From an uncultured Chloroflexia bacterium (GTDB taxonomy: Bacteria > Chloroflexota > Limnocylindria > Limnocylindrales > CSP1-4): a stretch of 64,000 nt of DNA. A model generated the notes under the pieces. That model was not told the origin of the DNA. It was given only the letters and a program-made list of their open reading frames with translations, and searched no databases. This document shows, one piece after another, positions 1 to 64,000 of this stretch. Location of the stretch: NCBI GenBank assembly GCA_963789725.1, contig CAWBLU010000003.1, forward strand, positions 317,473 through 381,472, written 5' to 3'. How positions within the stretch are numbered: the first letter of the stretch is position 1; every line of letters begins with the position of its first letter. The position numbers and the translations under genes are program-made.

Positions 1-273
1 TTCAAGCACGTCGAGTCGGGGCCGCTCGTCCGCTCCAGCTACCACGCCCGAGACCAGGTTCCGGATGCCGAGGCGAAGCGCGCGGCGCGGGCCGCCGCGG
101 CTGCCGGTGTGGCCGGCGAAGGGGCGGGCGCGGCCGGCGCTCGGGCGGGCGCGGCCAGCGAAGGGGCGGGCGTGGCCAGCGTGGCCGGCGTGGCCGGCGT
201 GGCCGGCGCTGAGAGCGGCCGGCGAGGTCCGACGATCGGCTCGGATGGCAGGGTCATCTACCGCGCCGACTGA
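1..273 (+). CDS. lipA: lipoyl synthase, C-terminal part (5' end outside window) with Ala/Gly-rich tail
   Basis: Frame 1 is open from base 1 to TGA at 271-273; it is absent from the ORF track because it has no start in the window. It begins FKHVESGPLVRSSYHARDQV, matching the conserved GPLVRSSYHA C-terminal motif of lipoyl synthases. About 65 aa of A/G-rich tail follow, encoded by GTGGCCGGC-like 9-bp repeats. Confidence 0.6.
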   Translation, partial: FKHVESGPLVRSSYHARDQVPDAEAKRAARAAAAAGVAGEGAGAAGARAGAASEGAGVASVAGVAGVAGAESGRRGPTIGSDGRVIYRAD

Positions 274-299
274 GCGGCACGCGTGGGGAGGGAGCGCAC

Positions 300-587
300 A
301 TGGGTCCGACTGCTGAGGTGGGAGCCTGCCTCGGCCTGTCCCCGGACCTAGATTGGCTCGAACGGCTGCCCAAGGTCGAGCTCTATCTCCACATCGAGGG
401 TGCCATCCCGCACGCCGCGCTCTGGCAGCTGATCTGCAAGTACGGCGGCGACCCGTCGGTTCCGGGTCCTGAGCCGCTGCCCGGGCGGTTCATCTATCGC
501 GACTTTGCCGACTTCATCGACCGCTGAATCTGGAAGCAGGGCTTCCTGCGCGAGGTGGCCGGCTACGATGGGATAAGGGCCGGCTAA
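300..587 (+). pseudogene. adenosine deaminase N-terminal fragment (in-frame TGA at 525-527, truncated at ~587)
   Basis: LPKVELYLHIEGAIP is the metal-binding HxH-type N-terminal motif of the adenosine deaminase family. The frame continues after TGA as IWKQGFLREVAGYDG and ends at TAA 585-587. Only about 95 of the expected ~340 aa are present. Confidence 0.6.
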
Positions 588-610
588 GGCGGCCCAGTCA
601 TCCTGGCCGC

Positions 611-1414
611 ATGGATGACGTTCGCGTCGGATCGGTCTTTCGCGCCGTTCGGATCAGGCGCGGGCTTCGCCAGGCGGACGTCGCGGCCGCAGCCGGTGTG
701 TGTCAAACGACAGTGTCGACCATTGAAGGCGGTGGTCTGGAGCGTGTCTCGCTGCGATCCCTTCGCGGAGTGGCCGCCGCCCTCGGGATTTCGCTCCCTT
801 TCGAGCCTCGCTGGCGCGGCGCGGATCTCGCCCGGCTGCTCGACGAGAAGCATGCAGCAATGGTCGACGACGTCGTCCGCACGCTGATCGAGATGGGCTG
901 GATCGTGCGGGCGGAGCACACGTTCAACATTCGAGGCGAGCGCGGGTCGATCGACGTGCTGGGATGGCGACCGATGGAGCGAGCCGTGCTGGTCGTCGAG
1001 GTGAAGACGATGGTCGTCGACCTCCAGGATCTCCTGGCCGCTCACGACCGCAAGAGGCGGCTCGTCGGGCAGATCGCGCGGGACCTCGGCTGGAGCCCGT
1101 TGAGGGTTGGGACGCTGCTCCTGATGCCGGAAGAGACCCAGGCGAGGAATGCGGTCGATCGCTTCCGGTCAGTCTTCGACGTGGCCTATCCCGACCGCGG
1201 CCGAGGCGTCATGCGATGGCTCCGGAACCCGGACAGGGACATGCGGGGCGTGCTGTTCTTGCTCAATAGTGGCCACAGCGGTACTAAGCGGCGGACCGGG
1301 GGTTCCAGACGGGTCAGGGCCAGGCGGCCCCCGCCGAAGCCAGGGCAGTCACGACCACCCGCAGGCGGCCATGTCACCGCTGTATCCGTCGGCGCGGGCA
1401 CCGGCCCAACGTAG
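611..1414 (+). CDS. XRE-type HTH DNA-binding domain fused to a PD-(D/E)xK nuclease-like domain
   Basis: The N-terminus RRGLRQADVAAAAGVCQTTVSTIEGG is a Cro/C1-type HTH. The C-terminal half has GSIDVLGW ... VLVVEVKT, a D...ExK motif. The last ~8 codons run into repeat unit A1, so the C-terminal tail is probably fortuitous. Confidence 0.7.
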   Translation: MDDVRVGSVFRAVRIRRGLRQADVAAAAGVCQTTVSTIEGGGLERVSLRSLRGVAAALGISLPFEPRWRGADLARLLDEKHAAMVDDVVRTLIEMGWIVRAEHTFNIRGERGSIDVLGWRPMERAVLVVEVKTMVVDLQDLLAAHDRKRRLVGQIARDLGWSPLRVGTLLLMPEETQARNAVDRFRSVFDVAYPDRGRGVMRWLRNPDRDMRGVLFLLNSGHSGTKRRTGGSRRVRARRPPPKPGQSRPPAGGHVTAVSVGAGTGPT

Positions 1415-1762
1415 CATTGGTCCGAGCGAAGTTGAGTGGCCGGAGCGGCGTATCGGGCCCTTTGCATCGCCCCGCCCGAAGTTGAGCAACGGGCCCCCGC
1501 CACGCGGCCTCGCCACACGGCCCCGCCACACGGCCCCGGCTACGCGGCCTCGCCACGCGGCCCCCGCCACGCGGCCTCGCCACGCGGCCCCCGCCACGCG
1601 GCCTCGCCACGCGGCCCCCGCCACGCGGCCCCGCCACGCGGCGCGGGCACCGGCCCAACGTAGCATTGGTCCGAGCGAAGTTGAGTGGCCGGAGCGGCGT
1701 ATCGGGCCCTTTGCATCGCCCTGCCCGAAGTTGAGCAACACGGCCCCCGCCACACGGCCCCC
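1391..1762. repeat. nested tandem repeat, left part: 100-bp units A1 (1391-1490) and A2 (1640-1739) separated by 13/14-nt GCCACGCGGCC(TC/CCC) repeats
   Basis: Direct reading: A1 and A2 differ at one base. Positions 1491-1639 consist of units starting every 13 or 14 nt (e.g. 1552, 1566, 1579, 1593, 1606). Confidence 0.9.
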
Positions 1763-3156
1763 GGTCAAGTCCCAGGACGTGTGTAACAACGCGTCACCTC
1801 GCGTCTGATCGATTAGCTCGCCATGAGCAACGCTGTGTCGGCCTCCTTTCCATCGACGACGGCGTCGATGAGCACCATCGACTCCGGTCGGAAGTAGCGT
1901 CGCCCGTCCTGCCACTCGTCGTCCTGCTCGGCGAGGATCATCCCGACCAGCCGGATGACCGCAGCTCGGTTGGGGAAGATGCCAACCACGGCGGTCCGGC
2001 GCTTGATCTCCTTGTTGAGACGTTCGAGCGGGTTGGTGCTGCGGATCTGGCGCCTGTGAGTCTCGGGAAACGTGAAATGGGCGAGGAGGTCCGACTCGGC
2101 ATCGAGAAGCAACTGGGCGACGGTCGGAAAGCGCGGTTCCAGGGAGTCGATGACAGAGCTGAACTGCACGCGGGCGGCCCGCTCGTCGGGTTGCTCGAGG
2201 ACCGACCGGACGGCACTCGCGATCATGCTCCGGGCCGAGCGGGGCACGAGATCCTGGGCGTTGCGGGTGAGATGGACCCGGCAGCGTTGCCAGCCTGACC
2301 CGAGGAGCTGCTCGCGGATGGCCTTGACCAGACCTGCGTGATCGTCGCTGATGACCAGGCGGACGCCGTGGAGGCCACGGCCAACCAGAGAGCGGATGAA
2401 CGCCGGCCAGGCCGACCCCTCGTCATTGCCGGACGAGAGTTCGATCCCGAGCACGCGGCGCTCACCGCTCATGGCCACGCCTGTTGCGACCAGAGCTGCC
2501 ATGGACACGACCCGGCCGGCTTCGCGGACCTTGAGGTATGTCGCGTCGAACCAAACATAGGGATAGGTGGTGTCGTCGAGCGGACGCTTCCGGAAGGTCT
2601 CGACTTCGGCGTCGAGGGTGGCGCAGATGCGGCTGACTTCGCTCTTGGAGATCCCGGTGATGCCGAGGCTTTGGATGAGGTCGTCGACCCGGCGGGTGGA
2701 GACCCCCAGAACGTAGGCCTCCTGGACAACAGCGAGGAGGGCTCGTTCGGCCCGCCGGCGAGGCTCAAGCAGGCTCGGGAAGTAGTTGCCGTCTCGGACA
2801 CGCGGGATGGCGAGATCGATCGTGCCGACTCGGGTGTCCCAGCGGCGATCCCGATATCCGTTGCGGCTGGTCAGTCGGCGGTCGGGTGCTCGCTCGCCCT
2901 TCGGCACCCCTGTGATCTCGGTCACTTCGGCTTCCATCACGCCCTGGGCGAGCAGATGCACGGTCTCACGCAGGAAGTCGCCGTCGCCCTCTTCGATCGC
3001 CTTGCGAACGTTCTCGAGCAAAGCCATGCTGTCGTCGGCCATCGTGGTGTCCCTTTCGTCGTCGGTTTCTCACTTCCAACGACGCGAGGATGACGCGGTG
3101 GCCGTTTCTCTTCACGGCCTACCTGCTGCTGTTACACCAAGTGTGGGGACACGACC
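1763..3156 (-). mobile_element. IS256-family insertion sequence (1394 bp) with 8-bp target-site duplication
   Basis: Imperfect terminal inverted repeats: GGTCAAGTCCCAGGACGTGTGTAACA (1763-) versus the reverse complement of the right end, GGTCGTGTCCCCACACTTGGTGTAACA (-3156). Flanking direct repeat CGGCCCCC at 1755-1762 and 3157-3164. A single transposase ORF lies inside. Confidence 0.85.
1813..3042 (-). CDS. IS256-family (Mutator-type) transposase
   Basis: 409 aa. The N-terminal LRE..HLLAQGVMEAEVTEITG, NGYRDRRWDTRVGTIDLAIPRVRDGNYFPSLLEPRRR and FPNRAAVIRLVGMILAEQDDEW stretches are characteristic of the family. Confidence 0.95.
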   Translation of the reverse strand: MADDSMALLENVRKAIEEGDGDFLRETVHLLAQGVMEAEVTEITGVPKGERAPDRRLTSRNGYRDRRWDTRVGTIDLAIPRVRDGNYFPSLLEPRRRAERALLAVVQEAYVLGVSTRRVDDLIQSLGITGISKSEVSRICATLDAEVETFRKRPLDDTTYPYVWFDATYLKVREAGRVVSMAALVATGVAMSGERRVLGIELSSGNDEGSAWPAFIRSLVGRGLHGVRLVISDDHAGLVKAIREQLLGSGWQRCRVHLTRNAQDLVPRSARSMIASAVRSVLEQPDERAARVQFSSVIDSLEPRFPTVAQLLLDAESDLLAHFTFPETHRRQIRSTNPLERLNKEIKRRTAVVGIFPNRAAVIRLVGMILAEQDDEWQDGRRYFRPESMVLIDAVVDGKEADTALLMAS

Positions 3157-3500
3157 CGGCCCCCGCCACGCGGCCTCGCCACGCGGCCTCGCCACACGGC
3201 CCCCGCCACGCGGCCTCGCCACGCGGCCCCCGCCACGCGGCCTCGCCACGCGGCCCCCGCCACGCGGCCTCGCCACGCGGCCCCGCCACGCGGCCCCGCC
3301 ACGCGGCCCCGCCACGCGGCGCGGGCACCGGCCCAACGTAGCATTGGTCCGAGCGAAGTTGAGTGGCCGCAGCGGCGTATCGGGCCCTTTGCATCGCCCT
3401 GCCCGAAGTTGAGCAACACGGCCCTCGCCACGCGGCCTCGCCACACGGCCCCCGCCACGCGGCCTCGCCACGCGGCCCCGCCACGCGGCCCCGCCACGCG
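3157..3500. repeat. nested tandem repeat, right part: 13/14-nt repeats, unit A3 (3318-3417), 13/14-nt repeats
   Basis: A3 differs from A2 at one base. The short repeats are the same family as at 1491-1639. The array ends 3 nt before the stop codon of the ABC ATPase gene. Confidence 0.9.
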
Positions 3501-3503
3501 CCG

Positions 3504-4376
3504 CTACAGAATCTTCGAGAGGAACGCTTTCGTGCGCTCTTGAGTGGGGGCACTGAAGATCTGGTCGGGCACGCCCTCTTCCACGACGACCCCCTCGTCC
3601 ATCATGACGACGCGGTTGGCCACTTCGCGGGCGAAGCCCATCTCGTGGCTGACCACAATCATGGTCATGCCCTCGCGGGCAAGCTCCTTCATGACTTCGA
3701 GGACTTCGCCGATCATCTCCGGGTCCAGAGCTGAAGTCGGTTCGTCGAAGAGCATCAGGGCCGGCTTCATCGCCAGGGCCCGGGCGATGGCGATGCGCTG
3801 CTGCTGCCCGCCCGACAGCTGGTTCGGGTAGACCTTCTCCTTTGCGGCCAGGCCCACACGCTCTAGAAGGGCTCGGCCGATCGCGATCGCCTCGTCCTCC
3901 GGCGTGCCCCGGACGTGTATCGGCGCCTCGATGATGTTCTCGAGGGCGGTCATGTGCGGGAACAGGTTGAAGCGCTGGAAGACCATCCCGATCTCCTGGC
4001 GCTGGGCCGCGATGTTCTTCTCCTTATCCTCGATCAGCCTCATGGCGCCGGGAGGGCCGCCGCGCTGCCCGATGAGGGGCAGCTTCCGCTGGCCGGCCGG
4101 AGTCTCGCGATAGCCGATGAGGCGGCCGTTCACGAATATGCGACCACTCTGGATCTTCTCGAGGTGATTGATACACCGGATAAACGTCGTCTTGCCGGAA
4201 CCGGAGGGTCCGACCACGACGACCGTCTCCTGCAGCTTCACCTGGATCGAAACGTCCTTGAGGACGTGCAGCCGGCCGAACCATTTGTTGACCTCGCGGG
4301 CGTCGACAACCACGTCCGTCGCCGGGCGCGGAACGCCACCTATTGCCCCGAGGAGATCGCCCTTGATCATGGTCAT
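3504..4376 (-). CDS. polar amino-acid ABC transporter ATP-binding protein
   Basis: Walker [10 protein letters not shown], signature LSGGQQQR, Walker [17 protein letters not shown] overlap with the upstream permease stop. Confidence 0.95.
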
Positions 4377-5266
4377 TGTTCGATCGGCGCCCTTAGCGAC
4401 ATCAATCGAGCGGCAAGTCCGGGGTTATTGGGACCTCCGCCGGAGGAGTTGGTGTCTGTGCCGCGCGAGAAACGGCGTTCGATGCGGCTCTGGACGATGC
4501 CCCAGAGGGTCGTCAGGAGCAGATACCACACGGCGCAGGCGGCGAACAACTCGAACGTGGCGTACGAGTGGCCGGCGGATACCGAGAAAGTGTTGTAGAG
4601 CTCAAAGATGCTCAGCGCGCTCAACAGCGAAGTGGTCTTGAGCATGTTGTTGAACTCATTGCCGAGCGGCGGAATGATCACTCGGGCCGCCTGAGGAAGC
4701 ACGATTCGGCTCATGGTCAGGCGGTAAGTCATGCCGAGTGACTTGGCCGCTTCGGTCTGTCCCGGATCGACGGCGAGGATGCCGGCGCGCACGATCTCCG
4801 CCATGTAGGCGCCTTCGTTGACTCCGAGAATGACGATCCCCGCGAGGACCTCCGGCAGGATATCGACGGGACCGGCGACGAAGCTCGGCCACTTGAACAG
4901 TCCCGCGGTTGCCAGGCCATAGAAGAAGAAAGACAGCTGAACGAGCAGCGGCGTTCCGCGGAAGACCCAGATGTAGAAGTTGGCGACCAGCCGGAACGGC
5001 AGGAACTTGGCCATCCTGCCCATGGCGGCAAACACCCCGAGCGTCACGCCGATCAGCTGGCTGATCACTGAGATGCCTATCGTGAGGCCGAGGCCGTTGA
5101 TGATCGCGCTGTTCGGGGTCAGGATCGAATCCCAGAAGAACTCCGGCCTGATGTTGTAGGCGGCCTTTCCGGATGAGCAGCCTGAGACCACCAGTGCGAC
5201 GAATACGAGGCACCCGACGAGCAGAGCTCGCCGGGTGCCGAAGAGTTTGACGAAGGACGCGGTCAT
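4373..5266 (-). CDS. amino-acid ABC transporter permease (His/Glu/Gln/Arg family)
   Basis: Multi-TM protein with the EAA-like loop [23 protein letters not shown]. Start moved to the internal ATG at 5266 (GGGAAAG upstream) to avoid overlapping the SBP gene. Confidence 0.85.
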
Positions 5267-5294
5267 CGCGTCGCTTTCCCGTCCGCCCGTATGG

Positions 5295-6263
5295 CTACGA
5301 GCCGGAAGTGCTGGAGACGGCACCGGACTGGACGCCCCACTTGGTGAGGATCGTCATGTAAGTGCCGTCGTCGATCATCTGCTGCAGCGCGGCCTTGATC
5401 GCGTCGCGAAGTTCGGGGTGGTTCTTGGTAACGCTGATGCCCTCGTCGCCGCGCTCGACGGTAAGACTGGGGAGCATCTCGAAGGCTCCGTTGCCGTTGA
5501 CGACTTCATAGCCCGCGACCGGCTCATCGGTGAAGTGGGCAACCACTGTTCCGGCCTGGAGCGCAAGAAGCGCGTCCGTGTCCTGGGAGAAGACCTTGAG
5601 GGTGATGTCCGGCTTGCCGGCCGCCTTGCACTGGGAGTTGAGGCTGTTGGTGGCGTCATAGTCGCCGGTGCCGGAGATATGGTCCGCCTCGACGGTGCCC
5701 TTCTCGGCCGCAACGGCCTTACCGCACAGGTCGGTAACAGCGGCAATGTTGCTCGGATTGCCCTTGAGAACCACGAACGACTGACCTGCGGCGAAGTAGG
5801 GAATCATGTCAACGGCCTGCTTGCGCGCATCGGTAATCGTCTGAGCCGAGACGATGACGTCGCATGAGCCTCCGGTCAGAGCCGGGATGATCGTGTCGAA
5901 GACCGTGGACTTCACGGACAGTTCGAGGCCGAGGCGCTTGGCGATTTCGGCTGCCAGGTCGATGTCGGACCCGACGGCCTTGTTGTCCGCGTCGAGGCTC
6001 TCCTGAGGCGGGTACGCGGTGTCGGAGCACGCGGTCAGCGTGCCGGCCTTGATGAGCTGGTCCGCGGGAACCGTCGGGAGCGCGGCGACAGTGGGGGCGG
6101 CCGACTCGACCATGGCGTCGGTCGGGGCCGCCGTCGGGGTTGCTGGAGCCGCCGTAACCGGTGCGGCCGTGGGAGTGGCTTCAGTCGACGAGCAGGCACC
6201 GGCCGCGATGGCCACTGCAGCGAGGATTCCGGCGATGCGGAATCGATACGAGTTCACGGGCAT
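5295..6263 (-). CDS. amino-acid ABC transporter substrate-binding lipoprotein (SBP family 3)
   Basis: Start at the ATG at 6263, preceded by AGGAGG (6265-6270, minus strand). Lipoprotein signal ILAAVAIAAGACSS. Mature domain is typical of polar amino-acid binding proteins. Confidence 0.9.
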   Translation of the reverse strand: MPVNSYRFRIAGILAAVAIAAGACSSTEATPTAAPVTAAPATPTAAPTDAMVESAAPTVAALPTVPADQLIKAGTLTACSDTAYPPQESLDADNKAVGSDIDLAAEIAKRLGLELSVKSTVFDTIIPALTGGSCDVIVSAQTITDARKQAVDMIPYFAAGQSFVVLKGNPSNIAAVTDLCGKAVAAEKGTVEADHISGTGDYDATNSLNSQCKAAGKPDITLKVFSQDTDALLALQAGTVVAHFTDEPVAGYEVVNGNGAFEMLPSLTVERGDEGISVTKNHPELRDAIKAALQQMIDDGTYMTILTKWGVQSGAVSSTSGS

Positions 6264-6510
6264 TCCTCCTGTCCTCCGGGGCCTCGTACGCCGCATTCCA
6301 TCCCCGTCGACGCGCACGCGGGCCTTGAACGGGCAGCGTAGCCTCAGACGCGAGAGCGCGCAAGGCGATTGGCGCATCGCAGGTTGCGGCAACGTTACGG
6401 TGCGCACAATTCACGGTCCCGACAGGGTCGTGATCGGGCAGGCCACAGGCGGAGTCCCTGCAACCGAGTCGTTCCCAGCGTCGCGTCGTGAAGCCGTTAT
6501 GCTCTGGTAG

Positions 6511-7566
6511 ATGCCCCGCCAGCTGCCGCGCCGTATGCCCCTCGCCGAACTCCATTGCCACCTGGGCAGCGCCGTGACGCCCGCGATCATGTGGGGCATC
6601 TCCCACGAGCAGGGCATCAAACTCCCGACGAAGGACTACTGGGAATTCCGCGAGATGGTGACCGCTTCACCAACGCGTGGCCACTCCTTCGACGGCTACC
6701 TGCACCTCTTCCACTGGACCGAACTGATCCAGTCGTCGCCGCTGGCCATGGAGCGATCCGTCTACGAAGTCGTGGGCGGGGCCTATCGCAAGAACAACAT
6801 CACCACTATCGAACTGCGCTTCAACCCCATGAAGCGAAATCGCGGCGGCGAGCAAGACCTGGACCACATCATCGCCGCGGCGCTGCGCGGCATGGACCGG
6901 GCCAAGCTCGAATATCCGATTCGGCCGGGACTCATCTTCTGCCTGGACCGCGCCTTCCCGTATGACCTCAACGAGATCATCGTCGAGAAGGCGATCGCGT
7001 GGCGCGACCGGGGCATCGTCGGTATCGACATCGCCGGCCCCGAATCGACCACCTTCCGACCAACCGACTACAGCGCCCTGTTCAGGCGGGCACGCGGCTG
7101 CGGGCTCGGGATCACGGTCCACGTGGGCGAGGCCGGGCCGGTCGAAGAAGTCGCCGAGGTCGTGCGCGAGCTGGAGCCGGATCGCATCGGCCACGGCGTC
7201 AAGTCGGCATACGACGTCCGAACGATGGGCATGCTGCGCGAACGTGGCATCGTGCTGGAGGTGTGCCCGACGTCCAATCTGCAGACGGGCGTCGTCTCGG
7301 GCTGGGAGGAGTTCCGCTGGATCTTCGAGCAATTCCGGCGCAACGGCATCCGCTTCGCCATCAGCACCGACGGGCCCGAGATGCTGCGGACCTACATCCG
7401 CGACGAACTCGCCACCCTCGGGCGGCTCGGGATCCTGTCATACGATGAGCAAGTCGAGGCCGCCCAAACGTCGTTGCGCGCCTCGTTCGTACCCAAGGTT
7501 GGCGACGTCGCCGCGGCCGTCCGCGAGCCGGCGACCCGCCGAGAAGTGGAGCGCGAGGAGGCCTGA
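6511..7566 (+). CDS. add: adenosine deaminase family amidohydrolase
   Basis: LAELHCHLGS (HxH), ...ITVHVGE..., ...RIGHGV..., ...FAISTDGP (terminal D) metal and catalytic motifs. Confidence 0.85.
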   Translation: MPRQLPRRMPLAELHCHLGSAVTPAIMWGISHEQGIKLPTKDYWEFREMVTASPTRGHSFDGYLHLFHWTELIQSSPLAMERSVYEVVGGAYRKNNITTIELRFNPMKRNRGGEQDLDHIIAAALRGMDRAKLEYPIRPGLIFCLDRAFPYDLNEIIVEKAIAWRDRGIVGIDIAGPESTTFRPTDYSALFRRARGCGLGITVHVGEAGPVEEVAEVVRELEPDRIGHGVKSAYDVRTMGMLRERGIVLEVCPTSNLQTGVVSGWEEFRWIFEQFRRNGIRFAISTDGPEMLRTYIRDELATLGRLGILSYDEQVEAAQTSLRASFVPKVGDVAAAVREPATRREVEREEA

Positions 7567-7688
7567 CCGCGTGCCTTCGGAACGAGTCGAGCCTACGTAG
7601 GCGGGCACGAGGTCGCAGCCAGACTGATCTGGTCCGTCTTGTTTGGGACTGAACCGAAACGCATACCAGCCAGCCTCAAACCACGATT

Positions 7689-8201
7689 CTATGGTTGGGC
7701 AGGCAGTCCGTCCGGTTCGGCCAGAGGCTCCGTGACAGGACGACCCGATCGACCGCGAAACGAACGGCCAATGACGAGGATGCCAGCCACGAGCATGCCT
7801 GCTCCGATCATTCCCATCGCATTGAGCGGCCCATTCGACCAGACGAAGATCTGACTTACCTCGTCCGCGATCGGCTTCGGGAGCAAGGGCGGATTGCCGT
7901 TGATCTGTGCCGCGAACCGCCAGGTGATCACGGGCAGGAACGCGACAACGGTTCCTACGGAGGAGTAGGTCACCCCCACCAGCATCGAACGCGAGCGCCA
8001 GGCGAGCACACCGAGCAAGAGAACGGCGCCTGCGACCGCGAGCGACCCAAGGGAGAACGCGAGGGCAAGCCCGTTCACGTCATACGACGTTCCGGCCTGG
8101 CGCTGGATCTCGGTCATCACCTGGCCATCGAACCACCCACCCGCATACAGAGCCGCCCCTCCGGTTACGACGGCGATCACCGGTCGATCTGCTTTCGACA
8201 T
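7689..8201 (-). CDS. hypothetical integral membrane protein
   Basis: Four predicted TM stretches. Start placed at the internal ATG (MSKADRP). No recognisable family. Confidence 0.5.
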   Translation of the reverse strand: MSKADRPVIAVVTGGAALYAGGWFDGQVMTEIQRQAGTSYDVNGLALAFSLGSLAVAGAVLLLGVLAWRSRSMLVGVTYSSVGTVVAFLPVITWRFAAQINGNPPLLPKPIADEVSQIFVWSNGPLNAMGMIGAGMLVAGILVIGRSFRGRSGRPVTEPLAEPDGLPAQP

Positions 8202-8312
8202 CTCCACCCTCCCGTCGGTTCCTGTGCCGCTGAATGTCCGCCGGGGGTGGCCTGCTGTCAAGCAGCCGGCAACTCATCAAGTCCGGAGCACGGGCCACTT
8301 CATTCACAGACT

Positions 8313-9212
8313 CTAGGTGTCGAGCGGCTCCACCCGGTAAGTGCAGCTGCGGTCACCCGCGGCGATGCTGCATTCCCGCGTTATGTTCGCGCCGAGTACC
8401 TCGCTGAACAGCTGCAGTTCCTCTTCGCACGCGATCGGGTAGGGGGCCGAGACGCCGGAGATGGCGCAATTGTGCTCGTACAAGCGGATCGTTCCGTCCG
8501 CGTCGCGCGTGGCCCGCCCGAGGTAGCCGGTCTCGTCCTCGTAGATCGCCACCTCGCGGACCCGTTCCCACAGTGAAGCGTCGGCCGGCAGCCGCTCCGC
8601 CAGACGATTGCCGATGCGCGACTTGAGTTGCCGGCGTCGCGCTTCGAAGACGTCTCGGATCAGCTTCTCGCCGCCGATGGTCCGGACCGCGGTCAGGATC
8701 GATTGGGCGAGGGCGCCGTAGTTGGCCGGAAACAGGTCCTGCGCCGCGGTCGTGAGATCGTAGACGTGGCGCGGCCGGCCTACGCCGTGGCGGCTCAGGC
8801 TGCGCGTGACCAGGCCGGCCGACTCGAGGGTCCGGAGCTGTTGCAACACGCCCGTCCGGCTGGCACCGACGCGCTCCGCGATCTGGTCGGGCGAGGCGGG
8901 CCCACCCGTCCGGAGCGCGTACAGGACCTCGCGCCGCAGCGTCGACGAGGCGCCGGGGCCCGGCGTCGGCGTTACCAGGGGAGTGGCCGTTCGAACTCGC
9001 CGCTCCATCATCTGGGCGTCGGTGGCGTGCTCGAAGGCGTGGACATGGTCGTGGTCCGGGCTGCTGCCGTTGCGGTAAGCCGTAGGGCCGACGCTCTGTT
9101 CGACGGCAGTGGCTTTCACAGTCGATGCGGTCGATGGCAGGTCCGACGGTGTTGCAGAATCCCGGTCCATGAGGAGAAAAGTAGCAGCGTGCATCGAAAC
9201 CTGCTCGATCAT
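8313..9212 (-). CDS. winged-HTH (ArsR/SufR-like) transcriptional regulator with Cys-rich C-terminal domain
   Basis: wHTH segment PDQIAERVGASRTGVLQQLRTLESAGLV. C-terminal cysteines: HNCAI, PIACEEE, TRECSIAAGDRSCTY. The start is uncertain; the internal Met at 9011 would give ~232 aa. Confidence 0.65.
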   Translation of the reverse strand: MIEQVSMHAATFLLMDRDSATPSDLPSTASTVKATAVEQSVGPTAYRNGSSPDHDHVHAFEHATDAQMMERRVRTATPLVTPTPGPGASSTLRREVLYALRTGGPASPDQIAERVGASRTGVLQQLRTLESAGLVTRSLSRHGVGRPRHVYDLTTAAQDLFPANYGALAQSILTAVRTIGGEKLIRDVFEARRRQLKSRIGNRLAERLPADASLWERVREVAIYEDETGYLGRATRDADGTIRLYEHNCAISGVSAPYPIACEEELQLFSEVLGANITRECSIAAGDRSCTYRVEPLDT

Positions 9213-9393
9213 GGGGCGGCCTCGTCAGGACTACCGGCGGACGGGATTGGACTCGCTCTCCCGGCTCGATTACCGTACGATCAAGTCTGATGCCCGAGCA
9301 TCGGGCCCGATCCCGACGGAGGAACAGGCCCCGCGAGTCTCGCGGCCGGCCCGGGGCGTCGGCGATCCGCCAGCGGTTGCCAAGGAGCCCACG

Positions 9394-10713
9394 TTGCCAG
9401 TAATCAGAGCCTTTCGCGCGCTCAGGTACGACCCCCAGCAGGTCGGAGACCTGAACAGTGTCGTTTGCCCACCGTACGACGTGATCGGGCCCGACCTGCA
9501 GCAGGCGCTTCTGGCAAGGCATCCCGCCAACGCCGTTCGAATCGACCTGCCGGAGGTCCAAGCCGGTGACGAGCCCGACGACAAGTACCGGCGGGCCGCC
9601 CGAACGCTCTCGAATTGGCGGATGGACGGCACGCTGCGCAAGGACGGCCTGCCGAGCATCTACCCGTACGAACAGACTTATCGCGTGCCCGGTAGCGATC
9701 AGGTCCGGACTCAGCGCGGCTTCTTTGCGCGGCTTTGGCTCGAGGACCTGGTTCCCGGCTCTGGTGTCCTGCCGCACGAGCGGACACTGTCCGCCCCGAA
9801 GGAAGATCGTTACAAGCTACTTCGGGCCACCGCGGTCAACACCAGCCCGATCATCGGCCTGTTCGCCGATCCCAGCGGCCGGTCGGTCGCGGCCATGGCC
9901 GACATCGCCGCCACTCCGGCCGATGCCGATGTCACCGACGACGACGGCGTCCGCCATCGGCTCTGGTCGGTGCCGGAAGACGGACCGTACGGACGGCTGG
10001 TCACGGCGCTCATCGACGCCGCCGCGGCCCAGCCGGTCGCAATCGCCGACGGCCATCACCGCTACGAGACGGCGCTCCGATACAGAGACGAGATGCGAGC
10101 GAACAAGCTCCGCGAGAACGATCCCCCGGCCGAGTACGTGATGATGCTTTTCCTCGAGACGGCCACGCAGCAGCTGACCGTGCTGCCGACCCATCGCGTC
10201 GTCCGCCGGCTGGGTGACGAGGGCGTCCGCGACCTGCTCGATCACGCCCAGTGGCTGTTCGACGTGACGCCGGTCGCGGGTCGGTCCGAGCTCGAGGTCG
10301 CCTTCGGCTCGGCCGACGCACCCGGCGGTCAGGGCCGGATGGGGCTGTGGACTCGCAACGGCGGCGCCATCCTCAAGGCCAGGCGGGGCGACTTCACGAT
10401 CTCGCTGCGCGAGGGTGGCGCGGCCCTGCGGCGCCTCGACGTGACGCTCCTGCAGGTTGCCCTGGACCGGTTGTGCGGCATCGGGCCGGCGGAGATAGCG
10501 GCCGGCCGCCTGACCTACACGAAGTCGGTCGTCGAAGCCCTTGACTGGGTGGATGCGGCAAACGGCGGCGCCGACGCGGCATTCCTGCTCGACCCAACCC
10601 CCGCCGCCGAGATCGCGGCCGTCGCGGCCGATGGCGACGTGATGCCTCAGAAGTCGACCTACTTCTACCCCAAGGCCCTGACAGGCTTGATCATCAACCC
10701 GCACGAATGGTGA
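9394..10713 (+). CDS. DUF1015 family protein
   Basis: The N-terminus IRAFRALRYD..VVCPPYDVI is typical of DUF1015. TTG start at 9394 preceded by AAGGAG (9382-9387). The longer track ORF from 9109 overlaps the divergent regulator gene. Confidence 0.8.
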   Translation: MPVIRAFRALRYDPQQVGDLNSVVCPPYDVIGPDLQQALLARHPANAVRIDLPEVQAGDEPDDKYRRAARTLSNWRMDGTLRKDGLPSIYPYEQTYRVPGSDQVRTQRGFFARLWLEDLVPGSGVLPHERTLSAPKEDRYKLLRATAVNTSPIIGLFADPSGRSVAAMADIAATPADADVTDDDGVRHRLWSVPEDGPYGRLVTALIDAAAAQPVAIADGHHRYETALRYRDEMRANKLRENDPPAEYVMMLFLETATQQLTVLPTHRVVRRLGDEGVRDLLDHAQWLFDVTPVAGRSELEVAFGSADAPGGQGRMGLWTRNGGAILKARRGDFTISLREGGAALRRLDVTLLQVALDRLCGIGPAEIAAGRLTYTKSVVEALDWVDAANGGADAAFLLDPTPAAEIAAVAADGDVMPQKSTYFYPKALTGLIINPHEW

Positions 10714-10761
10714 GCCCGTTCCCCAGCCCGCGCCGGGATCGGACCCGAGGACAATCAAAGA

Positions 10762-11643
10762 ATGAGTGACAACACCCCAGACGAGCTCCACGTGGCCCGA
10801 CCTCACCCGGTCGGTGCCAACGGCCGCCCCATCCGCAAGGACGAGATCGAGATCCCGGAACGCGGCCTGTACGTGGAGTCCTGGATGCCCGAGCGGCGCT
10901 CGCGTCGCCGCCCGCTACTTTTCATCCACGGCGAGCTGACCGGCTCCTGGGTCTGGGAACGCTACCTCTCCTATTTCGCCAGCCGGGGTTGGGAAGGCCA
11001 CGCCCTCAACCTGCGCAATCACTTCTGGTCCGAGACCACGGACATCGCATCGGTCACCTTCGATGACTACGTCGACGACGTGGTCGCGGTGATGGACAAG
11101 CTCGGCTACAACACCGTCGCGATAGGACACGGGATGGGCGGGCTGCTGGCCCTCAAGGCGGCCGAGCGACATTCCGTCAGCGCGATCGTCCTTCTCGACA
11201 GCGAGCTTCCTCGAGACCTGAGGCCTTCAGTTCGACGGCACGAACTGCGCGACATCCCGGACGTGTACGGCCGCGATCTGATCGGCTGGGAAACGCTGCC
11301 CGAGAAGCTCCAGCGCGAGAACCGCGACCTGACCATCGCCGACATAGTCAGGCTCCAGCATCTCTTCGGGCAGAAGCCGCACGACTCGGGCCTGGCCAGG
11401 CGGGACATCCTGGAAGGAGTCCCGATCGATCGGTCGCGCCTGGCCGGCACCCCCATCCTCGTGGTCGGGACGGGTCTGGACGGCAGCTCGTCCGCGACCG
11501 GTGCGGAGCGGCTGGCCGACTGGCTGGGCGGCATCTACGAGCCGTTTGGGGCCCATTCCCACTACGGGCTCGTCATCGGCGAGTCCAGCTACCAGCAGGT
11601 CGCCGACGGTGTGAGGGCTTTCCTGGAGTCGCACCGCATGTAG
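10762..11643 (+). CDS. alpha/beta hydrolase
   Basis: Nucleophile elbow GHGMGG. LLFIHGE oxyanion-region motif. Confidence 0.8.
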   Translation: MSDNTPDELHVARPHPVGANGRPIRKDEIEIPERGLYVESWMPERRSRRRPLLFIHGELTGSWVWERYLSYFASRGWEGHALNLRNHFWSETTDIASVTFDDYVDDVVAVMDKLGYNTVAIGHGMGGLLALKAAERHSVSAIVLLDSELPRDLRPSVRRHELRDIPDVYGRDLIGWETLPEKLQRENRDLTIADIVRLQHLFGQKPHDSGLARRDILEGVPIDRSRLAGTPILVVGTGLDGSSSATGAERLADWLGGIYEPFGAHSHYGLVIGESSYQQVADGVRAFLESHRM

Positions 11644-11812
11644 CCCCGACGCCACAATGCGGCGTCTGGAGCGCGCGTCGATCGTGGCGCCGATCCCCAC
11701 GCGTTGGGGGGAGCCGGGCCGAATATCGGCGGTGGGCCCGAGCGATCCGGGTTGGCGCACACCTCCGGCTCCTGCTATCATCCCGGCCGGCCCGCCCCGA
11801 GCGGAAGTCGAT

Positions 11813-11886
<74 letters not shown>

Positions 11887-12111
11887 CCACATCGCCGATA
11901 CCTAACGCCCCCGGACCGCGCCCCGGGAGCGTTCTTCGTGAGACCGGACCGAGCCGCCGCTCCCTCGCCGGGCGGGTGTGGTGCCGGCACCTTTGCCGCC
12001 GGCTCGTGCCGGCCGGAACGAGGCCCGGCCCCTGCTAGCATGACGCCGTCGCGGAGGCGATCCTGAGGGGCGCACGCGAGACGGGGCGGCTTTGAGTCGC
12101 GGGAGAAGGAC

Positions 12112-13764
12112 ATGGCCGACGAGCAGGGGCAATCGGGTCAGGCAGCCGGCACGGGCGGCTCGGAAAGTCCGGCTGCGGCGGTCTGTCCGCGCTGCTACGC
12201 CCCGCTGGAGCCGTCGGCCGCCCAGTGCGGCAGGTGTGGGTACGACCGTCGAGCCGTGACGGCTCCGCCGCCGGGGCCATCCAGGAGTTCGACGGTGCTG
12301 GTGTCCGCCGCGTTCGTGGCGATAGCCGTCGTTGTGGCCGCGAGCGTCCTGGTGTATGCGGCCGCGCAGTCCGGGGGCAACCCGGCCCATCGGCCCACAT
12401 CTTCGCCGAGCGCGTCCGCGACGCCTCCGACCTACATTGTCGAACCCACCGGAATCCCGGTGGCCGATCGAACGACCGTCCGCTGGTTCGTCGGGCTGGG
12501 CTCGGGCACGCTCATGTCCCAGGTCGAAGCCCAGAAGGCGTTCGTCGCCAACTACAACGCCAACAACAAGGACGGCATCGCGATCCAGCTGGAAGTAGTC
12601 GAGAACGCCGCCGCCTACGACGTCCTCAAGACGGAGATTGCAGCCGGCAATTCGCCCGACATCATCGGGCCCGTCGGCGTGAAGGGCAGGAACGGTTTCG
12701 AGGGTAAATTCCTGGATCTGACCCCCGAGATCCTGAGAAACAGGGTCGATCTCTCCGGCTACGACCCTGCCCTGATCACTTACCTGCAGGAGTCCGGTGC
12801 CCAGATCGGCCTCCCGTACGACATCTTTCCCGGCTACGTCTGGTACAACAAGGACCTGTTCGCCGCCGCCGGCCTGCCGGACCTGCCGACTCGAATCGGC
12901 GAGCAATACCAGGGCCAGGACTGGACCTGGGATACCCTGGCCAAGGTTGCCGCCCGGCTGACTGTCGACAAGAACGGCTTCAAGTCGACCGACGCGGGCT
13001 TCGACAAGAACGGCATCATCGAGTACGGGCTGGACTTCCAATGGGCCGAAGCCAGGCGGATCGCGTCCTGTTTCGGCGGCGGATCGTTCGTCGCGGCCGA
13101 CGGCAAGACGGCCCAGATTCCCCAGCCCTGGCAAGATGGGTTGAGCTGGTACTACAACGCCATCTGGAACGGCCACTACATTCCCAACGGCGCGGCCGAA
13201 GCCAGCTCCCTGCTCGGCACCGGCTACCCGATGACCTCGGGCAGGCTGGCCATGAACGTCGGTTGGGCGTGGAGCTTGACGTCGATCGCCTCGTCGGCCG
13301 GCACGTCCAAGGTCAAGAACTGGGACATCGCCGTGTTGCCCTCGTGGAAGGGCACGACCACGTCGCCCCTCGACGCCGATACCTTCACCATCTCGAAGGC
13401 GACCAAGAATCCCGACGCGGCCTTCAAGGCGATGCTCGCGATCATGGCCGATCCGAGTCTGATGAAGAACTACGGTGGGGAGCCGGCTCGGAAGGCCGAC
13501 CAGGCCGCCTTCTTCGCCAGCTTCGATGCCGCCCTGGCCCCGATCTTTCCCGGCAACCAGGTGACCTGGAGCGTTCTCGGGGAGATGGCAAAGGTGCCGG
13601 CCATTCCCAGCCACGAGGCCGACATGCCGGCCTCGGCCCAGGCCAATGCCGATATCGAGGCGTTCCTGACGAGGTTGAAGAACACCGACCATCTGGACGT
13701 GCAGGCCGAGCTGGCGAAGCTGCAGCAGGGCCTCCAGAAGGACTTCGACTCGGCCGCACCCTGA
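12112..13764 (+). CDS. ABC transporter substrate-binding protein (family 1, sugar-type) with N-terminal zinc ribbon and TM anchor
   Basis: CPRCYAPLEPSAAQCGRCGYD zinc ribbon, then TM VLVSAAFVAIAVVVAASVLVYAA, then a ~430-aa extracellular solute-binding domain. RBS GGGAGAAGGA upstream. Confidence 0.85.
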   Translation: MADEQGQSGQAAGTGGSESPAAAVCPRCYAPLEPSAAQCGRCGYDRRAVTAPPPGPSRSSTVLVSAAFVAIAVVVAASVLVYAAAQSGGNPAHRPTSSPSASATPPTYIVEPTGIPVADRTTVRWFVGLGSGTLMSQVEAQKAFVANYNANNKDGIAIQLEVVENAAAYDVLKTEIAAGNSPDIIGPVGVKGRNGFEGKFLDLTPEILRNRVDLSGYDPALITYLQESGAQIGLPYDIFPGYVWYNKDLFAAAGLPDLPTRIGEQYQGQDWTWDTLAKVAARLTVDKNGFKSTDAGFDKNGIIEYGLDFQWAEARRIASCFGGGSFVAADGKTAQIPQPWQDGLSWYYNAIWNGHYIPNGAAEASSLLGTGYPMTSGRLAMNVGWAWSLTSIASSAGTSKVKNWDIAVLPSWKGTTTSPLDADTFTISKATKNPDAAFKAMLAIMADPSLMKNYGGEPARKADQAAFFASFDAALAPIFPGNQVTWSVLGEMAKVPAIPSHEADMPASAQANADIEAFLTRLKNTDHLDVQAELAKLQQGLQKDFDSAAP

Positions 13765-13947
13765 TCACCGAGTGCGGACGGCTGCCGGATACTCGCGACA
13801 CCGGCAGCGGCCGGCTGCGGCGCCTCACCGGGGACATGGATGAGCATGCATGCGGGCTCCAAGATAGGTCGCGCCCCCTGGTAGGATGGGCCAGGCCCGC
13901 GGGATCCGAGGCTAGGGGAATTCAGCCCCGGACCGGGCGGCGTCGCG

Positions 13948-14628
13948 ATGCAGGAGATGGCCATGGCCGACGATCCTCAGCAACCCGGTCAACCACCTTC
14001 AGGAGCACCCGGCTCCTGGCCTCCGCCCCCGCCCCCGCAGCAGCCTGGTGGATACCCGCCGGCCCCCGGTTTTGCACCGCCGCCCCCTGGTTACAGCCAG
14101 CCGCCGCAGCCCGGATATCCGCCGCAGCCCGGTTATCCGCCGCAGCCCGGTTATCCGCCGCAGCCCGGTTATCCGCCGCAGCCGGGATACCCGGGAGCGT
14201 ACCCTCCTCCACCGTACGGCCAGCCGGCCGGGTATCCCGCACCCGCTTACGGCTATCCGCCACGGTATGCCGGCTTCTGGATTCGAGCCGCCGCCTACAT
14301 CCTCGACGGCTTCATCCTCTTCGCGATCATCCTCGTCTGCGCCATCACGATAGTCGGCATCCTGGCCATCCCGTTCGTGGCGATCGGATATCAGCCGTAC
14401 ATGTGGTGGAAGCGGGGAGCGACCTTCGGTCAGAGCGCCCTGGGCCTGCGCGTCGTCCGCGAGGTCGACGGCGGCCCGATCGACGGTGGCATGGCCGTGC
14501 TGCGGTTCCTCGGCATGATCGCCAGTGGCGCGATCTTCTACCTCGGATACATCTGGGTCGCGTTCGAGCCGCGCAAGCGGGGCTGGCACGACATGATCGC
14601 CGGGACCGTGGTCATCCACGTCAAGTAG
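13948..14628 (+). CDS. RDD family membrane protein with Pro/Gly/Tyr-rich N-terminal repeats
   Basis: The C-terminal half matches the RDD architecture (RAAAYILDGFI ... GWHDMIAGTVV). The start could be the ATG at 13963. Confidence 0.85.
   Translation: MQEMAMADDPQQPGQPPSGAPGSWPPPPPPQQPGGYPPAPGFAPPPPGYSQPPQPGYPPQPGYPPQPGYPPQPGYPPQPGYPGAYPPPPYGQPAGYPAPAYGYPPRYAGFWIRAAAYILDGFILFAIILVCAITIVGILAIPFVAIGYQPYMWWKRGATFGQSALGLRVVREVDGGPIDGGMAVLRFLGMIASGAIFYLGYIWVAFEPRKRGWHDMIAGTVVIHVK
14104..14192 (+). repeat. 18-bp in-frame tandem repeat x5 (PQPGYP) inside the RDD gene
   Basis: CCGCAGCCCGGWTATCCG is repeated head-to-tail. Confidence 0.85.
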
Positions 14629-14645
14629 TTGCGCGTCGCCAATCG

Positions 14646-14680
14646 AAAGGGCGGAGGCACCGGCCTCCGCCCTTTCTTAT
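14646..14680 (+). terminator. rho-independent terminator after the RDD gene
   Basis: AAAGGGCGGAGGC-accg-GCCTCCGCCCTTT 13-bp stem followed by a T-rich CTTAT tail. Confidence 0.6.
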
Positions 14681-14756
14681 GCGCGGGCAGGGCCACTCCC
14701 CAGGAGCGGCGTGACGGAAGCCGCCCCGGGGCGCTACAGGCGGTCGGGATCTGGAT

Positions 14757-15122
14757 TCAGCGAGCGGCCCCGATGAAGGCGCCGATGCGTCGCGCATCGT
14801 CCGAAACGTCGTCCCGGACTTCGGCTGCGACGGGATCGGACGACATCACCCCAACCAGGAGTCGCGGGCGTCGCGCAGTCTCCTGGTCGACGACTTCCGA
14901 GACCAGGCCGGCGAGCCGTGGCATCTCGGCGAGACCGAAGGCGACACCGTGTTCGGCAAGCTCTCCGAAGCCCCAGCCGTGATACAAACCGCGACTCGCG
15001 ACGTGGCACATCTCGTCGTACAACTCGGGCCACCCAACGCGCTTGCGTCTATGGCAGAACTTGACGAAGTCGAGGGCATTCTCTGCCGGGCTGAGATCCT
15101 CGGAACGCCTGCGCGAATCCAT
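14757..15122 (-). CDS. hypothetical protein
   Basis: 121-aa ORF with balanced composition, unlike the Arg/Pro-rich shadow ORFs around it. No family recognised. Confidence 0.5.
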   Translation of the reverse strand: MDSRRRSEDLSPAENALDFVKFCHRRKRVGWPELYDEMCHVASRGLYHGWGFGELAEHGVAFGLAEMPRLAGLVSEVVDQETARRPRLLVGVMSSDPVAAEVRDDVSDDARRIGAFIGAAR

Positions 15123-15580
15123 AGACGTACTCGCTCCTCTGTCACTCCTCTGTCACTGCCGGATCGGAATCCATGGACCTGGTGGCGGACCGCAGGCTCG
15201 GTCCAGGTCGGGATCTCGATCCCCCGCGCTTCTCTCCCCGCGGCAGGTTGGGATGCATCCTAGGCGGCAGGGAGTCCCCGGGGAAGGGTTTTCTCCACCA
15301 AGTGTTCCACGAAGTTGTCCACAGAACGGCCGTTCTAAGACCGCCTGTTCGAGCCCGCCCTTGTGACCGCGAACGGGACCGCCCGAACGACTAGAACACC
15401 GGTCTGAGGCGCCGAGAACCCTGGCTGAGCCCGGGCCACGGGGTGGAACGGTTCGCCCGCCCACTGCTCCGGTGGCGTGGCTCAGTTGTACGTGGCGCAT
15501 GGCCCCCGTTGGGCGAGTGGCGTGGAGCGTGCCGTCCGGGACCGGCCGGCGGTCAGGCGCGGCGGAGCAGCGGCCGAGAC

Positions 15581-15808
15581 TCAGGCGCGCAGCTGGCGGC
15601 GAGCCATCTCGGCTTCGATCTGGCGCTCGGCCTCGACGTAAGTGTCGATGCGGTCGCGCAGCTCGTTGGCGGTGGGAGTGTAGAGGTGAACCTGCTGCTG
15701 GAGGATGTAACTCAGGCGGCGGCTCGTCATGCGGACGTGGTCCAGGTTCTTCATCAGGACGAGCGGGTCCATGGCCGCGAGGTCGCTGGGTTCGTACATC
15801 AGCTTCAT
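15581..15808 (-). CDS. hypothetical small protein (75 aa)
   Basis: Internal ATG of a 294-aa track ORF. Only the last 75 aa (MKLMYEPSDL...EAEMARRQLRA) have protein-like composition. Confidence 0.5.
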   Translation of the reverse strand: MKLMYEPSDLAAMDPLVLMKNLDHVRMTSRRLSYILQQQVHLYTPTANELRDRIDTYVEAERQIEAEMARRQLRA

Positions 15809-15930
15809 GCACGGATTGTATTGGCCCGGCGCCAGACCGTCGCGGCCGGCGGGGGCTGCAGCGACCTCGGGCGAGGCCGAGGACGGCCACGGCCCGGCAG
15901 CGACCCGGCGCCGGGGCCGAGGCTGCCGAC

Positions 15931-17457
15931 CTAGAGGATGCGCGGCGACCGCGGCGGCCACGTCCAGTCGATCGGTAGCGTGGCGCCGTTGATCGCCCGG
16001 CGACGGCCGGCCTCGCTCGTGGCCAGGATCAGGATCCGTTCCACCTTCGTGGCCTGGCCCGCCTCGTCGCCCCACAGCTTGGTCATCTTGCGGCCGGCCG
16101 CCACATCGTCCATGGCTATTCCTGCGAGACGGTAGCCCTCCGGCGCCGCGGCCAGCTCCCAGACGGACTCGGCCAGGCCGACCCCTCCGCTCGCCGGGCG
16201 GCCGCGATCCATCTCCACGTCGCCGATGACGATGGCGACGACCGCGTCGTCGGCGAGGGCGGAACGAAGCCCGCGCAGGACCTCGCGCATGAACACGAGA
16301 TACGCGTCGCGGTGGTGAGCGTCGTCGAGGAGGTCGTCGATAGCCGCCGCGTCGTAGCCCAGGAGCCACAGACGCAGCCAGTTGTAGTAGCCGTACTTCA
16401 CGACCCGCAGGTAGGGCGGCGATGTCACGACGAGCCGCGCTCGCTCCGGCAGGCCGCGAGCGCACAACGCCTCGCGGGCACGGACGCCGGCGTCGCGCGC
16501 GTCTCCGAGAAGGGCGATGCCGCGGGCCGCGGGCACGGGCTGGCGGTACAGGCGCCGCAGCTTGTCCTCGAGCAGGGAGAAGACGTCGCGTTCGGGTGAG
16601 TGGAAGTCCGTCCGTTCGACGAAGTCACGGACGTAGCGTGGGGCCATGCTGAAGGTGTTGGGCATGATTCCGGACAGGTAGCTTCCGCTCTTGCCGTGGA
16701 GGATGCCGGTCAGCGTCGCCAGGACGAAGCGGTCCGTTCGATCGTCCGGGTCCAGGCCGGATCGGAGGAACAGCAGCGGGGCCAGCGTTCGAGGGTGGAA
16801 CGCGAAGGCGACCTCGGCCGGCACGGAGGAGTCAGGCCGGTTGAACGCCGAGCCCCCGCGTCCGTTAGAGAGGTCGGAGCCGGTCGAAGTCGATGCGGTG
16901 GAGCCACCGATCAAGCGGCTCGCTGGACCCGGCACTACCAGGTCGGGAGAGCCCGGGTTCGCCACGATCCCGTCGGCGAGGCTATTCCACTCATCGGCCG
17001 TGGCGGCCCAGGCCAGGCGCAGCGAGGCGACGCGGGTCTTGACGTCGGCCTTCGTGGGCGGATCGACCTTGGCCGCGGTCAGGATATGGGCAAAGGGGTT
17101 CAGGTCGTTGCCGGCGCCGATGCGGCCTTCCGCGCAGGCCTGCAGTGGTGTCGTGCCGCGACCGCTGAACGGGTCCAGCACGACGTCGCCGGGGCGGGTA
17201 TAGCGGGCGATGAAGGCATGCACGAGGGCTGCCGGGAAACTCGCTAGATACGAGCACATCGGATGGAAGCTGTGGCCCCAGAGCCGCTGCTGGTCCTTCC
17301 ATTCGGGCTCGATCGGCAGGTGCGGCAACTCGCTCGGGAGCTGGAGCGCCAGCTGGCCGTCTGTCGATGACGTCATGCCGCCTCGGATTCGCCTCGTCGA
17401 AAGAGGTTCCGGCGCATCGGGCGAAAAGCCGTCGAGTTCGAGCGGGAGCGAAGCCAC
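15931..17457 (-). CDS. N6-adenine/N4-cytosine DNA methyltransferase, no adjacent restriction gene
   Basis: AdoMet motif VVLDPFSGRGTT near the N-terminus. Catalytic motif TSPPY about 250 aa downstream. The start may be the internal Met (MTSSTDG). Confidence 0.85.
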   Translation of the reverse strand: MASLPLELDGFSPDAPEPLSTRRIRGGMTSSTDGQLALQLPSELPHLPIEPEWKDQQRLWGHSFHPMCSYLASFPAALVHAFIARYTRPGDVVLDPFSGRGTTPLQACAEGRIGAGNDLNPFAHILTAAKVDPPTKADVKTRVASLRLAWAATADEWNSLADGIVANPGSPDLVVPGPASRLIGGSTASTSTGSDLSNGRGGSAFNRPDSSVPAEVAFAFHPRTLAPLLFLRSGLDPDDRTDRFVLATLTGILHGKSGSYLSGIMPNTFSMAPRYVRDFVERTDFHSPERDVFSLLEDKLRRLYRQPVPAARGIALLGDARDAGVRAREALCARGLPERARLVVTSPPYLRVVKYGYYNWLRLWLLGYDAAAIDDLLDDAHHRDAYLVFMREVLRGLRSALADDAVVAIVIGDVEMDRGRPASGGVGLAESVWELAAAPEGYRLAGIAMDDVAAGRKMTKLWGDEAGQATKVERILILATSEAGRRRAINGATLPIDWTWPPRSPRIL

Positions 17458-17727
17458 AGGAACGATCTCCGAAGCGCAACCTTCTGGCGGACGGAACCGG
17501 GAGAGGCTCGGAGTCTAGCACCGCGCACGAGGCGCGACGAGGGGCCGACGGCACGATCGGTGAGGTTTTCCGCCAGCCGAGCCAGCTGCCCGACTGGCCG
17601 ACGGGACTGCCGGCGGGTGATCCAGGCCCGAGCCGTGGGACCGGCGATCCGGCGGAGACCGGCGCCGGGCTGGCCGGGCCGACCGCCTCCGGTTACGCTA
17701 CGTGCGGCGTTTGGAGCCACCTTCGGT

Positions 17728-17767
17728 GTCCCCGTAGCTCAGTGGATAGAGCGGCCGCCTTCTAAGC
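17728..17767 (+). pseudogene. 5' half of tRNA-Arg(TCT) (attL copy)
   Basis: 40 nt identical to positions 1-40 of the intact tRNA at 26985. Identity breaks at 17768, inside the anticodon stem. Confidence 0.9.
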
Positions 17768-17836
17768 CCAAATCTCCATCGGACGTGCTATCCCTCGTGA
17801 GCTTGGGACCGTGGAGCCCCTTGTTAGTTGCTCAGT

Positions 17837-18094
17837 TCACCCGTCCCGGTAGACCCTCCAATGGACCCTGCCACGGTCGGTGCCGATGGACCCCGGCCCG
17901 CCCACCCGAACCTTCGTGTTCAGGTACTCCTTTCGGAGTTCGGTCTCGAACTTGTCGGGAAACGCCGGGTCCGTGAGCGGGAAGGTCCAACTTCTGCCAA
18001 GGGCTCGTTCTACAGCCTCACGGAACGCCTTATCGCCGCCGGGATAGAGCAGCGCGATAACGTCGTTCACCCGCACTTCCTCGGGCTCGTCCAT
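17837..18094 (-). CDS. hypothetical protein (85 aa)
   Basis: Internal ATG at 18094 preceded by GAAAGGCGGGGG. The upstream part of the 143-aa track ORF is Arg/Ser-rich and overlaps the divergent gene. Confidence 0.45.
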   Translation of the reverse strand: MDEPEEVRVNDVIALLYPGGDKAFREAVERALGRSWTFPLTDPAFPDKFETELRKEYLNTKVRVGGPGSIGTDRGRVHWRVYRDG

Positions 18095-18232
18095 GATCCC
18101 CCGCCTTTCGTTGAATGGGACGCCACGCACCATGCTAGACCTTGTGCGCAGCCGCCCGTCCGTCACGCTGCGAGCAGCGTAGAGTCGGAGTGAAGCGTCC
18201 CCCGTATCGCAAATTCGTTGCAGAGGTGAGCC

Positions 18233-18607
18233 GTGATGGCTGGTCCGCCGTTTGAGATCGAGTTTCACCTTGGGGGTGGCGTCGTCGTTACTCTCGCGCT
18301 TCCAGAGGCAGCGCTCGCCAACCTTCGAGAACCGACGCTACGAGTTATGGCAGCTTCCGGCGTTCGAGGGGGATTCAGGAACGCAGTTCTCGGGATGCTC
18401 GACGCCGCAGTGACGAAGAACCTGACGGAGCCCGTGAGAGTCAGAGACGGCCAAACCTACTGGATCATCCCCACGCATGGCATCCAAGCGGTGCGATTTC
18501 GCGATCCCACAATAGCCGCCAAAGATCAGCGGATAGGCTTCCAGTATGACGACGGCCCGGCCTCGGACGAACAGGTCGAGGCTAGGCCCCCGACGCAGCC
18601 GGTCTAG
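18233..18607 (+). CDS. hypothetical protein (124 aa)
   Basis: GAGGTG lies upstream of GTGATG at 18230-18235. Protein-like composition. No family recognised. Confidence 0.5.
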   Translation: MMAGPPFEIEFHLGGGVVVTLALPEAALANLREPTLRVMAASGVRGGFRNAVLGMLDAAVTKNLTEPVRVRDGQTYWIIPTHGIQAVRFRDPTIAAKDQRIGFQYDDGPASDEQVEARPPTQPV

Positions 18608-18680
18608 CTGTCACGACGTAGCCGACCAGCGGAGCGCGAGCCAGAGCCGTCAGCGCTCGACACTGGGGGATGGCGTCCAG

Positions 18681-18899
18681 TCATCGGCCAAAGACCTGCC
18701 CGCACTGACCGACTTGGTAGGCGTCGGCTGATTGAGGGAGGGTGTTCCGGCAGATTGCCTGCAAGTACCCCTGCTCCACGATCGAATTGGAGTTCGACGT
18801 GTCGATGCCTTTCGCGATTCCGGTCAGCTGGAAGGCAACAACTGCCAGCAGCACGACCGTCAGCAGGTGTAGGGCCAGGCTCGCGTACTTCTGCTCCAC
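18681..18899 (-). CDS. small single-pass membrane protein (72 aa)
   Basis: TM segment LALHLLTVVLLAVVAFQL followed by a Cys-containing ectodomain. Visibly lower GC. Confidence 0.5.
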   Translation of the reverse strand: MEQKYASLALHLLTVVLLAVVAFQLTGIAKGIDTSNSNSIVEQGYLQAICRNTLPQSADAYQVGQCGQVFGR

Positions 18900-19036
18900 A
18901 GTTCCACCTCTCTCGTAGGTGGGACGCCCGGCCCCACTGTAGCTAGCCCCGGTCGCTGCCGCTCGACTGGCCGCACGTCTGCGGGATCGTCGGCGGGGTG
19001 GCGTTGCCGGGGCCAGAGGAGCCCAGTGGCGACGGC

Positions 19037-19882
19037 TTACGCCGCTGGGCCGAACCCACAGGTGACCTGGGTTGCTGCTAGATGGGTTGCGAAGGTGGAT
19101 TGGGCTGCCGCGATGGCAGCGACTCCCGCATTAATCTTGGCTACCGCTGCGTCCATCTTCTTCGCCTGTGCATTTGCGGCGGAAATCTGAGAATTGCCCT
19201 TGGCAATCCATGAATTCGCATCGGCCCACTGAAAATTGAAGGCCGCCTTGTACGCGTCGTAGTAGTCAGTGTTAGCCGCCGAGGTGGCAATTAGTCGGGC
19301 AGTCAGCGCCTTCTGCCAATCCGACCCTTGGGCGGTCGCGTTGTAGTTGGCCACCTGAAGGTCGTAGATGCTGTTCAGTTCGGCTGCGCTGGCGCTCAAC
19401 GCGTTGATGCAGGCTGTCTGTCGCTGTACCTGCCCGGCGAGCGTGGTTACCTGAGCCTGTGCACCCGTAAGCTGGCCCTTCGTCGTGGCGAGTTGGCCCT
19501 GCGTATCGGCCAGTTCGCTTTGGGTTGTAGCGAGCTGAGCCCGGGTTGTAGCGAGCTGACCCTGGGTACTCTGGAGATCGCTCCGATTGTGATTGAGATC
19601 GTTCACGGCAACTGCGGCGAAGGCTCCGGAGGCGATGACCAAGATCGCGAGCAAGCCAGCCAGTACCGGCAAGAATCGTCGACGGGCCACCGGGTGACGT
19701 GTCGACCAGGGCAGGGACGGCGCAAAGATCACGATCCGACTCGGCTCGGCGATTGGCGGCAGAGTCAACGCATTGGACCCGGCCCAATCGCTTACCGCCG
19801 GCGTCGTCTCCAACGGGGGCCGCGCCTCTGTCGCTGCTTCTGATATGGGTTCATACCGTGTGTCAAGAGGCCGCTGGTCCAT
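19037..19882 (-). CDS. membrane-anchored coiled-coil protein with QGQLATT-type repeats
   Basis: ATG at 19882 preceded by GAAGGAG. TM segment FLPVLAGLLAILVIASGAFAAVAV, then STQGQLATTRAQLATTQSELADTQGQLATTKGQLTGAQAQVTTLAGQ. Confidence 0.65.
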   Translation of the reverse strand: MDQRPLDTRYEPISEAATEARPPLETTPAVSDWAGSNALTLPPIAEPSRIVIFAPSLPWSTRHPVARRRFLPVLAGLLAILVIASGAFAAVAVNDLNHNRSDLQSTQGQLATTRAQLATTQSELADTQGQLATTKGQLTGAQAQVTTLAGQVQRQTACINALSASAAELNSIYDLQVANYNATAQGSDWQKALTARLIATSAANTDYYDAYKAAFNFQWADANSWIAKGNSQISAANAQAKKMDAAVAKINAGVAAIAAAQSTFATHLAATQVTCGFGPAA

Positions 19883-19966
19883 CTCCCGCACTCCTTCGCG
19901 TGTCTCTATGCGAGCGGCCGCCGACCCGACCAAGAGCGCCAGCCAACAATCCGTTGCACTCGCACT

Positions 19967-19996
19967 GAGTCTCGCGTGACCGAGTCTCGCGTGACC
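19967..19996. promoter_or_regulatory. tandem 15-bp direct repeat GAGTCTCGCGTGACC x2 upstream of the coiled-coil gene
   Basis: Exact head-to-tail duplication at 19967-19981 and 19982-19996, between the capsid-operon terminator and the next minus-strand gene. Confidence 0.4.
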
Positions 19997-20063
19997 GAAC
20001 GGGGATTCTCAGTACCCAACGGTCCTAGTCAGCAGCGCTGCTCACCTGCACCTGCGGCTAGGA

Positions 20064-20101
20064 CAAAAAAAGCCCCGGGAGAATGGCTAACTCCCGGGGC
20101 T
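20064..20101 (-). terminator. rho-independent terminator ending the capsid operon
   Basis: Minus strand: AGCCCCGGGAG-ttagccatt-CTCCCGGGGCT (11-bp perfect stem) followed by T7. It lies 40 nt after the capsid stop. Confidence 0.85.
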
Positions 20102-20141
20102 CTTGGTGGGGCGCGGGAAGCCGCTCGCCGCGCCTTGTGAT

Positions 20142-21107
20142 TTACGCCTGTCCAGAGGTCAGGACGCTAGCTTGAGTCTCGACAATCACGCCTTTGTAGC
20201 CTGCGGCCGAGAGCACGCTTGCCCCGATCCATGCCTTTACGCCCACGTCAAGAATTTGCTTGAGCGGGTCACCGTGGCCACCCGGAGGCGTCACGATTAC
20301 CTCGACCGTGGAAACGTCTCCCATGCCGAGGAAGCCGGGACCGTAGACATAGCTGCGAATGACATCCTTGCCGGATGTAGCCGTGGCATACGAGCCGACG
20401 ACCGTACTCGAAAGGATGCGGGCGCCCGCAAAGGTTCCCACCTCGCCGGCCAGTAGAGGCTCATTGTCCACGTACTTCGTGGAGTCGAGGAAACCGCCAA
20501 CGGCGGAATCGGTCGAGAGGTCGATGATCGCCCTGGGCGACATGATCGCCCGGTAGTAACCATCGGTGAACGGGGCCACGTTAGTCATCCTGAGGCGGCC
20601 GACTGCCTGCTTGAGAAGGAGGCCGGTCATCTTGGAGTCAACGGTGGAGCGCGAGACTGCGGCGGAGGTACCGCCGTAGATGATGTTGGTTGATGCCGTC
20701 ATGGCGTTCATGGCGATCAATGCAGTTGTGTCGATGCACTCAGCCGCCCAACGGGCGGCCTTCTCGGCAGCCACGGAAGCGAGCTGGTGCGGCGATTCAA
20801 ACTGCGCCAGGTCGGTGATCTGAATGAGCTTGCCGCGCTGAGTGGCGGAGAAGCTATCGATACTGATGGTCAGGCCGACGCCAGCGGGGGCGACGCCTTC
20901 CACGAGGGCCGTGGACGTGTCGGCTACATAAGCGATGTCACCGTACGCGGCCTTCACGAAGGTATTGGTTCCCGGCTCATGGCGAAAGTCGTCAAAGCTG
21001 CCAGGAGTGGCAAAGACGAGAGCGCTTCTCAGCGCCTCTTCGAGACGCTTCTCGACCATGTCCTGGACGAGGTCGGCGAAGTTGCTGGTAGCAGTGGTGA
21101 GGGCCAT
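20142..21107 (-). CDS. HK97-fold major capsid protein (resembles the N4-gp56 MCP family)
   Basis: 321 aa. Overall pattern (...SIDSFSATQRGKLIQITDLAQFES..., ...APFTDGYYRAIMSPRAIIDL..., ...GEVGTFAGARILSS..., ...PPGGHGDPLKQILDVGVKAW...) matches my recollection of this MCP family. RBS AAGGA lies 8 nt upstream. Confidence 0.75.
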   Translation of the reverse strand: MALTTATSNFADLVQDMVEKRLEEALRSALVFATPGSFDDFRHEPGTNTFVKAAYGDIAYVADTSTALVEGVAPAGVGLTISIDSFSATQRGKLIQITDLAQFESPHQLASVAAEKAARWAAECIDTTALIAMNAMTASTNIIYGGTSAAVSRSTVDSKMTGLLLKQAVGRLRMTNVAPFTDGYYRAIMSPRAIIDLSTDSAVGGFLDSTKYVDNEPLLAGEVGTFAGARILSSTVVGSYATATSGKDVIRSYVYGPGFLGMGDVSTVEVIVTPPGGHGDPLKQILDVGVKAWIGASVLSAAGYKGVIVETQASVLTSGQA

Positions 21108-21149
21108 CGGATCATCCTTTCGGACGTATGCGTTCGATAGCCCACGAGG

Positions 21150-21455
21150 TCACCGCCGGCGCGGAGTGTCCATGCCGAATTCCTCCCAACTGGCGTTTCG
21201 CAACGCTTCCTCAGGATCGGGCGGGCGATATGACTGCCGGGGTGCACGGTTGGGGTCGATGCGCGGTTCGGGGCGGGACTCTAGAGCGGCTTGAGCAGCG
21301 GCGAGGTCGGCTTCAGCAGCCGCGGCTCGTCTCAGCGCTTCGTCGCGCTCGTTCGTTCGCTTCCCAAGGCTGGCCATCAACTTGTTTACGCGGCCTGCGA
21401 TGTCCGCACCATCTTGCGAGTCGCCTTCCGGCTCCTGCGAATACTGGTCCGACAT
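21150..21455 (-). CDS. acidic coiled-coil protein, possible scaffolding protein
   Basis: 101 aa, directly upstream of the MCP gene with a 42-nt gap. Acidic N-terminus and an alanine-rich helix (RRAAAAEADLAAAQAALE). Function is inferred from position only. Confidence 0.45.
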   Translation of the reverse strand: MSDQYSQEPEGDSQDGADIAGRVNKLMASLGKRTNERDEALRRAAAAEADLAAAQAALESRPEPRIDPNRAPRQSYRPPDPEEALRNASWEEFGMDTPRRR

Positions 21456-22694
21456 TGTGTCCGTATACCTCTCGTGGTGGGCCGTTGTTTAGTAAACGGC
21501 TCGGGGCTAACATACACCGTGAATGCAAGAGCGCGCCCCACGGCCTGACAGCCTCTACCGCACACCGTTGATAAGTGTGCAAGAGCCCGACGCGGACGAG
21601 TGTCTATGTGTGGCGTGCCGCGACTTGAGGGCCGCGCTGGACCGTCATACGGAAGCCATCAGGAAGGGACTCGGACATACCACGAGAGGGGCCGTTCGAT
21701 CCGCTGCCGCTCGGGCTGACGTACGACACGGCCTCCAATGGTTGCCCGTTGTTTCGCGCGAGCCAGAGGAACAGAAGCCCGAGAGGGTGAAAGATCCCGT
21801 TCGTGTGGCGATGGGACTCCGAGGCGTGGCGACCCGGAGACGTAACGCGGCCCTATGGGGCGTCTAGGAGCCACGCAGAGCGACGTTTGCCCGAGAGGTG
21901 GGGAAAATGGGCACCTGTCGGGTTTCTGACACCTGACGAATGGGTACAAATGTACCCAGCAAGCGCCGCCACTGTGACGGCATAGCGGCGTGGTGGCGTG
22001 CCGTTGTAGTGGCGTTGCTGTGCAAGGGGGTTGCTCTGCGGAGGTCTGCTCTTCGCCCCTCGCGCCTTGCCGGCCAACAAATGCTGTGCCCCGCCGTCCC
22101 GGCCTCGTGGAATTCTCGCGGCGCGGCCCCCTCTCTACGTGGGATCGAGCAACTAACAACGGCACGGCGGGCAGCCGAGCCACGCTCGCGCAGCCACGGA
22201 TAGAGTCATACGCCAAGGAGGCAGTCGCTCTATCGGATGAGGCCAGGCAGGGGCTCTAGGGTGTGCAGGTGGCCAGGGTGCAGAGGGGTGGGAGCGGCGA
22301 GAGTAGGACGAACCCTCCATCGCAGCGCAGGCCGCACCGCACACCGAAAGGGCCGCAGTGCCGCGCTTTCCTACCTTCTATGCGCAGCCGGGCCTGCACC
22401 CGGTCCCTCTTGCACACTTGCACACCATCGCTCCTGCTGCCGCAAGCACTCCGGGGTTGCCACACCCTCGCCACACGCCAGCACCCGGACAGGGTTCTCC
22501 AGAACCCCGCCCGGGGCCGCCGCTCCGGTCCTCCACATGCTCGTTTGCATCCGCTCGCGCATCTCGCTCCTCATTGGGTGCGCCCAGCAGAATCTGCAAG
22601 GGAGACGCGTCTCGGGTGGGTGGGTCCAATTGGCCGGCCACAGATGGTTGTCCTCTGCGACGAGGGTAGAGTTCCGTGCGCTCAGGGGGCCAGA

Positions 22695-22881
22695 TGATGC
22701 GTTCAGGTGATGCGTTCGGGCCTTGGAGCCCTCGGGGCGACGTGATGCGCGGCTTGATGCGTTCGCGCTCATGGGGTGATGCGTCGGGTGATGCGTTCAC
22801 GAAGGCGACGTGATGCGCGGCTTGATGCGTACCGCGAACGCATCATCGGGGGCAACCCTATGGTTGCCCCATGATGCGTTC
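22695..22881. promoter_or_regulatory. iteron array / candidate replication origin
   Basis: TGATGCGTTC or close variants at 22695, 22708, 22743, 22755, 22777, 22789, 22811, 22823 and 22872 (direct), and at 22836-22845 (inverted). A 9-bp-stem hairpin sits at 22849-22870. The 27-29-bp block GGCGACGTGATGCGCGGCTTGATGCGT is duplicated (about 22735 and 22803). Confidence 0.65.
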
Positions 22882-22896
22882 GCTGGTCAGCCGGGG

Positions 22897-23874
22897 CTAC
22901 TTGGTAGCCCATGTGTGGGGCCTCTTGGTCGGGTCCATGACGAACCGTTGAGGGTTCCGACTGAGGTCCAGCCGGAGGTATTGCTCGCTCACGATGCGGG
23001 CGGTGTCTTCCTTGATCGCCGCCGCGATCTGCTTGACGTTCAGGTTGGGGGTGACTGCCAGGACGGCGGCCGCCAGGTCGGCGAAGCTCTGGCGCGGCGG
23101 GGTAGAGGAGGTCTCGATCGTGCCGTCGGGAAAGAAGCTGAAGGTGACGAACTGGGGCGGGTACTTGGCCCGGCCGTTGGCCTTGCGGTTGCGGAGTTCG
23201 AGTTCGACGGTGTGCGGACCGAAAGCGATGAGGTCGGGGTCCGAGTCTTCGGCCTGGTCTCCGATCGCCTCTACTGCCCACGTCTCGCGGGCCAGGTTGT
23301 GAACGAAGACGCTGCCGAACGGACGAGCTGGCCACTTCTCGGCCGCGCCGGCGACGTGGGCGATGGTCAGGCTCGGTAGTCCGATCCGGGTTAGGGCGGT
23401 GAAGTACTCCTGCGCGGCCTGCTTGCCGCCCATGGCGTCGCCGCTCGACGTGGCGACGGAGTAGCTATCGACTACGAGGTAGGTGGCATCGAGTCGATAT
23501 CGCTCGACGCGGAGCAGGTCGGCGACCTCATCGAGCGAACCGCGATCGGCCAGCCAGTCGGGCCCAAAGGGGGCCCGGTAGTGGACGTGATCGAGTTCCT
23601 CGTCGCTGAGTCCGAGACCGCGAAGCCGCGAGCCCCATTCCCGCTCGTGGCCCTCGAAGTCCACCAGCAGGACGACGTGGCCCGCTCTGACGAGCCGGTT
23701 GATTAGGTGGCAGGTGAATACGCCTTTGCCCGTGCCGCCGGGACCGAAGATCACGGTTGCGTCTTCGGGAGTCAGGTAAGGCTCGGCGAGTTGATCCGGT
23801 GGAACGCCAAACAGAAGATCGCGCGCCGTACGGGTGCCGATGGAGGGGAGGCGCTTGAGCGGTTCGGCGATCAT
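22897..23874 (-). CDS. P-loop RecA-like replicative helicase/ATPase (RepA / AAA_25-like)
   Basis: Walker A GPGGTGKG, Walker B VVLLVDFEG. ATG at 23874 overlaps the prim-pol stop (ATGA). Confidence 0.8.
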   Translation of the reverse strand: MIAEPLKRLPSIGTRTARDLLFGVPPDQLAEPYLTPEDATVIFGPGGTGKGVFTCHLINRLVRAGHVVLLVDFEGHEREWGSRLRGLGLSDEELDHVHYRAPFGPDWLADRGSLDEVADLLRVERYRLDATYLVVDSYSVATSSGDAMGGKQAAQEYFTALTRIGLPSLTIAHVAGAAEKWPARPFGSVFVHNLARETWAVEAIGDQAEDSDPDLIAFGPHTVELELRNRKANGRAKYPPQFVTFSFFPDGTIETSSTPPRQSFADLAAAVLAVTPNLNVKQIAAAIKEDTARIVSEQYLRLDLSRNPQRFVMDPTKRPHTWATK

Positions 23875-24770
23875 GCTGCCGCCGCCAGTCGAGCGGCCTG
23901 CCAGGCCGTGATACCGCGTCCGTCTTCGTAGGCTGGGCAGGTTGTCGCATGACACCATGCCCGCCGATCGTCGGCGGCAATCTTCATCGACGGATTCCGG
24001 TCCGGGTGGAATGGGCAGCGGATCGACTGGCCCGGCCTGACGGCCAGCCCGAACCGCTCCGCCAGAACTGCGCAGATCCCGCCGTCGTTGTCGCGATCAT
24101 CACGATGGTCATGGCGAATCGATCGCTGCGGCGGTGTACGGGGCACGTGACGTTCGGCCAGGCTGGCGATGGCGGCGGGGTCCGCCAGCTCGAGCGCCAG
24201 GAGCGCCCCGGCGACCTTGGAATGGAGGGGCGCTCCGGTAGGCGGATCGAGCAGCCCAAACCGCTCGTGCGTTGCGGGATGGGCCATCCAGGGCGCGCGG
24301 AGCGAGCCACCGGCATACGCGCTCGTTGCCCGGTCCGTGTTCGGCCGGAGTTCGATGCGCTTATCGGTTGGGTCCAGCCCGGCCGCCTCGATCGCTGCCA
24401 GCAGCGCCCGCCGCCCGACGATCGCGGGCACGGCCTCACTGGCGACGATCCAGATATGCCCGCCCCGGCGCGAGTGCTCCGGGTAGCAGGCCACGCCCGC
24501 GGCGAGCAGGGCCGAGACGATCGCCTTGACGCCTGACCACTCATCAGCGTCAACGTCCACGGCCAGGACGTGCGTCGACTCCTCGTTGAGAAAGAACACG
24601 GAGAGCGGAGGTCCGTCGGCCGCGAGTGCGGCGACGATGATCTCCGTCGTTGGCTCGCCGGAACACGGCAGCCAGTGATCGGCGGCGGTGTCCCATACGG
24701 AATAGCGGGGTCCAGATGAGAAGGTGGTCCAGTAGAGGCTGGCCACGTCTTCCGGTCGATAGGCGGTCAT
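23871..24770 (-). CDS. bifunctional DNA primase/polymerase (prim-pol) with C-terminal CHC2 zinc finger
   Basis: VLAVDVDADE (DxD) and RRGGHIWIV prim-pol motifs. CPFHPDRNPSMKI...WCHATTC zinc finger. Confidence 0.85.
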   Translation of the reverse strand: MTAYRPEDVASLYWTTFSSGPRYSVWDTAADHWLPCSGEPTTEIIVAALAADGPPLSVFFLNEESTHVLAVDVDADEWSGVKAIVSALLAAGVACYPEHSRRGGHIWIVASEAVPAIVGRRALLAAIEAAGLDPTDKRIELRPNTDRATSAYAGGSLRAPWMAHPATHERFGLLDPPTGAPLHSKVAGALLALELADPAAIASLAERHVPRTPPQRSIRHDHRDDRDNDGGICAVLAERFGLAVRPGQSIRCPFHPDRNPSMKIAADDRRAWCHATTCPAYEDGRGITAWQAARLAAAA

Positions 24771-25147
24771 GCGTCACCGTCCATCGCCAGGTCGGCAAGG
24801 CGACCGGCCAGGTTGCGGAACACGGCGGCGGTTGCCGCATCGCCTCGGTCCTCGGCGAGTTGCGCGGCGAACTCACAGCGATCGACCATTGCCGAGAGTT
24901 GCCCATCGTCGGAGTGCCGATCGACAACGCGGCCAACTTCGGGGTTGATGCCCCATTGGATCGCACGGCTGACGGCCTGTGCCGTCCGGAGTCGAGCCTC
25001 GTACGTGTTGATCTCGGCTCGCACTGCGTCGATCTGCACGCGTTGGTCGGCGATGTGAATGAGGCGACCTTTGATCTCGGGATCGTCTCGCAGGTGCTCG
25101 GGTACTTCGGGCAGGGCAGTATGATTACGAGGGGTTGACGCTGACAC
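24767..25147 (-). CDS. hypothetical protein (126 aa)
   Basis: GTG at 25147 preceded by GGGAGG. The stop overlaps the prim-pol start (ATGA). Confidence 0.5.
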   Translation of the reverse strand: MSASTPRNHTALPEVPEHLRDDPEIKGRLIHIADQRVQIDAVRAEINTYEARLRTAQAVSRAIQWGINPEVGRVVDRHSDDGQLSAMVDRCEFAAQLAEDRGDAATAAVFRNLAGRLADLAMDGDA

Positions 25148-25439
25148 GTCGGCCTCCCTCGGACGCCACCGGACTCTGACCTTCGGTGGCGTCTTCTCGT
25201 ATGGTCTTGGAGCGGGACGCTCGCAAAGCAAGCGAAGCCATGTAGCTCTTGCGAGCGTAGGCGGCACGGCGGGCGCGCTCGTCCGGGGCTAGAGTGCCGT
25301 CCGGATCGACTTGCCGCTCGAACCGCTCAAGGAACTTGGCCGTAGCTGCCCGGGTGTTAGTGCCGCCTTGGCTGTGTAAGGCATAGGCAGCCGCGCGGGC
25401 GCGCAACGTCCGTTGCTTTGGAGTGAGGCTGACAACCAT
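25125..25439 (-). CDS. hypothetical basic protein (104 aa)
   Basis: ORF with protein-like composition in the integrase-replication module. No family assigned. Confidence 0.5.
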   Translation of the reverse strand: MVVSLTPKQRTLRARAAAYALHSQGGTNTRAATAKFLERFERQVDPDGTLAPDERARRAAYARKSYMASLALRASRSKTIREDATEGQSPVASEGGRRVSVNPS

Positions 25440-25579
25440 GTGCGACTCCAGCCCGACGCCTCAACGTCTGGCGAGTCACCCGGCTGGGCCTCTACGTGGT
25501 CCCCAGTTGTCGGAGGAACTTCGATCTATGCTCTGATTCTAGCACGCCGATTGTGCGCGGTGCTTATCTACCGCCCATA

Positions 25580-25972
25580 TCAGGTCCACGGCCTGCGCAT
25601 CTTGGATACGTGGACGGCTTGGCCTCGGTCACATATGGGCTCGGGACAGTGGACGTAGAAATCCGTTCGTGTCTTCAGTCCGCCAGCCGATCCCCGAACG
25701 ATGCTCCCGCCGACCTCGACCGAAAGGTTGTGCCTGATGGGGTCAGTGCGCCCCGGCCTCTTGGGCGGTCCATATTGCGGGAGCCCCGTCGCCGCGTGGA
25801 TAGTGCCTCTGGCCACGAGGCGCGACGAAAGGGCGACATACCAGCGCGGGTTTGGGTCGCGTCCGGGTATGTCGCTGTTGCTGGCTTCGGCGAGACGCTT
25901 ACCGCATGAGTAGCAGTTCGCATACGTCCACGAACCGTCGCCGTCGTAGACGGCCTCTCTTGTCTCGGTCAT
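25580..25972 (-). CDS. hypothetical Cys-containing protein (130 aa)
   Basis: CYSCGK ... CPEPIC suggests a zinc ribbon. The ATG overlaps the integrase stop (ATGA at 25969-25972). Confidence 0.5.
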   Translation of the reverse strand: MTETREAVYDGDGSWTYANCYSCGKRLAEASNSDIPGRDPNPRWYVALSSRLVARGTIHAATGLPQYGPPKRPGRTDPIRHNLSVEVGGSIVRGSAGGLKTRTDFYVHCPEPICDRGQAVHVSKMRRPWT

Positions 25973-26874
25973 AGCCGGTCGGCCGGCGAGCGGTAGTTCG
26001 CGCGGGCTCGCTCATCTGCTGCGCTCGCTCCGTAACGGTTCAACATCTGGCGGCTGCGCCAACCTGCCAACCGCATCAAGTCGCCTTCCTGCCCACCGTC
26101 GGCCAACCACGTATGCGCGAAGCCGTGACGGAATTGATGCGCGTGAATTCTCGGGAGACCGGCAGCAGCGGCGCGCTTGGCGATCATCTGCCCGAATGCC
26201 GAGACGGTCAGGGGGCCATCCTGCCCGAGCCACAGTTCCTCACGGTCGGCGTAGCGGTGGCTCTTGCGTAGACGTAGGTACCTGTCGATCGCAATGGCGG
26301 TCTTCGTGCCGAAGCGGACGGCGCGGGTGTGCCCGCCCTTGCCGGTGACGTAGGCGAGGCGGTCCTTCAGTTCGACATCGGCGAGCTTCAGTCCCGCCAG
26401 TTCGCCCCGGCGGATGCCGGTATCGAACAAGACGTAGAGGATCGCGGCATCGCGGCGGTCCACGATCTCCCGCCCGGTCGTGGTCTTGAGGATCTTGAGG
26501 AAGTCGGCATTGGCCACGAGCGGCACCGGCTTATCGGGGACGCGGGGAGCCTTCATCTTCTCCATCGGGCTCCGGTCGATCTCGTCTTCCTCTGCCGCCC
26601 ATCGCCAGAACTGCTGCAAAGCCCTGAATTCAATCGATAGGGTCGCCGGGGCCACCGTCTCGCGCCTCTCGGCAAAGTAGCTCTCGACGTGTTCTCTCCG
26701 GACGGCCCGCGTCCCGGTCGGCATCCCCTTGGCTTCGAGGTGCCCGATCAGGTGATCGAGCGCGGCTAGGTAGATCCGGTTCGTCTTCGGAGAGCGGTCT
26801 GCCGCTAGGTGTAGCGCGAAACTGTCGCGTAGACTGAGGAGCGCATCGGGCGCCCGAGTCGAGGTTTGCACCAT
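25969..26874 (-). CDS. int: tyrosine recombinase / phage-type integrase
   Basis: N-terminal SAM-like core-binding domain. Catalytic residues in GIRRGELAGL (R), HQFRHGFAH (HxxR) and LAGWRSRQMLNRYGA (Y). Confidence 0.95.
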   Translation of the reverse strand: MVQTSTRAPDALLSLRDSFALHLAADRSPKTNRIYLAALDHLIGHLEAKGMPTGTRAVRREHVESYFAERRETVAPATLSIEFRALQQFWRWAAEEDEIDRSPMEKMKAPRVPDKPVPLVANADFLKILKTTTGREIVDRRDAAILYVLFDTGIRRGELAGLKLADVELKDRLAYVTGKGGHTRAVRFGTKTAIAIDRYLRLRKSHRYADREELWLGQDGPLTVSAFGQMIAKRAAAAGLPRIHAHQFRHGFAHTWLADGGQEGDLMRLAGWRSRQMLNRYGASAADERARANYRSPADRL

Positions 26875-26984
26875 GATTCACCACCTACTGTTAGTTGCTC
26901 AGTTGCTCGACGTGCTAACTGTAGAGCGGGCGAATCAGGGGGTCAAGACGAGACTTTCACGCTCAATGTGAGCAACCGCCTAGT

Positions 26985-27057
26985 GTCCCCGTAGCTCAGT
27001 GGATAGAGCGGCCGCCTTCTAAGCGGCGGGTCGTGGGTTCGAATCCCGCCGGGGACG
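26985..27057 (+). tRNA. tRNA-Arg (anticodon TCT); CCA encoded at 27058-27060
   Basis: Hand-folded cloverleaf: acceptor GTCCCCG/CGGGGAC, D-arm GCTC/GAGC, anticodon stem GCCGC/GCGGC with loop CTTCTAA, T-arm GTGGG TTCGAAT CCCGC. Confidence 0.95.
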
Positions 27058-27074
27058 CCAATTCCCGCCGCACG

Positions 27075-28232
27075 TCACGCCGGATGGCGATCGGGTGACG
27101 GGGTGCGCCCCAGCCGTCTCACGGCGACGCTGCTGGCGGCGATGCTGATCGCGACCGAGGCCAGCAAGGCGGCGTAGATTTCCTGGCTTATGGAGTGGGA
27201 GGCGACAAGGGCCGAAGCCAGCACGAAGCTGAACTCGCCGATCTGGCCCAGGCCGACCGCGAGCTGGGCGTGCCGAGCCGGCAGCCGGATCAACCGGGCG
27301 AGGACATACGCGGTGCCGACCTTGGCCAGGACGATCAGGCCGACAAATACCGCCAGCCAACCCAGACCCCTGCCCAGGGCGGCCGGGTCGACGAGTGTTC
27401 CGATGGCAACGAAGAAGAGGACTGCCAGGAGGTCTCGGAACGGCAACAGTCTTAGCCTGGCCTCGGCCGACTCTGGGCTCTCGGTCACTGCCAGCCCGCC
27501 GACGAACGCGGCCAGTGCGAGTGGCACGCCGAAGATCGCCGACCCGGCGCCGGCCAGGGCGAAGCCACACGCCACTGAGACAATCAGGAAGAAGTCGTGC
27601 TGGCTCGCCACTTCGCGGAGCACTCGCGGCAGGAGTCTTGCGACAACGAGGGCCAGGCCGGCGAAGGCGACGAGCCCGAACAGGGTCAGGGCCAGGCTTC
27701 GGCCATTCGTCCCGACAGAGGCCAGCAGTACCGCCGCCACGGTGACGCCGGTCAGGTCCTGGAGCACACCCCAGCCGAGCAAGGCGGTCTCGGTCGGCCT
27801 GTCGGTCGTTCGCCGGACGCTGCGAGTCATGTTCGCGATCACCACGCTCGACGAGAGGGCCAGGCATAGGCCCAGCACGGCCGCCGAGAGGGGCTCTACG
27901 CCGAGGCCGACCATGACGCTCGCGGAAACCAGGGTTGAGATAGCCATCTGAGCCGGAGCGGCGACGAGCAGCCCGCGCTGCTCGTGTCGAAGCTGGAGCG
28001 GGTCCACCTCGATGCCCACCTCGAAGAGCAGGAGAACCACGCCCAGGTCGGCCAGCAGCTGCAACCGCTCGCGATCGGCTACGTAGCCGGGGGTGAACGG
28101 AGAGACGGCGAGCCCAAGGGCGAGATAGCCCACGACGGCGGGCAAGCCGACCCGCCGGGCGACCCAGCCGCACGCAGCCGCGGCCAGAAGTACGAGCCCG
28201 ATCTCGAGGATGGCCGGAGCGGTGGCGTCCAC
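27075..28232 (-). CDS. cation:proton antiporter (CPA2 / Na+/H+ exchanger family)
   Basis: 385 aa with about 11 TM helices and typical Kef/NapA-like sequence patterns. Confidence 0.9.
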   Translation of the reverse strand: MDATAPAILEIGLVLLAAAACGWVARRVGLPAVVGYLALGLAVSPFTPGYVADRERLQLLADLGVVLLLFEVGIEVDPLQLRHEQRGLLVAAPAQMAISTLVSASVMVGLGVEPLSAAVLGLCLALSSSVVIANMTRSVRRTTDRPTETALLGWGVLQDLTGVTVAAVLLASVGTNGRSLALTLFGLVAFAGLALVVARLLPRVLREVASQHDFFLIVSVACGFALAGAGSAIFGVPLALAAFVGGLAVTESPESAEARLRLLPFRDLLAVLFFVAIGTLVDPAALGRGLGWLAVFVGLIVLAKVGTAYVLARLIRLPARHAQLAVGLGQIGEFSFVLASALVASHSISQEIYAALLASVAISIAASSVAVRRLGRTPSPDRHPA

Positions 28233-28373
28233 GTCCTAATCGTAGTTGGCTGCGGGCGGGTTGCGAAGACGGCCCATCGGGAGCGCCGCGCCGGAATATC
28301 ATCTGGCCGGCGTCCGCTGGCATCAACCAGGGAGAGACCCGGTAGGGGACCCGGGAGAGGGGAAGTACAGGCC

Positions 28374-31300
28374 GTGTGCCGCTTCGTCCGTTTGGCGCTC
28401 GTCGCAACGCTTCTGGCCGTTCTGGGGGCGTCTGGCGCGGGGCCCGTCTGGGCGGCTCCGGCCGTGCCGGCGGATCAAGGGAGCCCGCAGGGCACGGCGG
28501 CCGAACCAGCCGCGGCGGCGCAGGGCCTGGCCGGCATCGCTCTCCAGGACAACAAGAAGTCCGCCGCATACCCCAAGGCGGACTGGACCATCGCCGCGGT
28601 CATCGAAAGCGTCCATGCGAGAGGCGCTGCGGCGGCGTTGAGCGAAGCGGCAGCGAATGGGCTGACCGTCGCCGGCCCTCGTGTCCGGGTAATCGTCGAG
28701 GCGTCCGATGTGCCCGGCGCCGCCGCGGCCGTGGCCGCAACTGGTGCGACCGTGGAGGTCCAGGCCGGAGCACTGATCCAGGTCCTGGCCAGCCCGGATC
28801 AGATCTCGAGCTTCATGGCCGCCGGGGTCGTCCGCTATGTCCGGCCGCCTCTGCCGCATTCGGCCGAGGCCGTCGTCGACGAGGGCGTGACGTCGACCAA
28901 CGCCCTGGGGCTTCAGCAGACCGGCCTGACGGGAGCCGGGGTCAAGGTAGCCGTGGTCGATATGGGTTTCGCCGGCCTGGCCGCGGCCCAGGCGAACGGC
29001 GATCTGCCGGCGTCACTGACGAGGGTGGATGACTGCTCCGGCGGATTCGGTACCGCCACCAACCACGGCACCGCCGTCGCCGAGATCGTCCACAAGATGG
29101 CACCCGACGCGAGTCTGTACTTGATCTGCATCGGGACCGAGGTAGAACTCGCCCAGGCCGAGACCTACGTCAAGGCCAACGGCATCACGATCGTCAACCA
29201 CTCGGTCGCCTGGGTCAACTCGGGCCGCGGAGACGGCACGGGCGGGCCGGGCACTCCCGACGCGACCGTCGCCGATGCGAATGCCAACGGCATCTTGTGG
29301 GTGAACGCGGCAGGCAACGACGCCACGAACCACTGGAGCGGCACGTTCGTCAGCGACGGCACCCCGACCCACCCCTGGATGCTGTTCGCCGCGGGAAACA
29401 TCGGAAACGGCTTCACCCTGGCAGCCGGCGCGACCGGCTGCGCTTACCTCAAATGGGATAGCTGGCCGTACACGGCCCAGGATTACGACCTCTTCGTCAT
29501 CCGAGGTTCGGACGGCGCCTATGTCGTGTCGAACAACAACCAGGACGGTTCTCAGCCGCCCACCGAGTCGGTTTGCTTCACGAACGACGGGGCCACTCAG
29601 ACGTTCTTCGTGGCGATCAATCGGTGGAACGCCACGGCCTCGCCGCGTTTCGACCTTTACGTGTGGCAGGCCAGCCTGCAGTACCAGACGGCCGCGGGCA
29701 GCGTGACCGAGCCCGCCTCGGCCCCCGCCGCCTTCGCCGTCGGAGCCGTCTGCTGGCAGGCCAGCACCATCGAGCCATTCAGCTCACGCGGTCCCACGAT
29801 CGACGGCCGGATGAAGCCCGACATCAGCGGTCCAGACCAGACGTCGACTCTGACCTACGGACCGTTCAGCACGTGCGGAGGTTCCGGGTTCTCCGGCACC
29901 TCGGCTTCGGCACCGCACGTCGCGGGTGCGGCGGCCCTCGTCAAGGGCCAGAATCCAACCTACACGCCGGCCCAGCTCAAATCGTTCCTCCAAACACACG
30001 CCGTCGACCGGGGAACGCCCGGCGCCGACAACACCTACGGATCGGGCATGCTCTTCCTGCCCAGCGTGCCGGGCAAGCCCACCGCCGTCAGGGCCGTCTC
30101 GACGGCCAGCGCCTCGGCGACGGTCTCCTGGACGGCTCCCGCCTCCAACGGTGGCAGCACGATAACCGGCTATACGGTGACGAGCTCTACGGACGGCAAG
30201 ACGTGCTCGTGGTCGAGCGGACCGCTCACGTGCACCGTTTCGGGACTCACCAACGGCACGGCCTACACGTTCACCGCGCGGGCCACGAGCGGCGTAGGGA
30301 CGGGACCGCTCTCCGATCCATCCAATAGCGTCACGCCGGGAGCCCCCGACAAGCCGACGGGGGTGATCGCAACCCGAGGCGACGGCGCCGCCACGGTCTC
30401 CTGGTCAGCGCCCGCGGACAACGGCGACGCCATTATCGGCTACACCGTCGTGTCAAACCCGGACGGTCGGACCTGCGCCTGGTCGACGGGGCCGCTCGCC
30501 TGCACGGTCTCCTCGCTGACCAATGGCACGGCGTACTCGTTCACGGCGACGGCTACAAACGGTCGCGGCACTGGGCCGGCGTCGAATCCATCCAACAGCG
30601 TCGCGCCCGCAGGGCTCCCGGGCAAGCCGACGGGCGTCGCGGCCAGCCCGTGGGACGGCGCGGCGATCGTGACATGGGCGGCTGCGCCGACGAACGGCAG
30701 CCCCGTGATCGGCTACACCGTGGCCTCCAACCCGGACGGTCGGACCTGCGCCTGGTCGACGGGGCCGCTCGCCTGCACGGTCTCCTCGCTGACCAATGGC
30801 ACGGCGTACTCGTTCACCGTCACGGCCACCAACGGCGTCGGCACGGGTTCCGCTTCCGACCCATCCACCCCCGTGACCCCGACGGCCGCGACATCGCCCG
30901 ATGCTCCGACCGGCGTTCAGGCCGTGGGCGGCTCCGGGTCGGCGATCGTGAGCTGGTCCGCCGCGACCCCGAACCGCAGCCCGATCATCCATTACACCGC
31001 CACGGCCTCGCCGGGCGGCCGAACCTGCACATGGTCGAGCGGCGCGCTGTCGTGCCTCATCACAGGCCTTGCGGACGGCGCCACCTACGGCATCACGGTC
31101 ACAGCCACGAACGGCGTGGGTGAAGGTCCCGCCTCCAGCCCTGCGGTGTCGGTAACAGTTCGAAAGGGGGCCACTTACTTCCCGCTCACGCCGAGCCGTA
31201 TCCTCGACACTCGCGACGGCACCGGTGGCCTGTCGGGCCCGTTCGATTCGCGTTCGGCCCGAACGTTCCAGGTGAGCGGCCATGGGGGCGTGCCCGCCGC

Positions 31301-32321
31301 CGCAACCGCGGTAACAGGAAACTTGACAGTCACCGGGCAGACGAGCAACGGTTACCTGTTCATCGGCCCAGTCGCGATGAACAACCCTACGAGCTCCACC
31401 CTGAACTTCCCGGTCCGCGACGATCGAGCCAACGCTGTCACGGTCGCTCTTGGGGCCGGGGGCACCCTGTCGATCACTTTCGCCTCCCCGAACACGAGTT
31501 CGACCGCCCAGGTGATCTTCGACGTCACCGGCTACTTCATGTCCGACTCGGCCGGCGCCACCTACTACCCCCTCACTCCCGCCCGCATCCTCGACAGCCG
31601 TGACGGAACGGGCGGTCTGGGCGGAGCCTTCAGCTCGCACCTGGCCCGGACGTTCCAGGTCACGGGCCGTGGGGGCGTACCCTCGGGCGCGACTGCGGTC
31701 ACGGGCAACCTGACCGTCACCGGGCAGAGCAACAACGGTTTTCTGTTCGTCGGTCCCATCGCCATGAACAACCCCACGAGTTCCACCCTCAACTTCCCTG
31801 TGCGGGATGACCGAGCAAACGCGGTCACGGTTGCCCTGGGTGGGGGCGGGACGCTGTCGATCACCTTTGCGGCCCCGGCGATGGGCAAGACCGCCCACGT
31901 GATATTCGACGTGACCGGCTACTTCCTGCCTGGCCAGGGCGGGGCCACGTATGTTGCCCTTACCCCGGCTCGAATCCTCGACAGCCGTGACGGCACGGGT
32001 GGCCCGGGGGGAGCCTTCAGCTCGCACGTGGCCCGCTCCTTCCCGGTGACCGGCGCAGGCGGCGTGCCATCGAATGCCACGGCCATTACCGGCAACCTGA
32101 CGGTCACAGCGCAGGCCTCCAACGGCTTCCTGTTCATCGGCCCGATCGCGATGAACAACCCGACCAGCTCGACGCTGAACTTCCCCGTGCGCGACGATCG
32201 AGCCAACGGGGTCACCGTTGCCCTCGGCGCAGGCGGCAGACTATCGGTCACGTACGCGGCTCCAACGATGGGCAAGACCGCCCACGTGGTCTTCGACGTT
32301 ACCGGCTACTTCCTGCCGTAA
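28374..32321 (+). CDS. secreted subtilisin-like (S8) serine protease with 5 fibronectin type III domains and 3 C-terminal ~129-aa repeats
   Basis: GTG at 28374 gives the signal peptide VCRFVRLALVATLLAVLGASGAGPVWA. Catalytic D (VAVVDMGF), H (NHGTAVA) and S (GTSASAPHVAG). FN3 modules span about 30061-31160 and C-terminal repeats 31169-32318. The track ORF start at 27984 overlaps the antiporter gene and was rejected. Confidence 0.9.
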   Translation: MCRFVRLALVATLLAVLGASGAGPVWAAPAVPADQGSPQGTAAEPAAAAQGLAGIALQDNKKSAAYPKADWTIAAVIESVHARGAAAALSEAAANGLTVAGPRVRVIVEASDVPGAAAAVAATGATVEVQAGALIQVLASPDQISSFMAAGVVRYVRPPLPHSAEAVVDEGVTSTNALGLQQTGLTGAGVKVAVVDMGFAGLAAAQANGDLPASLTRVDDCSGGFGTATNHGTAVAEIVHKMAPDASLYLICIGTEVELAQAETYVKANGITIVNHSVAWVNSGRGDGTGGPGTPDATVADANANGILWVNAAGNDATNHWSGTFVSDGTPTHPWMLFAAGNIGNGFTLAAGATGCAYLKWDSWPYTAQDYDLFVIRGSDGAYVVSNNNQDGSQPPTESVCFTNDGATQTFFVAINRWNATASPRFDLYVWQASLQYQTAAGSVTEPASAPAAFAVGAVCWQASTIEPFSSRGPTIDGRMKPDISGPDQTSTLTYGPFSTCGGSGFSGTSASAPHVAGAAALVKGQNPTYTPAQLKSFLQTHAVDRGTPGADNTYGSGMLFLPSVPGKPTAVRAVSTASASATVSWTAPASNGGSTITGYTVTSSTDGKTCSWSSGPLTCTVSGLTNGTAYTFTARATSGVGTGPLSDPSNSVTPGAPDKPTGVIATRGDGAATVSWSAPADNGDAIIGYTVVSNPDGRTCAWSTGPLACTVSSLTNGTAYSFTATATNGRGTGPASNPSNSVAPAGLPGKPTGVAASPWDGAAIVTWAAAPTNGSPVIGYTVASNPDGRTCAWSTGPLACTVSSLTNGTAYSFTVTATNGVGTGSASDPSTPVTPTAATSPDAPTGVQAVGGSGSAIVSWSAATPNRSPIIHYTATASPGGRTCTWSSGALSCLITGLADGATYGITVTATNGVGEGPASSPAVSVTVRKGATYFPLTPSRILDTRDGTGGLSGPFDSRSARTFQVSGHGGVPAAATAVTGNLTVTGQTSNGYLFIGPVAMNNPTSSTLNFPVRDDRANAVTVALGAGGTLSITFASPNTSSTAQVIFDVTGYFMSDSAGATYYPLTPARILDSRDGTGGLGGAFSSHLARTFQVTGRGGVPSGATAVTGNLTVTGQSNNGFLFVGPIAMNNPTSSTLNFPVRDDRANAVTVALGGGGTLSITFAAPAMGKTAHVIFDVTGYFLPGQGGATYVALTPARILDSRDGTGGPGGAFSSHVARSFPVTGAGGVPSNATAITGNLTVTAQASNGFLFIGPIAMNNPTSSTLNFPVRDDRANGVTVALGAGGRLSVTYAAPTMGKTAHVVFDVTGYFLP

Positions 32322-32421
32322 CGACCCGGAGCTGAGGCGAGCGGACCGGTCGGTACCGGCCCGCTCGCAGGGCCCTCGCGACGGTTGGAGGGGCGCGCTC
32401 CCGGCCGCCCTGGCGGGCCGC

Positions 32422-33456
32422 CTAGCGTCCGGGCGGGCTAGTGTCCGCGGCTGCCCGCGCCCCGAGTTCGAGCGTGGCGGCGAGGACCTCTCTCTGACGG
32501 CCGGCGGTCATGCCATACCAGGGCACGGCCAGGATGACGCGGTCGGCGACGCCCTCCCACGCGCGAAGCCGGTCGAGAGCTTCGTCCGGGCGGCCGGCGA
32601 CGGCAACGGCGTCCAGGAGTTCGTCGTCGATCAGGTCCGCCATCCGCGCCCGGTCGCGGTTCACGAAGGCCCTCCGCAGATCCCGCGGCAGTGCCCCGCG
32701 GCCGTGAAGTTCCAGGATCGGCTTGTAGGAGGGCGTCGTGGCGTAGAAGGCGATCTGGAGCCGCGCGGCCCGCCTGGCTTCGTCGGGGTCGTCGCCAACG
32801 GAGACCAGGGCCATGGCGTTGACTGGGCAGGCGCCGTCGGACCTCCCGGCGCGCTCGAGACCGGCATCGATCGCCGGTCGAACCGCTTCGCGGAGATAGA
32901 GGGGAGAGGCCAGCGGGTGCCCGATCAGGCCGTCGGCGACCTCGCCGCAAATGCGCGACATGACCGGGCCGACGGCCGCGACAAGGATCGGAGTGTCGCG
33001 CCGCTCCGGACGGGGCGGCCCGTGGAAGGTTGGCATAGTGATCCGGTATGCGGCCCCTTCGTGGACCAGGGGCTCGCCGCGATTGGCCGCCCAGACCGTT
33101 CGGACGGCCTGGACGTACTCGCGCATCTGGGGCCCGGCTTTGTCGACCCGCACCGAAAAGCGGGCCTCGAGGACCCGTTTGACCTGCGGCCCGAGGCCCA
33201 GCATGAAGCGCTCCCCGGACATCTCGTCGAGATCCCAGGCCGTCATCGCCGTTACGGTGGGGGAGCGGGGGAACGCCAGGGCCACGGCGGTGCCAACCCG
33301 GACGCGGCTCGTCGACGCGATCGCGGCCGCGGCCTGGACGAAGGCGGTCCTGTCGAGTTCGGCCAGCCAGACGGACTCGACCCCGGACGATTCGGCCCGC
33401 CCGGCCAGGTCCGAGACCTCGGGCATAGTGCCCCCGATCGCGACGCCGACTTTCAC
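32422..33456 (-). CDS. luciferase-like monooxygenase (LLM) family oxidoreductase, probably F420-dependent
   Basis: LLM-type TIM-barrel pattern (VESVWLAELD..., FMLGLGPQ...). GTG start at 33456 (VKVGVAIGG). Confidence 0.75.
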   Translation of the reverse strand: MKVGVAIGGTMPEVSDLAGRAESSGVESVWLAELDRTAFVQAAAAIASTSRVRVGTAVALAFPRSPTVTAMTAWDLDEMSGERFMLGLGPQVKRVLEARFSVRVDKAGPQMREYVQAVRTVWAANRGEPLVHEGAAYRITMPTFHGPPRPERRDTPILVAAVGPVMSRICGEVADGLIGHPLASPLYLREAVRPAIDAGLERAGRSDGACPVNAMALVSVGDDPDEARRAARLQIAFYATTPSYKPILELHGRGALPRDLRRAFVNRDRARMADLIDDELLDAVAVAGRPDEALDRLRAWEGVADRVILAVPWYGMTAGRQREVLAATLELGARAAADTSPPGR

Positions 33457-33517
33457 GGCTTGACTGTAGCGGCCTCGACGCTCGTCCCGCTCGGTGCCGG
33501 CGCGGAGCCGCCCGGGT

Positions 33518-34963
33518 CTACGGCGGCGACGCAACGACCATGATCCTGAGTTCGGTCATGTCCTCGATGGCGTAGCGAACGCCTTCGCGGCCGAGCCCGG
33601 AGTCCTTGGAGCCGCCGTAGGGCATGTGGTCGATGCGGTAGGTGGGGACGTCGTTGACGATGACGCCGCCGACTTCCAGGCGTTCGAACGCTGCCCACGC
33701 ATTGGCGAGGTCGTTCGTGAAGATGCCCGCCTGGAGCCCGAAGCGGCTGTCGTTGATGCCCCGAAGCGCATCGGTGAAGTCCGTGAAGCGGGAGACCACG
33801 ACGAGGGGCGCAAAGGCCTCTTCGCGGCAGACGCGAGCCCCGGCCGGCACGTCGGTAAGGATCGTCGGGGAGTATTCGAGCCCATCGGCCGTGCCGCCAA
33901 GGAGGACCCGGGCGCCCATCGCCCTGGCTTCGTCGACCCAGGCGCCGGTCCGATCGACGGCCGCCGTATCCACCATGGGCCCGACTTCGGTCTCGGGGTC
34001 GAGCGGATCGCCCACCTTGAGACGGCGCGCCGCCTCGACGAAACGGCCCATAAAGTCGTCCCAGATTGCCGCGTGGACGAACACGCGCTGGACGCTGATG
34101 CAGACCTGACCGGCATAGCTGAATGCGCCCGCGACTGTTCGCCGGACCGCCCAGTCGAGGTCGGCCGACGCGTCGACGATGACGCCCGCGTTCCCGCCCA
34201 GCTCGAGCACGACCCGCTTCTTGCCGGCGCGCTCCTTCATCCCCCAGCCGACGGCCGGACTGCCGGTGAATGTCAGCAGCTTGAAGCGATCGTCGCCGAC
34301 CATACGATCGCCGATCTCGCGGCTCATCGGCAGGATGCTGACGGCGCCTTCGGGCAAGCCTGTCTCGGCCACGATTTCGGCCACGGTGAGCATCGTGAGA
34401 GGGTCCTTGGAGGGCGGTTTGAGGACGATCGGGTTGCCCGAGGCGATGGCCGGAGCCAGCTTGTGGGCCGCGAGGTTGAGCGGGAAATTGAACGGGCTGA
34501 TGGCCGCGATCGGGCCGATCGGGAAACGGCGCACGATCCCGGTCCGGCCGCGTGAAGCCGGATTGAGGTCGAGCGGGATGACCTCGCCGCCGATCCGCTC
34601 GGCTTCCTCGGCCCCGACGCGGAAGGTCAGGACCGCCCGATCCACCTCGCCGAGGGAGTCGCGGATAGGCTTGCCCGATTCAGTGGCGATGAGCCGGCCG
34701 ATCTCCTCGCGTCGGGCGGCGATGCCGGCGCTGATGTGGCGCAGGGCCGCGCTACGCTCGAAGGCGGGCAGCCGTCGTGTGTGCTCGAACGCGGCAACCG
34801 CCGCCGCGACCGCCTCCTCGTACTGTCCGGAGGTGGCGGTGTAAGTGGCACCGGCGGGGCTCCCGGGGCGGGCCGGGTTGTCGATCACCAGCAGATCGGG
34901 CGAGTCGACCCATCGGCCGGCAAGGAAGATCGGATGGGGAACGGTTCCGAGGGAGGCGGCCAC
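33518..34963 (-). CDS. aldehyde dehydrogenase family protein
   Basis: Catalytic region ELGGNAG and FSYAGQVCISVQRVFV (Cys nucleophile); 481 aa. Confidence 0.95.
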   Translation of the reverse strand: MAASLGTVPHPIFLAGRWVDSPDLLVIDNPARPGSPAGATYTATSGQYEEAVAAAVAAFEHTRRLPAFERSAALRHISAGIAARREEIGRLIATESGKPIRDSLGEVDRAVLTFRVGAEEAERIGGEVIPLDLNPASRGRTGIVRRFPIGPIAAISPFNFPLNLAAHKLAPAIASGNPIVLKPPSKDPLTMLTVAEIVAETGLPEGAVSILPMSREIGDRMVGDDRFKLLTFTGSPAVGWGMKERAGKKRVVLELGGNAGVIVDASADLDWAVRRTVAGAFSYAGQVCISVQRVFVHAAIWDDFMGRFVEAARRLKVGDPLDPETEVGPMVDTAAVDRTGAWVDEARAMGARVLLGGTADGLEYSPTILTDVPAGARVCREEAFAPLVVVSRFTDFTDALRGINDSRFGLQAGIFTNDLANAWAAFERLEVGGVIVNDVPTYRIDHMPYGGSKDSGLGREGVRYAIEDMTELRIMVVASPP

Positions 34964-34990
34964 GTCGTCAGCTCATGCGCATAAGTGGAC

Positions 34991-35308
34991 TCAGGCGGTG
35001 GCGCCGCACTTCGGGCAAACCAGCCGGCTGAGGGTGCAGTCGAGCCCGCAGCTGGAGCCACGCGCGCAGACGTCGCACCTGGGGTTGTTGTGCTCAGCGA
35101 TGGCCTGCTCGCCACAGCGGTCGAACCAGGTCCCTCTGCCGGCCCGCCTGAGCCGGTCGCCGTCGCTCTCCATGAGGCGGAATGAACCGCGGAATTCTAC
35201 GACTGTACTCACGTCGGAGACGATACAGCCTTGAGGGCCCGAGGGAGCCGCGTACCGACCACGGCGACCGACGTCCCCGGGCTCGGCTGGCTTAACGTGG
35301 CCGGTCAC
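34991..35308 (-). CDS. hypothetical Cys-rich small protein (zinc-ribbon-like C-terminus)
   Basis: C-terminus CDVCARGSSCGLDC...CPKCG. The start is uncertain (GTG at 35308, or the internal ATG at 35173). Confidence 0.35.
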   Translation of the reverse strand: MTGHVKPAEPGDVGRRGRYAAPSGPQGCIVSDVSTVVEFRGSFRLMESDGDRLRRAGRGTWFDRCGEQAIAEHNNPRCDVCARGSSCGLDCTLSRLVCPKCGATA

Positions 35309-35608
35309 GCGGGTGTGCCCGCTCCTTCCTCGGTACGCTCCTCAAGCCGGGTCTCGCTGGGGTCAGTGATAGCCGCCACAGACGCATGCGGGTCGCGGCC
35401 GACGGAACATGCCGCCCGGGTGATCGTCACGCATGCGGCGCTCTCGCCCGTCCCGCAATGGGCCGGCAGGTCCCCTGACTCTGGTACCGCCTCCTCGAAC
35501 TTCCGGAGGTGCTACCTTCTACTCCGCTCGCGTTCGGCATGCCGGCGCGAAATTCGGCCCGACCATTCGCGGCAGCGTCCGCGTCCCGCAAGAGGGGTAC
35601 TGTTCCGG

Positions 35609-36232
35609 ATGAGCCTTCGCTGGCGCGGCTGTCTGCTCGAAATCGTCGAGACCGTCCTCCTCACGGTCATTATCTTCTTCGTGGTCCACCAGTTCGTGGC
35701 CGAACCGCGGGAGATCTCGCAGGCATCGATGGAGCGCACTCTCGAGCCGCACCAGTTCGTGCTCGTGGACAAGCTCTCGCCCGTGTTCAGCGACTACAAG
35801 CGCGGCGACATCATCGTCTTCACGCCGCCGCCGGGCTTCCAGGAGAACGGCGACGTGCCGTTCATCAAGCGCGTGATCGGGGTCGCCAACGATCTGGTCG
35901 AGATCCACGACGATGCGGTGTACATCAACGGGGTCAAGCTGATCGAGCCGTACGTCTACGACAGCCAGCCGACGTCGCCCACGACGGGCAAGTCTGCCTG
36001 GCGAATCGGTCCTGGCCAGCTCTTCGTGATGGGCGATCATCGCCAGGAATCGCAGGACTCGCGCGCGTTCGGCCCGATAGAGAAGTCGACCGTGATCGGC
36101 CGGGCGTGGCTGCGCTACTGGCCGCTGTCGACGCTCAGCTGGGTCGGTTCGGCGTCGTACCCGGGCGTGCCGGATGCCTCGCCCCTGCCGTCGGGCCAGC
36201 CGGCCATCGAGCCGTCACCTTCGGGCCAGTAG
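35609..36232 (+). CDS. lepB: signal peptidase I
   Basis: SMERTL (catalytic Ser), GDIIVF, IKRVIGVANDLVE (catalytic Lys), GDHRQESQDSR boxes. ATG at 35609; the upstream part of the 333-aa track ORF is not protein-like. Confidence 0.9.
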   Translation: MSLRWRGCLLEIVETVLLTVIIFFVVHQFVAEPREISQASMERTLEPHQFVLVDKLSPVFSDYKRGDIIVFTPPPGFQENGDVPFIKRVIGVANDLVEIHDDAVYINGVKLIEPYVYDSQPTSPTTGKSAWRIGPGQLFVMGDHRQESQDSRAFGPIEKSTVIGRAWLRYWPLSTLSWVGSASYPGVPDASPLPSGQPAIEPSPSGQ

Positions 36233-36256
36233 CCGACAAGACCGGTTCGAGCCGGC

Positions 36257-36889
36257 TCAAACGGCCTCGGCCAGTTCGTCGGCCTCGGGCTTGGCAGCCG
36301 CTAGACGCTCCACCACGCCGAACCGCGACCTCTCCAGCGTGTCGATTGCCAAGCCCTCCGCAACGACGTGTTCGAGCGGCTCGCGCAGCAGGTGATCTGC
36401 CTGGAAGCGGACCGCGAGCGGATCGAGCAGGCGTTCGAGCGCCCGGACGAGCATGTTCGGGCTGCGCACGTGTTCTACGAAGAGAAGCCGGCCGCCCGGA
36501 CGCAACACGCGGACTGCCTCGGCAACGGCCCGGCGATCGTCTGGGATGGTACACAGGACGAAGAAGAAGACCACGGTGTCGAAGTGGTCGTCGGGGTAGG
36601 GGAGCGACGCCGCGTCGGCCTGCCGGAAGGAGACCTGGATGCCCAGCTCCTCGGCCCGTCGGCGAGAGGCCTCGAGCGCCACTTCGCTCAGGTCGATCGC
36701 CGTCAGTTCCAGGCCCTTCGGATAGAAAGGCAAGGTGCGGCCGCGGCCTATCCCGACCTCCAGCGTCTCGCCAGCGGCCTGCTCGCACAGCCAGCGCATG
36801 TTGGCGTCGCCGCGCGAGGCCGGACCGTTGGCCTTGCGCCGATCGTAGATGCGGTGGACTCGCTCGGTCTCGGTCTCGTGACCTGGCAT
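36257..36889 (-). CDS. class I SAM-dependent methyltransferase
   Basis: Motif I LEVGIGRG. Post-I acidic residue and the LRPGGRLLFVEH motif. Confidence 0.85.
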   Translation of the reverse strand: MPGHETETERVHRIYDRRKANGPASRGDANMRWLCEQAAGETLEVGIGRGRTLPFYPKGLELTAIDLSEVALEASRRRAEELGIQVSFRQADAASLPYPDDHFDTVVFFFVLCTIPDDRRAVAEAVRVLRPGGRLLFVEHVRSPNMLVRALERLLDPLAVRFQADHLLREPLEHVVAEGLAIDTLERSRFGVVERLAAAKPEADELAEAV

Positions 36890-37037
36890 GCGTCAACGGT
36901 ATCCCCTGGCCCCCATTCCGCAATGGGGCGGCAAACGGCGGGCCGGACGCTACTTGTGGGCCTATGCTTGGTCCGTGGCCGGTCCGATCACGTGGCGGTC
37001 GGGAGGCGGCAGATCGAAGCGGCGGTGAGGATCTCCG

Positions 37038-38195
37038 ATGAGGCGCATCGAACCCCGAGGGTGGGCGATACTGTGTGGCACGGTCGCAGTCGTGGCTGTG
37101 GTCGCCGGCGTGGGTCTGATAGGCATGGGCGGGGGCAACCAACCGGTCGCGACCCCACTCCCGAGCCCAACCATCCACTCCCCCGCGGGGACTGGCTTCG
37201 TGGCGCGCCTGCCGCTGGACGGGCCCGCAACTTTCTCCTGGTCACCGGATGGGACGTATCTCCTCGTCGCCGAGTGGAGCACATACGAATCCCGCGTCTA
37301 CGACCGCTTCGGCAAGCTCGTGTCGCAATACGGTTCGATCGAGGGCTGGCTGGACGCGAGACACCTCATCGACGGCAGCGGCTACGTGGCCGACGTCGCG
37401 ACAAGCCACAGTGGCGGCCCAACGGCCAACAGCTGGGTGGTTGCCAACGGCCACGGCTCGGCCGCGATCATCGTCTCCGTGCCTGCCTGCGTCGGCGACC
37501 CGATGATCGACTGGTATCGGGACGGCAAATACGTCAAGACCGGTGAGCAGGCCACGCCCTTCGGTTGGTCGCCCGATGGTAAGTACATCCTCCTGGGCCA
37601 TTTCCAGTGTTCGACCGACGACGCCACGCTCCACGGTTGGAAGGGCCCGGTCGACGTGGTCGACTTTGCCACCGGCAAGGTGATGGCAACCTTGCCGGAT
37701 GTCCGTGGCGAAATGGCCTTCGGCCCCGATCTCGCGGATGTCGCGGCTCAATCGGACGCCGATCTCGAGATCGGTGAGATCGCCTCCGGAGAGGTGACAA
37801 GCGTTCCGGGCGTTCGTTTCCTCGGCTGGCTCGACACCGAGAGCCTCTACGCCGCGAGCGGCTCACAGGTCGATTTCGTCGATCTCGATCCCCTCGCAGT
37901 CGACACGAGCCCCGGCAACGTCTGGCAGGCGGCCTCACCGACGGGGCTTCACCTTCAGGGTGACCTCACCGGCTCGGCCCGACGGATTCTTGCATCCAAC
38001 GGCGACACGCTGCTGGACCTGTCGTCGGCCGGACTCGTGGCCGACCAGTATCCCAGCACGAACGAGCACGTCGTATCGGCCCTGCAGCCGCAATGGTGGT
38101 CGCCGGACGGAGGAATGCTCGCCCTGAGGTCGGCCGACGGCCGGTCGCTGGTCCTGATTTCGGTCGACCCCGACCAGCCGGCCAAACCGTCCTAG
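37038..38195 (+). CDS. membrane-anchored beta-propeller protein (TolB/PD40-like repeats)
   Basis: N-terminal TM, then repeated WSPDG motifs (FSWSPDGTYL, FGWSPDGKYI, WWSPDGGML). Confidence 0.7.
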   Translation: MRRIEPRGWAILCGTVAVVAVVAGVGLIGMGGGNQPVATPLPSPTIHSPAGTGFVARLPLDGPATFSWSPDGTYLLVAEWSTYESRVYDRFGKLVSQYGSIEGWLDARHLIDGSGYVADVATSHSGGPTANSWVVANGHGSAAIIVSVPACVGDPMIDWYRDGKYVKTGEQATPFGWSPDGKYILLGHFQCSTDDATLHGWKGPVDVVDFATGKVMATLPDVRGEMAFGPDLADVAAQSDADLEIGEIASGEVTSVPGVRFLGWLDTESLYAASGSQVDFVDLDPLAVDTSPGNVWQAASPTGLHLQGDLTGSARRILASNGDTLLDLSSAGLVADQYPSTNEHVVSALQPQWWSPDGGMLALRSADGRSLVLISVDPDQPAKPS

Positions 38196-38211
38196 GCATC
38201 GACGAGATGCC

Positions 38212-39693
<1,482 letters not shown>

Positions 39694-39695
39694 CG

Positions 39696-44441
<4,746 letters not shown>

Positions 44442-44689
44442 CCGTCGCGGAAAGGGGAGTGTCGAATAGCCGGTGGTGCCAGGTCAAGGTTGCGAAGGTT
44501 GCGAATCGGTAAGTTGGACAGCCCATCGCAACCTTTCGAGGCCGTCGTCCCGGGACGCGAAGGAGCGGTCAGCCGCCGGATGGGCGAATCGCGCTAGACT
44601 TCCGACGCCTCGATGCGGTGCTCCGGAGGGGCGAAATGCGAGAGGCGAGCTGTACCAGGGACGCTCTGGCATGTTCAGGAGGATCCGCA

Positions 44690-45661
44690 TTGTCGCCACA
44701 GACGCGCCGCGGCCGAGCGGCCCCGCCCAGTCATCGCAAGCCGGCGCCGAACCCGGCTCCGACCGCCGCCAAGCCCGCGGCCGGCCAGCCTCAAGCCGGC
44801 AAAGCCGCGTCTTCTGGCAAGTCCGCGGCTGCTCCCAAGTCCGCGGCCGCGACCAGGCCCGCGCCCGAGGTCGAGTCTGCGGATGACGAGTACGTAGCCC
44901 AGGCGAAGCCAGTCCCGCCCAAACATGCCGGCAAGCCCGTGCGGCGCAAGAGCGGCCTGGCCAAGGTGCGGAAGAGCTCCGCGGCGAAGTACGGCGGCGA
45001 ATGGGTGAAGGCGTACGCGCCCCTCTTCGCGGCGGCGGTCATCGGCTTCTCCGCGCTCTGGGCCTGGATCAGCTTCGGGCCCCACACGCCGTCGCCGAAG
45101 GAGAACTGGACGCGGATCGAGAGCGAGTGGAAACCCAAGCGCGACGCCGACCTGGAGAAGGTCTCGGCGGCCGTCGCCTCGAGCGACTTGACGGCGCAAT
45201 TGGCCGCCTACAGGTCGCTTCGCGACGACACCAAGGGCTGGATGGACGCGCTGACCGCGATCAAGAGCTGGGACGCTCCCGACGCCACGGCCGCGCCGAA
45301 CCAGACGACGACCGTCGTCCAGGCGATGGGCGCGTTCACGGCCGACGGGCAGACCATAGTCACGGTTCTCGATTCGCTCCTGACCGGGGCGACCGAGAAC
45401 GACATCCTGGCCCAGAAGGACCTGCTGGTTGCCGACGACCAGGCGTTCAACGCTGACTACGATACCGTCCGGAACCTGATCACCGGAGAGACGCCGGCCG
45501 CGAGCGTGCAGCCGACGGTAGCCTTTCCGCCCGGAACGTTCGTGCCGTCTCCATCGCCCGGCGCCTCGGTGAGCGCGGGACCCTCGGCGGGGTCGAGCGC
45601 CTCGCCGACGGCCGCCCCGACGTCGACGCCGGCGCCTGCAGCCACGCCGTCCCCGTCCTGA
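44690..45661 (+). CDS. hypothetical membrane-anchored protein with basic/Ala-Pro-rich N-terminus
   Basis: TTG at 44690 preceded by AGGAGGA (44677-44683). One TM (APLFAAAVIGFSALWAWISF) and an extracytoplasmic helical domain. Confidence 0.55.
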   Translation: MSPQTRRGRAAPPSHRKPAPNPAPTAAKPAAGQPQAGKAASSGKSAAAPKSAAATRPAPEVESADDEYVAQAKPVPPKHAGKPVRRKSGLAKVRKSSAAKYGGEWVKAYAPLFAAAVIGFSALWAWISFGPHTPSPKENWTRIESEWKPKRDADLEKVSAAVASSDLTAQLAAYRSLRDDTKGWMDALTAIKSWDAPDATAAPNQTTTVVQAMGAFTADGQTIVTVLDSLLTGATENDILAQKDLLVADDQAFNADYDTVRNLITGETPAASVQPTVAFPPGTFVPSPSPGASVSAGPSAGSSASPTAAPTSTPAPAATPSPS

Positions 45662-45876
45662 TCCGGGCACGATGCCCGCCGCCAACACGGGCGGCAGACG
45701 GGGCCCGGCGTCCCGGCCGGCCGCCTGCGCGAACGCGGGCGAATCTGTACCGAACGTGACAGCCCAAAGTACGGCTTGTGACAGTCCGGTGGAGTCAGTA
45801 CGGTTCGTGTCGGCTTCGTAATGAGGTCGGCACTCATCAACGCTCATGCGCACCGTTCCAGAGGCAGAGGAAGCAG

Positions 45877-46071
45877 ATGGCTGCAATGGCCGTAAACGAA
45901 TTGGGTCCGATGCTCACGGCGAGCGAGGTCGCGGAGATGCTTCATCTTCACGTCAACACCGTGAAGCGGCTCGGCGACCGGGGTGAGTTGCCGTTCTACC
46001 GAGTCTGCAAGCGCGGTGATCGCCGCTTCCGGCTCGCTGACGTAATGGGGTTCCTCGACCGGAGCCGCTAA
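45877..46071 (+). CDS. excisionase/MerR-superfamily HTH DNA-binding protein (BldC/Xis-like, 64 aa)
   Basis: LTASEVAEMLHLHVNTVKRLGDRGELPFYRV..RRF is the excisionase-family HTH pattern. ATG at 45877 preceded by GAGGAAG. Confidence 0.7.
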   Translation: MAAMAVNELGPMLTASEVAEMLHLHVNTVKRLGDRGELPFYRVCKRGDRRFRLADVMGFLDRSR

Positions 46072-46229
46072 CCGAACTGCCCGGTTTGCCGGAGGCCACG
46101 TCACTGGCCATGTGCCTTAGTCCGGCGAACAAGCTTGAGGCCCGCGACTACCGTCGCGGGCCTCAACGATTCTCCGATCCGTGGCCCGACGGCCGAACGG
46201 CGGCCGGCGTGCCGGGCCGGCGTCTCTGC

Positions 46230-47630
46230 CTACGCCTGCACCGGAGGCTGCGACTGGAGCGCGGCCGCAAAGAGATCCAGACCGCTGGAGATCTCATCGG
46301 CCGTGACGTCGATCGGGGGCAGGAATCGGACGACGTTGTGGTGGGTTCCGCAATTGAGGACGAGAAGTCCTTGATCGGCGCAGGCCTGGATCAGGGCATC
46401 GCATGTTTCCGTGTCCGGATCGCGCGTGGCTCGATCCTTGACGAATTCGACGCCGACCATCAGCCCTTTGCCCCTGACGTCGCCGATGCGGTCGTCCTTG
46501 GCCATCAGGGCCTTGAGACCGGCCTCCAGTTCAATGCCGCGAGCGGCCGCATTCTCGACCAGGCCCTGCTCGGCGATAGTGTTCATGACCGCGACGCCGG
46601 CCGCGCAGCTAACGGGATTGCCGCCGAAGGTCGTGCCATGGGCGCCGACGCCCCAGCGCTCCTGCAACTCCCGGCGGGTCACGATGGCCCCGATGGGCAT
46701 GCCGTTGGCAAGGGCCTTGGCCACGCAGACCACGTCCGGGACGATGCCGGCGTGCTCGAAGGCCCACATCTTGCCGGTGCGGGCGATGCCCGACTGGATC
46801 TCGTCGCAGATCAGCAGGATGCCGTGCTCGTCGCAGAGAGCCCTCAACTGCCGCAGGAACGCGGCCGGAGCGGGACTGAAGCCGCCCTCACCCTGGATCG
46901 GCTCGATGATGATCGCGGCCACGGAGCTGGGCGGGATCTCGTGGCCGAGCAGAGTCCGGAGTGAGCCCATGGCGGCGGCGGTGGCCTGTTCTTCATCGCC
47001 ACCGAAGTAGCGGTACACGCTCGGGAAGGGCGTCAGGTAGACGGACGGCAGCATCGGCTCGTAGCCCATGCGGTAGTTGATGCTGGAGCTCGTTATCGAC
47101 GCGGCCCCGAAGGTCCGGCCGTGGAAGGCTCCGCGGAAGGCGATGATGCCCGGCCGGCCGGTCACCCGGCGGGCCAGCTTGAGCGCGGCTTCGACCGCTT
47201 CCGAGCCCGAGTTTCCGAAGAAGACCGTGTCCAGCGGATCGGGGCAGGCGTCGGCGAGCATGGCCGCCAGCCGTCCGACCGGCTCTAGGTAGCCGAGGGC
47301 GTTGCAGATGTGGAGCAGCTTGTCGGCCTGATCCTTGATTGCGGCGGTGACCGCGGGGTGGTGGTGGCCGAGCGAAGTCGTCGCGATGCCGCAGGCGAAG
47401 TCCAGGAAGCCGCGGCCATCCGAGTCGTAAAGGGTGTGGCCTTCGCCGTGACTCCAGGACCGTTCGTAGTAGCGGCCGAGGATCGGCGACAGGTGTGGCT
47501 TGGAGATGGCCGCGTAGTTCCCGGCCGCGGCAAGCGCGTCGATATCCGCCGGGGTCAGGTCGCGGGCCGGTGCGCCGGTCGAGGCCATAGCGGCCGGCGC
47601 GGGGACGACGTGTTCCTTGGCGGTATCCAT
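46230..47630 (-). CDS. class-III pyridoxal-phosphate aminotransferase (GABA/omega-aminotransferase-like)
   Basis: GNSGSEAVEAALKLAR, ...CDEIQSGIARTGKMWAFEH... and PLP-lysine region VVCVAKALANG. Confidence 0.95.
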   Translation of the reverse strand: MDTAKEHVVPAPAAMASTGAPARDLTPADIDALAAAGNYAAISKPHLSPILGRYYERSWSHGEGHTLYDSDGRGFLDFACGIATTSLGHHHPAVTAAIKDQADKLLHICNALGYLEPVGRLAAMLADACPDPLDTVFFGNSGSEAVEAALKLARRVTGRPGIIAFRGAFHGRTFGAASITSSSINYRMGYEPMLPSVYLTPFPSVYRYFGGDEEQATAAAMGSLRTLLGHEIPPSSVAAIIIEPIQGEGGFSPAPAAFLRQLRALCDEHGILLICDEIQSGIARTGKMWAFEHAGIVPDVVCVAKALANGMPIGAIVTRRELQERWGVGAHGTTFGGNPVSCAAGVAVMNTIAEQGLVENAAARGIELEAGLKALMAKDDRIGDVRGKGLMVGVEFVKDRATRDPDTETCDALIQACADQGLLVLNCGTHHNVVRFLPPIDVTADEISSGLDLFAAALQSQPPVQA

Positions 47631-47949
47631 GACGCGGGCTCCTCAGAAGAGACGGTTCGCCGGTCGACTTCGACCGGCGGGGCGTCCCGAGTATAAGCCG
47701 CGAGAGTCCGCGGACCGCCGGGACCGCCACTCCGGACCCGCGGCGAGTTCCGCGGCCGGGCTCCACGGTCGGACTCCGGTGGCCGGACTCCGTGGCCGGG
47801 CCCTAAGGGCGTCGCGCCCGGCGCGCGGCCGCCGATTGCCGAAAGTCCTGCCGGCCGCGCCGAAAGTACCATCCCCGACCGCGGAAGGGGTAGTCTTGTA
47901 GGACCGCGGCGGTGCCGGTGGCACGTTCGGGCGCGATGAGGAGGCAGGG

Positions 47950-48717
47950 ATGGAGCAGACCAGGTTGGCGGCCGTCGGGGACGAGAAACTCGCCCTCGAC
48001 GTCGATGGCAAGACCGTCACCGTCGTCATCAGGCCCGCGGACGGAGACCAGCTCGCCCAGCTCTTCGAAATCGGGCAGGCCCCAGCCTGGGACGATTCGT
48101 CGCCGATGACGGACGTGGAGGTTGCCTCCCTGGTCCGCGGCCTGATCGACGAGGCCGGCAGGCAGGGAAAGTCCGCAGGCATCCTGGGCGTCCCGCCGGC
48201 TGCGGCTCAGGCCTTTCCCGACGACCCGCGGATTTACGTCTCGCCGATCGAGCCCGTCTCGTTCTCTCTTCCCGGGTCGCCGTCGGGCCTCGTCTTCAAC
48301 ATGGACGAGCAGGGTGACGGCAACCTGTGGGCTCTCGGAGACGAACGCGTCCGTCTCGGCTCCGACGGCATGTGGTGGATCGTGAACTGCATGATCGAAT
48401 CCCTGCTAGATCCCGCCACCGCGTCGGCCCGGCCCCGGTTCCTGACGCTCGGAACGACCCTCGGAGGGCCGGCCACCCAGGCCTCGCTGGAGCACGGCGA
48501 ATGGGGTGTCGGGATCGTCTGGCGCAAGCTCAACAGCGGCGTCGTCGGTGAGGTGGTCGCCGTGCAGGAGCTCACCTACGGGAGGGCCGAAGGCTGGCTC
48601 AAGCTCCTCGTCCCGGTCCGCCGCCGACTGGAGGAGCAGCGAGCCCATCGCCAGCGTCTCAGGCCGGCTCGCACCGCCGAGAAATGGGCTCGAGCCCTCG
48701 AGCGCTGGAGCAAGTGA
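47950..48717 (+). CDS. hypothetical protein
   Basis: 255-aa ORF with protein-like composition. No family recognised. Confidence 0.55.
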   Translation: MEQTRLAAVGDEKLALDVDGKTVTVVIRPADGDQLAQLFEIGQAPAWDDSSPMTDVEVASLVRGLIDEAGRQGKSAGILGVPPAAAQAFPDDPRIYVSPIEPVSFSLPGSPSGLVFNMDEQGDGNLWALGDERVRLGSDGMWWIVNCMIESLLDPATASARPRFLTLGTTLGGPATQASLEHGEWGVGIVWRKLNSGVVGEVVAVQELTYGRAEGWLKLLVPVRRRLEEQRAHRQRLRPARTAEKWARALERWSK

Positions 48718-48764
48718 CGGCGCTGGGTCTGCGGCCTGCGCGGGGAATCGCGATCTCATAAGGT

Positions 48765-49628
48765 TTGGCCATGCCATTGCCGAACGGGCCGCGTCCGTGG
48801 CTCGGTCTCAGCCCGGAGACGCTGCGCTTTCTAGAGGTCCATCCGGCTCGCGCGATATCCATACCCGGGCGGGCCTGGCGGGACTTCGGCGACTCCGTGA
48901 TGCTCTTCTCGGCGTCGGAGAAGGAGCCGTTCTTCAACCGTTTGACGGCCGTTCGCTGGCCTGAAGATCCCGGCGAGTTCGACGCCCGCCTGACCCAGGC
49001 GATCGAGCTTTTCGAGGCCCTGGATAGAAAACCCTACTTCTGGCTCATCCCCGAGTTGAGCACGCCGGCGGACGTGGTCGCCCGCCTCGCCACCAATGGC
49101 TTCGTGGATCAGGGCGGCGGCTACGACATGGTTCTCCTGCGCGATCCAGACGGCCGGCCGGAGGTGGCTCTTCCTGCCGGAGCCGTGCTCGAGCACTGGA
49201 ACAACCCATCCGAGGCCGATCGGCCTGCTCTGGCCGAAGCGCTCGCGCTCGTCATCTCGGAGTCGTTCCATATCCCCGATGTCCGCCGAGCGAACCTGGT
49301 GGCCGAGATCGGGCTGACCCTGCAGCAGCCTTACTTCCACGCCTACGTCATCCGCATCAACGGCGAAGCCGTGGCGACCGGCGAGCGGTATTCGTTCGAC
49401 GGCGCCAGCTACATTTCGTCGATCGGGACTCGGCCGGCGTGGCGGGGCCGCGGTCTTGGCGAGATCGTCACCCGGGCCCTGGCTCGCGACTCGATCACCG
49501 CCGGTCTGGATCTTGTCTACCTCGGGGTCTACGCTGACAACGGGCGTGCGATCCGCCTGTACGAGCGGCTCGGGTTCGGAGTGCTGGGCGCTAGATCGTC
49601 GGACATGCTGCTGGAACGGACGCGCTAG
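48765..49628 (+). CDS. GNAT family N-acetyltransferase
   Basis: The C-terminal RPAWRGRGLGEIVTRAL...RLYERLGF is the acetyl-CoA binding motif A/B. Confidence 0.8.
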   Translation: MAMPLPNGPRPWLGLSPETLRFLEVHPARAISIPGRAWRDFGDSVMLFSASEKEPFFNRLTAVRWPEDPGEFDARLTQAIELFEALDRKPYFWLIPELSTPADVVARLATNGFVDQGGGYDMVLLRDPDGRPEVALPAGAVLEHWNNPSEADRPALAEALALVISESFHIPDVRRANLVAEIGLTLQQPYFHAYVIRINGEAVATGERYSFDGASYISSIGTRPAWRGRGLGEIVTRALARDSITAGLDLVYLGVYADNGRAIRLYERLGFGVLGARSSDMLLERTR

Positions 49629-49740
49629 GATGCGCGATCATTCTCGAGACGGACGACTGATTCAGTGGCAAGCCATAGATTCCGCGGAGCGTACGCCGGC
49701 GGAGCAGGGCTTCCGGGCGTAGCCCAATTCAGGGAGTGAG

Positions 49741-50670
49741 ATGACGAACAGCGGCGAGCCTGTCATCCGCGTCTCCGGCCTCAAGAAGTACTACGGCGAC
49801 ATCAAGGCGGTCGACGGGGTCACCTTCGAAGTCGGGCGGGGCGAGGTATTCGGGATGCTGGGCCCGAACGGGGCCGGCAAGACCACGACCATCGAAGTCC
49901 TCGAAGGCCTGCGCCCACCGGACTCGGGCACCGTCGAGGTGTTCGGTCTCGACGTCTGCAAGCACCCCGAATCGATCAAACAGCGCATCGGCGTGCAGCT
50001 GCAGAGCGTGTCGCTGTACCCGCGTTTGACCGTCACGGAATTGCTGGACCTGTTCGGCAGCTTCTTCAAACACTCGGTGCCAACCAAGCAGCTCATCGAC
50101 GCGGTCGACCTCGGCGAGCGTGCCAAGGCATATTCGATGAACCTCTCCGGCGGTCAGCAGCAGCGCCTGTCGATTGCGCTCGCCCTGGTCAACGACCCTG
50201 AGCTGGTCTTTCTGGACGAGCCGACCACCGGCCTCGATCCGCAGGCGCGCCGCTCGCTCTGGGACCTGGTCAAGGGCCTCCAGGCCCGGGGCAAGTCGGT
50301 GATGCTGACGACCCACTACATGGAAGAGGCCGCGGAGTTGTGCGACCGGGTTGCGATCATGGACCACGGCCACATCCTCGAGATGGGAGCCGTGCCCGAA
50401 CTGATCGGACGGCGCTTCAAGGAGCGCGCGGTCTTCTTCGACTCCACGCCTAAGCTACCCGTCGATCAGTTGGCGCGGCTCGGCGGTGTCAGCCGGGCCG
50501 CCCAGGAGGACGGCCAGACGGTCCTGTACTCCAAGGCTGTGGCCGACACGATCGGTGCCCTGCTAGCGATGGCAGACGGCCTGAGCGTCGAGCCGCGCAA
50601 CCTCGGCATCCGCCAGGCCACCCTCGAAGACGTCTTCCTCGACCTGACCGGTCGAGCCCTGCGCGACTAG
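49741..50670 (+). CDS. ABC transporter ATP-binding protein (DrrA/ABC-2 type)
   Basis: Walker A GPNGAGKTT, signature LSGGQQQR, Walker B LVFLDEPTTGLD. Confidence 0.95.
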   Translation: MTNSGEPVIRVSGLKKYYGDIKAVDGVTFEVGRGEVFGMLGPNGAGKTTTIEVLEGLRPPDSGTVEVFGLDVCKHPESIKQRIGVQLQSVSLYPRLTVTELLDLFGSFFKHSVPTKQLIDAVDLGERAKAYSMNLSGGQQQRLSIALALVNDPELVFLDEPTTGLDPQARRSLWDLVKGLQARGKSVMLTTHYMEEAAELCDRVAIMDHGHILEMGAVPELIGRRFKERAVFFDSTPKLPVDQLARLGGVSRAAQEDGQTVLYSKAVADTIGALLAMADGLSVEPRNLGIRQATLEDVFLDLTGRALRD

Positions 50671-50680
50671 GAGCCCAACA

Positions 50681-51778
50681 ATGAAGACACTCATCGGGCT
50701 CACCGTCGCAAATCTCAAGGGTTTGACCCGCGACCGGGCCGCGCTCTTCTGGACCTTCTTCTTCCCCGTCATGTTCGTGCTGCTCTTCGGCGTGCTCTTC
50801 TCGGGCAGCGGCGACAGCAAGGTATCAGTCGGCTGGGTCGACGAGGACGGCACGCCGGCGTCGGCGGGGCTACGGACGGCATTCGAAAGCGTCCCGCTGA
50901 TCACCCTTCAGAACGGCACGCTGGACGACGAGAAGGCGGCGATGCAGCGGGGCGACGTCTCGGCCATCATCGTCGTCCCCAAGGGTATGCAGACGACCCT
51001 GGCCGGAGCCAAAGCCAATTCCGGGGCTTCGGTGGCGATCCAGCTTTTCACGGATCCGTCGAAGACCCAGACCACCCAGGTAGTCCAGGGTGTCGTCAGC
51101 CAGATCGCTAATTACTTCAACCTGCAGCTGGCCGGCGGCACCCAGGTCATGACCGTCAGCCAGGAAACCTTCGCTTCCACGAACATCTCCACCGTCGCCT
51201 ATCTCGTGCCGAGCATCCTGGCGATGGCTCTGATGCAGCTGGGCGTGTTCGCCGCGGTTCCTCTCGTGCAGCAGCGTGAGAAGGGGATCCTCAAGCGGTT
51301 GGGAGCCACGCCCCTTCAGCGCTGGAAGCTGGTCGCCAGCAACATCCTCCTGCGGCTCATGGTGGCGGCTATCGACACGGTTCTGATCATCGGCATAGGC
51401 ATAGCCGTGTTCCACATCGAGATCGTCGGCAACATCGCCGTCGCCGCGGGCTTCGTCTTCCTCGGTGCCGGAGCGTTCCTGGCCCTCGGCTTCATGCTCG
51501 CGTCGTTCCTCAAGACCGAGGAGCAGGCCACGGGCGTGGTCCAGGTCGTACAGATGCCGTTGATGTTCCTTTCGGGGATCTTCTTCCCGTTCGATTTCAT
51601 GCCGGACTTCCTGCGGTCGGTGGCGAGGCTTCTGCCCCTCACCTACCTTGGCGACGGCTTACGGCAATCGATGGTCAACGGGACGCAGATCGCCCCACTG
51701 GGACTGGACGCACTGATCCTGGGCGGCTGGCTGGTGGTCTGCCTGGTGGTGGCGGCTCGCTCTTTCAGCTGGGACTAG
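50681..51778 (+). CDS. ABC-2 family transporter permease
   Basis: N-terminal TM, a large extracytoplasmic loop, then five C-terminal TMs. It follows the ATPase gene after 10 nt. Confidence 0.9.
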   Translation: MKTLIGLTVANLKGLTRDRAALFWTFFFPVMFVLLFGVLFSGSGDSKVSVGWVDEDGTPASAGLRTAFESVPLITLQNGTLDDEKAAMQRGDVSAIIVVPKGMQTTLAGAKANSGASVAIQLFTDPSKTQTTQVVQGVVSQIANYFNLQLAGGTQVMTVSQETFASTNISTVAYLVPSILAMALMQLGVFAAVPLVQQREKGILKRLGATPLQRWKLVASNILLRLMVAAIDTVLIIGIGIAVFHIEIVGNIAVAAGFVFLGAGAFLALGFMLASFLKTEEQATGVVQVVQMPLMFLSGIFFPFDFMPDFLRSVARLLPLTYLGDGLRQSMVNGTQIAPLGLDALILGGWLVVCLVVAARSFSWD

Positions 51779-51966
51779 AGGCGCAATTCCTCGGTCCGCC
51801 GGCGCGCCCGGCGGTGATTCGGCACCGCCCGGCAGAGGCCAGGCATAGTACTCGTGTGGCCTTATGGGGCGCCGAATCCCGGCTCTAGAATTGCCCGGAA
51901 TGGTGGGCCGGAGCATCTCGTCACCTCCGGCGGCACCCCAGAGCGGGTACTTACGGAGGCGGACTC

Positions 51967-53232
51967 ATGGCGACCGGACTAGGCTTCTGCCCCAACTGCG
52001 GGACGCCGCGGACCGCGGTCGAGCAGAAGTTCTGTGCAACCTGCGGCGGCGCGCTGGCGGCGTTGGCCGTGCCGGCCGCGGCGCCCACCCCACCGCCGGC
52101 TCCGCAGGTAGAGGCGGCCCCGCCTCCTCCCGCCTGGGCGGCACCGGCCGCCGCGCCCACCCCACCACCCGCACCGCAGGTGGACGCGGCACCCCCGCTA
52201 CCCGCCTGGGCGGCCACGGTAGCGGCACCAACCCCTCCGCCGGCGGCACAGTTCGATGCGGCCCCGCCTCCTCCCGCCTGGGCGGCACCGGCCGCGGCGC
52301 CCGTCCCACCGCCCTCACCCCAGGTCGACTACGCTCCGCCACCCCCGCCCCCGGCGTGGACCCCCCAGGCGGGACAGGGCTACCAGCCCGCTCCGCCGCC
52401 GTATGGCATGACCGCGCCCGCGGGCCAGTCGCAGGCCAAGAGCCGCTTCAGTCCGGCCCTGATCCTCGTCGGCGTGCTCCTGATCGCAGCCGTCGCCGGT
52501 GGAGCGTATCTGGTCACGAACAACAACAAGAACAACCCGAGCGGTCCTGGCGCGAGCGGCCCGGTCGCTTCCGCACCCGCGACGGACGTCGGCAGCGACA
52601 CCGGCAACGGCCTAGGGCTGACCGGGGCCGCCGGCGCGATGTCAAAGATCACCAGCTACAGGTTCACCATCACCATGGTGGGCGGGGACGCGACCGACGC
52701 TCTGTCGAGTCTTCCCGGAGCCCTCGGCGGGAACAACGGTGAGATCACCATGAGCGGCACCGTGACGATGGTGCCCGAACAGGCGGCCGACATCGATCTG
52801 GTCGGCATCCATATCATCGAAGTCGGCGGCTTCGACTACATGGACATTTCGGGCGCTGGCACCTTCTACAAGACGGAGTCGACCGGCATGGCCGAATCGA
52901 TGTCCCCGTCCACGCTGTTCTCACAGGCCGTGGACGCCTCCACCGCCACCGGCTTCAAGAAAGCCGGATCCGGTAACAAGAACGGGGTGGCGGCCGACCA
53001 GTACCAGGCCACGACTTCGGCCCTGTCCGACTATGCCGCCTCCTCGGGAGTCAAGGGCGCCACTTGGTCGGCCGAAGTCTGGATCGCCAGGGACGGCGGC
53101 TATCCGGTCAGCATGTCGGTCATCGGCATCGGCGCGGACAAGAGCGTCGTGTATCAGATGAGCTTCGACATCACGCACGTCAACGACCCGGCCAACAAAG
53201 TGACGGCACCGACCAACGTCGTCGGCGTCTAG
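51967..53232 (+). CDS. zinc-ribbon protein with Pro-rich 24-aa repeats, TM anchor and extracytoplasmic domain
   Basis: CPNCGTP...CATCGG. About 3.5 copies of AAAPTPPPAPQV(E/D)AAPPPPAWAAP (72-bp DNA repeat, about 52078-52335). TM ALILVGVLLIAAVAGGAYLV. Confidence 0.75.
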   Translation: MATGLGFCPNCGTPRTAVEQKFCATCGGALAALAVPAAAPTPPPAPQVEAAPPPPAWAAPAAAPTPPPAPQVDAAPPLPAWAATVAAPTPPPAAQFDAAPPPPAWAAPAAAPVPPPSPQVDYAPPPPPPAWTPQAGQGYQPAPPPYGMTAPAGQSQAKSRFSPALILVGVLLIAAVAGGAYLVTNNNKNNPSGPGASGPVASAPATDVGSDTGNGLGLTGAAGAMSKITSYRFTITMVGGDATDALSSLPGALGGNNGEITMSGTVTMVPEQAADIDLVGIHIIEVGGFDYMDISGAGTFYKTESTGMAESMSPSTLFSQAVDASTATGFKKAGSGNKNGVAADQYQATTSALSDYAASSGVKGATWSAEVWIARDGGYPVSMSVIGIGADKSVVYQMSFDITHVNDPANKVTAPTNVVGV

Positions 53233-53269
53233 CCCTCGCGCCTTGCGGCGTCGAACCAGCGAGAACGTG

Positions 53270-53296
53270 GAGACCCCGGCCCTCGGTCGGGGTCTC
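53270..53296. terminator. hairpin between convergent genes
   Basis: GAGACCCCG-gccctcggt-CGGGGTCTC followed by TT. There is no long U-tract. Confidence 0.4.
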
Positions 53297-53320
53297 TTCG
53301 CGCCGCCCGACTCTCAATAC

Positions 53321-53842
53321 TTACCACCTCTCGGTATGGACCACGGCCTCGAGGGGCTTGCGGCCGCCGGCGCGCTTGGCCCAGGTCAGGGCTTCGGGCT
53401 TGAGGGGGTACCCAAATGAGAGCAAGAACTCGCACCACCTGTCGGCGGGATAGCCCAGCAGTTCCCGGGCGAGTCCCTGCTCGTAGACGGTGGCCGGAGC
53501 GCTGCCGATGCCCAGTTCCCACGCCGCCAGCGTCATGTTCTGGGCCGCCCGGCCAAGGTCCCACATGATCGAGTAAGGGGCGTCGTGCGTTGCCGGGTCG
53601 GGCACGACGAGCGCGATCGCGACCGCGGCACCGGCGAGATGGCCGGCGAAGGGTCCGACCGCCGCCAGGGCCGAGAGGTGGTCGCGGTCCGTGCAGACGA
53701 TGAAGTCCCAGTTCTGCTGGTTCTTCGAGCTACCGGAGCGGCGCCCGGCATCGAGGATGCGACGCAGATGAGCCGGCCCGAGGGGCCGATCCTCGAACTT
53801 GCGGATGGCGCGGGTGGTGTCGATTGCCTGCCAGGTGTCCAA
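53321..53842 (-). CDS. nitroreductase family protein
   Basis: AIRKFEDRPL...RRSGSSKNQQNW nitroreductase N-terminal pattern. TTG start at 53842 preceded by GGAGAG. Confidence 0.8.
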   Translation of the reverse strand: MDTWQAIDTTRAIRKFEDRPLGPAHLRRILDAGRRSGSSKNQQNWDFIVCTDRDHLSALAAVGPFAGHLAGAAVAIALVVPDPATHDAPYSIMWDLGRAAQNMTLAAWELGIGSAPATVYEQGLARELLGYPADRWCEFLLSFGYPLKPEALTWAKRAGGRKPLEAVVHTERW

Positions 53843-53915
53843 TTGACTCTCCGATCGAGCGTTCGACCGCGAGTGGGCGACCCGCACCGTCGGCGGGGCC
53901 GGTGCGGCGTTCAGT

Positions 53916-54986
53916 TCAGGGTGTGGTTCGCTCCGCCGGAACGTCTGTGGCGGGAAGCGCACCGAACCCGTAGACGGGGTCGGCCGGCCGCTCGACGACA
54001 CACGCCGCGGCGCGCTCGCCGGCCTCGTCTGGGTCGATTGGACCGCCGAGGGCGGCGGCGATGAAGGCTGCGGTCCGGCGGCGGCAGCCTTCATCTTCGT
54101 ACAGCCATCGATGCCCGAACTCCGGCAGCACCAGGACCTCTACAGCGGCGTCGGCGGGGGTCCGGCTGTCTTCGGCCGCCTTCGCGATGAGATGGGCGTG
54201 GGCGACGGGTACGCCGTGGTCCTGCTCGCCGTGGATTAGCAGCAGGGGACCGCGGTACCGGGCGGCGGCCACGAGGGAACTGGCGTCGTCGACGGAGTGG
54301 CGGCGCGGCGCCAGCAGCACCGCTGCCGTGAGCATGGCCAACGGAGTCGCGATTGGGCCCGGGATGTTCATCTCGGCCATCTCGAAGGTCTGGCGGGTCA
54401 TCCGGACCAGGTCCGACGGCGCGGACAGGCTGACCACCGCCTCGATCGCGGGTTCGCGTGAGGCGGCCACGATCGCTCCGGCGCCACCCATCGAATGGCC
54501 GACGACGGCGACCCGGGAGACCTCGGGCCGGGCGGCCAGCCACCCGGCGGCCGCGGCCGTGTCCTCGGCGAACTCCGGAACGCTTACGGGCAAGGTCTCC
54601 TCCGGGTTGTCGCCGTGACCCCGCACGTCGAAAACGAGGCAATGGAAGCCGGCGGCGTTCAGGTAGCGCGCGTGGGCGAACGTCCGGCCGCGGTTGGACT
54701 CCCAGCCGTGGACGACGACGACGCCCGGGCGGCCGCGGCCGGGTGTGGCGGCCGGTCCGGGCACGAACCAGCCCGCCAGGCGATGGTCGCCTGACGGAAT
54801 GTCGACCCTCTCGAATTCGAGCCCGAAGTCCGCCGGCGAGCCTTCGACAGGACTGCGATCCGGCAGCCCGACCCGTTCGCGGTAGCGGAGGGCGAACCTG
54901 TAGGCGGCGGCGAAGCCGGCCAGCGAGCCGGTGATGAGGATGAACCGCAGCCACCTGCCGCGGCCGGAGCGTTTGTTTCGTGCCAT
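53916..54986 (-). CDS. alpha/beta hydrolase (S9/BAAT-like) with N-terminal TM
   Basis: Internal ATG at 54986 (MARNKRSGRG). VVVVHGW and nucleophile elbow GHSMGG. The upstream part of the 572-aa track ORF is not protein-like. Confidence 0.85.
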   Translation of the reverse strand: MARNKRSGRGRWLRFILITGSLAGFAAAYRFALRYRERVGLPDRSPVEGSPADFGLEFERVDIPSGDHRLAGWFVPGPAATPGRGRPGVVVVHGWESNRGRTFAHARYLNAAGFHCLVFDVRGHGDNPEETLPVSVPEFAEDTAAAAGWLAARPEVSRVAVVGHSMGGAGAIVAASREPAIEAVVSLSAPSDLVRMTRQTFEMAEMNIPGPIATPLAMLTAAVLLAPRRHSVDDASSLVAAARYRGPLLLIHGEQDHGVPVAHAHLIAKAAEDSRTPADAAVEVLVLPEFGHRWLYEDEGCRRRTAAFIAAALGGPIDPDEAGERAAACVVERPADPVYGFGALPATDVPAERTTP

Positions 54987-55145
54987 GAGCGTAGGGGACG
55001 CCACCCGGCCCCACCTGTCAAGAGCGGGCGTCGCGGAAGCGTCCGAGAGCCGACCGACCGCACCGTCTGCCCGGCTCGCTCGTTCCCTCGACCCGACAAG
55101 ATGGAGCCACCGCTGCCTGCGGCGCCCGACCGGTAGACTGATGGG

Positions 55146-55889
55146 ATGCCGAGAAACCCGTTCACCGTACTTGGGCTGCCTCTCGACGCGAGCGCGGACA
55201 CCATCAAGGTGGCCTGGCGACGCCTTGCCCGCCAGCATCACCCCGACGTCTTGATCGGAGATCCGGGCCACGAGCGAAGCGCGACCCGAACGATGGCCGA
55301 GATCAACGCGGCGTACCAGGAGTTGCGCGATCCGGCCAGACGGCGTGCCCATCGCGAGGCGGCCGTGCGGGCGGCGCGCGCCAGTGCGACCGAAGGGCAT
55401 GTGGCCCCAGCTGCCGACCGTGGCCCCACGGAGCCCGGGGACGGCGCGAGACCCGGGGGGCGGCCGAGCCCCCGGCCGGTGACCGCCCGCATCGACACGA
55501 GCGCCCTGCTGAGACCCCGCAACGCCACCCTGTGGCAGCTCGATCACAGCCCCTTGCCGGGCTTGCCGCCCAGGCCGCGAACAGTCGAGGGTCGTGAGCC
55601 GCCGCGGGCATCCACCCCGACCGGACCGATGCACCGCCGCCCCGGGCCGACGATGCAGGCCGATCTTCCGTCGCTCGCCGAGGCGATGGAGACCCGCCTG
55701 GAATTCGGGAAGTTCGCAGGCCGAACGCTGGGCGAGGTGGCGGCCGTCGAGCCGTCCTACCTGGACTGGATCGTGCGGACGATCGACCGCGATCCCGAGA
55801 TCAGCCTCGCCGCTCGCGTCGTCCTCCGCTTCGTCGGCGCCGGCCCGATGCGCCGCCCGCGGCTCGACACGTTCATACCGCGCGGCTGA
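55146..55889 (+). CDS. J-domain (DnaJ-like) protein with DUF3820-like C-terminus
   Basis: NPFTVLGLPLDASADTIKVAWRRLARQHHPD...INAAYQELRD carries the HPD motif. The C-terminal FGKFAGRTLGEV...YLDWIV resembles DUF3820. Confidence 0.8.
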   Translation: MPRNPFTVLGLPLDASADTIKVAWRRLARQHHPDVLIGDPGHERSATRTMAEINAAYQELRDPARRRAHREAAVRAARASATEGHVAPAADRGPTEPGDGARPGGRPSPRPVTARIDTSALLRPRNATLWQLDHSPLPGLPPRPRTVEGREPPRASTPTGPMHRRPGPTMQADLPSLAEAMETRLEFGKFAGRTLGEVAAVEPSYLDWIVRTIDRDPEISLAARVVLRFVGAGPMRRPRLDTFIPRG

Positions 55890-56305
55890 GAGCTCGAAAC
55901 GAGGAGGCCCGCCCGGCGAACCGGACGAGCCTCTCTGTCCCCACGTGGGAAATTAGACCCGGCCGCCGACCGAAGCCTCCATGCTGGCCGATGATCCAGT
56001 TCTTCGGGTCGTAGCCGGGATCCGACGGCCCCCTCATACGAACGCCCATTCGTCTGAAGAGCGGAGGTCGCTCGAGACCCGGCCCGTGTCCGACGCCCCT
56101 GGAGGTTCCGCGTAGCGGCGTCGGCGGCCAGATACCAAGCTACCCGGCTGCGACCGGATGGCAATGACCCTTCGGAGAAGAAGAGTCAACCCCTAAGTCC
56201 GGCGCGCCCGCGCACCGGAAGGGATCTCCGGCGAATGCGAGCGCCGTACGCCACCACCCGGTCCGGCGCCGCACTCGGGCCGCCTGGCCGCGCTACCATC
56301 GGCGC

Positions 56306-56794
56306 ATGTACGAAGACGGTCTCTCATTCCTGGACGAAGAACGCGACGCCTTCCGGCCATTCGAGGCGCTCCTCGAACTGTCCGATGAACAGCTCGAACG
56401 GCCGATCGAGGGAGCTCGCGGCTGGACCGGCCGGGACCTGATGGCCCACCTGGCCGGCTGGATCGACTGGTGGCTCGAAATCGCCCGTGAACTGGCGGTA
56501 AACCCGCACAGCCCCGCCTTCGATCGGATCGCCGCGATCGGCAAGGCGTGGGACTCGGAGGGCGACGCCCAGAATGCCCGCTTCCAGGCTGAATGGGCGG
56601 CTTTGCCGCTGGCCGAAGTCCGCCGCCGCTTCTCGACCTTGCCGGGAGAACTGCGTGGCTATCTGACGGTTGTGCCGGAGAGTCGCTGGCTGAAGAACCC
56701 CGACCATCTGAGGTCGCTCCTCGGCAATACGACCGAGCACTACGAGGAGCATGAAGCCGATCTGCGAGCTGTGCTTGCCGCCGCCGGCCGCTGA
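56306..56794 (+). CDS. DinB-like four-helix-bundle protein
   Basis: GWTGRDLMAHLAGW and a C-terminal His-containing helix (TTEHYEEHEADL), typical of the DinB/mycothiol-transferase-like superfamily. Confidence 0.55.
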   Translation: MYEDGLSFLDEERDAFRPFEALLELSDEQLERPIEGARGWTGRDLMAHLAGWIDWWLEIARELAVNPHSPAFDRIAAIGKAWDSEGDAQNARFQAEWAALPLAEVRRRFSTLPGELRGYLTVVPESRWLKNPDHLRSLLGNTTEHYEEHEADLRAVLAAAGR

Positions 56795-56806
56795 ACCGGC
56801 CCAGCC

Positions 56807-57409
56807 TTGGGCCGGCCCGGCCAAACTCGGGCCGGTGACCAACTTGTGACCGCGGCCGACCCTGCCCGTCTCATCACCGAGCGCCTGATCATGAGGCGCT
56901 GGCGGGTGGCCGACCGCGAACCGTTCGCTCGCCTCAACGCCGATCCGGAGGTGATGCGCCATTTCGTGCGGCCGCTGACCCGTGAGGAGAGCGACGCGCT
57001 CGCCGATCGCATCGAAGTCCGGTTCGACGAACGCGGCTACGGCCTCTGGGTGGTGGAGCGCAAGAGCGACGGCCTCTTTCTCGGCTTCACCGGGCTGGCC
57101 TACCAGACGTTCGACGCTCCGTTCACGCCCTGCGTCGAGGTCGGCTGGCGGTTCGACAGGTTCGCCTGGGGCCACGGCTATGCGGGCGAGGCGGCCCGGG
57201 AGGCGCTCAGGTTCGGCTTCGAGGTTGTCCGGCTGGACGAGATCGTCTCGTTTACGGCTCTCCAGAACGCACCCTCGGTCCGGGTCATGGAGCGCATCGG
57301 CATGCATCGCGATCCGGGCGACGACTTCGACTATCCCAACATGCCGGCAGGCCATCCGCTGCGGCGCCACCTCCTGTACCGGCTCAAGCGCGAGGAGTAC
57401 GCCCGATGA
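56807..57409 (+). CDS. GNAT family N-acetyltransferase (RimJ/RimL-like)
   Basis: ITERLIMRRW...FARLNADPEVMR...WGHGYAGEAAREAL. The start may be the GTG at 56846. Confidence 0.85.
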   Translation: MGRPGQTRAGDQLVTAADPARLITERLIMRRWRVADREPFARLNADPEVMRHFVRPLTREESDALADRIEVRFDERGYGLWVVERKSDGLFLGFTGLAYQTFDAPFTPCVEVGWRFDRFAWGHGYAGEAAREALRFGFEVVRLDEIVSFTALQNAPSVRVMERIGMHRDPGDDFDYPNMPAGHPLRRHLLYRLKREEYAR

Positions 57410-57762
57410 CCGACGAGGAGCGCCCCAACGGCGGCGCCTGGACCGAAAGCCCGGCCGAAGCGGTCGAAACGCTGGCGGGCAAGCTGGACGGAGTAAGGAG
57501 ACGCGAGCTCGGTGCCACTGTCGAGTACGACCGAGCCGGCGTCGTGTTCGCGACGCTCGAGAACGACCGGCTCGGCTTCCGATTGCGGGCCGATATCGCC
57601 CAGGTCGCTTTGAGCACGCCGGACACATCGCCTTCGAAACGCGGCCCGGAATGGGTTGCGCTGGCCGCGGCCGCGAAAGACTCCTTCACCGTGGATCGCG
57701 CCGCGGCCTGGTTCGAAAGCGCCTGGCGGCTCGCCGGCGAGCGGCCGGGCTCGCTCAACTGA
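57406..57762 (+). CDS. hypothetical protein
   Basis: ATGA overlap with the GNAT stop. 118 aa with protein-like composition. Confidence 0.55.
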   Translation: MTDEERPNGGAWTESPAEAVETLAGKLDGVRRRELGATVEYDRAGVVFATLENDRLGFRLRADIAQVALSTPDTSPSKRGPEWVALAAAAKDSFTVDRAAAWFESAWRLAGERPGSLN

Positions 57763-57836
57763 TTCGCTCACCTCCGGCAGGGAGCGGCGAGGCATAGCAC
57801 GACCCCGGCCTGAGGGGGTAGGCCGGGGTCGCTGGG

Positions 57837-57868
57837 ACGGGACCGAGGGGGAGGTCCCGTTTGGTATT
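57837..57868 (+). terminator. terminator hairpin between convergent genes (second hairpin at 57801-57830)
   Basis: ACGGGACC-gagggggag-GGTCCCGT followed by TTGGTATT. Upstream is an 11-bp-stem hairpin, GACCCCGGCCT...AGGCCGGGGTC. Confidence 0.5.
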
Positions 57869-57892
57869 CGGGATATTGCCTGGAGTTGCGGC

Positions 57893-58237
57893 TTAACTCG
57901 AGGCAGCCTTAGCGTACTGCGAAAGACCGAATCGCGCCTCGAACTGCTCGGCCGGCATGGCTCCCACGACCGCCATGGGCTGCTGCCCCGGGCGGAAGAA
58001 AGCGATGGTCGGCAGGGTCATGATCTGGAGGGCCTGAGAGACGCCCGGATTGGCATCCACGTCCATCTTCACGACGTCGATCGAGTCGGCGTACTTCTGG
58101 GCGATCTTCTCCAACTCCGGAGCGACCATGCGGCACGGACCGCACCATGCCGCCCAGAAATCCACGATGATCGGCCGCTCGGCGTTGAGTACGACCTCCT
58201 CGAAGGTCTCGTCGGTTACTGCTTTGACTTCGGCCAC
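57893..58237 (-). CDS. trxA: thioredoxin
   Basis: WAAWCGPCR active site. GTG start at 58237 (VAEVKAVTDETF). Confidence 0.9.
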   Translation of the reverse strand: MAEVKAVTDETFEEVVLNAERPIIVDFWAAWCGPCRMVAPELEKIAQKYADSIDVVKMDVDANPGVSQALQIMTLPTIAFFRPGQQPMAVVGAMPAEQFEARFGLSQYAKAASS

Positions 58238-58284
58238 CTGATGATGGTCCTTTCTACCTGACGGTCTATTGGCTGGGCGTTGGC

Positions 58285-58578
58285 TCAGCCGGCTATGGAC
58301 TGGAGCAACCGGCACGCTTCGAGGATCCGTGGATCTGCGAGGCGATAGTAGATCGCGTTGCCGTCGCGTCGAGTCAGGACGAGTCCTGAGTTGCGAAGGA
58401 CGGCGAGGTGCTGGCTCATGTTCGGGACGTGGCAGCCGACCTCTTCGGACAGCTCACGCACCGATAGCTCTCCGTCGGCGAGCGACTGGAGGACGCACAG
58501 GCGCTTCGGGTCGGCGAGGGCTCTGGCCACCGCCGCGCTTCGTTGCCTGACGCCATCGAGATCGCTTACGTCGACCAT
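58285..58578 (-). CDS. ArsR/SmtB family transcriptional regulator
   Basis: LADPKRLCVLQSLADGELSVRELSEEVGCHVPNMSQHLAVLRNSGLV. Internal ATG at 58578. Confidence 0.85.
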   Translation of the reverse strand: MVDVSDLDGVRQRSAAVARALADPKRLCVLQSLADGELSVRELSEEVGCHVPNMSQHLAVLRNSGLVLTRRDGNAIYYRLADPRILEACRLLQSIAG

Positions 58579-58715
58579 GCCACGAATATACAACAGCTTG
58601 CGCAAAGACGCAAGCAGTTTGGCGGTCCCGACAGCAGCGCCGGAGGAGACGGTGATGGCGTTCGAGGGCGCTCGCCTGGCCGTCCGGCGCCCATGCATAC
58701 GATGGATAGGCTGCC

Positions 58716-59270
58716 TCAGGGTGCCCGGCGAAGGCGCCAGGCCATCGAGGCCGCGACGGCGATCAGCGCCGCTGCGGCCATCAGGCCCATCGCGGTCAAC
58801 TCGAGGCCTGTGATCGGGATCGACGCGAGGTCCAGCTCCGGAATCAGGGCGAGCATGGTCGAGACGCCGGCGAGAGCGGCGATCGCCGCGGCACGACGGA
58901 TGTGGATCTCACTCCGGTCCCTGCCGGCAACCCTGAAGTCGAGCGACCAGTAAGCCATCTCGGCCACGGCCAGCAGGGACCCGCCGGCGACTGCCGTGAG
59001 CCTGTGCCAGGCGCTGGAATCCGGGATGCCCACGAGCCACGCGGCTCCGAGCAGGGCGATGCCCGGGAGGAGCGGACGGGCATCGGAGAGGAGCAATGCG
59101 ATGGCCAGGAGGGCCAGCGCCGCCAGAGACAGAGCCCCGGGCACGAAGACGGCCGAACGGCCGGCCACCGATGCCGCCGACGTGGCGTCCGTGGCCGCGA
59201 CCGTGGCCACCGCCCCGATGGCGGCGGCACCCAGCAGCGCGAGGGCGGCGGTGGTCAGGCGTGGAGCCAT
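58716..59270 (-). CDS. hypothetical integral membrane protein (last gene of MoxR operon)
   Basis: Internal ATG at 59270 (MAPRLTTAALALLG), about 5 TM helices. Overlaps the DUF58 stop by 16 nt. Confidence 0.6.
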   Translation of the reverse strand: MAPRLTTAALALLGAAAIGAVATVAATDATSAASVAGRSAVFVPGALSLAALALLAIALLLSDARPLLPGIALLGAAWLVGIPDSSAWHRLTAVAGGSLLAVAEMAYWSLDFRVAGRDRSEIHIRRAAAIAALAGVSTMLALIPELDLASIPITGLELTAMGLMAAAALIAVAASMAWRLRRAP

Positions 59271-60529
59271 CTGTTCCACCTCGCATACTGCTGGCCCTCG
59301 GCCAGCGCGCCGCCGAGCGGCTTGCCGGGTTGCCACTGGACGATCGGCACGCCCAGGCGGCGGTAGCGCAACCGGGTCGCGGCGCGGTCGAGGTGCCAGA
59401 CCCGGTGCGCCAGCTGGGCGGCCTCGTGAGTCCCGGGAACGGCGAATGGTTCGGCCATGACTTCCACCACGGCCAGGTCGAAACCGCGTGCCCGCAGATC
59501 CAGCAGTGCGTCGACGGCGCGTTCGTCGATCAGCGTCGTCAGCGCGACGACCAGCGACTTGGGCGGAAGCGTGCGCGGCGGGATGACCTCGATGCCGCGC
59601 CAGAAATGGCTGAGCACCACCTCCGAGTCGATCAGCGCATCGACGATCCGGTAGATCTGGGTCGAGCCCATGGCCGGCATGAGCCATCTCAAAACGCCCC
59701 CGAAGCCGATCACGCCCACCCTGTCGCGTCGGGCCAGGTAATGCCCGGCCAGCGAAGCCGCGGCCCGAACGGCGTAGTCGAGCGTGCCCTCGCCGCCCGA
59801 TCGAACGTCGCTGAACAGATCCAGGAAGATCACGACGTCGGTGTTGCGCTCCGGGTGCATCTGATTGACGTGGAGCCGGCCGGTGCGCGTGCTCATGCGC
59901 CAGTTGATGTGCCGGGGCCGGTCGCCGGCGACGTACGGCCGGATGTCCGCGTGCTCGATGCCGTCGCCTCTGGCCGGGGACAGTTCGTTGCCGCTGAAGA
60001 TCTGGGTCTCGGCCGCAATGATCGCTCGCCGGAGCGTCTCGGGTCGTGGGTAGATGCGAAGAATGCGGTCCTCGCCGGCGGTCCCGTCCAGCCGGAAGAA
60101 CCCCAGCCCGTCGTGGGCCCGCAGGAGCGGCCTTGGCAGCGGCGCGACGCCCCATCGCTTCGCCGTGAACGCGGTTTCGACTATCTCCGGCCGGTTCGCG
60201 ACCAGCCTGACGCCGAGCAGGTCGCCGCCGGCGCGGGCATCCATGGTCGGCGGCACGGGCCAGGCGATCTGGACCCAGGGGACGTCCGTGCTCGATCGGA
60301 TAGTCACCGTGAGGTGCAGGTCGTCGCCCTCCAGGAGCCGGTCGCGGTCGATCGCCACCGACGTCTCCACGCTGGGGCGCTCGACGAGCGCCAGCCCGGT
60401 CAGCACGGCCACCACAAACGGCAGGCTCAGCGCGGCAGCTTCGGCGCGACCCAGCACGAGCGCGATGAGCAGCCCGGCCGCCCCGAGGGCGGAATAGGCC
60501 GCCAGCTTGGGGGAAGCGGTGAGGGTCAA
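59255..60529 (-). CDS. DUF58 domain protein (MoxR-associated, vWA-like)
   Basis: GIEHADIRPYVAGDRPRHINWRMSTRTGRLHV is the DUF58 signature. TTG at 60529 overlaps the MoxR stop (TTGA). Confidence 0.85.
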   Translation of the reverse strand: MTLTASPKLAAYSALGAAGLLIALVLGRAEAAALSLPFVVAVLTGLALVERPSVETSVAIDRDRLLEGDDLHLTVTIRSSTDVPWVQIAWPVPPTMDARAGGDLLGVRLVANRPEIVETAFTAKRWGVAPLPRPLLRAHDGLGFFRLDGTAGEDRILRIYPRPETLRRAIIAAETQIFSGNELSPARGDGIEHADIRPYVAGDRPRHINWRMSTRTGRLHVNQMHPERNTDVVIFLDLFSDVRSGGEGTLDYAVRAAASLAGHYLARRDRVGVIGFGGVLRWLMPAMGSTQIYRIVDALIDSEVVLSHFWRGIEVIPPRTLPPKSLVVALTTLIDERAVDALLDLRARGFDLAVVEVMAEPFAVPGTHEAAQLAHRVWHLDRAATRLRYRRLGVPIVQWQPGKPLGGALAEGQQYARWNRWLHA

Positions 60530-61518
60530 GGCCGCTGCGGCGCCGTCTCGTCGGCGCTCGGCGCCGGCACCGTGTCGAGCAGGCGCCGGACGAGGTCCTC
60601 GGTTCGGATGCGCTGAACCCAGACCTCCGGCTTGAGCATGATCCGGTGTGCCAGCGCGGGCACCGCGACCGACTTGACATCCTCCGGGATGACGAAGTCG
60701 CGGCCGGCCAGCACGGCCCGCGACCGGGCCAGTTTGAGGAGCGCCAGCGAGCCGCGCGGACTCGCCCCAACCTGGACCAGGGGACTGGAACGGGTGGCCC
60801 CGACCAGGTCCACGATGTAGGCCGAAATACTCGGCGACACGTAGACGGCCTCGGTGACGCCCTGCATCCACAGCAGCCGCGCCGGGTTCAGAACCTCTCT
60901 CAACTCGAGGTCGTCGGCGCGGCGAGCGGCACGGCGTTCAAGCATCTCGATCTCGTGGCCGCGCTCCGGATGGCCGACCGAGATCCTCACCAGGAACCGG
61001 TCGAGCTGGGCCTCGGGCAGGGGATACGTTCCCTCGGCCTCGATTGGGTTCTGCGTGGCGATCACGAGGAACGGCCGTTCGAGCCTGCGGGTCGTGCCCT
61101 CGACCGTGACCTGGTGCTCCTGCATGGCTTCCAGCAGCGCGGCCTGAGTCTTGGCCGGGGCCCTGTTGATCTCGTCGCCGAGGAGGAGGTTGGCGAAGAC
61201 AGGCCCGGGCCTGAAGGTGAACTCGCCGCTGCGCTGGTCGTAGATGGCCGCGCCGGTGACGTCGGACGGCATCAGGTCCGGGGTGAACTGAATCCGGGCG
61301 AAGCGCAGGCTGATGACCTCGGCGAATGAGCGAGCCATCAGCGTCTTGGCCAGACCGGGGAGATCCTCGATCAGGACATGGCCGTCGGAGAGGAGAGCCA
61401 GCAGCACGAGCTCGAGGACGGGTCTCTTGCCGACGACCACCCTCTCGATCTCGTCGAGGACCTTCGTCGCCAGAGCGGCGGCGCGCTGCGAGTCGTTGAC
61501 GCCGTTTTCGTCGTTCAC
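60526..61518 (-). CDS. MoxR-family AAA+ ATPase
   Basis: HVLIEDLPGLAKT (Walker A variant), LLGDEINRAPAKTQAALLEAM (Walker B/sensor), ATQNPIEAEGTYPLPEAQLDRF. GTG at 61518 preceded by GGAGG. Confidence 0.95.
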   Translation of the reverse strand: MNDENGVNDSQRAAALATKVLDEIERVVVGKRPVLELVLLALLSDGHVLIEDLPGLAKTLMARSFAEVISLRFARIQFTPDLMPSDVTGAAIYDQRSGEFTFRPGPVFANLLLGDEINRAPAKTQAALLEAMQEHQVTVEGTTRRLERPFLVIATQNPIEAEGTYPLPEAQLDRFLVRISVGHPERGHEIEMLERRAARRADDLELREVLNPARLLWMQGVTEAVYVSPSISAYIVDLVGATRSSPLVQVGASPRGSLALLKLARSRAVLAGRDFVIPEDVKSVAVPALAHRIMLKPEVWVQRIRTEDLVRRLLDTVPAPSADETAPQRP

Positions 61519-62339
61519 AGTGCCTCCAGCTGGTCGATGACGCGTCTGATGGTCGCGCGCGGGATGCCGTGACGGCCGTGCCGGGCTTGGAGCCATTCGG
61601 AGCGTGGCGGGGTGGGGGCCTCCGATAGGGGTCGAGCCGGCGCCGCGAGATCGGCTTCGGCCGCCTCGCCGAGGTGTGCCGGCTCCACGACTCCGGCCCC
61701 TGCGTCGGCACGAGGCCCGATATAGGACCACAGTTCGTCGCCCACGATCTTGCGGGCGGCGTCCGGCTCGGTCGCGAGGTCGACCTGGTGATGCTCGAGC
61801 AGCCGGGCTGCCGCGATCTTGCGGAGAAGGGGGCGCAGGCGATACTCGACGCCGCCGCGGCTCCACTCGGCGTCGAGGAGGACCCCTTCGATGGCGATGA
61901 CGTCATGGAGCTTCGATGGCGGCTCCGTCCGGCGAACCCGGACCGTGTCGAAAGGCGAGGCCGAGACCGAGGCGGCCGGGAGAGCCCCAGCGAGGGCGCG
62001 CCAGAAAGTCAGGACGACGAGCCCGCCGATTGTCAGCAGCCACCCGTTGACGGCGACGGTTCTCGATCCCTCGACAGTGGCCAGGGCGACGGCAAGGGCA
62101 ACAGTGGCCAGGATCGCCAGCGCGGCCGGCGGGCCGCCGATCCGAGCCGCGGCGGCAAGCGCTCGTCGCCGCGGGCCCGCGGGGGCGTGCCGGACGGGCT
62201 CGTGCGGAAGCCGCGGCTGGTGAGGGGCAATGAAGCGCGTCTCGGGCCGGGGAGCGCCGTTTGCAGGCGGGATCGGTCGAGCGTAGCGGCTGCGCGTGCC
62301 GCCCTCGAGGTCCCGGCCGTCCAGCCCGGGCTCGGTCAC
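61515..62339 (-). CDS. hypothetical membrane protein of the MoxR operon
   Basis: GTG at 62339 overlaps the upstream stop (GTGA) and its own stop overlaps the MoxR start (GTGA). Two TM segments. Confidence 0.55.
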   Translation of the reverse strand: MTEPGLDGRDLEGGTRSRYARPIPPANGAPRPETRFIAPHQPRLPHEPVRHAPAGPRRRALAAAARIGGPPAALAILATVALAVALATVEGSRTVAVNGWLLTIGGLVVLTFWRALAGALPAASVSASPFDTVRVRRTEPPSKLHDVIAIEGVLLDAEWSRGGVEYRLRPLLRKIAAARLLEHHQVDLATEPDAARKIVGDELWSYIGPRADAGAGVVEPAHLGEAAEADLAAPARPLSEAPTPPRSEWLQARHGRHGIPRATIRRVIDQLEAL

Positions 62340-63316
62340 ACGGGCTCCAGGAGGTCCGCTCGCAGCCGCCGCACCGCATCGACCGCGGCGTCCCGCATCG
62401 AGCCGGTTACGGCGTGCTCGCTGAAGCGGGCGTACTCGTACAGCCCGACCAGCTCGTCCAGGTCGCCCGCCCGGCTTGGGGCAACGCCGAGCACGTGGGC
62501 CAGGTATTCGGTCGGGGCCTCGTGGGGGTGCCTGGCCCAGCCCTTGCTGGCCATGGCTCGCTCCATGGCGACGTACGCGCCGATGACGGCCTTGCGCGGG
62601 TCCCGCTCGGCCAGGAGGGCTCCAAGGCCCTCGTCCAGGATCTCCGTGGCGGCGCCCTTCGACTCCTCCGTGAGTGGCAGCGGCGGCGGAGTTCGTGTGA
62701 ACAGCACCGCCCCGACGAGACCGGCCGCGAGGGCAACGACGACGCAGGCGAAGACCAGGGTTGGATCGGTTCCCTGTGCCCCCAGGGAACCCGGCGGAAT
62801 GGCCGGTCCGGTTCCCGGCAGCGGGGTTGGTTCGGCGTCGGCGGTCAACCTTCTGTTGTAGGCAAGCAGGAAGGCGATGACCATGAGGGGGACGAGAGTG
62901 AGGATGGCCCGGACCACCGCCGGCATGCGCCGCGATCGCTGCCCGACAGCCGAGGCCTTGCCGGGATCCATCACCCACACGGGGAAGAGATTCGTTCCGA
63001 GGATGAGGCCGAGAGCGCCGGCCAGGACCAGCAGGACGAGGACCGCGACCTCCCCGAGCTGAGGCGTGGTGAGTGAGAACTCGACCGAATGGGGGCGGCT
63101 CGCGGCTCCTACCGCGATCGCCGCGACGATGACCAGGACCGCGACGGACGCCAGCCGCAGGAGGCGAGAAGCGGCGATCCGGCTGCGCCTCGATGCCTCC
63201 TCGGGTCGACCGTCTCGGGTGAGCATTCTGAGAACCTCCGCGTGGGCAGGGTCGAAACCCGTCACGACCCCGAGCTCGGGCGCCCGGGACCCGGCTGGCA
63301 GGGGCCCGGCCAGCAT
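62336..63316 (-). CDS. DUF4129-like membrane protein
   Basis: Several TM helices, then a C-terminal EYLAHVL...LVGLYEYARFS pattern characteristic of DUF4129. Confidence 0.7.
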   Translation of the reverse strand: MLAGPLPAGSRAPELGVVTGFDPAHAEVLRMLTRDGRPEEASRRSRIAASRLLRLASVAVLVIVAAIAVGAASRPHSVEFSLTTPQLGEVAVLVLLVLAGALGLILGTNLFPVWVMDPGKASAVGQRSRRMPAVVRAILTLVPLMVIAFLLAYNRRLTADAEPTPLPGTGPAIPPGSLGAQGTDPTLVFACVVVALAAGLVGAVLFTRTPPPLPLTEESKGAATEILDEGLGALLAERDPRKAVIGAYVAMERAMASKGWARHPHEAPTEYLAHVLGVAPSRAGDLDELVGLYEYARFSEHAVTGSMRDAAVDAVRRLRADLLEPV

Positions 63317-63384
63317 AGCAATCCTGACGCTGGCTCAAGCCGCGGTGTTCAGCTGACGGTTCCCAGTACACAACCGGAGAAGGC

Positions 63385-64000
63385 ATGCGGACCACGCCCG
63401 CTGAGTGCGCGGGCGCCGTCGGGGCGCGGCCTGGGGACGCCCGCCGGCCTCGTCGCGTTCCGGCGGCGCGGAGCCGTCATGCGGTGGGCTACGATGGCGC
63501 CATGGAAGACGGCGGCGGTTTCGGCGGTTTCGGTGGCCCGGGCGATCCGGGCGAGACGGCCGGAATGGGCGGCCTCGGTCGGGGCGGGCTGCAGGGTCTG
63601 GCCGGAGCGGTCGGCCTGAGCGGCGCGCCGGTTCGCGGCACTCGCGATCCGCGGGGCACGGGCGCCGGCGGCCGAGATGCGCGCGACGTCCGAACCGCGA
63701 CGGGGCGCGACGCGACTCGAGAAAGTGCCGGCGAAAAGCTCGAGACGATCGAAATCCAAGGCCAGGGCCGGCCGGCCGGATCGAACACGGTTGCGGAGCC
63801 CGCAACGGTAGGCATCGACGCCGCCGGGCTGACGCTTCAGATCGGCTCGGGGCGCCCGATCCGCGCCGGCTACCGCGACATCAGCCTCGTCGCGGTCCAG
63901 AACGCGACCGTGCTTCTCGTCCTGGGCGACGGCCCCGACGCGATGCGGTTCATCCTCGAGAAGTTCGCCGACCGGCTCGGTCCGATGGTCCGGTTGCTGC
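63385..64000 (+). CDS. hypothetical protein, 3' end outside window
   Basis: Frame open from 63319 to the window end; absent from the track because there is no stop. ATG at 63385 preceded by GGAGAAGG, with an alternative ATG at 63502. The last 60 aa (VGIDAAGLTLQIGSGRPIRAGYRDISLVAVQNATVLLVLGDGPDAMRFILEKF) look like a folded domain. Confidence 0.4.
   Translation, partial: MRTTPAECAGAVGARPGDARRPRRVPAARSRHAVGYDGAMEDGGGFGGFGGPGDPGETAGMGGLGRGGLQGLAGAVGLSGAPVRGTRDPRGTGAGGRDARDVRTATGRDATRESAGEKLETIEIQGQGRPAGSNTVAEPATVGIDAAGLTLQIGSGRPIRAGYRDISLVAVQNATVLLVLGDGPDAMRFILEKFADRLGPMVRLL

Follow-up and report, generated by a model that had tools for sequence, protein, structure and literature searches.

What kind of mobile element carries an integrase, a replicon of its own and a phage capsid gene with a scaffold-like partner, and no other recognisable virion gene, within ~9.3 kb? 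The question is raised by a locus in the window, the whole 64-kb stretch of DNA that was analysed, where a perfect 42-bp repeat (17726-17767 = 26983-27024) brackets 9,257 bp at a tRNA gene:

17726-17767, no strand: attL, a displaced duplicate of the first 40 nt of tRNA-Arg(TCT) and the 2 nt before them; perfect 42-bp direct repeat
26983-27024, no strand: attR, the second 42-bp copy, which is the 5' part of the intact tRNA-Arg(TCT)
26985-27060, plus strand: tRNA-Arg(TCT), the intact target (ARAGORN; Rfam RF00005, 69.8 bits)

The sequence-only reading had reported this repeat as flanking 9.2 kb at tRNA-Arg(TCT), and it was reproduced exactly at the same coordinates. Since the repeat consists of the first 40 nt of the tRNA and 2 nt upstream, the element sits upstream of the tRNA, whose 5' half and upstream region it currently supplies; downstream of the attL copy the remainder of a tRNA is absent. 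A XerC/D-like tyrosine recombinase inserted the element within the 5' half of tRNA-Arg(TCT), and a homologous integrase (L103, 50% identical) likewise begins beside the 5' end of a tRNA-Arg. The element interior has 64.2% G+C versus 68-69% in the flanks.

The integrase, the small early genes and the replicon are located as follows:

26918-26946, minus strand: candidate early promoter TTGACC-17-TACAGT upstream of the integrase (consensus scan, pattern match only)
25969-26874, minus strand: XerC/D-like tyrosine integrase, 301 aa (Pfam Phage_integrase 3.8e-22; phrog_1 4.9e-37)
25580-25972, minus strand: 130-aa gene; start overlaps the integrase stop (ATGA), as read from the coordinates
25125-25439, minus strand: 104-aa gene; sole match DUF7285, sub-threshold (21 bits versus a cutoff of 27)
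24767-25267, minus strand: 166-aa ORF whose stop overlaps the start of the prim-pol gene; no family matches
23871-24770, minus strand: AEP-type primase-polymerase (prim-pol) with C-terminal CHC2 zinc finger, 299 aa (AEP-TOTE 35.1 bits, cutoff 27; primase zinc-finger PHROGs)
22897-23874, minus strand: AAA_25 P-loop ATPase, RecA/DnaB-superfamily, RepA-like (AAA_25 4.7e-6, 26.8 bits, just below the cutoff of 27; weak DnaB-like PHROG match)
22689-22883, no strand: iteron block and palindrome, candidate replication origin

The gene order given by the sequence-only reading (integrase, three small genes, prim-pol, helicase, iterons, an ORF-free region, a scaffold-like gene, capsid gene, terminator, cargo) held in all items when rechecked. 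Stops and starts overlap along the early string from the integrase through the three small genes and prim-pol to the AAA_25 ATPase, and the iteron/palindrome block comes next. The integrase scores fall below the XerC/XerD equivalog cutoffs, and the number of promoter-like sites in the consensus scan was not above shuffle expectation. Neither Pfam, PHROGs, PADLOC nor PDB returned a match to the 130-aa gene. The 166-aa ORF shares 143 nt with the 104-aa ORF, so its true start probably lies later, giving a length of ~120 aa.

Residues D72/D74, SRRGGH105 and C252-H255-C273-C278 (the zinc finger, CPxH..C..C) of the prim-pol were invariant among 19 aligned homologues, and a profile search matched it to the prim-pol-related PDB chains 7nqd/7nqf (E 7e-4). 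The ORF of the ATPase, the presumed replicative helicase, reaches 23958; homologues align only from residue 29, and this, together with the ATGA overlap with the prim-pol stop, makes 23874 the most likely start. The protein is 75% identical to that encoded after the prim-pol in L088, the closest sibling of the element. The iteron/palindrome block is presumed to be the origin of replication. The iteron ACGCATCA has eight exact copies in the 64-kb window, against 2.4 expected by chance, and every one of them falls within 22695-22879. The block also contains two identical copies of a 27-nt unit and a third at 67% identity, and the palindrome beside the iterons is a 17-nt inverted repeat (94%); the fold z of the block is ~ -5. 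The block shares 76% nucleotide identity with the stretch after the L088 ATPase gene, and L094 has three 26-nt repeats at the equivalent position. With invariant prim-pol residues, a conserved ATPase and an iteron origin conserved with L088, the replicon is complete-looking at the sequence level.

This prim-pol replicon is also present, at 62-72% identity, in further small islands, whose integrases and sites differ. In L113, of at most 8.9 kb and situated between pheT and pheS, the sole recognisable virion gene is an HK97 capsid gene, from a different family than the window element's. L094 (9,031 bp, flanked by a 49-bp tRNA-Val repeat) carries a large terminase gene and no recognisable capsid gene, L099 has prim-pol, ATPase and capsid genes, and L089 combines TerS-like, capsid and tape-measure-like genes, a set that matches that of the ~11-kb EPIP satellites from Mycolicibacterium (PMC12822802). 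Such a pattern, in which one replicon is joined to varying partial morphogenesis modules and size stays at ~9 kb, is typical of satellites and not of random prophage decay, and the TerL or TerS genes of the siblings imply terminase-driven packaging in the family.

Beyond the iterons lie an ORF-free stretch and the head module:

21456-22694, no strand: ~1.24 kb without coding signal (codon-phase GC flat; no family matches)
21150-21455, minus strand: ORF101, a short coiled-coil protein of 101 aa, scaffold-like, immediately upstream of the capsid gene
20142-21107, minus strand: major capsid protein, N4-gp56 family, HK97 fold, 321 aa (NCBIfam TIGR04387 97.6 bits, cutoff 60; phrog_1357 5.1e-26)
20065-20104, minus strand: intrinsic terminator, 14-bp GC-rich stem and U7, ~40 nt past the stop of the capsid gene

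The sequence-only reading had called an HK97-fold capsid and held that call open to refutation by profile and structure searches, both of which upheld it. The Foldseek top matches of the AF2 model (pLDDT 70.5) were the capsids of phages N4, B2 and Moo19 (E ~1e-14), and a BFVD N4-gp56 capsid protein matched at E 1e-20 (TM 0.70). The nearest phage capsids, at 37-41% identity, are encoded in phage contigs of 35-44 kb. In these related phage contigs TerL and portal are followed by two large genes, a ~190-aa gene and the capsid gene, after which adaptor and tail genes lie; in cultured relatives such as Bacillus phage Page, portal, an unnamed gene, capsid gene and terminator follow one another, and a terminator after the capsid gene is also present in L006. 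ORF101 is about half the length of the ~190-aa phage homologues that occupy the scaffold position upstream of the capsid genes, and matched them in hhalign with a probability of 91.5% (E 8.8e-7); its homologue in L006 (38% identical) has the same position. The counterpart of the head module is the final gene pair in the TerL-portal-...-scaffold-capsid-terminator head operon of this lineage of ~35-45-kb podophages. It is a separate two-gene unit (scaffold-like plus coat) closed by a strong terminator. Relatives of ORF101 form 14 protein clusters of ~97-112 aa among 1.84 billion representatives, and because this ~100-aa family is diverged (41-66% identity), the short form has been maintained and is not freshly truncated.

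Two tandem ~35-nt motifs (21507-21590), candidates for a late promoter or operator, stand just upstream of ORF101. The non-coding stretch of 1.24 kb in which they lie falls exactly where the upstream head genes would be expected and could be decayed sequence, as it would be if the element were a defective chimera, that is, a prim-pol replicon recombined with a phage or the deletion remnant of one. The head genes would then be leftovers without a role in transfer, in an island inherited vertically or occasionally excising, and the terminator after the capsid gene would simply be phage-operon heritage. Such an origin would also suit an element that is almost unique in databases (the closest capsid homologue, 51% identical, is on a 1.5-kb contig), so that the exact architecture is seen once only, and in which no small terminase, packaging (pac) site or helper-sensing regulator (Stl, AlpA, HTH) was recognised. 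We nevertheless consider it unlikely. All genes are intact, the capsid retains every family-invariant residue (47/47 columns in a 14-sequence alignment) and the att repeats are perfect; the short scaffold belongs to a conserved, diverged family; and a tblastx comparison of the spacer with the head-gene regions of related phages turned up no vestige of genes for portal, TerL or the large proteins. The siblings, too, measure ~9 kb, are cleanly bounded and carry partial head modules. Prophage decay in particular is an unlikely origin, since the 14-21 kb examined of the related phage contigs contained no integrase.

The remainder of the element is cargo:

19037-19933, minus strand: membrane-anchored coiled-coil protein, 298-aa ORF (database copy 281 aa), weak coiled-coil-type matches only
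17837-18899: further cargo, namely a 143-aa ORF (minus strand, probably shorter), a 124-aa ORF (plus strand, 18233-18607) and a 72-aa hydrophobic ORF (minus strand, 18681-18899)

Homologues of the 298-aa protein (70% and 55% identical) occur in contexts unrelated to the element, and the 143-, 124- and 72-aa ORFs had no matches in Pfam, PHROGs or PADLOC. Portal, terminase, protease, lysis and FtsK families matched 0 of the 22 element ORFs scanned. The sequence-only reading had listed portal, terminase, maturation protease, tail, lysis and FtsK/Tra genes as missing, and this held across the 22 ORFs, aside from a tape-measure match to the coiled-coil region of the 298-aa protein (phrog_167, 1.4e-5), the sole "tail" label in the element, and a sub-threshold TraG P-loop match in the ATPase, its sole Tra-type match. 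Remnants of portal, terminase or tail genes, named there as signs of a decayed prophage, were found neither in the ORFs nor in the ORF-free stretch (tblastx included). An excised form of the element was not found.

The view that this is neither an autonomous prophage nor an actinomycete ICE was borne out, as the element is a bounded, tRNA-integrated replicon whose only recognisable virion genes code for a capsid protein and a scaffold-like protein, and in which no conjugation gene was recognised; on the same grounds an assignment to the cf-PICIs was rejected. AICEs such as pSAM2 and SLP1 share its size range, tRNA integration and combination of int with an autonomous replication module, and some AICEs have Rep proteins of the prim-pol type. 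The window element differs in carrying phage head genes in place of FtsK/SpoIIIE-type TraB, Spd and Nudix/Pif genes, which Pfam, PHROGs and NCBIfam searches did not find in it. Capsid-forming PICIs (cf-PICIs), reportedly described by Alqurainy et al. in 2023, resemble it in being integrated, with an integrase, their own primase/replicase and their own HK97 coat (the helper's is not remodelled), and in lacking tail and lysis genes. However, they have 9-11 core components, including portal, head-tail adaptor, connector, TerS, TerL, HNH and protease, at a median of 14 kb (PMC10085698), whereas the window element has only capsid and scaffold-like genes in 9.3 kb, its replicon (AEP prim-pol plus AAA_25) is unrelated, and an AlpA-type regulator was not found.

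Small satellites with their own capsid and scaffold proteins, like the window element, are known at 11-17 kb from Actinomycetota hosts (PMC12822802, PMC10690885, PMC13587820). The EPIP satellites of Mycolicibacterium aichiense, isolated as particles, encode TerS, head-tail adaptor, stopper, tape-measure and a serine integrase (PMC12822802). Compared by gene set alone, neither their gene list nor that of the window element includes a large terminase or portal gene; the window element, seen as genes only, lacks TerS, adaptor, stopper and tape-measure genes and uses a tyrosine integrase. Terminase and portal genes are present, and replication genes absent, in the Streptomyces satellites MulchRoom, MiniFlayer and Ando (PMC10690885, PMC13587820), whereas the window element has its own replicon and neither terminase nor portal.

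That the gene set is far smaller than that of cf-PICIs, as the sequence-only reading had stated, stands, but the lack of precedent it implied does not: ~9-kb genomes with only MCP and scaffold are already known from metagenomes, which makes the arrangement less unprecedented. These "encapsulin-enriched mini viral genomes" from the human gut (Aguilar et al. 2025) are DTR contigs (direct terminal repeats) of 8.9±0.6 kb with encapsulin-type Pfam capsids, in which capsid and scaffold are the sole structural genes, accompanied by an integrase and a Rep or helicase, with no terminase, portal or tail (bioRxiv 10.1101/2025.06.18.659913). Their inventory and size are almost equal to those of the window element, which differs in its N4-gp56 podophage capsid, prim-pol replicon, high-GC host and observed integration at a tRNA and is for these reasons an independent origin of the architecture. 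The near-equal inventory, and its repetition in L113 with a different capsid family, would suit a helper-independent element, a portal-less and tail-less "mini virus" or procapsid-like compartment that encapsidates its own DNA or other cargo without terminase. We regard this as highly improbable: the capsid is of ordinary podophage type, with no encapsulin signature in family profile searches, we can name no mechanism for packaging or exit, and TerL/TerS in the siblings imply terminase-driven packaging. To our knowledge, HK97-fold packaging of dsDNA without portal and terminase has never been shown.

We favour, with a probability of roughly 0.55, the reading of the element as a minimal capsid-encoding phage satellite whose helper-dependence we infer; a bounded, lower-GC element with att repeats and integrase intact supports it. 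When a helper podophage of the lineage above infects or is induced, the island would excise, replicate from its iterons with its own prim-pol and helicase, and then express coat protein and half-length scaffold. These would assemble on a helper-supplied portal into small shells, of T=3 to T=4 size, with room for ~9 kb and not for the ~40-kb helper genome, and the particles would be completed and released by the helper's terminase, its connector or tail proteins and its lysis functions. In P4, SaPI and PLE (Sid, CpmAB, TcaP), helper coat protein and an alternative scaffold redirect capsid size. The proposed outcome is equal, small shells that fit only the satellite genome with size set by a satellite scaffold-type protein; here, in contrast, the element encodes the coat itself, and its scaffold is a shortened homologue of the phage internal scaffold. 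We know of no system in which a satellite coat has been demonstrated to assemble on a foreign portal, and cf-PICIs bring their own.

Besides this need for assembly on a foreign portal, several observations count against the satellite reading. No prophage that could be a candidate helper was recognised elsewhere in the 64-kb window (coarse ORF and GC survey), neither an excised form nor a packaging site, small terminase or helper-sensing regulator was found, the non-coding 1.24 kb could be decayed sequence, and the element is nearly a singleton, with even the nearest phage capsids sharing only the 37-41% identity given above.

The same head module could instead be anti-phage cargo of an integrative, plasmid-like island, its coat and short scaffold acting as dominant-negative "poison" subunits against podophage assembly, so that host and island are protected and the island goes unpackaged. 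The module is predicted to be a separate expression unit with its own terminator, the capsid is near enough to phage coats for plausible co-assembly, a half-length scaffold is expected to mis-size shells, and known satellites interfere with their helpers via capsid remodelling. Even so, this reading is quite improbable to us: PADLOC gave no match in the element, we know of no precedent for interference by a full conserved coat without packaging, and the sibling sets of TerL or TerS, capsid and tape-measure genes point to packaging, not to interference alone. It is, moreover, compatible with the satellite model and not exclusive of it. If the satellite reading is true, spread of the island and interference with its helper would go together.

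We read the 9,257-bp insert between the two 42-bp repeats, termed the element herein, as a minimal capsid-encoding phage satellite that would need a helper podophage, and we rank this reading first at a probability of slightly over one half (about 0.55). Every sequence feature named in the sequence-only reading was recovered at its assigned position in the window, including both copies of the perfect direct repeat, and an exact match of 42 bp cannot plausibly have arisen by chance in 64 kb. The features on which the argument draws are as follows.

17726-17767: left copy of the 42-bp direct repeat
17768-19933: cargo end, beyond the capsid terminator
20065-20104: terminator after the capsid gene, 14-bp stem and U7
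20142-21107, minus strand: capsid gene, 321 aa
21150-21455, minus strand: ORF101, scaffold-like coiled-coil gene, 101 aa
21456-22694: ORF-free stretch, 1.24 kb
22695-22879: iteron block
22897-23874, minus strand: AAA_25 ATPase gene
23871-24770, minus strand: prim-pol gene, 299 aa
26874: start of the integrase gene
26983-27024: right copy of the 42-bp direct repeat
26985-27060, plus strand: intact tRNA-Arg(tct) (ARAGORN, Rfam)

The tRNA lies downstream of the insert, and its position means that the repeat comprises a 2-nt leader and tRNA nucleotides 1-40, through the anticodon loop; 110 nt separate the tRNA 5′ end from the integrase start. Integration at tRNA genes usually involves the 3′ end, and the geometry here is the reverse. 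The integrase is of the XerC/D-like tyrosine type (Pfam, 3.8e-22; phrog_1, 4.9e-37) and scores under the XerC/XerD equivalog cutoffs. Its sole homolog found, at 50% identity on the related locus L103 (7833-9040), has its start 29 nt away from a tRNA-Arg(ccg) 5′ end; no flanking att repeat was found there within 13 kb. Because this homolog shares the geometry seen in the window, the pair points to a subfamily of integrases directed at the 5′ halves of tRNAs, with element DNA replacing the region upstream of the tRNA. A second mobile element may occupy the opposite flank of this tRNA-Arg(CCG) (L103 3665-7908), where genes for an 811-aa primase/helicase and a 500-aa large serine recombinase are adjacent and the recombinase ORF, lying on the opposite strand, overlaps the tRNA. 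The G+C content of the element is 64.2%, compared with 68-69% in either flank, and is lowest (61-63%) at the capsid gene and cargo end. A second GC dip, at 4001-6400 of the window (62.6%; window mean, 67.6%), spans three minus-strand ORFs (3504-6407).

Three small ORFs follow the integrase gene (130, 104, and about 120-166 aa), the first and third coupled to neighboring genes by ATGA stop/start overlaps; none had a significant match in Pfam, PHROGs, PADLOC, or PDB. The prim-pol scores above threshold for the Pfam AEP model (AEP-TOTE, 35.1 bits; cutoff, 27) and carries the DxD and sxH motifs of that superfamily, with D72/D74, SRRGGH105, and the C252-H255-C273-C278 finger invariant across 19 homologs. 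The most likely start of the AAA_25 ATPase (325-353 aa), the only P-loop protein in the element, is at 23874, where it overlaps the prim-pol stop. Directly after the ATPase gene, the iteron block holds all eight exact window copies of ACGCATCA (expected, 2.4), together with a 27-nt unit present twice exactly and once at 67% identity and a 17-nt palindrome. Its RNA-fold z-score is about -5, it is 76% identical in nucleotide sequence to the same position in L088, the closest sibling island, and the sibling L094 has three 26-nt repeats there. The natural reading of the block is that of a putative origin of replication. Neither a tblastn search of prim-pol and ATPase against plasmids and phages nor a comparison of the whole element with PLSDB plasmids gave a match.

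The proposed identity of the capsid protein proved firm, with profile, PHROG, and structure matches all in agreement. The protein belongs to the N4-gp56 family of HK97-fold major capsid proteins (NCBIfam TIGR04387, 97.6 bits against an equivalog cutoff of 60), matches phrog_1357 "major head protein" at 5.1e-26, and has Pfam matches to Phage_capsid_3 and Phage_capsid_4 and no others. A profile built from its 14 closest homologs matches solved capsid proteins, and all 47 invariant columns of that 14-sequence alignment are kept. An AF2 model from 14 sequences reached a pLDDT of 44.7; the one used, from 28 sequences, reached a pLDDT of 70.5 and a pTM of 0.66. In Foldseek searches this model matched capsids of phages N4, B2, and Moo19 in the PDB (E about 1e-14; TM, 0.55-0.61) and an N4-gp56 capsid protein in BFVD (E, 1e-20; TM, 0.70). 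An encapsulin identity was rejected, there being no Linocin/encapsulin Pfam match and the phage N4-gp56 equivalog cutoff being passed.

Homologs of this capsid protein are rare (29 matches in 5.8 billion proteins), and a capsid-profile search of a genome-contig collection returned one distant locus, L007, and nothing more. Those at 37-41% identity lie on 15-44-kb phage contigs from forest and farmland soil metagenomes, in the order TerL (525 aa), portal (684 aa), two large genes, a ~190-aa gene, and the capsid gene, followed by glycosyltransferases, an SU10-type adaptor, and tail genes. In the cultured but distant Bacillus phage Page and its kin, the order is TerS, TerL, portal, an unnamed gene, the capsid gene, and a terminator. 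Going by these gene orders, the head module of the island corresponds to the final two genes plus terminator of a podophage head operon. The closest capsid homolog, at 51% identity on L006, is likewise preceded by a short gene (~109 aa, 38% identical to ORF101) and followed by a terminator.

An exhaustive phmmer search with ORF101 against 1.84 billion representatives returned 16 matches, 14 of which are 97-112 aa long and 41-66% identical; the other two, a 144-aa protein and a repetitive 6,394-aa protein, were taken as spurious. The contigs of these homologs were no longer than 12.4 kb in all ten cases looked up, and no member of the short family was found in IMG/VR. With hhalign, the ORF101-family profile matched the ~190-aa phage proteins at a probability of 91.5% (E, 8.8e-7) over the C-terminal half, with a 34-residue internal gap; a two-sequence profile reached only P 5.6e-4. 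By the family-profile match, ORF101 is a conserved, roughly half-length homolog of the phage gene in the scaffold position. We regard the ~190-aa protein as a putative scaffold from its position and coiled-coil character only; it had no annotated relative, and PDB sequence searches gave nothing useful.

Upstream of ORF101, the ORF-free stretch of about 1.2 kb described in the sequence-only reading is borne out, with a flat codon-phase GC profile. Its 8-10 longest ORFs matched nothing in PHROGs and Pfam, an Rfam scan of 17-28 kb at E<=1 returned the tRNA only, and tblastx and blastn against all fetched loci matched the iteron part alone, to L088. Nothing was found with blastn against GenBank phages, no similarity appeared in tblastx against TerL, portal, and large genes of related phages, and an RNA-fold z-scan gave a strong signal at the iteron palindrome alone. 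The family, tblastx/blastn, Rfam, codon-phase, and fold results therefore rule out a recognizable pseudogene or known RNA. A tandem pair of ~35-nt motifs (21507-21590) immediately precedes ORF101 and could act as a late promoter or operator. The spacer is 2-6 times as long as its equivalent in sibling elements, and we count it, as well as the single occurrence of the element's exact architecture, among the weak points of the satellite reading. That the element is instead a defective chimera seems unlikely to us; its coat protein and scaffold are intact and conserved.

The cargo end encodes a membrane-anchored coiled-coil protein of 298 aa and three small unassigned ORFs. Homologs of the coiled-coil protein occur in contexts unrelated to the element, and its weak coiled-coil match to tape-measure phrog_167 (1.4e-5) is the element's only tape-measure match. 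PADLOC found no defense system among the cargo and small ORFs. An interference role by capsid poisoning, which would be compatible with the satellite reading, is to our mind less likely still than a chimera. A single window copy of a ~51-nt motif, GGCCCCCGACGCAGCCGGTCTAGCTGTCACGACGTAGCCGACCAGCGGAGCG, lies within the cargo end at 18584-18636. The motif recurs four times at 90-96% identity in intergenic spacers of L109, a 15.8-kb metagenome contig (750-788, 4600-4650, 6761-6815, and 9096-9146), and again in the related contigs L110 and L112; it could represent either a small RNA or a REP-like repeat that has dispersed.

The replicon places the element in a small family. Only 18 prim-pol homologs were found (48-72% identity), none of them in GenBank phages or PLSDB plasmids, and a metagenome search with the prim-pol profile returned 7 loci only. 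In L113 and L114, an insert of at most 8.9 kb (L113 7861-16750) separates pheT from pheS, splitting a normally single operon; it encodes a serine recombinase, two small proteins, a prim-pol (65% identity), the AAA_25 ATPase, five further small proteins, and, as the sole recognizable virion gene product, a 432-aa HK97 capsid (PF05065; phrog_10, 1.2e-16). At both edges of L094, a 9,031-bp island (7399-16478), the 3′ end of tRNA-Val(TAC) is repeated perfectly over 49 bp. The island holds a tyrosine integrase, an HTH_17 protein, prim-pol, ATPase, iterons, a 506-aa large terminase (phrog_9, 3.3e-53), and a phrog_226 "minor tail" gene, and no capsid gene was recognizable; L094 is a possible terminase-only satellite. 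L089 (7280-20894) lies at tRNA-Val, the same att site type, and runs from prim-pol and ATPase through a TerS-like gene, a 193-aa gene, a 402-aa HK97 capsid gene, and two small genes to a 681-aa tape-measure-like protein; no att repeat or far boundary was found within 13.5 kb. L099 combines prim-pol and ATPase with a 422-aa capsid protein. The closest replicons, in L088 and L090, are accompanied by serine recombinases and otherwise by small unassigned genes alone. Taken together, these contexts show a single replicon that occurs with recombinases of three kinds and with several alternative sets of partial morphogenesis genes, the bounded examples all being ~9 kb. From their GC content and from neighborhoods that include WhiA/RapZ/CofD and pheST, the high-GC hosts of these islands are probably actinobacterial.

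L090-L093 represent 17 contigs of ~6.5-9.7 kb from many sequencing runs. Because their serine recombinase sits in the middle of the gene order, these contigs suggest that another prim-pol element exists in excised or circular form; no overlap between contig ends was found. They also carry a VRR_NUC nuclease and a pair of genes (102 and 314 aa) that resembles the scaffold/capsid pair in size only. PDB sequence searches with the 314-aa protein of L090 and a 282-aa protein of L094 gave nothing useful.

Comparison with known systems excluded several classes. Large terminase, portal, tail, and lysis genes are unmatched and the largest unassigned ORF is 298 aa, in keeping with the earlier view that this is no autonomous prophage. 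AICEs are defined by an FtsK/SpoIIIE-like TraB DNA translocase, plus Spd and Pif/Nudix; the element is not an AICE, as had been argued, because it has no TraB/FtsK-type gene, the match of the ATPase to the TraG P-loop (E, 0.005; 15.9 bits) falling below the cutoff of 25.8. The SatelliteFinder model of cf-PICIs calls for at least 9 of 11 components, namely, integrase, regulator, primase-replicase, capsid, protease/decoration, portal, head-tail adaptor, connector, TerS, TerL, and HNH (PMC10085698). Of these, the element has the capsid gene, an integrase, and an analogous primase-replicase (3 of 11), the rest being without a PHROG or Pfam match among 22 ORFs; it is therefore not a cf-PICI, and its gene set is indeed the smaller one. 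Classical PICIs are recognized by an integrase, a master repressor or AlpA, a pri-rep, a capsid-morphogenesis gene, and TerS or Rpp, with portal and tail genes forbidden. Here, integrase, replicon, and capsid-related module are present and the forbidden components absent, whereas a regulator or TerS is unrecognized among the three small genes.

EPIPs are ~11-kb satellites isolated from Mycolicibacterium aichiense that form small capsids on helper tails; they encode TerS, a head-tail adaptor, a stopper, a serine integrase, an HTH protein, a scaffold, a capsid protein, and a tape-measure protein, and their gene list does not include a large terminase or portal gene (PMC12822802). Of this set, the window element has the scaffold-like and capsid genes alone, and its integrase is of the tyrosine type; the absence of genes for TerS, adaptor, stopper, and tape measure excludes it from the EPIPs. 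Compared by gene list, L089 fits better. The closest described architecture is that of the "mini viral genomes" (Aguilar et al. 2025; bioRxiv 10.1101/2025.06.18.659913), which measure 5-11.6 kb (8.9 ± 0.6 kb), encode an integrase, a Rep/helicase gene, and capsid and scaffold as their only structural genes, lack terminase, portal, and tail, and come from the human gut, with capsids enriched in encapsulin Pfam domains. The element agrees with them in size and gene inventory but falls outside their encapsulin-domain and dominant human-gut-clade features, its nearest relatives coming from soil phage contigs. We regard it as a minimal capsid-plus-scaffold island of independent origin, with a prim-pol replicon, a 5′-tRNA integration geometry, and a high-GC host.

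This likeness bears on a further alternative, namely, that the element forms capsids independently of a helper and without a portal, as a "mini virus" or gene-transfer compartment of an origin separate from the gut mini genomes. Its ~9-kb genome would then enter a shell of its own making with no terminase involved, perhaps by coupling to the prim-pol/helicase replisome. We hold this alternative to be the least probable of those considered.

The satellite reading ranks first because the island has its own integration and replication genes, because its coat protein and scaffold are of podophage type, and because there is neither room for nor trace of portal, terminase, tail, and lysis genes. It is favored further because the family members, all of constant small size, differ in which part of the virion toolkit they hold, and because the gene set of L089 matches that reported for EPIPs. 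Under the satellite reading, a helper phage would trigger excision of the island, which would then replicate from its own iterons; island coat protein and short scaffold would assemble small shells on the helper portal, and helper terminase, tail, and lysis functions would perform the remaining steps. A T=3 to T=4 shell suits a 9.3-kb genome, given that P4 packs 11.6 kb in T=4 and that the largest encapsulin shells have projected capacities of about 5 and 10 kb. Its weak points include that no TerS, pac site, or regulator was recognized in the element, that no helper prophage was recognized in a coarse ORF and GC survey of the rest of the window, and that we know of no precedent for a coat protein assembling on a foreign portal.

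Some satellites, such as P4, SaPI, and PLE, steal the coat protein of their helper, and others, such as cf-PICI and the Streptomyces satellites, bring a whole head-and-packaging kit. An island that brings no more than coat protein and half-length scaffold would stand between these groups with a minimal satellite strategy, and it would make testable whether a foreign coat protein can nucleate on a helper portal and whether shell size is set by scaffold length. A second outcome of the analysis is the recognition of a small prim-pol island family (~9 kb) whose members swap a capsid, a TerL, or a TerS/capsid/tape-measure set and would escape classification by tools such as SatelliteFinder. Gene content ties this family to the newly isolated mycobacterial EPIP satellites, and architecture ties it to the capsid-plus-scaffold-only mini genomes of the gut virome.

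Follow-up and report, generated by a model that had tools for sequence, protein, structure and literature searches.

A coat-protein and scaffold-like gene pair on a tRNA-integrated island of an uncultured Chloroflexia bacterium: a probable capsid module of a phage satellite

Introduction

Phage satellites are known to obtain their particles in several ways: they steal whole heads, make a small reshaping scaffold, encode one coat homolog (Ccm) or carry a complete head kit. SaPI1 CpmB and P4 Sid, compared here by description, are small satellite proteins that act as alternative scaffolds and force a smaller T number; both target the helper's coat protein, and both satellites lack a coat gene of their own. 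CpmB has a C-terminal coat-binding motif in common with the helper's scaffold. In phage P22, coat and scaffolding protein are enough to form procapsid-like shells without a portal.

Three groups of described elements come closest to the locus analyzed here. In the first, the cos-type Staphylococcus aureus pathogenicity island SaPIbov5, the satellite-encoded coat homolog Ccm redirects capsid size (PMC8569155); no scaffold is encoded by that island, and Ccm takes up only the pentamer positions, the rest of the shell being helper coat protein. The second group, capsid-forming PICIs (cf-PICIs), MulchRoom/MiniFlayer and EPIPs, encode their own major capsid protein (MCP) and scaffold but add some or all of portal, protease, head-tail connectors, TerS/TerL, HNH and tape measure, and are 11-18 kb or larger (PMC10690885, PMC12822802, bioRxiv 10.1101/2022.09.08.507074). 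The third consists of the portal-less "mini HK97 entities" of the "twilight zone" (8.9 +/- 0.6 kb; bioRxiv 10.1101/2025.06.18.659913), in which MCP and scaffold are the sole structural genes next to an integrase and RepA/helicase-type replication genes, while terminase, portal and tail are absent. These entities come from the human gut, their MCPs are enriched in encapsulin-type domains, and they carry sigma factors, repressors and quorum-sensing genes.

Here we describe an island within a 64-kb stretch of DNA from an uncultured, high-GC Chloroflexia bacterium; this whole stretch is referred to as the window. Like SaPIbov5 (PMC8569155, PMC5052747), the island is a small integrative element with an HK97-fold coat homolog and without portal, terminase or tail genes; compared by description, it differs in that a half-length scaffold homolog always accompanies its coat gene, in its N4-gp56-type MCP family and in its uncultured high-GC host. 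As in CpmB, the C-terminal region of the partner is common to a phage protein in scaffold position. The island has its own MCP and scaffold-like gene, as cf-PICIs, MulchRoom/MiniFlayer and EPIPs do, but is without their extra genes. In gene content and in estimated size (9.3 kb for the island of the window, ~9.3 kb for a composite of the related contigs L010 and L011, and ~9.7 kb by gene content for L008), the islands resemble the mini HK97 entities, from which they differ in having phage-capsid domains only in the MCP, an environmental origin, and a prim-pol and AAA_25 replication set. The island family supplies exactly two shell-capable proteins, with a scaffold of half the phage length. We consider it reasonably probable that the pair serves a phage satellite as its capsid module, by which small capsids are made or remodeled.

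Results and Discussion

The gene pair lies on a 9.3-kb element inserted at a tRNA gene

The integrated element is 9,257 bp long (17768-27024 of the window; features are on the minus strand unless marked +) and is inserted at tRNA-Arg(TCT). It is bounded by 42-nt repeats corresponding to the 5' half of tRNA-Arg, whose two copies are 100% identical. attL (17726-17767, +) is the displaced 5' half of the tRNA, from acceptor stem to anticodon loop, and attR (repeat at 26983-27024) is part of the intact tRNA-Arg(TCT) gene (26983-27060, +; ARAGORN; Rfam tRNA 69.8 bits), the tRNA being the only match in an Rfam scan of the island. The related island contig L011 also terminates in the same 42-nt att repeat. 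The GC content of the element is 64.3%, compared with 67.6% for the window.

Between these borders we found a tyrosine integrase, an AEP primase-polymerase, an AAA_25 ATPase, an iteron cluster, a variable cargo region and the two head genes. The satellite characteristics seen are an integrase with att repeats, a replication set of its own, small size and the absence of most virion and lysis genes. Apart from the MCP and the scaffold-like gene, no head, tail or lysis family was matched in the element (Pfam, PHROG, NCBIfam), the exception being weak, coiled-coil-type matches of a 298-aa cargo protein. In tBLASTn searches of the 64-kb window with the structural proteins of three related phage contigs, TerL, portal and adaptor among them, the MCP alone matched, so that the capsid gene is indeed "lone", as a preliminary description of the locus had called it; the related islands are likewise without a further phage structural gene. 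Identity as a cf-PICI was rejected, since the complete head and packaging set is absent and only the MCP and scaffold-like genes are present. Since the two genes lie within 9.3 kb of tRNA-integrated DNA that also encodes an integrase and replication proteins, the suggestion in the preliminary description that it could hijack a helper phage is the best reading of the locus.

The tyrosine integrase (25969-26874) matched phrog_1 (4.9e-37), with XerC/D-type matches below cutoffs, and is 86% identical in amino acid sequence to the integrase of L010, which is inserted at the same tRNA. The sole sigma-70-like promoter match in the region in a promoter scan (26946-26918) lies upstream of the integrase. 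The archaeo-eukaryotic primase (prim-pol; 23871-24770) has a C-terminal zinc-finger-like segment and matched PF22548 AEP-TOTE (1.4e-8) and phrog_2304 DNA primase (1.1e-3). The AAA_25 (RepA/DnaB-like) P-loop ATPase (22897-23958), for which the ATG at 23874 is the probable start, matched PF13481 (4.7e-6) with a score of 26.8 bits, 0.2 below the 27-bit cutoff, and is 62-67% identical to its counterparts in L008 and L007. Directly downstream of the AAA_25 gene is the iteron cluster (22689-22883), in which we counted by eye about ten (A/C)CGCATCA copies in both orientations; 8 of the window's 30 GATGCGYK matches fall inside this cluster (185 nt), which is a probable replication origin.

Smaller open reading frames accompany these genes. 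A Cys-rich ORF (22371-22772) has a conserved part (22404-22661) that by tBLASTx is 38% identical over 86 aa to L008 8198-8455 and L009 186-443 (E 8e-19). An ORF of up to 166 aa (24767-25267), whose real start is likely internal, had no family match, and the same was true of a 130-aa ORF (25580-25972) that overlaps the integrase stop codon and is 51% identical to L010 1251-1619. A conserved small protein of 104 aa (25125-25439) is 64% identical to L010 1758-2081 and showed a weak match, below cutoff, to DUF7285 (PF23956; 5.4e-4).

Two further identities of the element were considered and rejected. It is not an AICE, since an FtsK/SpoIIIE-type Tra translocase is absent and the AAA_25 protein is the only P-loop protein; its match to the TraG P-loop is weak and does not reach the cutoff (E 0.0051; 15.9 bits vs 25.8). 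Nor is it a Dehalococcoides IME1 element, as these are 21-28 kb long, filamentous-virus-like and without an MCP.

The coat protein belongs to an island-specific clade of N4-gp56-type phage capsids

The larger head gene (20142-21107) encodes a 321-aa protein with the codon-phase GC expected from the coding bias of the genome (GC3 0.75, GC2 0.50). It matched the NCBIfam equivalog HMM TIGR04387, "N4-gp56 family major capsid protein", with 97.6 bits (curated cutoff 60; E 8.5e-28) over residues 9-310, as well as the phrog_1357 major head protein (5e-26); its Pfam matches were to Phage_capsid_3/4 only. An AF2 model built with 131 sequences reached a pLDDT of 82.7 and a pTM of 0.80, while a model with only 14 sequences (pLDDT 44.7) was unusable. 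The model contains a helix at residues 8-26, hairpins at 39-55 and 81-98 and a spine helix at 109-134, the domain boundaries being taken from secondary structure only. In Foldseek searches it retrieved the capsids of phages Pan3, B2, Moo19 and N4 at probability 1.00 (E 1e-14 to 1e-12), and its TM score against a BFVD N4-gp56 MCP was 0.79. Curated HMM, AF2 and Foldseek therefore bear out the earlier proposal that this protein is an N4-gp56-type MCP with the HK97 fold; a structure without the HK97 domains, or a best profile match to a non-capsid family, would have spoken against it, and both fold and profiles instead give an HK97 phage capsid.

Since encapsulins share this fold, a non-viral compartment shell had been put forward as an alternative, in which the locus would encode an encapsulin-like nanocompartment on a mobile element with the 101-aa partner as cargo or targeting adaptor. 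Encapsulins do occur among the fold matches of the MCP, the fold is here found without a portal, and the gene directly upstream encodes a small partner, an arrangement also seen in encapsulin operons. However, the encapsulins ranked only 38th and 49th in Foldseek, with TMq values of 0.47-0.48 compared with TM scores of 0.6-0.79 for phage capsids, and the encapsulin family was absent from the Pfam matches of the MCP at E<=0.01. Moreover, the partner has no enzymatic domain (Pfam, NCBIfam) and has a homolog in the head module of phages, the module is always on integrase/replicase islands, and the genes downstream of it differ between islands. We thus disfavor this alternative and regard it as very improbable.

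In an NJ tree, five island MCPs grouped as one clade. A C-terminal ..AGQ[AH] tail is private to these five proteins, and a sixth island MCP, inspected by eye, ends in ..AAGQV. The clade of island MCPs is old (39-51% identity). For the unsaturated pair L010/L011, the MCP dN/dS was 0.11, a value that points to purifying selection. The clade nests within a family of ordinary 35-50-kb phages with TerL and portal, and the relatives among which it nests sit mostly on phage-like contigs. The closest phage MCPs are only 37-43% identical to the island MCP, and none in the GenBank phage collection exceeds 29%. An MCP profile gave a single match in genomes, on an unrelated phage-like MAG contig, and no match in IMG/VR viral contigs.

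This placement bears on whether the element could be an autonomous, tail-less entity of the mini HK97 type, whose portal-less shell would enclose its own ~9-kb genome without a helper. The architecture is that of the published group, with an integrase, RepA/helicase-type replication and MCP and scaffold as the sole structural genes; portal, terminase and tail are missing from both, and 9.3 kb is within the group's size range. The MCP, however, nests among ordinary phages that carry TerL and portal, the encapsulin-type domains defining the published group are absent from it (Pfam), and viral contig collections yielded no copies of the island. A mechanism by which dsDNA could enter an HK97 shell in the absence of portal and terminase is also not known, and we judge helper-free encapsidation to be improbable. 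If it did occur, the island would parallel the "twilight-zone" entities, with an environmental origin and an N4-type coat, and such entities would have evolved repeatedly from ordinary tailed phages.

The partner is a half-length homolog of a phage protein in scaffold position

The partner gene (21150-21455) encodes 101 aa and ends 42 nt upstream of the MCP gene. This ORF, that of the MCP and the gap are exactly as first described, and the 101-aa protein is acidic, as had been noted, if mildly so (pI 4.9); its first 20 residues have a net charge of -6, and residues 21-60 are by composition rich in Ala, Glu and Arg. Both ORFs of the operon have RBS-like GAGG/AAGGA motifs 8-11 nt upstream. The five close homologs of the partner are 66-78% identical to it, four of them having 100-101 aa and one being called as 123 aa. 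In an exhaustive HMMER search, 16 clusters were recovered at E<=2.5e-7, and all but one of these have 97-112 aa. Pairwise dN/dS values were ~0.21-0.24, with dS >1 in those pairs. Given the narrow length range in 15/16 clusters and these dN/dS values, the short form is a stable family and not a pseudogene.

The preliminary description had placed the partner where a scaffolding protein would be, and homology agrees with this position. The partner is homologous to the C-terminal part of a 185-192-aa ORF that precedes the MCP gene in four phage contigs (BLASTP 5e-6), and hhalign of the partner against the four phage ORFs gave a probability of 94.2% and an E-value of 1.1e-7 over 45 columns. The order of genes in these contigs is TerL, portal, ~700 aa, ~1100 aa, ~190 aa and MCP, and it is this gene order that suggests that the phage 185-192-aa proteins are scaffolds. 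The extreme C-termini differ, with ..SWEEFG in the partner and ..GNPFF in the phage version, which counts against the satellite reading. Pfam, PHROG, NCBIfam and PDB sequence searches with the partner gave no match, and the phage proteins likewise had no match, to a scaffold family or otherwise, in Pfam, PHROG or PDB; the PDB sequence searches with partner and phage-scaffold profiles returned coiled-coil noise alone. Scans of genome, viral and metagenome contigs for the partner family gave no match.

The pair recurs on islands with different backbones

The MCP and partner pair was found in at least five further metagenomic contexts, in which integrases, replicases and cargo differ. L010/L011 has a DUF3631 replicase and, at the same tRNA, a tyrosine integrase, whereas L008 has a serine recombinase and AAA_25 and is flanked by chromosomal genes. 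L097 carries the pair with Fic cargo, and L006, L100 and L101 are short contigs with the pair. The related contigs derive from environmental assemblies (one record name contains "forest", another "WOOD"), and the one genome match for an island gene was in a Candidatus Limnocylindrales MAG. GltB did not place the host more closely, its best identity to any representative genome being 66%, with matches scattered across many phyla.

That decay does occur is indicated by a 75-kb contig (L102/L103) with a truncated MCP fragment comprising residues 38-117 only, and one could thus suppose that the pair is all that is left of the head genes of a decaying prophage and is now functionless. Yet both ORFs are intact and come with RBS-like motifs and a terminator; the pair is present in six or more contexts whose backbones differ; the island MCPs form an old monophyletic clade with a dN/dS of 0.11; and the short length of the partner is kept in 15 of the 16 best clusters, while the att repeats are perfect. 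This possibility is largely refuted and in our view extremely improbable.

A satellite module would draw portal, terminase and tail from a helper

In the satellite reading, infection by or induction of a related helper phage would lead the island to excise and replicate from its own origin, and the two-gene operon would then be expressed from its long leader. A small procapsid of roughly T=3 to T=4, suiting ~9-10 kb, would form from island coat protein and short scaffold, either by themselves or, in the manner of Ccm, together with helper coat protein. The portal would come from the helper, whose terminase would fill the head and whose tail would be attached. As a result, the island would spread and the yield of the helper would probably be reduced. 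Helper dependence, particle size and capsid re-sizing are thus what we infer for this module.

Searches for the partners of this scheme gave the following results. No helper phage was found, the closest phage MCPs being those of 37-43% identity. No packaging signal, small terminase (TerS), repressor or excisionase was recognized in the island with Pfam, PHROG and NCBIfam profiles, and no island copy was found in IMG/VR viral contigs, which thus give encapsidation no support. Outside the MCP gene, neither the leader nor the rest of the element showed nucleotide similarity to the phage contigs, so that a shared pac/cos site is not demonstrable.

These results could also fit a decoy, in which coat protein and mini-scaffold poison or misdirect the head assembly of an infecting phage in an abortive, defense-like manner, the island itself remaining unpackaged and moving by other means. 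Besides the missing packaging gene or signal, this idea draws on the defense-like cargo that adjoins the module in related islands, and Ccm-type (PMC8569155) and CpmB-type (PMC10690885) proteins lower helper yield. Nevertheless, the known capsid-redirecting proteins serve satellite packaging in addition to interference, and a full-length coat protein under purifying selection exceeds what a decoy would need. The estimated island sizes also cluster at ~9-10 kb although the backbones differ, a sign that head size may be limiting. Interference as the only function therefore appears unlikely to us.

As a satellite module, the pair would be a small natural system in which to see how capsid size depends on scaffold length and coat sequence, and it would probe the lower genome-size limit of HK97 particles. 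It would also extend satellite-like elements to an uncultured high-GC lineage, in a family tied to N4-type-capsid phages known from metagenomes alone.

Operon signals and the variable cargo region

The two-gene operon ends at an intrinsic terminator (20065-20101) with a perfect 11-bp stem, in which 20101-20091 pairs with 20081-20071 around a 9-nt loop and is followed by TTTTTTT. The 11-bp-stem, T7 terminator of the preliminary description is therefore confirmed; its folding energy was -28.9 kcal/mol (z -4.8), with 0/200 shuffles folding as well, and a pattern scanner missed it because its loop is longer than 8 nt. A strong terminator closing the pair is kept in 4/6 related loci, and in L006, L008 and L010 a hairpin with a T-run likewise lies 3' of the MCP gene.

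Upstream of the operon is a leader of ~0.9 kb (21456-22370) with flat GC by codon phase and no detectable coding signal. Long ORFs in it (e.g., 21659-22216) were rejected as genes on account of this flat codon-phase GC and their Arg/Pro-rich translations. In L010/L011 and L008, the partner gene is preceded by gaps of 1.0-1.1 kb, that of L008 containing one called 89-aa ORF on the opposite strand. The leader contains four copies of the motif CTCTTGCAC and a conserved non-coding patch of 95 nt (22138-22232) that is 76.5% identical to L010 4751-4845 and L011 2705-2799, while the leader around it is unalignable to these contigs. The patch is a candidate promoter/operator or packaging site. A second conserved element, a 77-nt double hairpin (25120-25196) that folds at -36.9 kcal/mol (z -3.1), is 92% identical to L008 6478-6554 with unalignable flanks; it had no Rfam match and no exact copy in representative genomes.

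The region 3' of the MCP gene varies among islands and includes defense-like genes, which in related islands matched PD-T4-5/AbiD (1.6e-10), PDC-S48 (8e-10), SLFN_AlbA_2 and Fic. P4-like and PICI satellites also carry defense-like cargo. PADLOC gave no credible match to the window's own cargo genes. Among these, a 143-aa ORF (17837-18268) has a coding GC3 pattern and no match in Pfam, PHROG, NCBIfam or PADLOC, and a 124-aa ORF (18233-18607, +) had no family match (Pfam, PHROG, PADLOC); 50 nt around and beyond the stop codon of the latter (18587-18636) are 96% identical to L011 6150-6199. A 72-aa ORF (18681-18899; GC3 0.76, GC2 0.45) encodes an N-terminal hydrophobic segment, as read from sequence. 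The 298-aa protein (19037-19933) has a hydrophobic segment at residues 90-108, likely transmembrane, followed by QLATT-type coiled-coil repeats, and its weak matches were to SMC, tape measure and LmuB.

A recombination breakpoint sits within the coat gene. Together with the swappable cargo slot beside the module, it suggests how these islands exchange cargo.

Organization of the capsid operon

The genes for the major capsid protein (MCP; 321 aa, 20142-21107, minus strand) and its 101-aa partner (21150-21455, minus strand) were found where the preliminary description had placed them, separated by 42 nt and each preceded by an RBS-like motif. The codon composition of the MCP ORF (GC3 0.75, GC2 0.50) matches the genome's coding bias. 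The terminator previously noted after the pair, which reads AGCCCCGGGAG-TTAGCCATT-CTCCCGGGGCT-TTTTTT on the minus strand, was confirmed by folding (-28.9 kcal/mol, z = -4.8, 0/200 shuffles as stable); a consensus scanner overlooked it solely because its loop is 9 nt long. A hairpin and T-run also follow the MCP gene in the related loci L006, L008, and L010. An additional GC-rich hairpin (GGCGCG...CGCGCC) between the MCP stop codon and the terminator is kept in three islands (20102-20141 here, L006 1330-1360, and L008 10877-10905).

The 321-aa protein is an N4-gp56-type capsid protein

The MCP had been proposed to belong to the N4-gp56-type family, with an encapsulin shell as the alternative. 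It scored 97.6 bits (E 8.5e-28) against NCBIfam TIGR04387, "N4-gp56 family major capsid protein," for which the curated cutoff is 60, and matched phrog_1357 major head protein (5e-26) and Pfam Phage_capsid_3/4. Sequence comparison with a profile of its relatives also picked up capsid proteins of solved structure (9d7z, E 6e-6). While the AlphaFold2 model built with 14 sequences was unusable (pLDDT 44.7), the model built with 131 homologs (pLDDT 82.7, pTM 0.80) has an N-terminal helix, extended beta hairpins, a long spine helix (residues 109-134), and C-terminal sheets. Its top Foldseek matches in the PDB were the capsids of cyanopodophage Pan3, Shigella phages B2 and Moo19, and N4 (E 1e-14 to 1e-12, TMq 0.6-0.68). 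Encapsulins do appear in the same list, but first at rank 38 with TMq 0.47-0.48, and no encapsulin-type domain was found in the MCP by Pfam search. Since phage capsids lead the Foldseek list and the best fold match in BFVD is an N4-gp56-family MCP (TM 0.79), the predicted structure upholds the assignment to the HK97-type phage capsids.

Within the GenBank phage collection, identity to the MCP reaches 29% at most. In a neighbour-joining tree of 134 MCP sequences, all five island MCPs included formed an exclusive clade, and a C-terminal tail common to these five, ..(I/V)L(A/T)(A/S)GQ(A/H), occurs in 0/129 of the other sequences; the MCP of L097, a further locus carrying the pair, ends in ..AAGQV (read by eye). 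For L010 and L011, the sole unsaturated pair, MCP dN/dS was 0.11.

The partner resembles the ORF preceding phage capsid genes

The partner had no family or PDB match in Pfam, PHROG, NCBIfam, and PDB sequence searches. It has five close homologs (66-78% identical), four of 100-101 aa and one called as 123 aa. An exhaustive HMMER search with the partner family across 1.84 billion cluster representatives yielded 30 clusters at E<=0.001; among the best 16 (E<=2.5e-7), 15 are 97-112 aa long and align nearly end to end, and one is 144 aa.

MCP homologs at 37-43% identity are carried on phage-like contigs of 10-44 kb, in the gene order TerL, portal, ~700 aa, ~1100 aa, a 185-192-aa ORF, and MCP, the last spacer being 23-45 nt. 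The partner aligns with the C-terminal region of the 185-192-aa ORFs, with a PEPRIDxN motif in common (BLASTP E 5e-6; profile-profile probability 94%, E 1e-7, 45 columns), and is shorter than these ORFs by about 50 residues at the N terminus and about 35-40 internally. The earlier suggestion that the partner sits where a scaffolding protein would be is borne out by homology to the phage ORF before the MCP. The putative scaffold role of that phage ORF is suggested by its gene position, family profile and PDB searches having returned no scaffold-family match for it.

Between islands, partners are 66-78% identical and MCPs 39-51%. In the window, L008, L010, and L011, the partner is far better kept than the neighbouring MCP, for which identity is 44-51%. 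This is the reverse of the pattern expected for scaffold and coat proteins.

The phage contigs L001, L002, L014, and L015 form a coherent, so far undescribed group (65-69% GC) with TerL, portal, giant ORFs of ~700 and ~1100 aa, a putative scaffold, and an MCP. An SU10-type adaptor is seen in three of the four; the structural modules of the group also contain glycosyltransferase, methyltransferase, or dTDP-sugar genes.

The pair lies in a 9,257-bp integrated element

Perfect direct repeats of 42 nt, at 17726-17767 and 26983-27024, correspond to the 5' half of tRNA-Arg(TCT) and bound 9,257 bp; the intact tRNA gene is at 26985-27060. Elements usually replace the 3' end of the tRNA gene, the opposite of what is seen here. 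The island lies upstream (5' side) of tRNA-Arg(TCT), and the repeat spans acceptor stem to anticodon loop, as in L010; it is therefore the island that supplies the functional tRNA with its 5' half and the sequence upstream.

In minus-strand order, the element encodes a tyrosine integrase (25969-26874, phrog_1 4.9e-37), preceded by the sole sigma-70-like promoter match of the region, then three small ORFs, an AEP prim-pol (23871-24770, PF22548 1.4e-8), and an AAA_25 ATPase (22897-23958; Pfam/PHROG searches). Directly 3' of the ATPase gene are about ten (A/C)CGCATCA iterons in both orientations (22689-22883), including two perfect 27-nt copies, which are a probable replication origin. A small Cys-rich ORF conserved in the related loci L008/L009 comes next, then about 0.9 kb without coding signal, the capsid genes, and, past the terminator, four cargo ORFs, none matching a family and two having hydrophobic segments. 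The description of the MCP as "lone" held up: tBLASTn with TerL, portal, adaptor, and other structural proteins of three related phage contigs recovered only the MCP in the window, and family searches found no packaging determinant in the island.

The capsid pair recurs on differing backbones

Partner and MCP genes recur together at L006/L099 (MCP 51% identical, terminator present), L008/L009/L100, L010/L011/L012/L013/L101, and L097/L098, and wherever context could be read the pair lay in small islands with differing backbones. L010 occupies the same tRNA-Arg site with an 86% identical integrase, a DUF3631 replicase replacing prim-pol and AAA_25. L008, about 9.7 kb by gene content, combines a serine recombinase with AAA_25, and nucleotide-metabolism genes flank it. 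The only genome match to any island gene was a Candidatus Limnocylindrales MAG.

Every island has a different region 3' of the MCP, where defence-like genes occur, namely PD-T4-5/AbiD (1.6e-10) in L010, a HIRAN protein that hits PDC-S48 (8e-10) in L008, SLFN_AlbA_2 with DUF5677 in L011, and Fic in L097. L010 (2047-6913) and L011 (1-4867) share about 4 kb at 100% identity, a stretch taking in the entire partner gene. Since divergence begins about 100 nt into the MCP gene, climbing to 12.5%, and the cargo beyond is unrelated, the alignment indicates a recombination breakpoint inside the coat gene that swapped the cargo slot.

In L102 (255-470; 75-kb contig Ga0187878_1000205) and L103, all that is left of an island-type MCP is residues 38-117 (50% identity over the best-matching residues 38-109), within a 183-aa ORF adjoining an 894-aa ORF, apparently as a decayed or recruited piece.

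A possible satellite life cycle

In P22-type assembly, coat and scaffolding protein are enough for procapsid-like shells, and short alternative scaffolds such as CpmB and Sid impose a smaller T number. A coat homolog carried by a satellite can also redirect head size, as with SaPIbov5 Ccm (PMC8569155). We think it reasonably probable that the element is a phage satellite building a small procapsid on a helper's portal. Upon helper infection, the island would excise and replicate from the iteron origin, the two-gene operon would then be expressed, and a small procapsid would assemble at the portal of the helper, which would also supply terminase and tail to finish the particle. Since the two largest encapsulin shells have projected capacities of about 5 and 10 kb, and P4 (11.6 kb), like SaPI1, has a T=4 capsid (10.1101/2025.06.18.659913), a 9-10-kb genome suggests a T=3 to T=4 capsid. 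Partner-family and MCP-profile searches of IMG/VR returned no copy.

The cf-PICIs, MulchRoom/MiniFlayer, and EPIPs have far larger sets of head and packaging genes than the island, while Ccm-type islands have a coat homolog without a scaffold, in contrast with the MCP and scaffold-like partner here. The closest published architecture is a clade of human-gut "mini" entities (8.9 +/- 0.6 kb) with an integrase, RepA/helicase, and MCP plus scaffold as the only structural genes, without portal, terminase, or tail (10.1101/2025.06.18.659913). These entities are, however, defined by encapsulin-type MCP domains. Because the island MCP lacks such domains and nests among MCPs located mostly on phage-like contigs, we consider the island a variant of this architecture, namely an independent, N4-type origin of a "shell plus scaffold only" island in a high-GC host.

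Conserved non-coding segments and chromosomal surroundings

A 95-nt patch in the capsid-operon leader is conserved (window 22138-22232, L010 4751-4845, L011 2705-2799), while the rest of the ~1-kb non-coding leader is unalignable around it. Its blocks include TAGAGCgACyGCCTCCTTGGCGTATGACTCTATC and TGTTAGTTGCTC, and its role may be that of a promoter/operator, an RNA, or a packaging site. The motif CTCTTGCAC(A/T)C has six matches in the 64-kb window, four of which, covering both orientations, lie in the leader (at 21521-22425); this motif is not present in the related islands. A 77-nt segment (25120-25196) is 92% identical to L008 6478-6554 with unalignable flanks and differing integrase types. 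It folds as two adjoining hairpins (-36.9 kcal/mol, z -3.1), and neither an Rfam family nor an exact copy in representative genomes was found for it.

The island's flanks are chromosomal (Na+/H+ exchanger, subtilase, glutamate synthase, transporters). Compared with representative genomes, GltB reaches an identity of no more than 66%. Outside attL, the 17726-17767 repeat copy, a 508-aa N6/N4 DNA methyltransferase (PF01555, 1.3e-16) and ORFs of 245 and 121 aa with no family match occupy 14757-17457 and may represent a restriction-modification system or what is left of an adjacent island. An RDD-family membrane protein gene (13948-14628) carries at its beginning seven in-frame 18-nt units (14038-14190) that encode Pro-Gln-Pro-Gly-Tyr-type repeats. 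An intact Mutator-family transposase (1813-3042; PF00872, 2.4e-127) marks an IS element at a distance of about 15 kb from the island.
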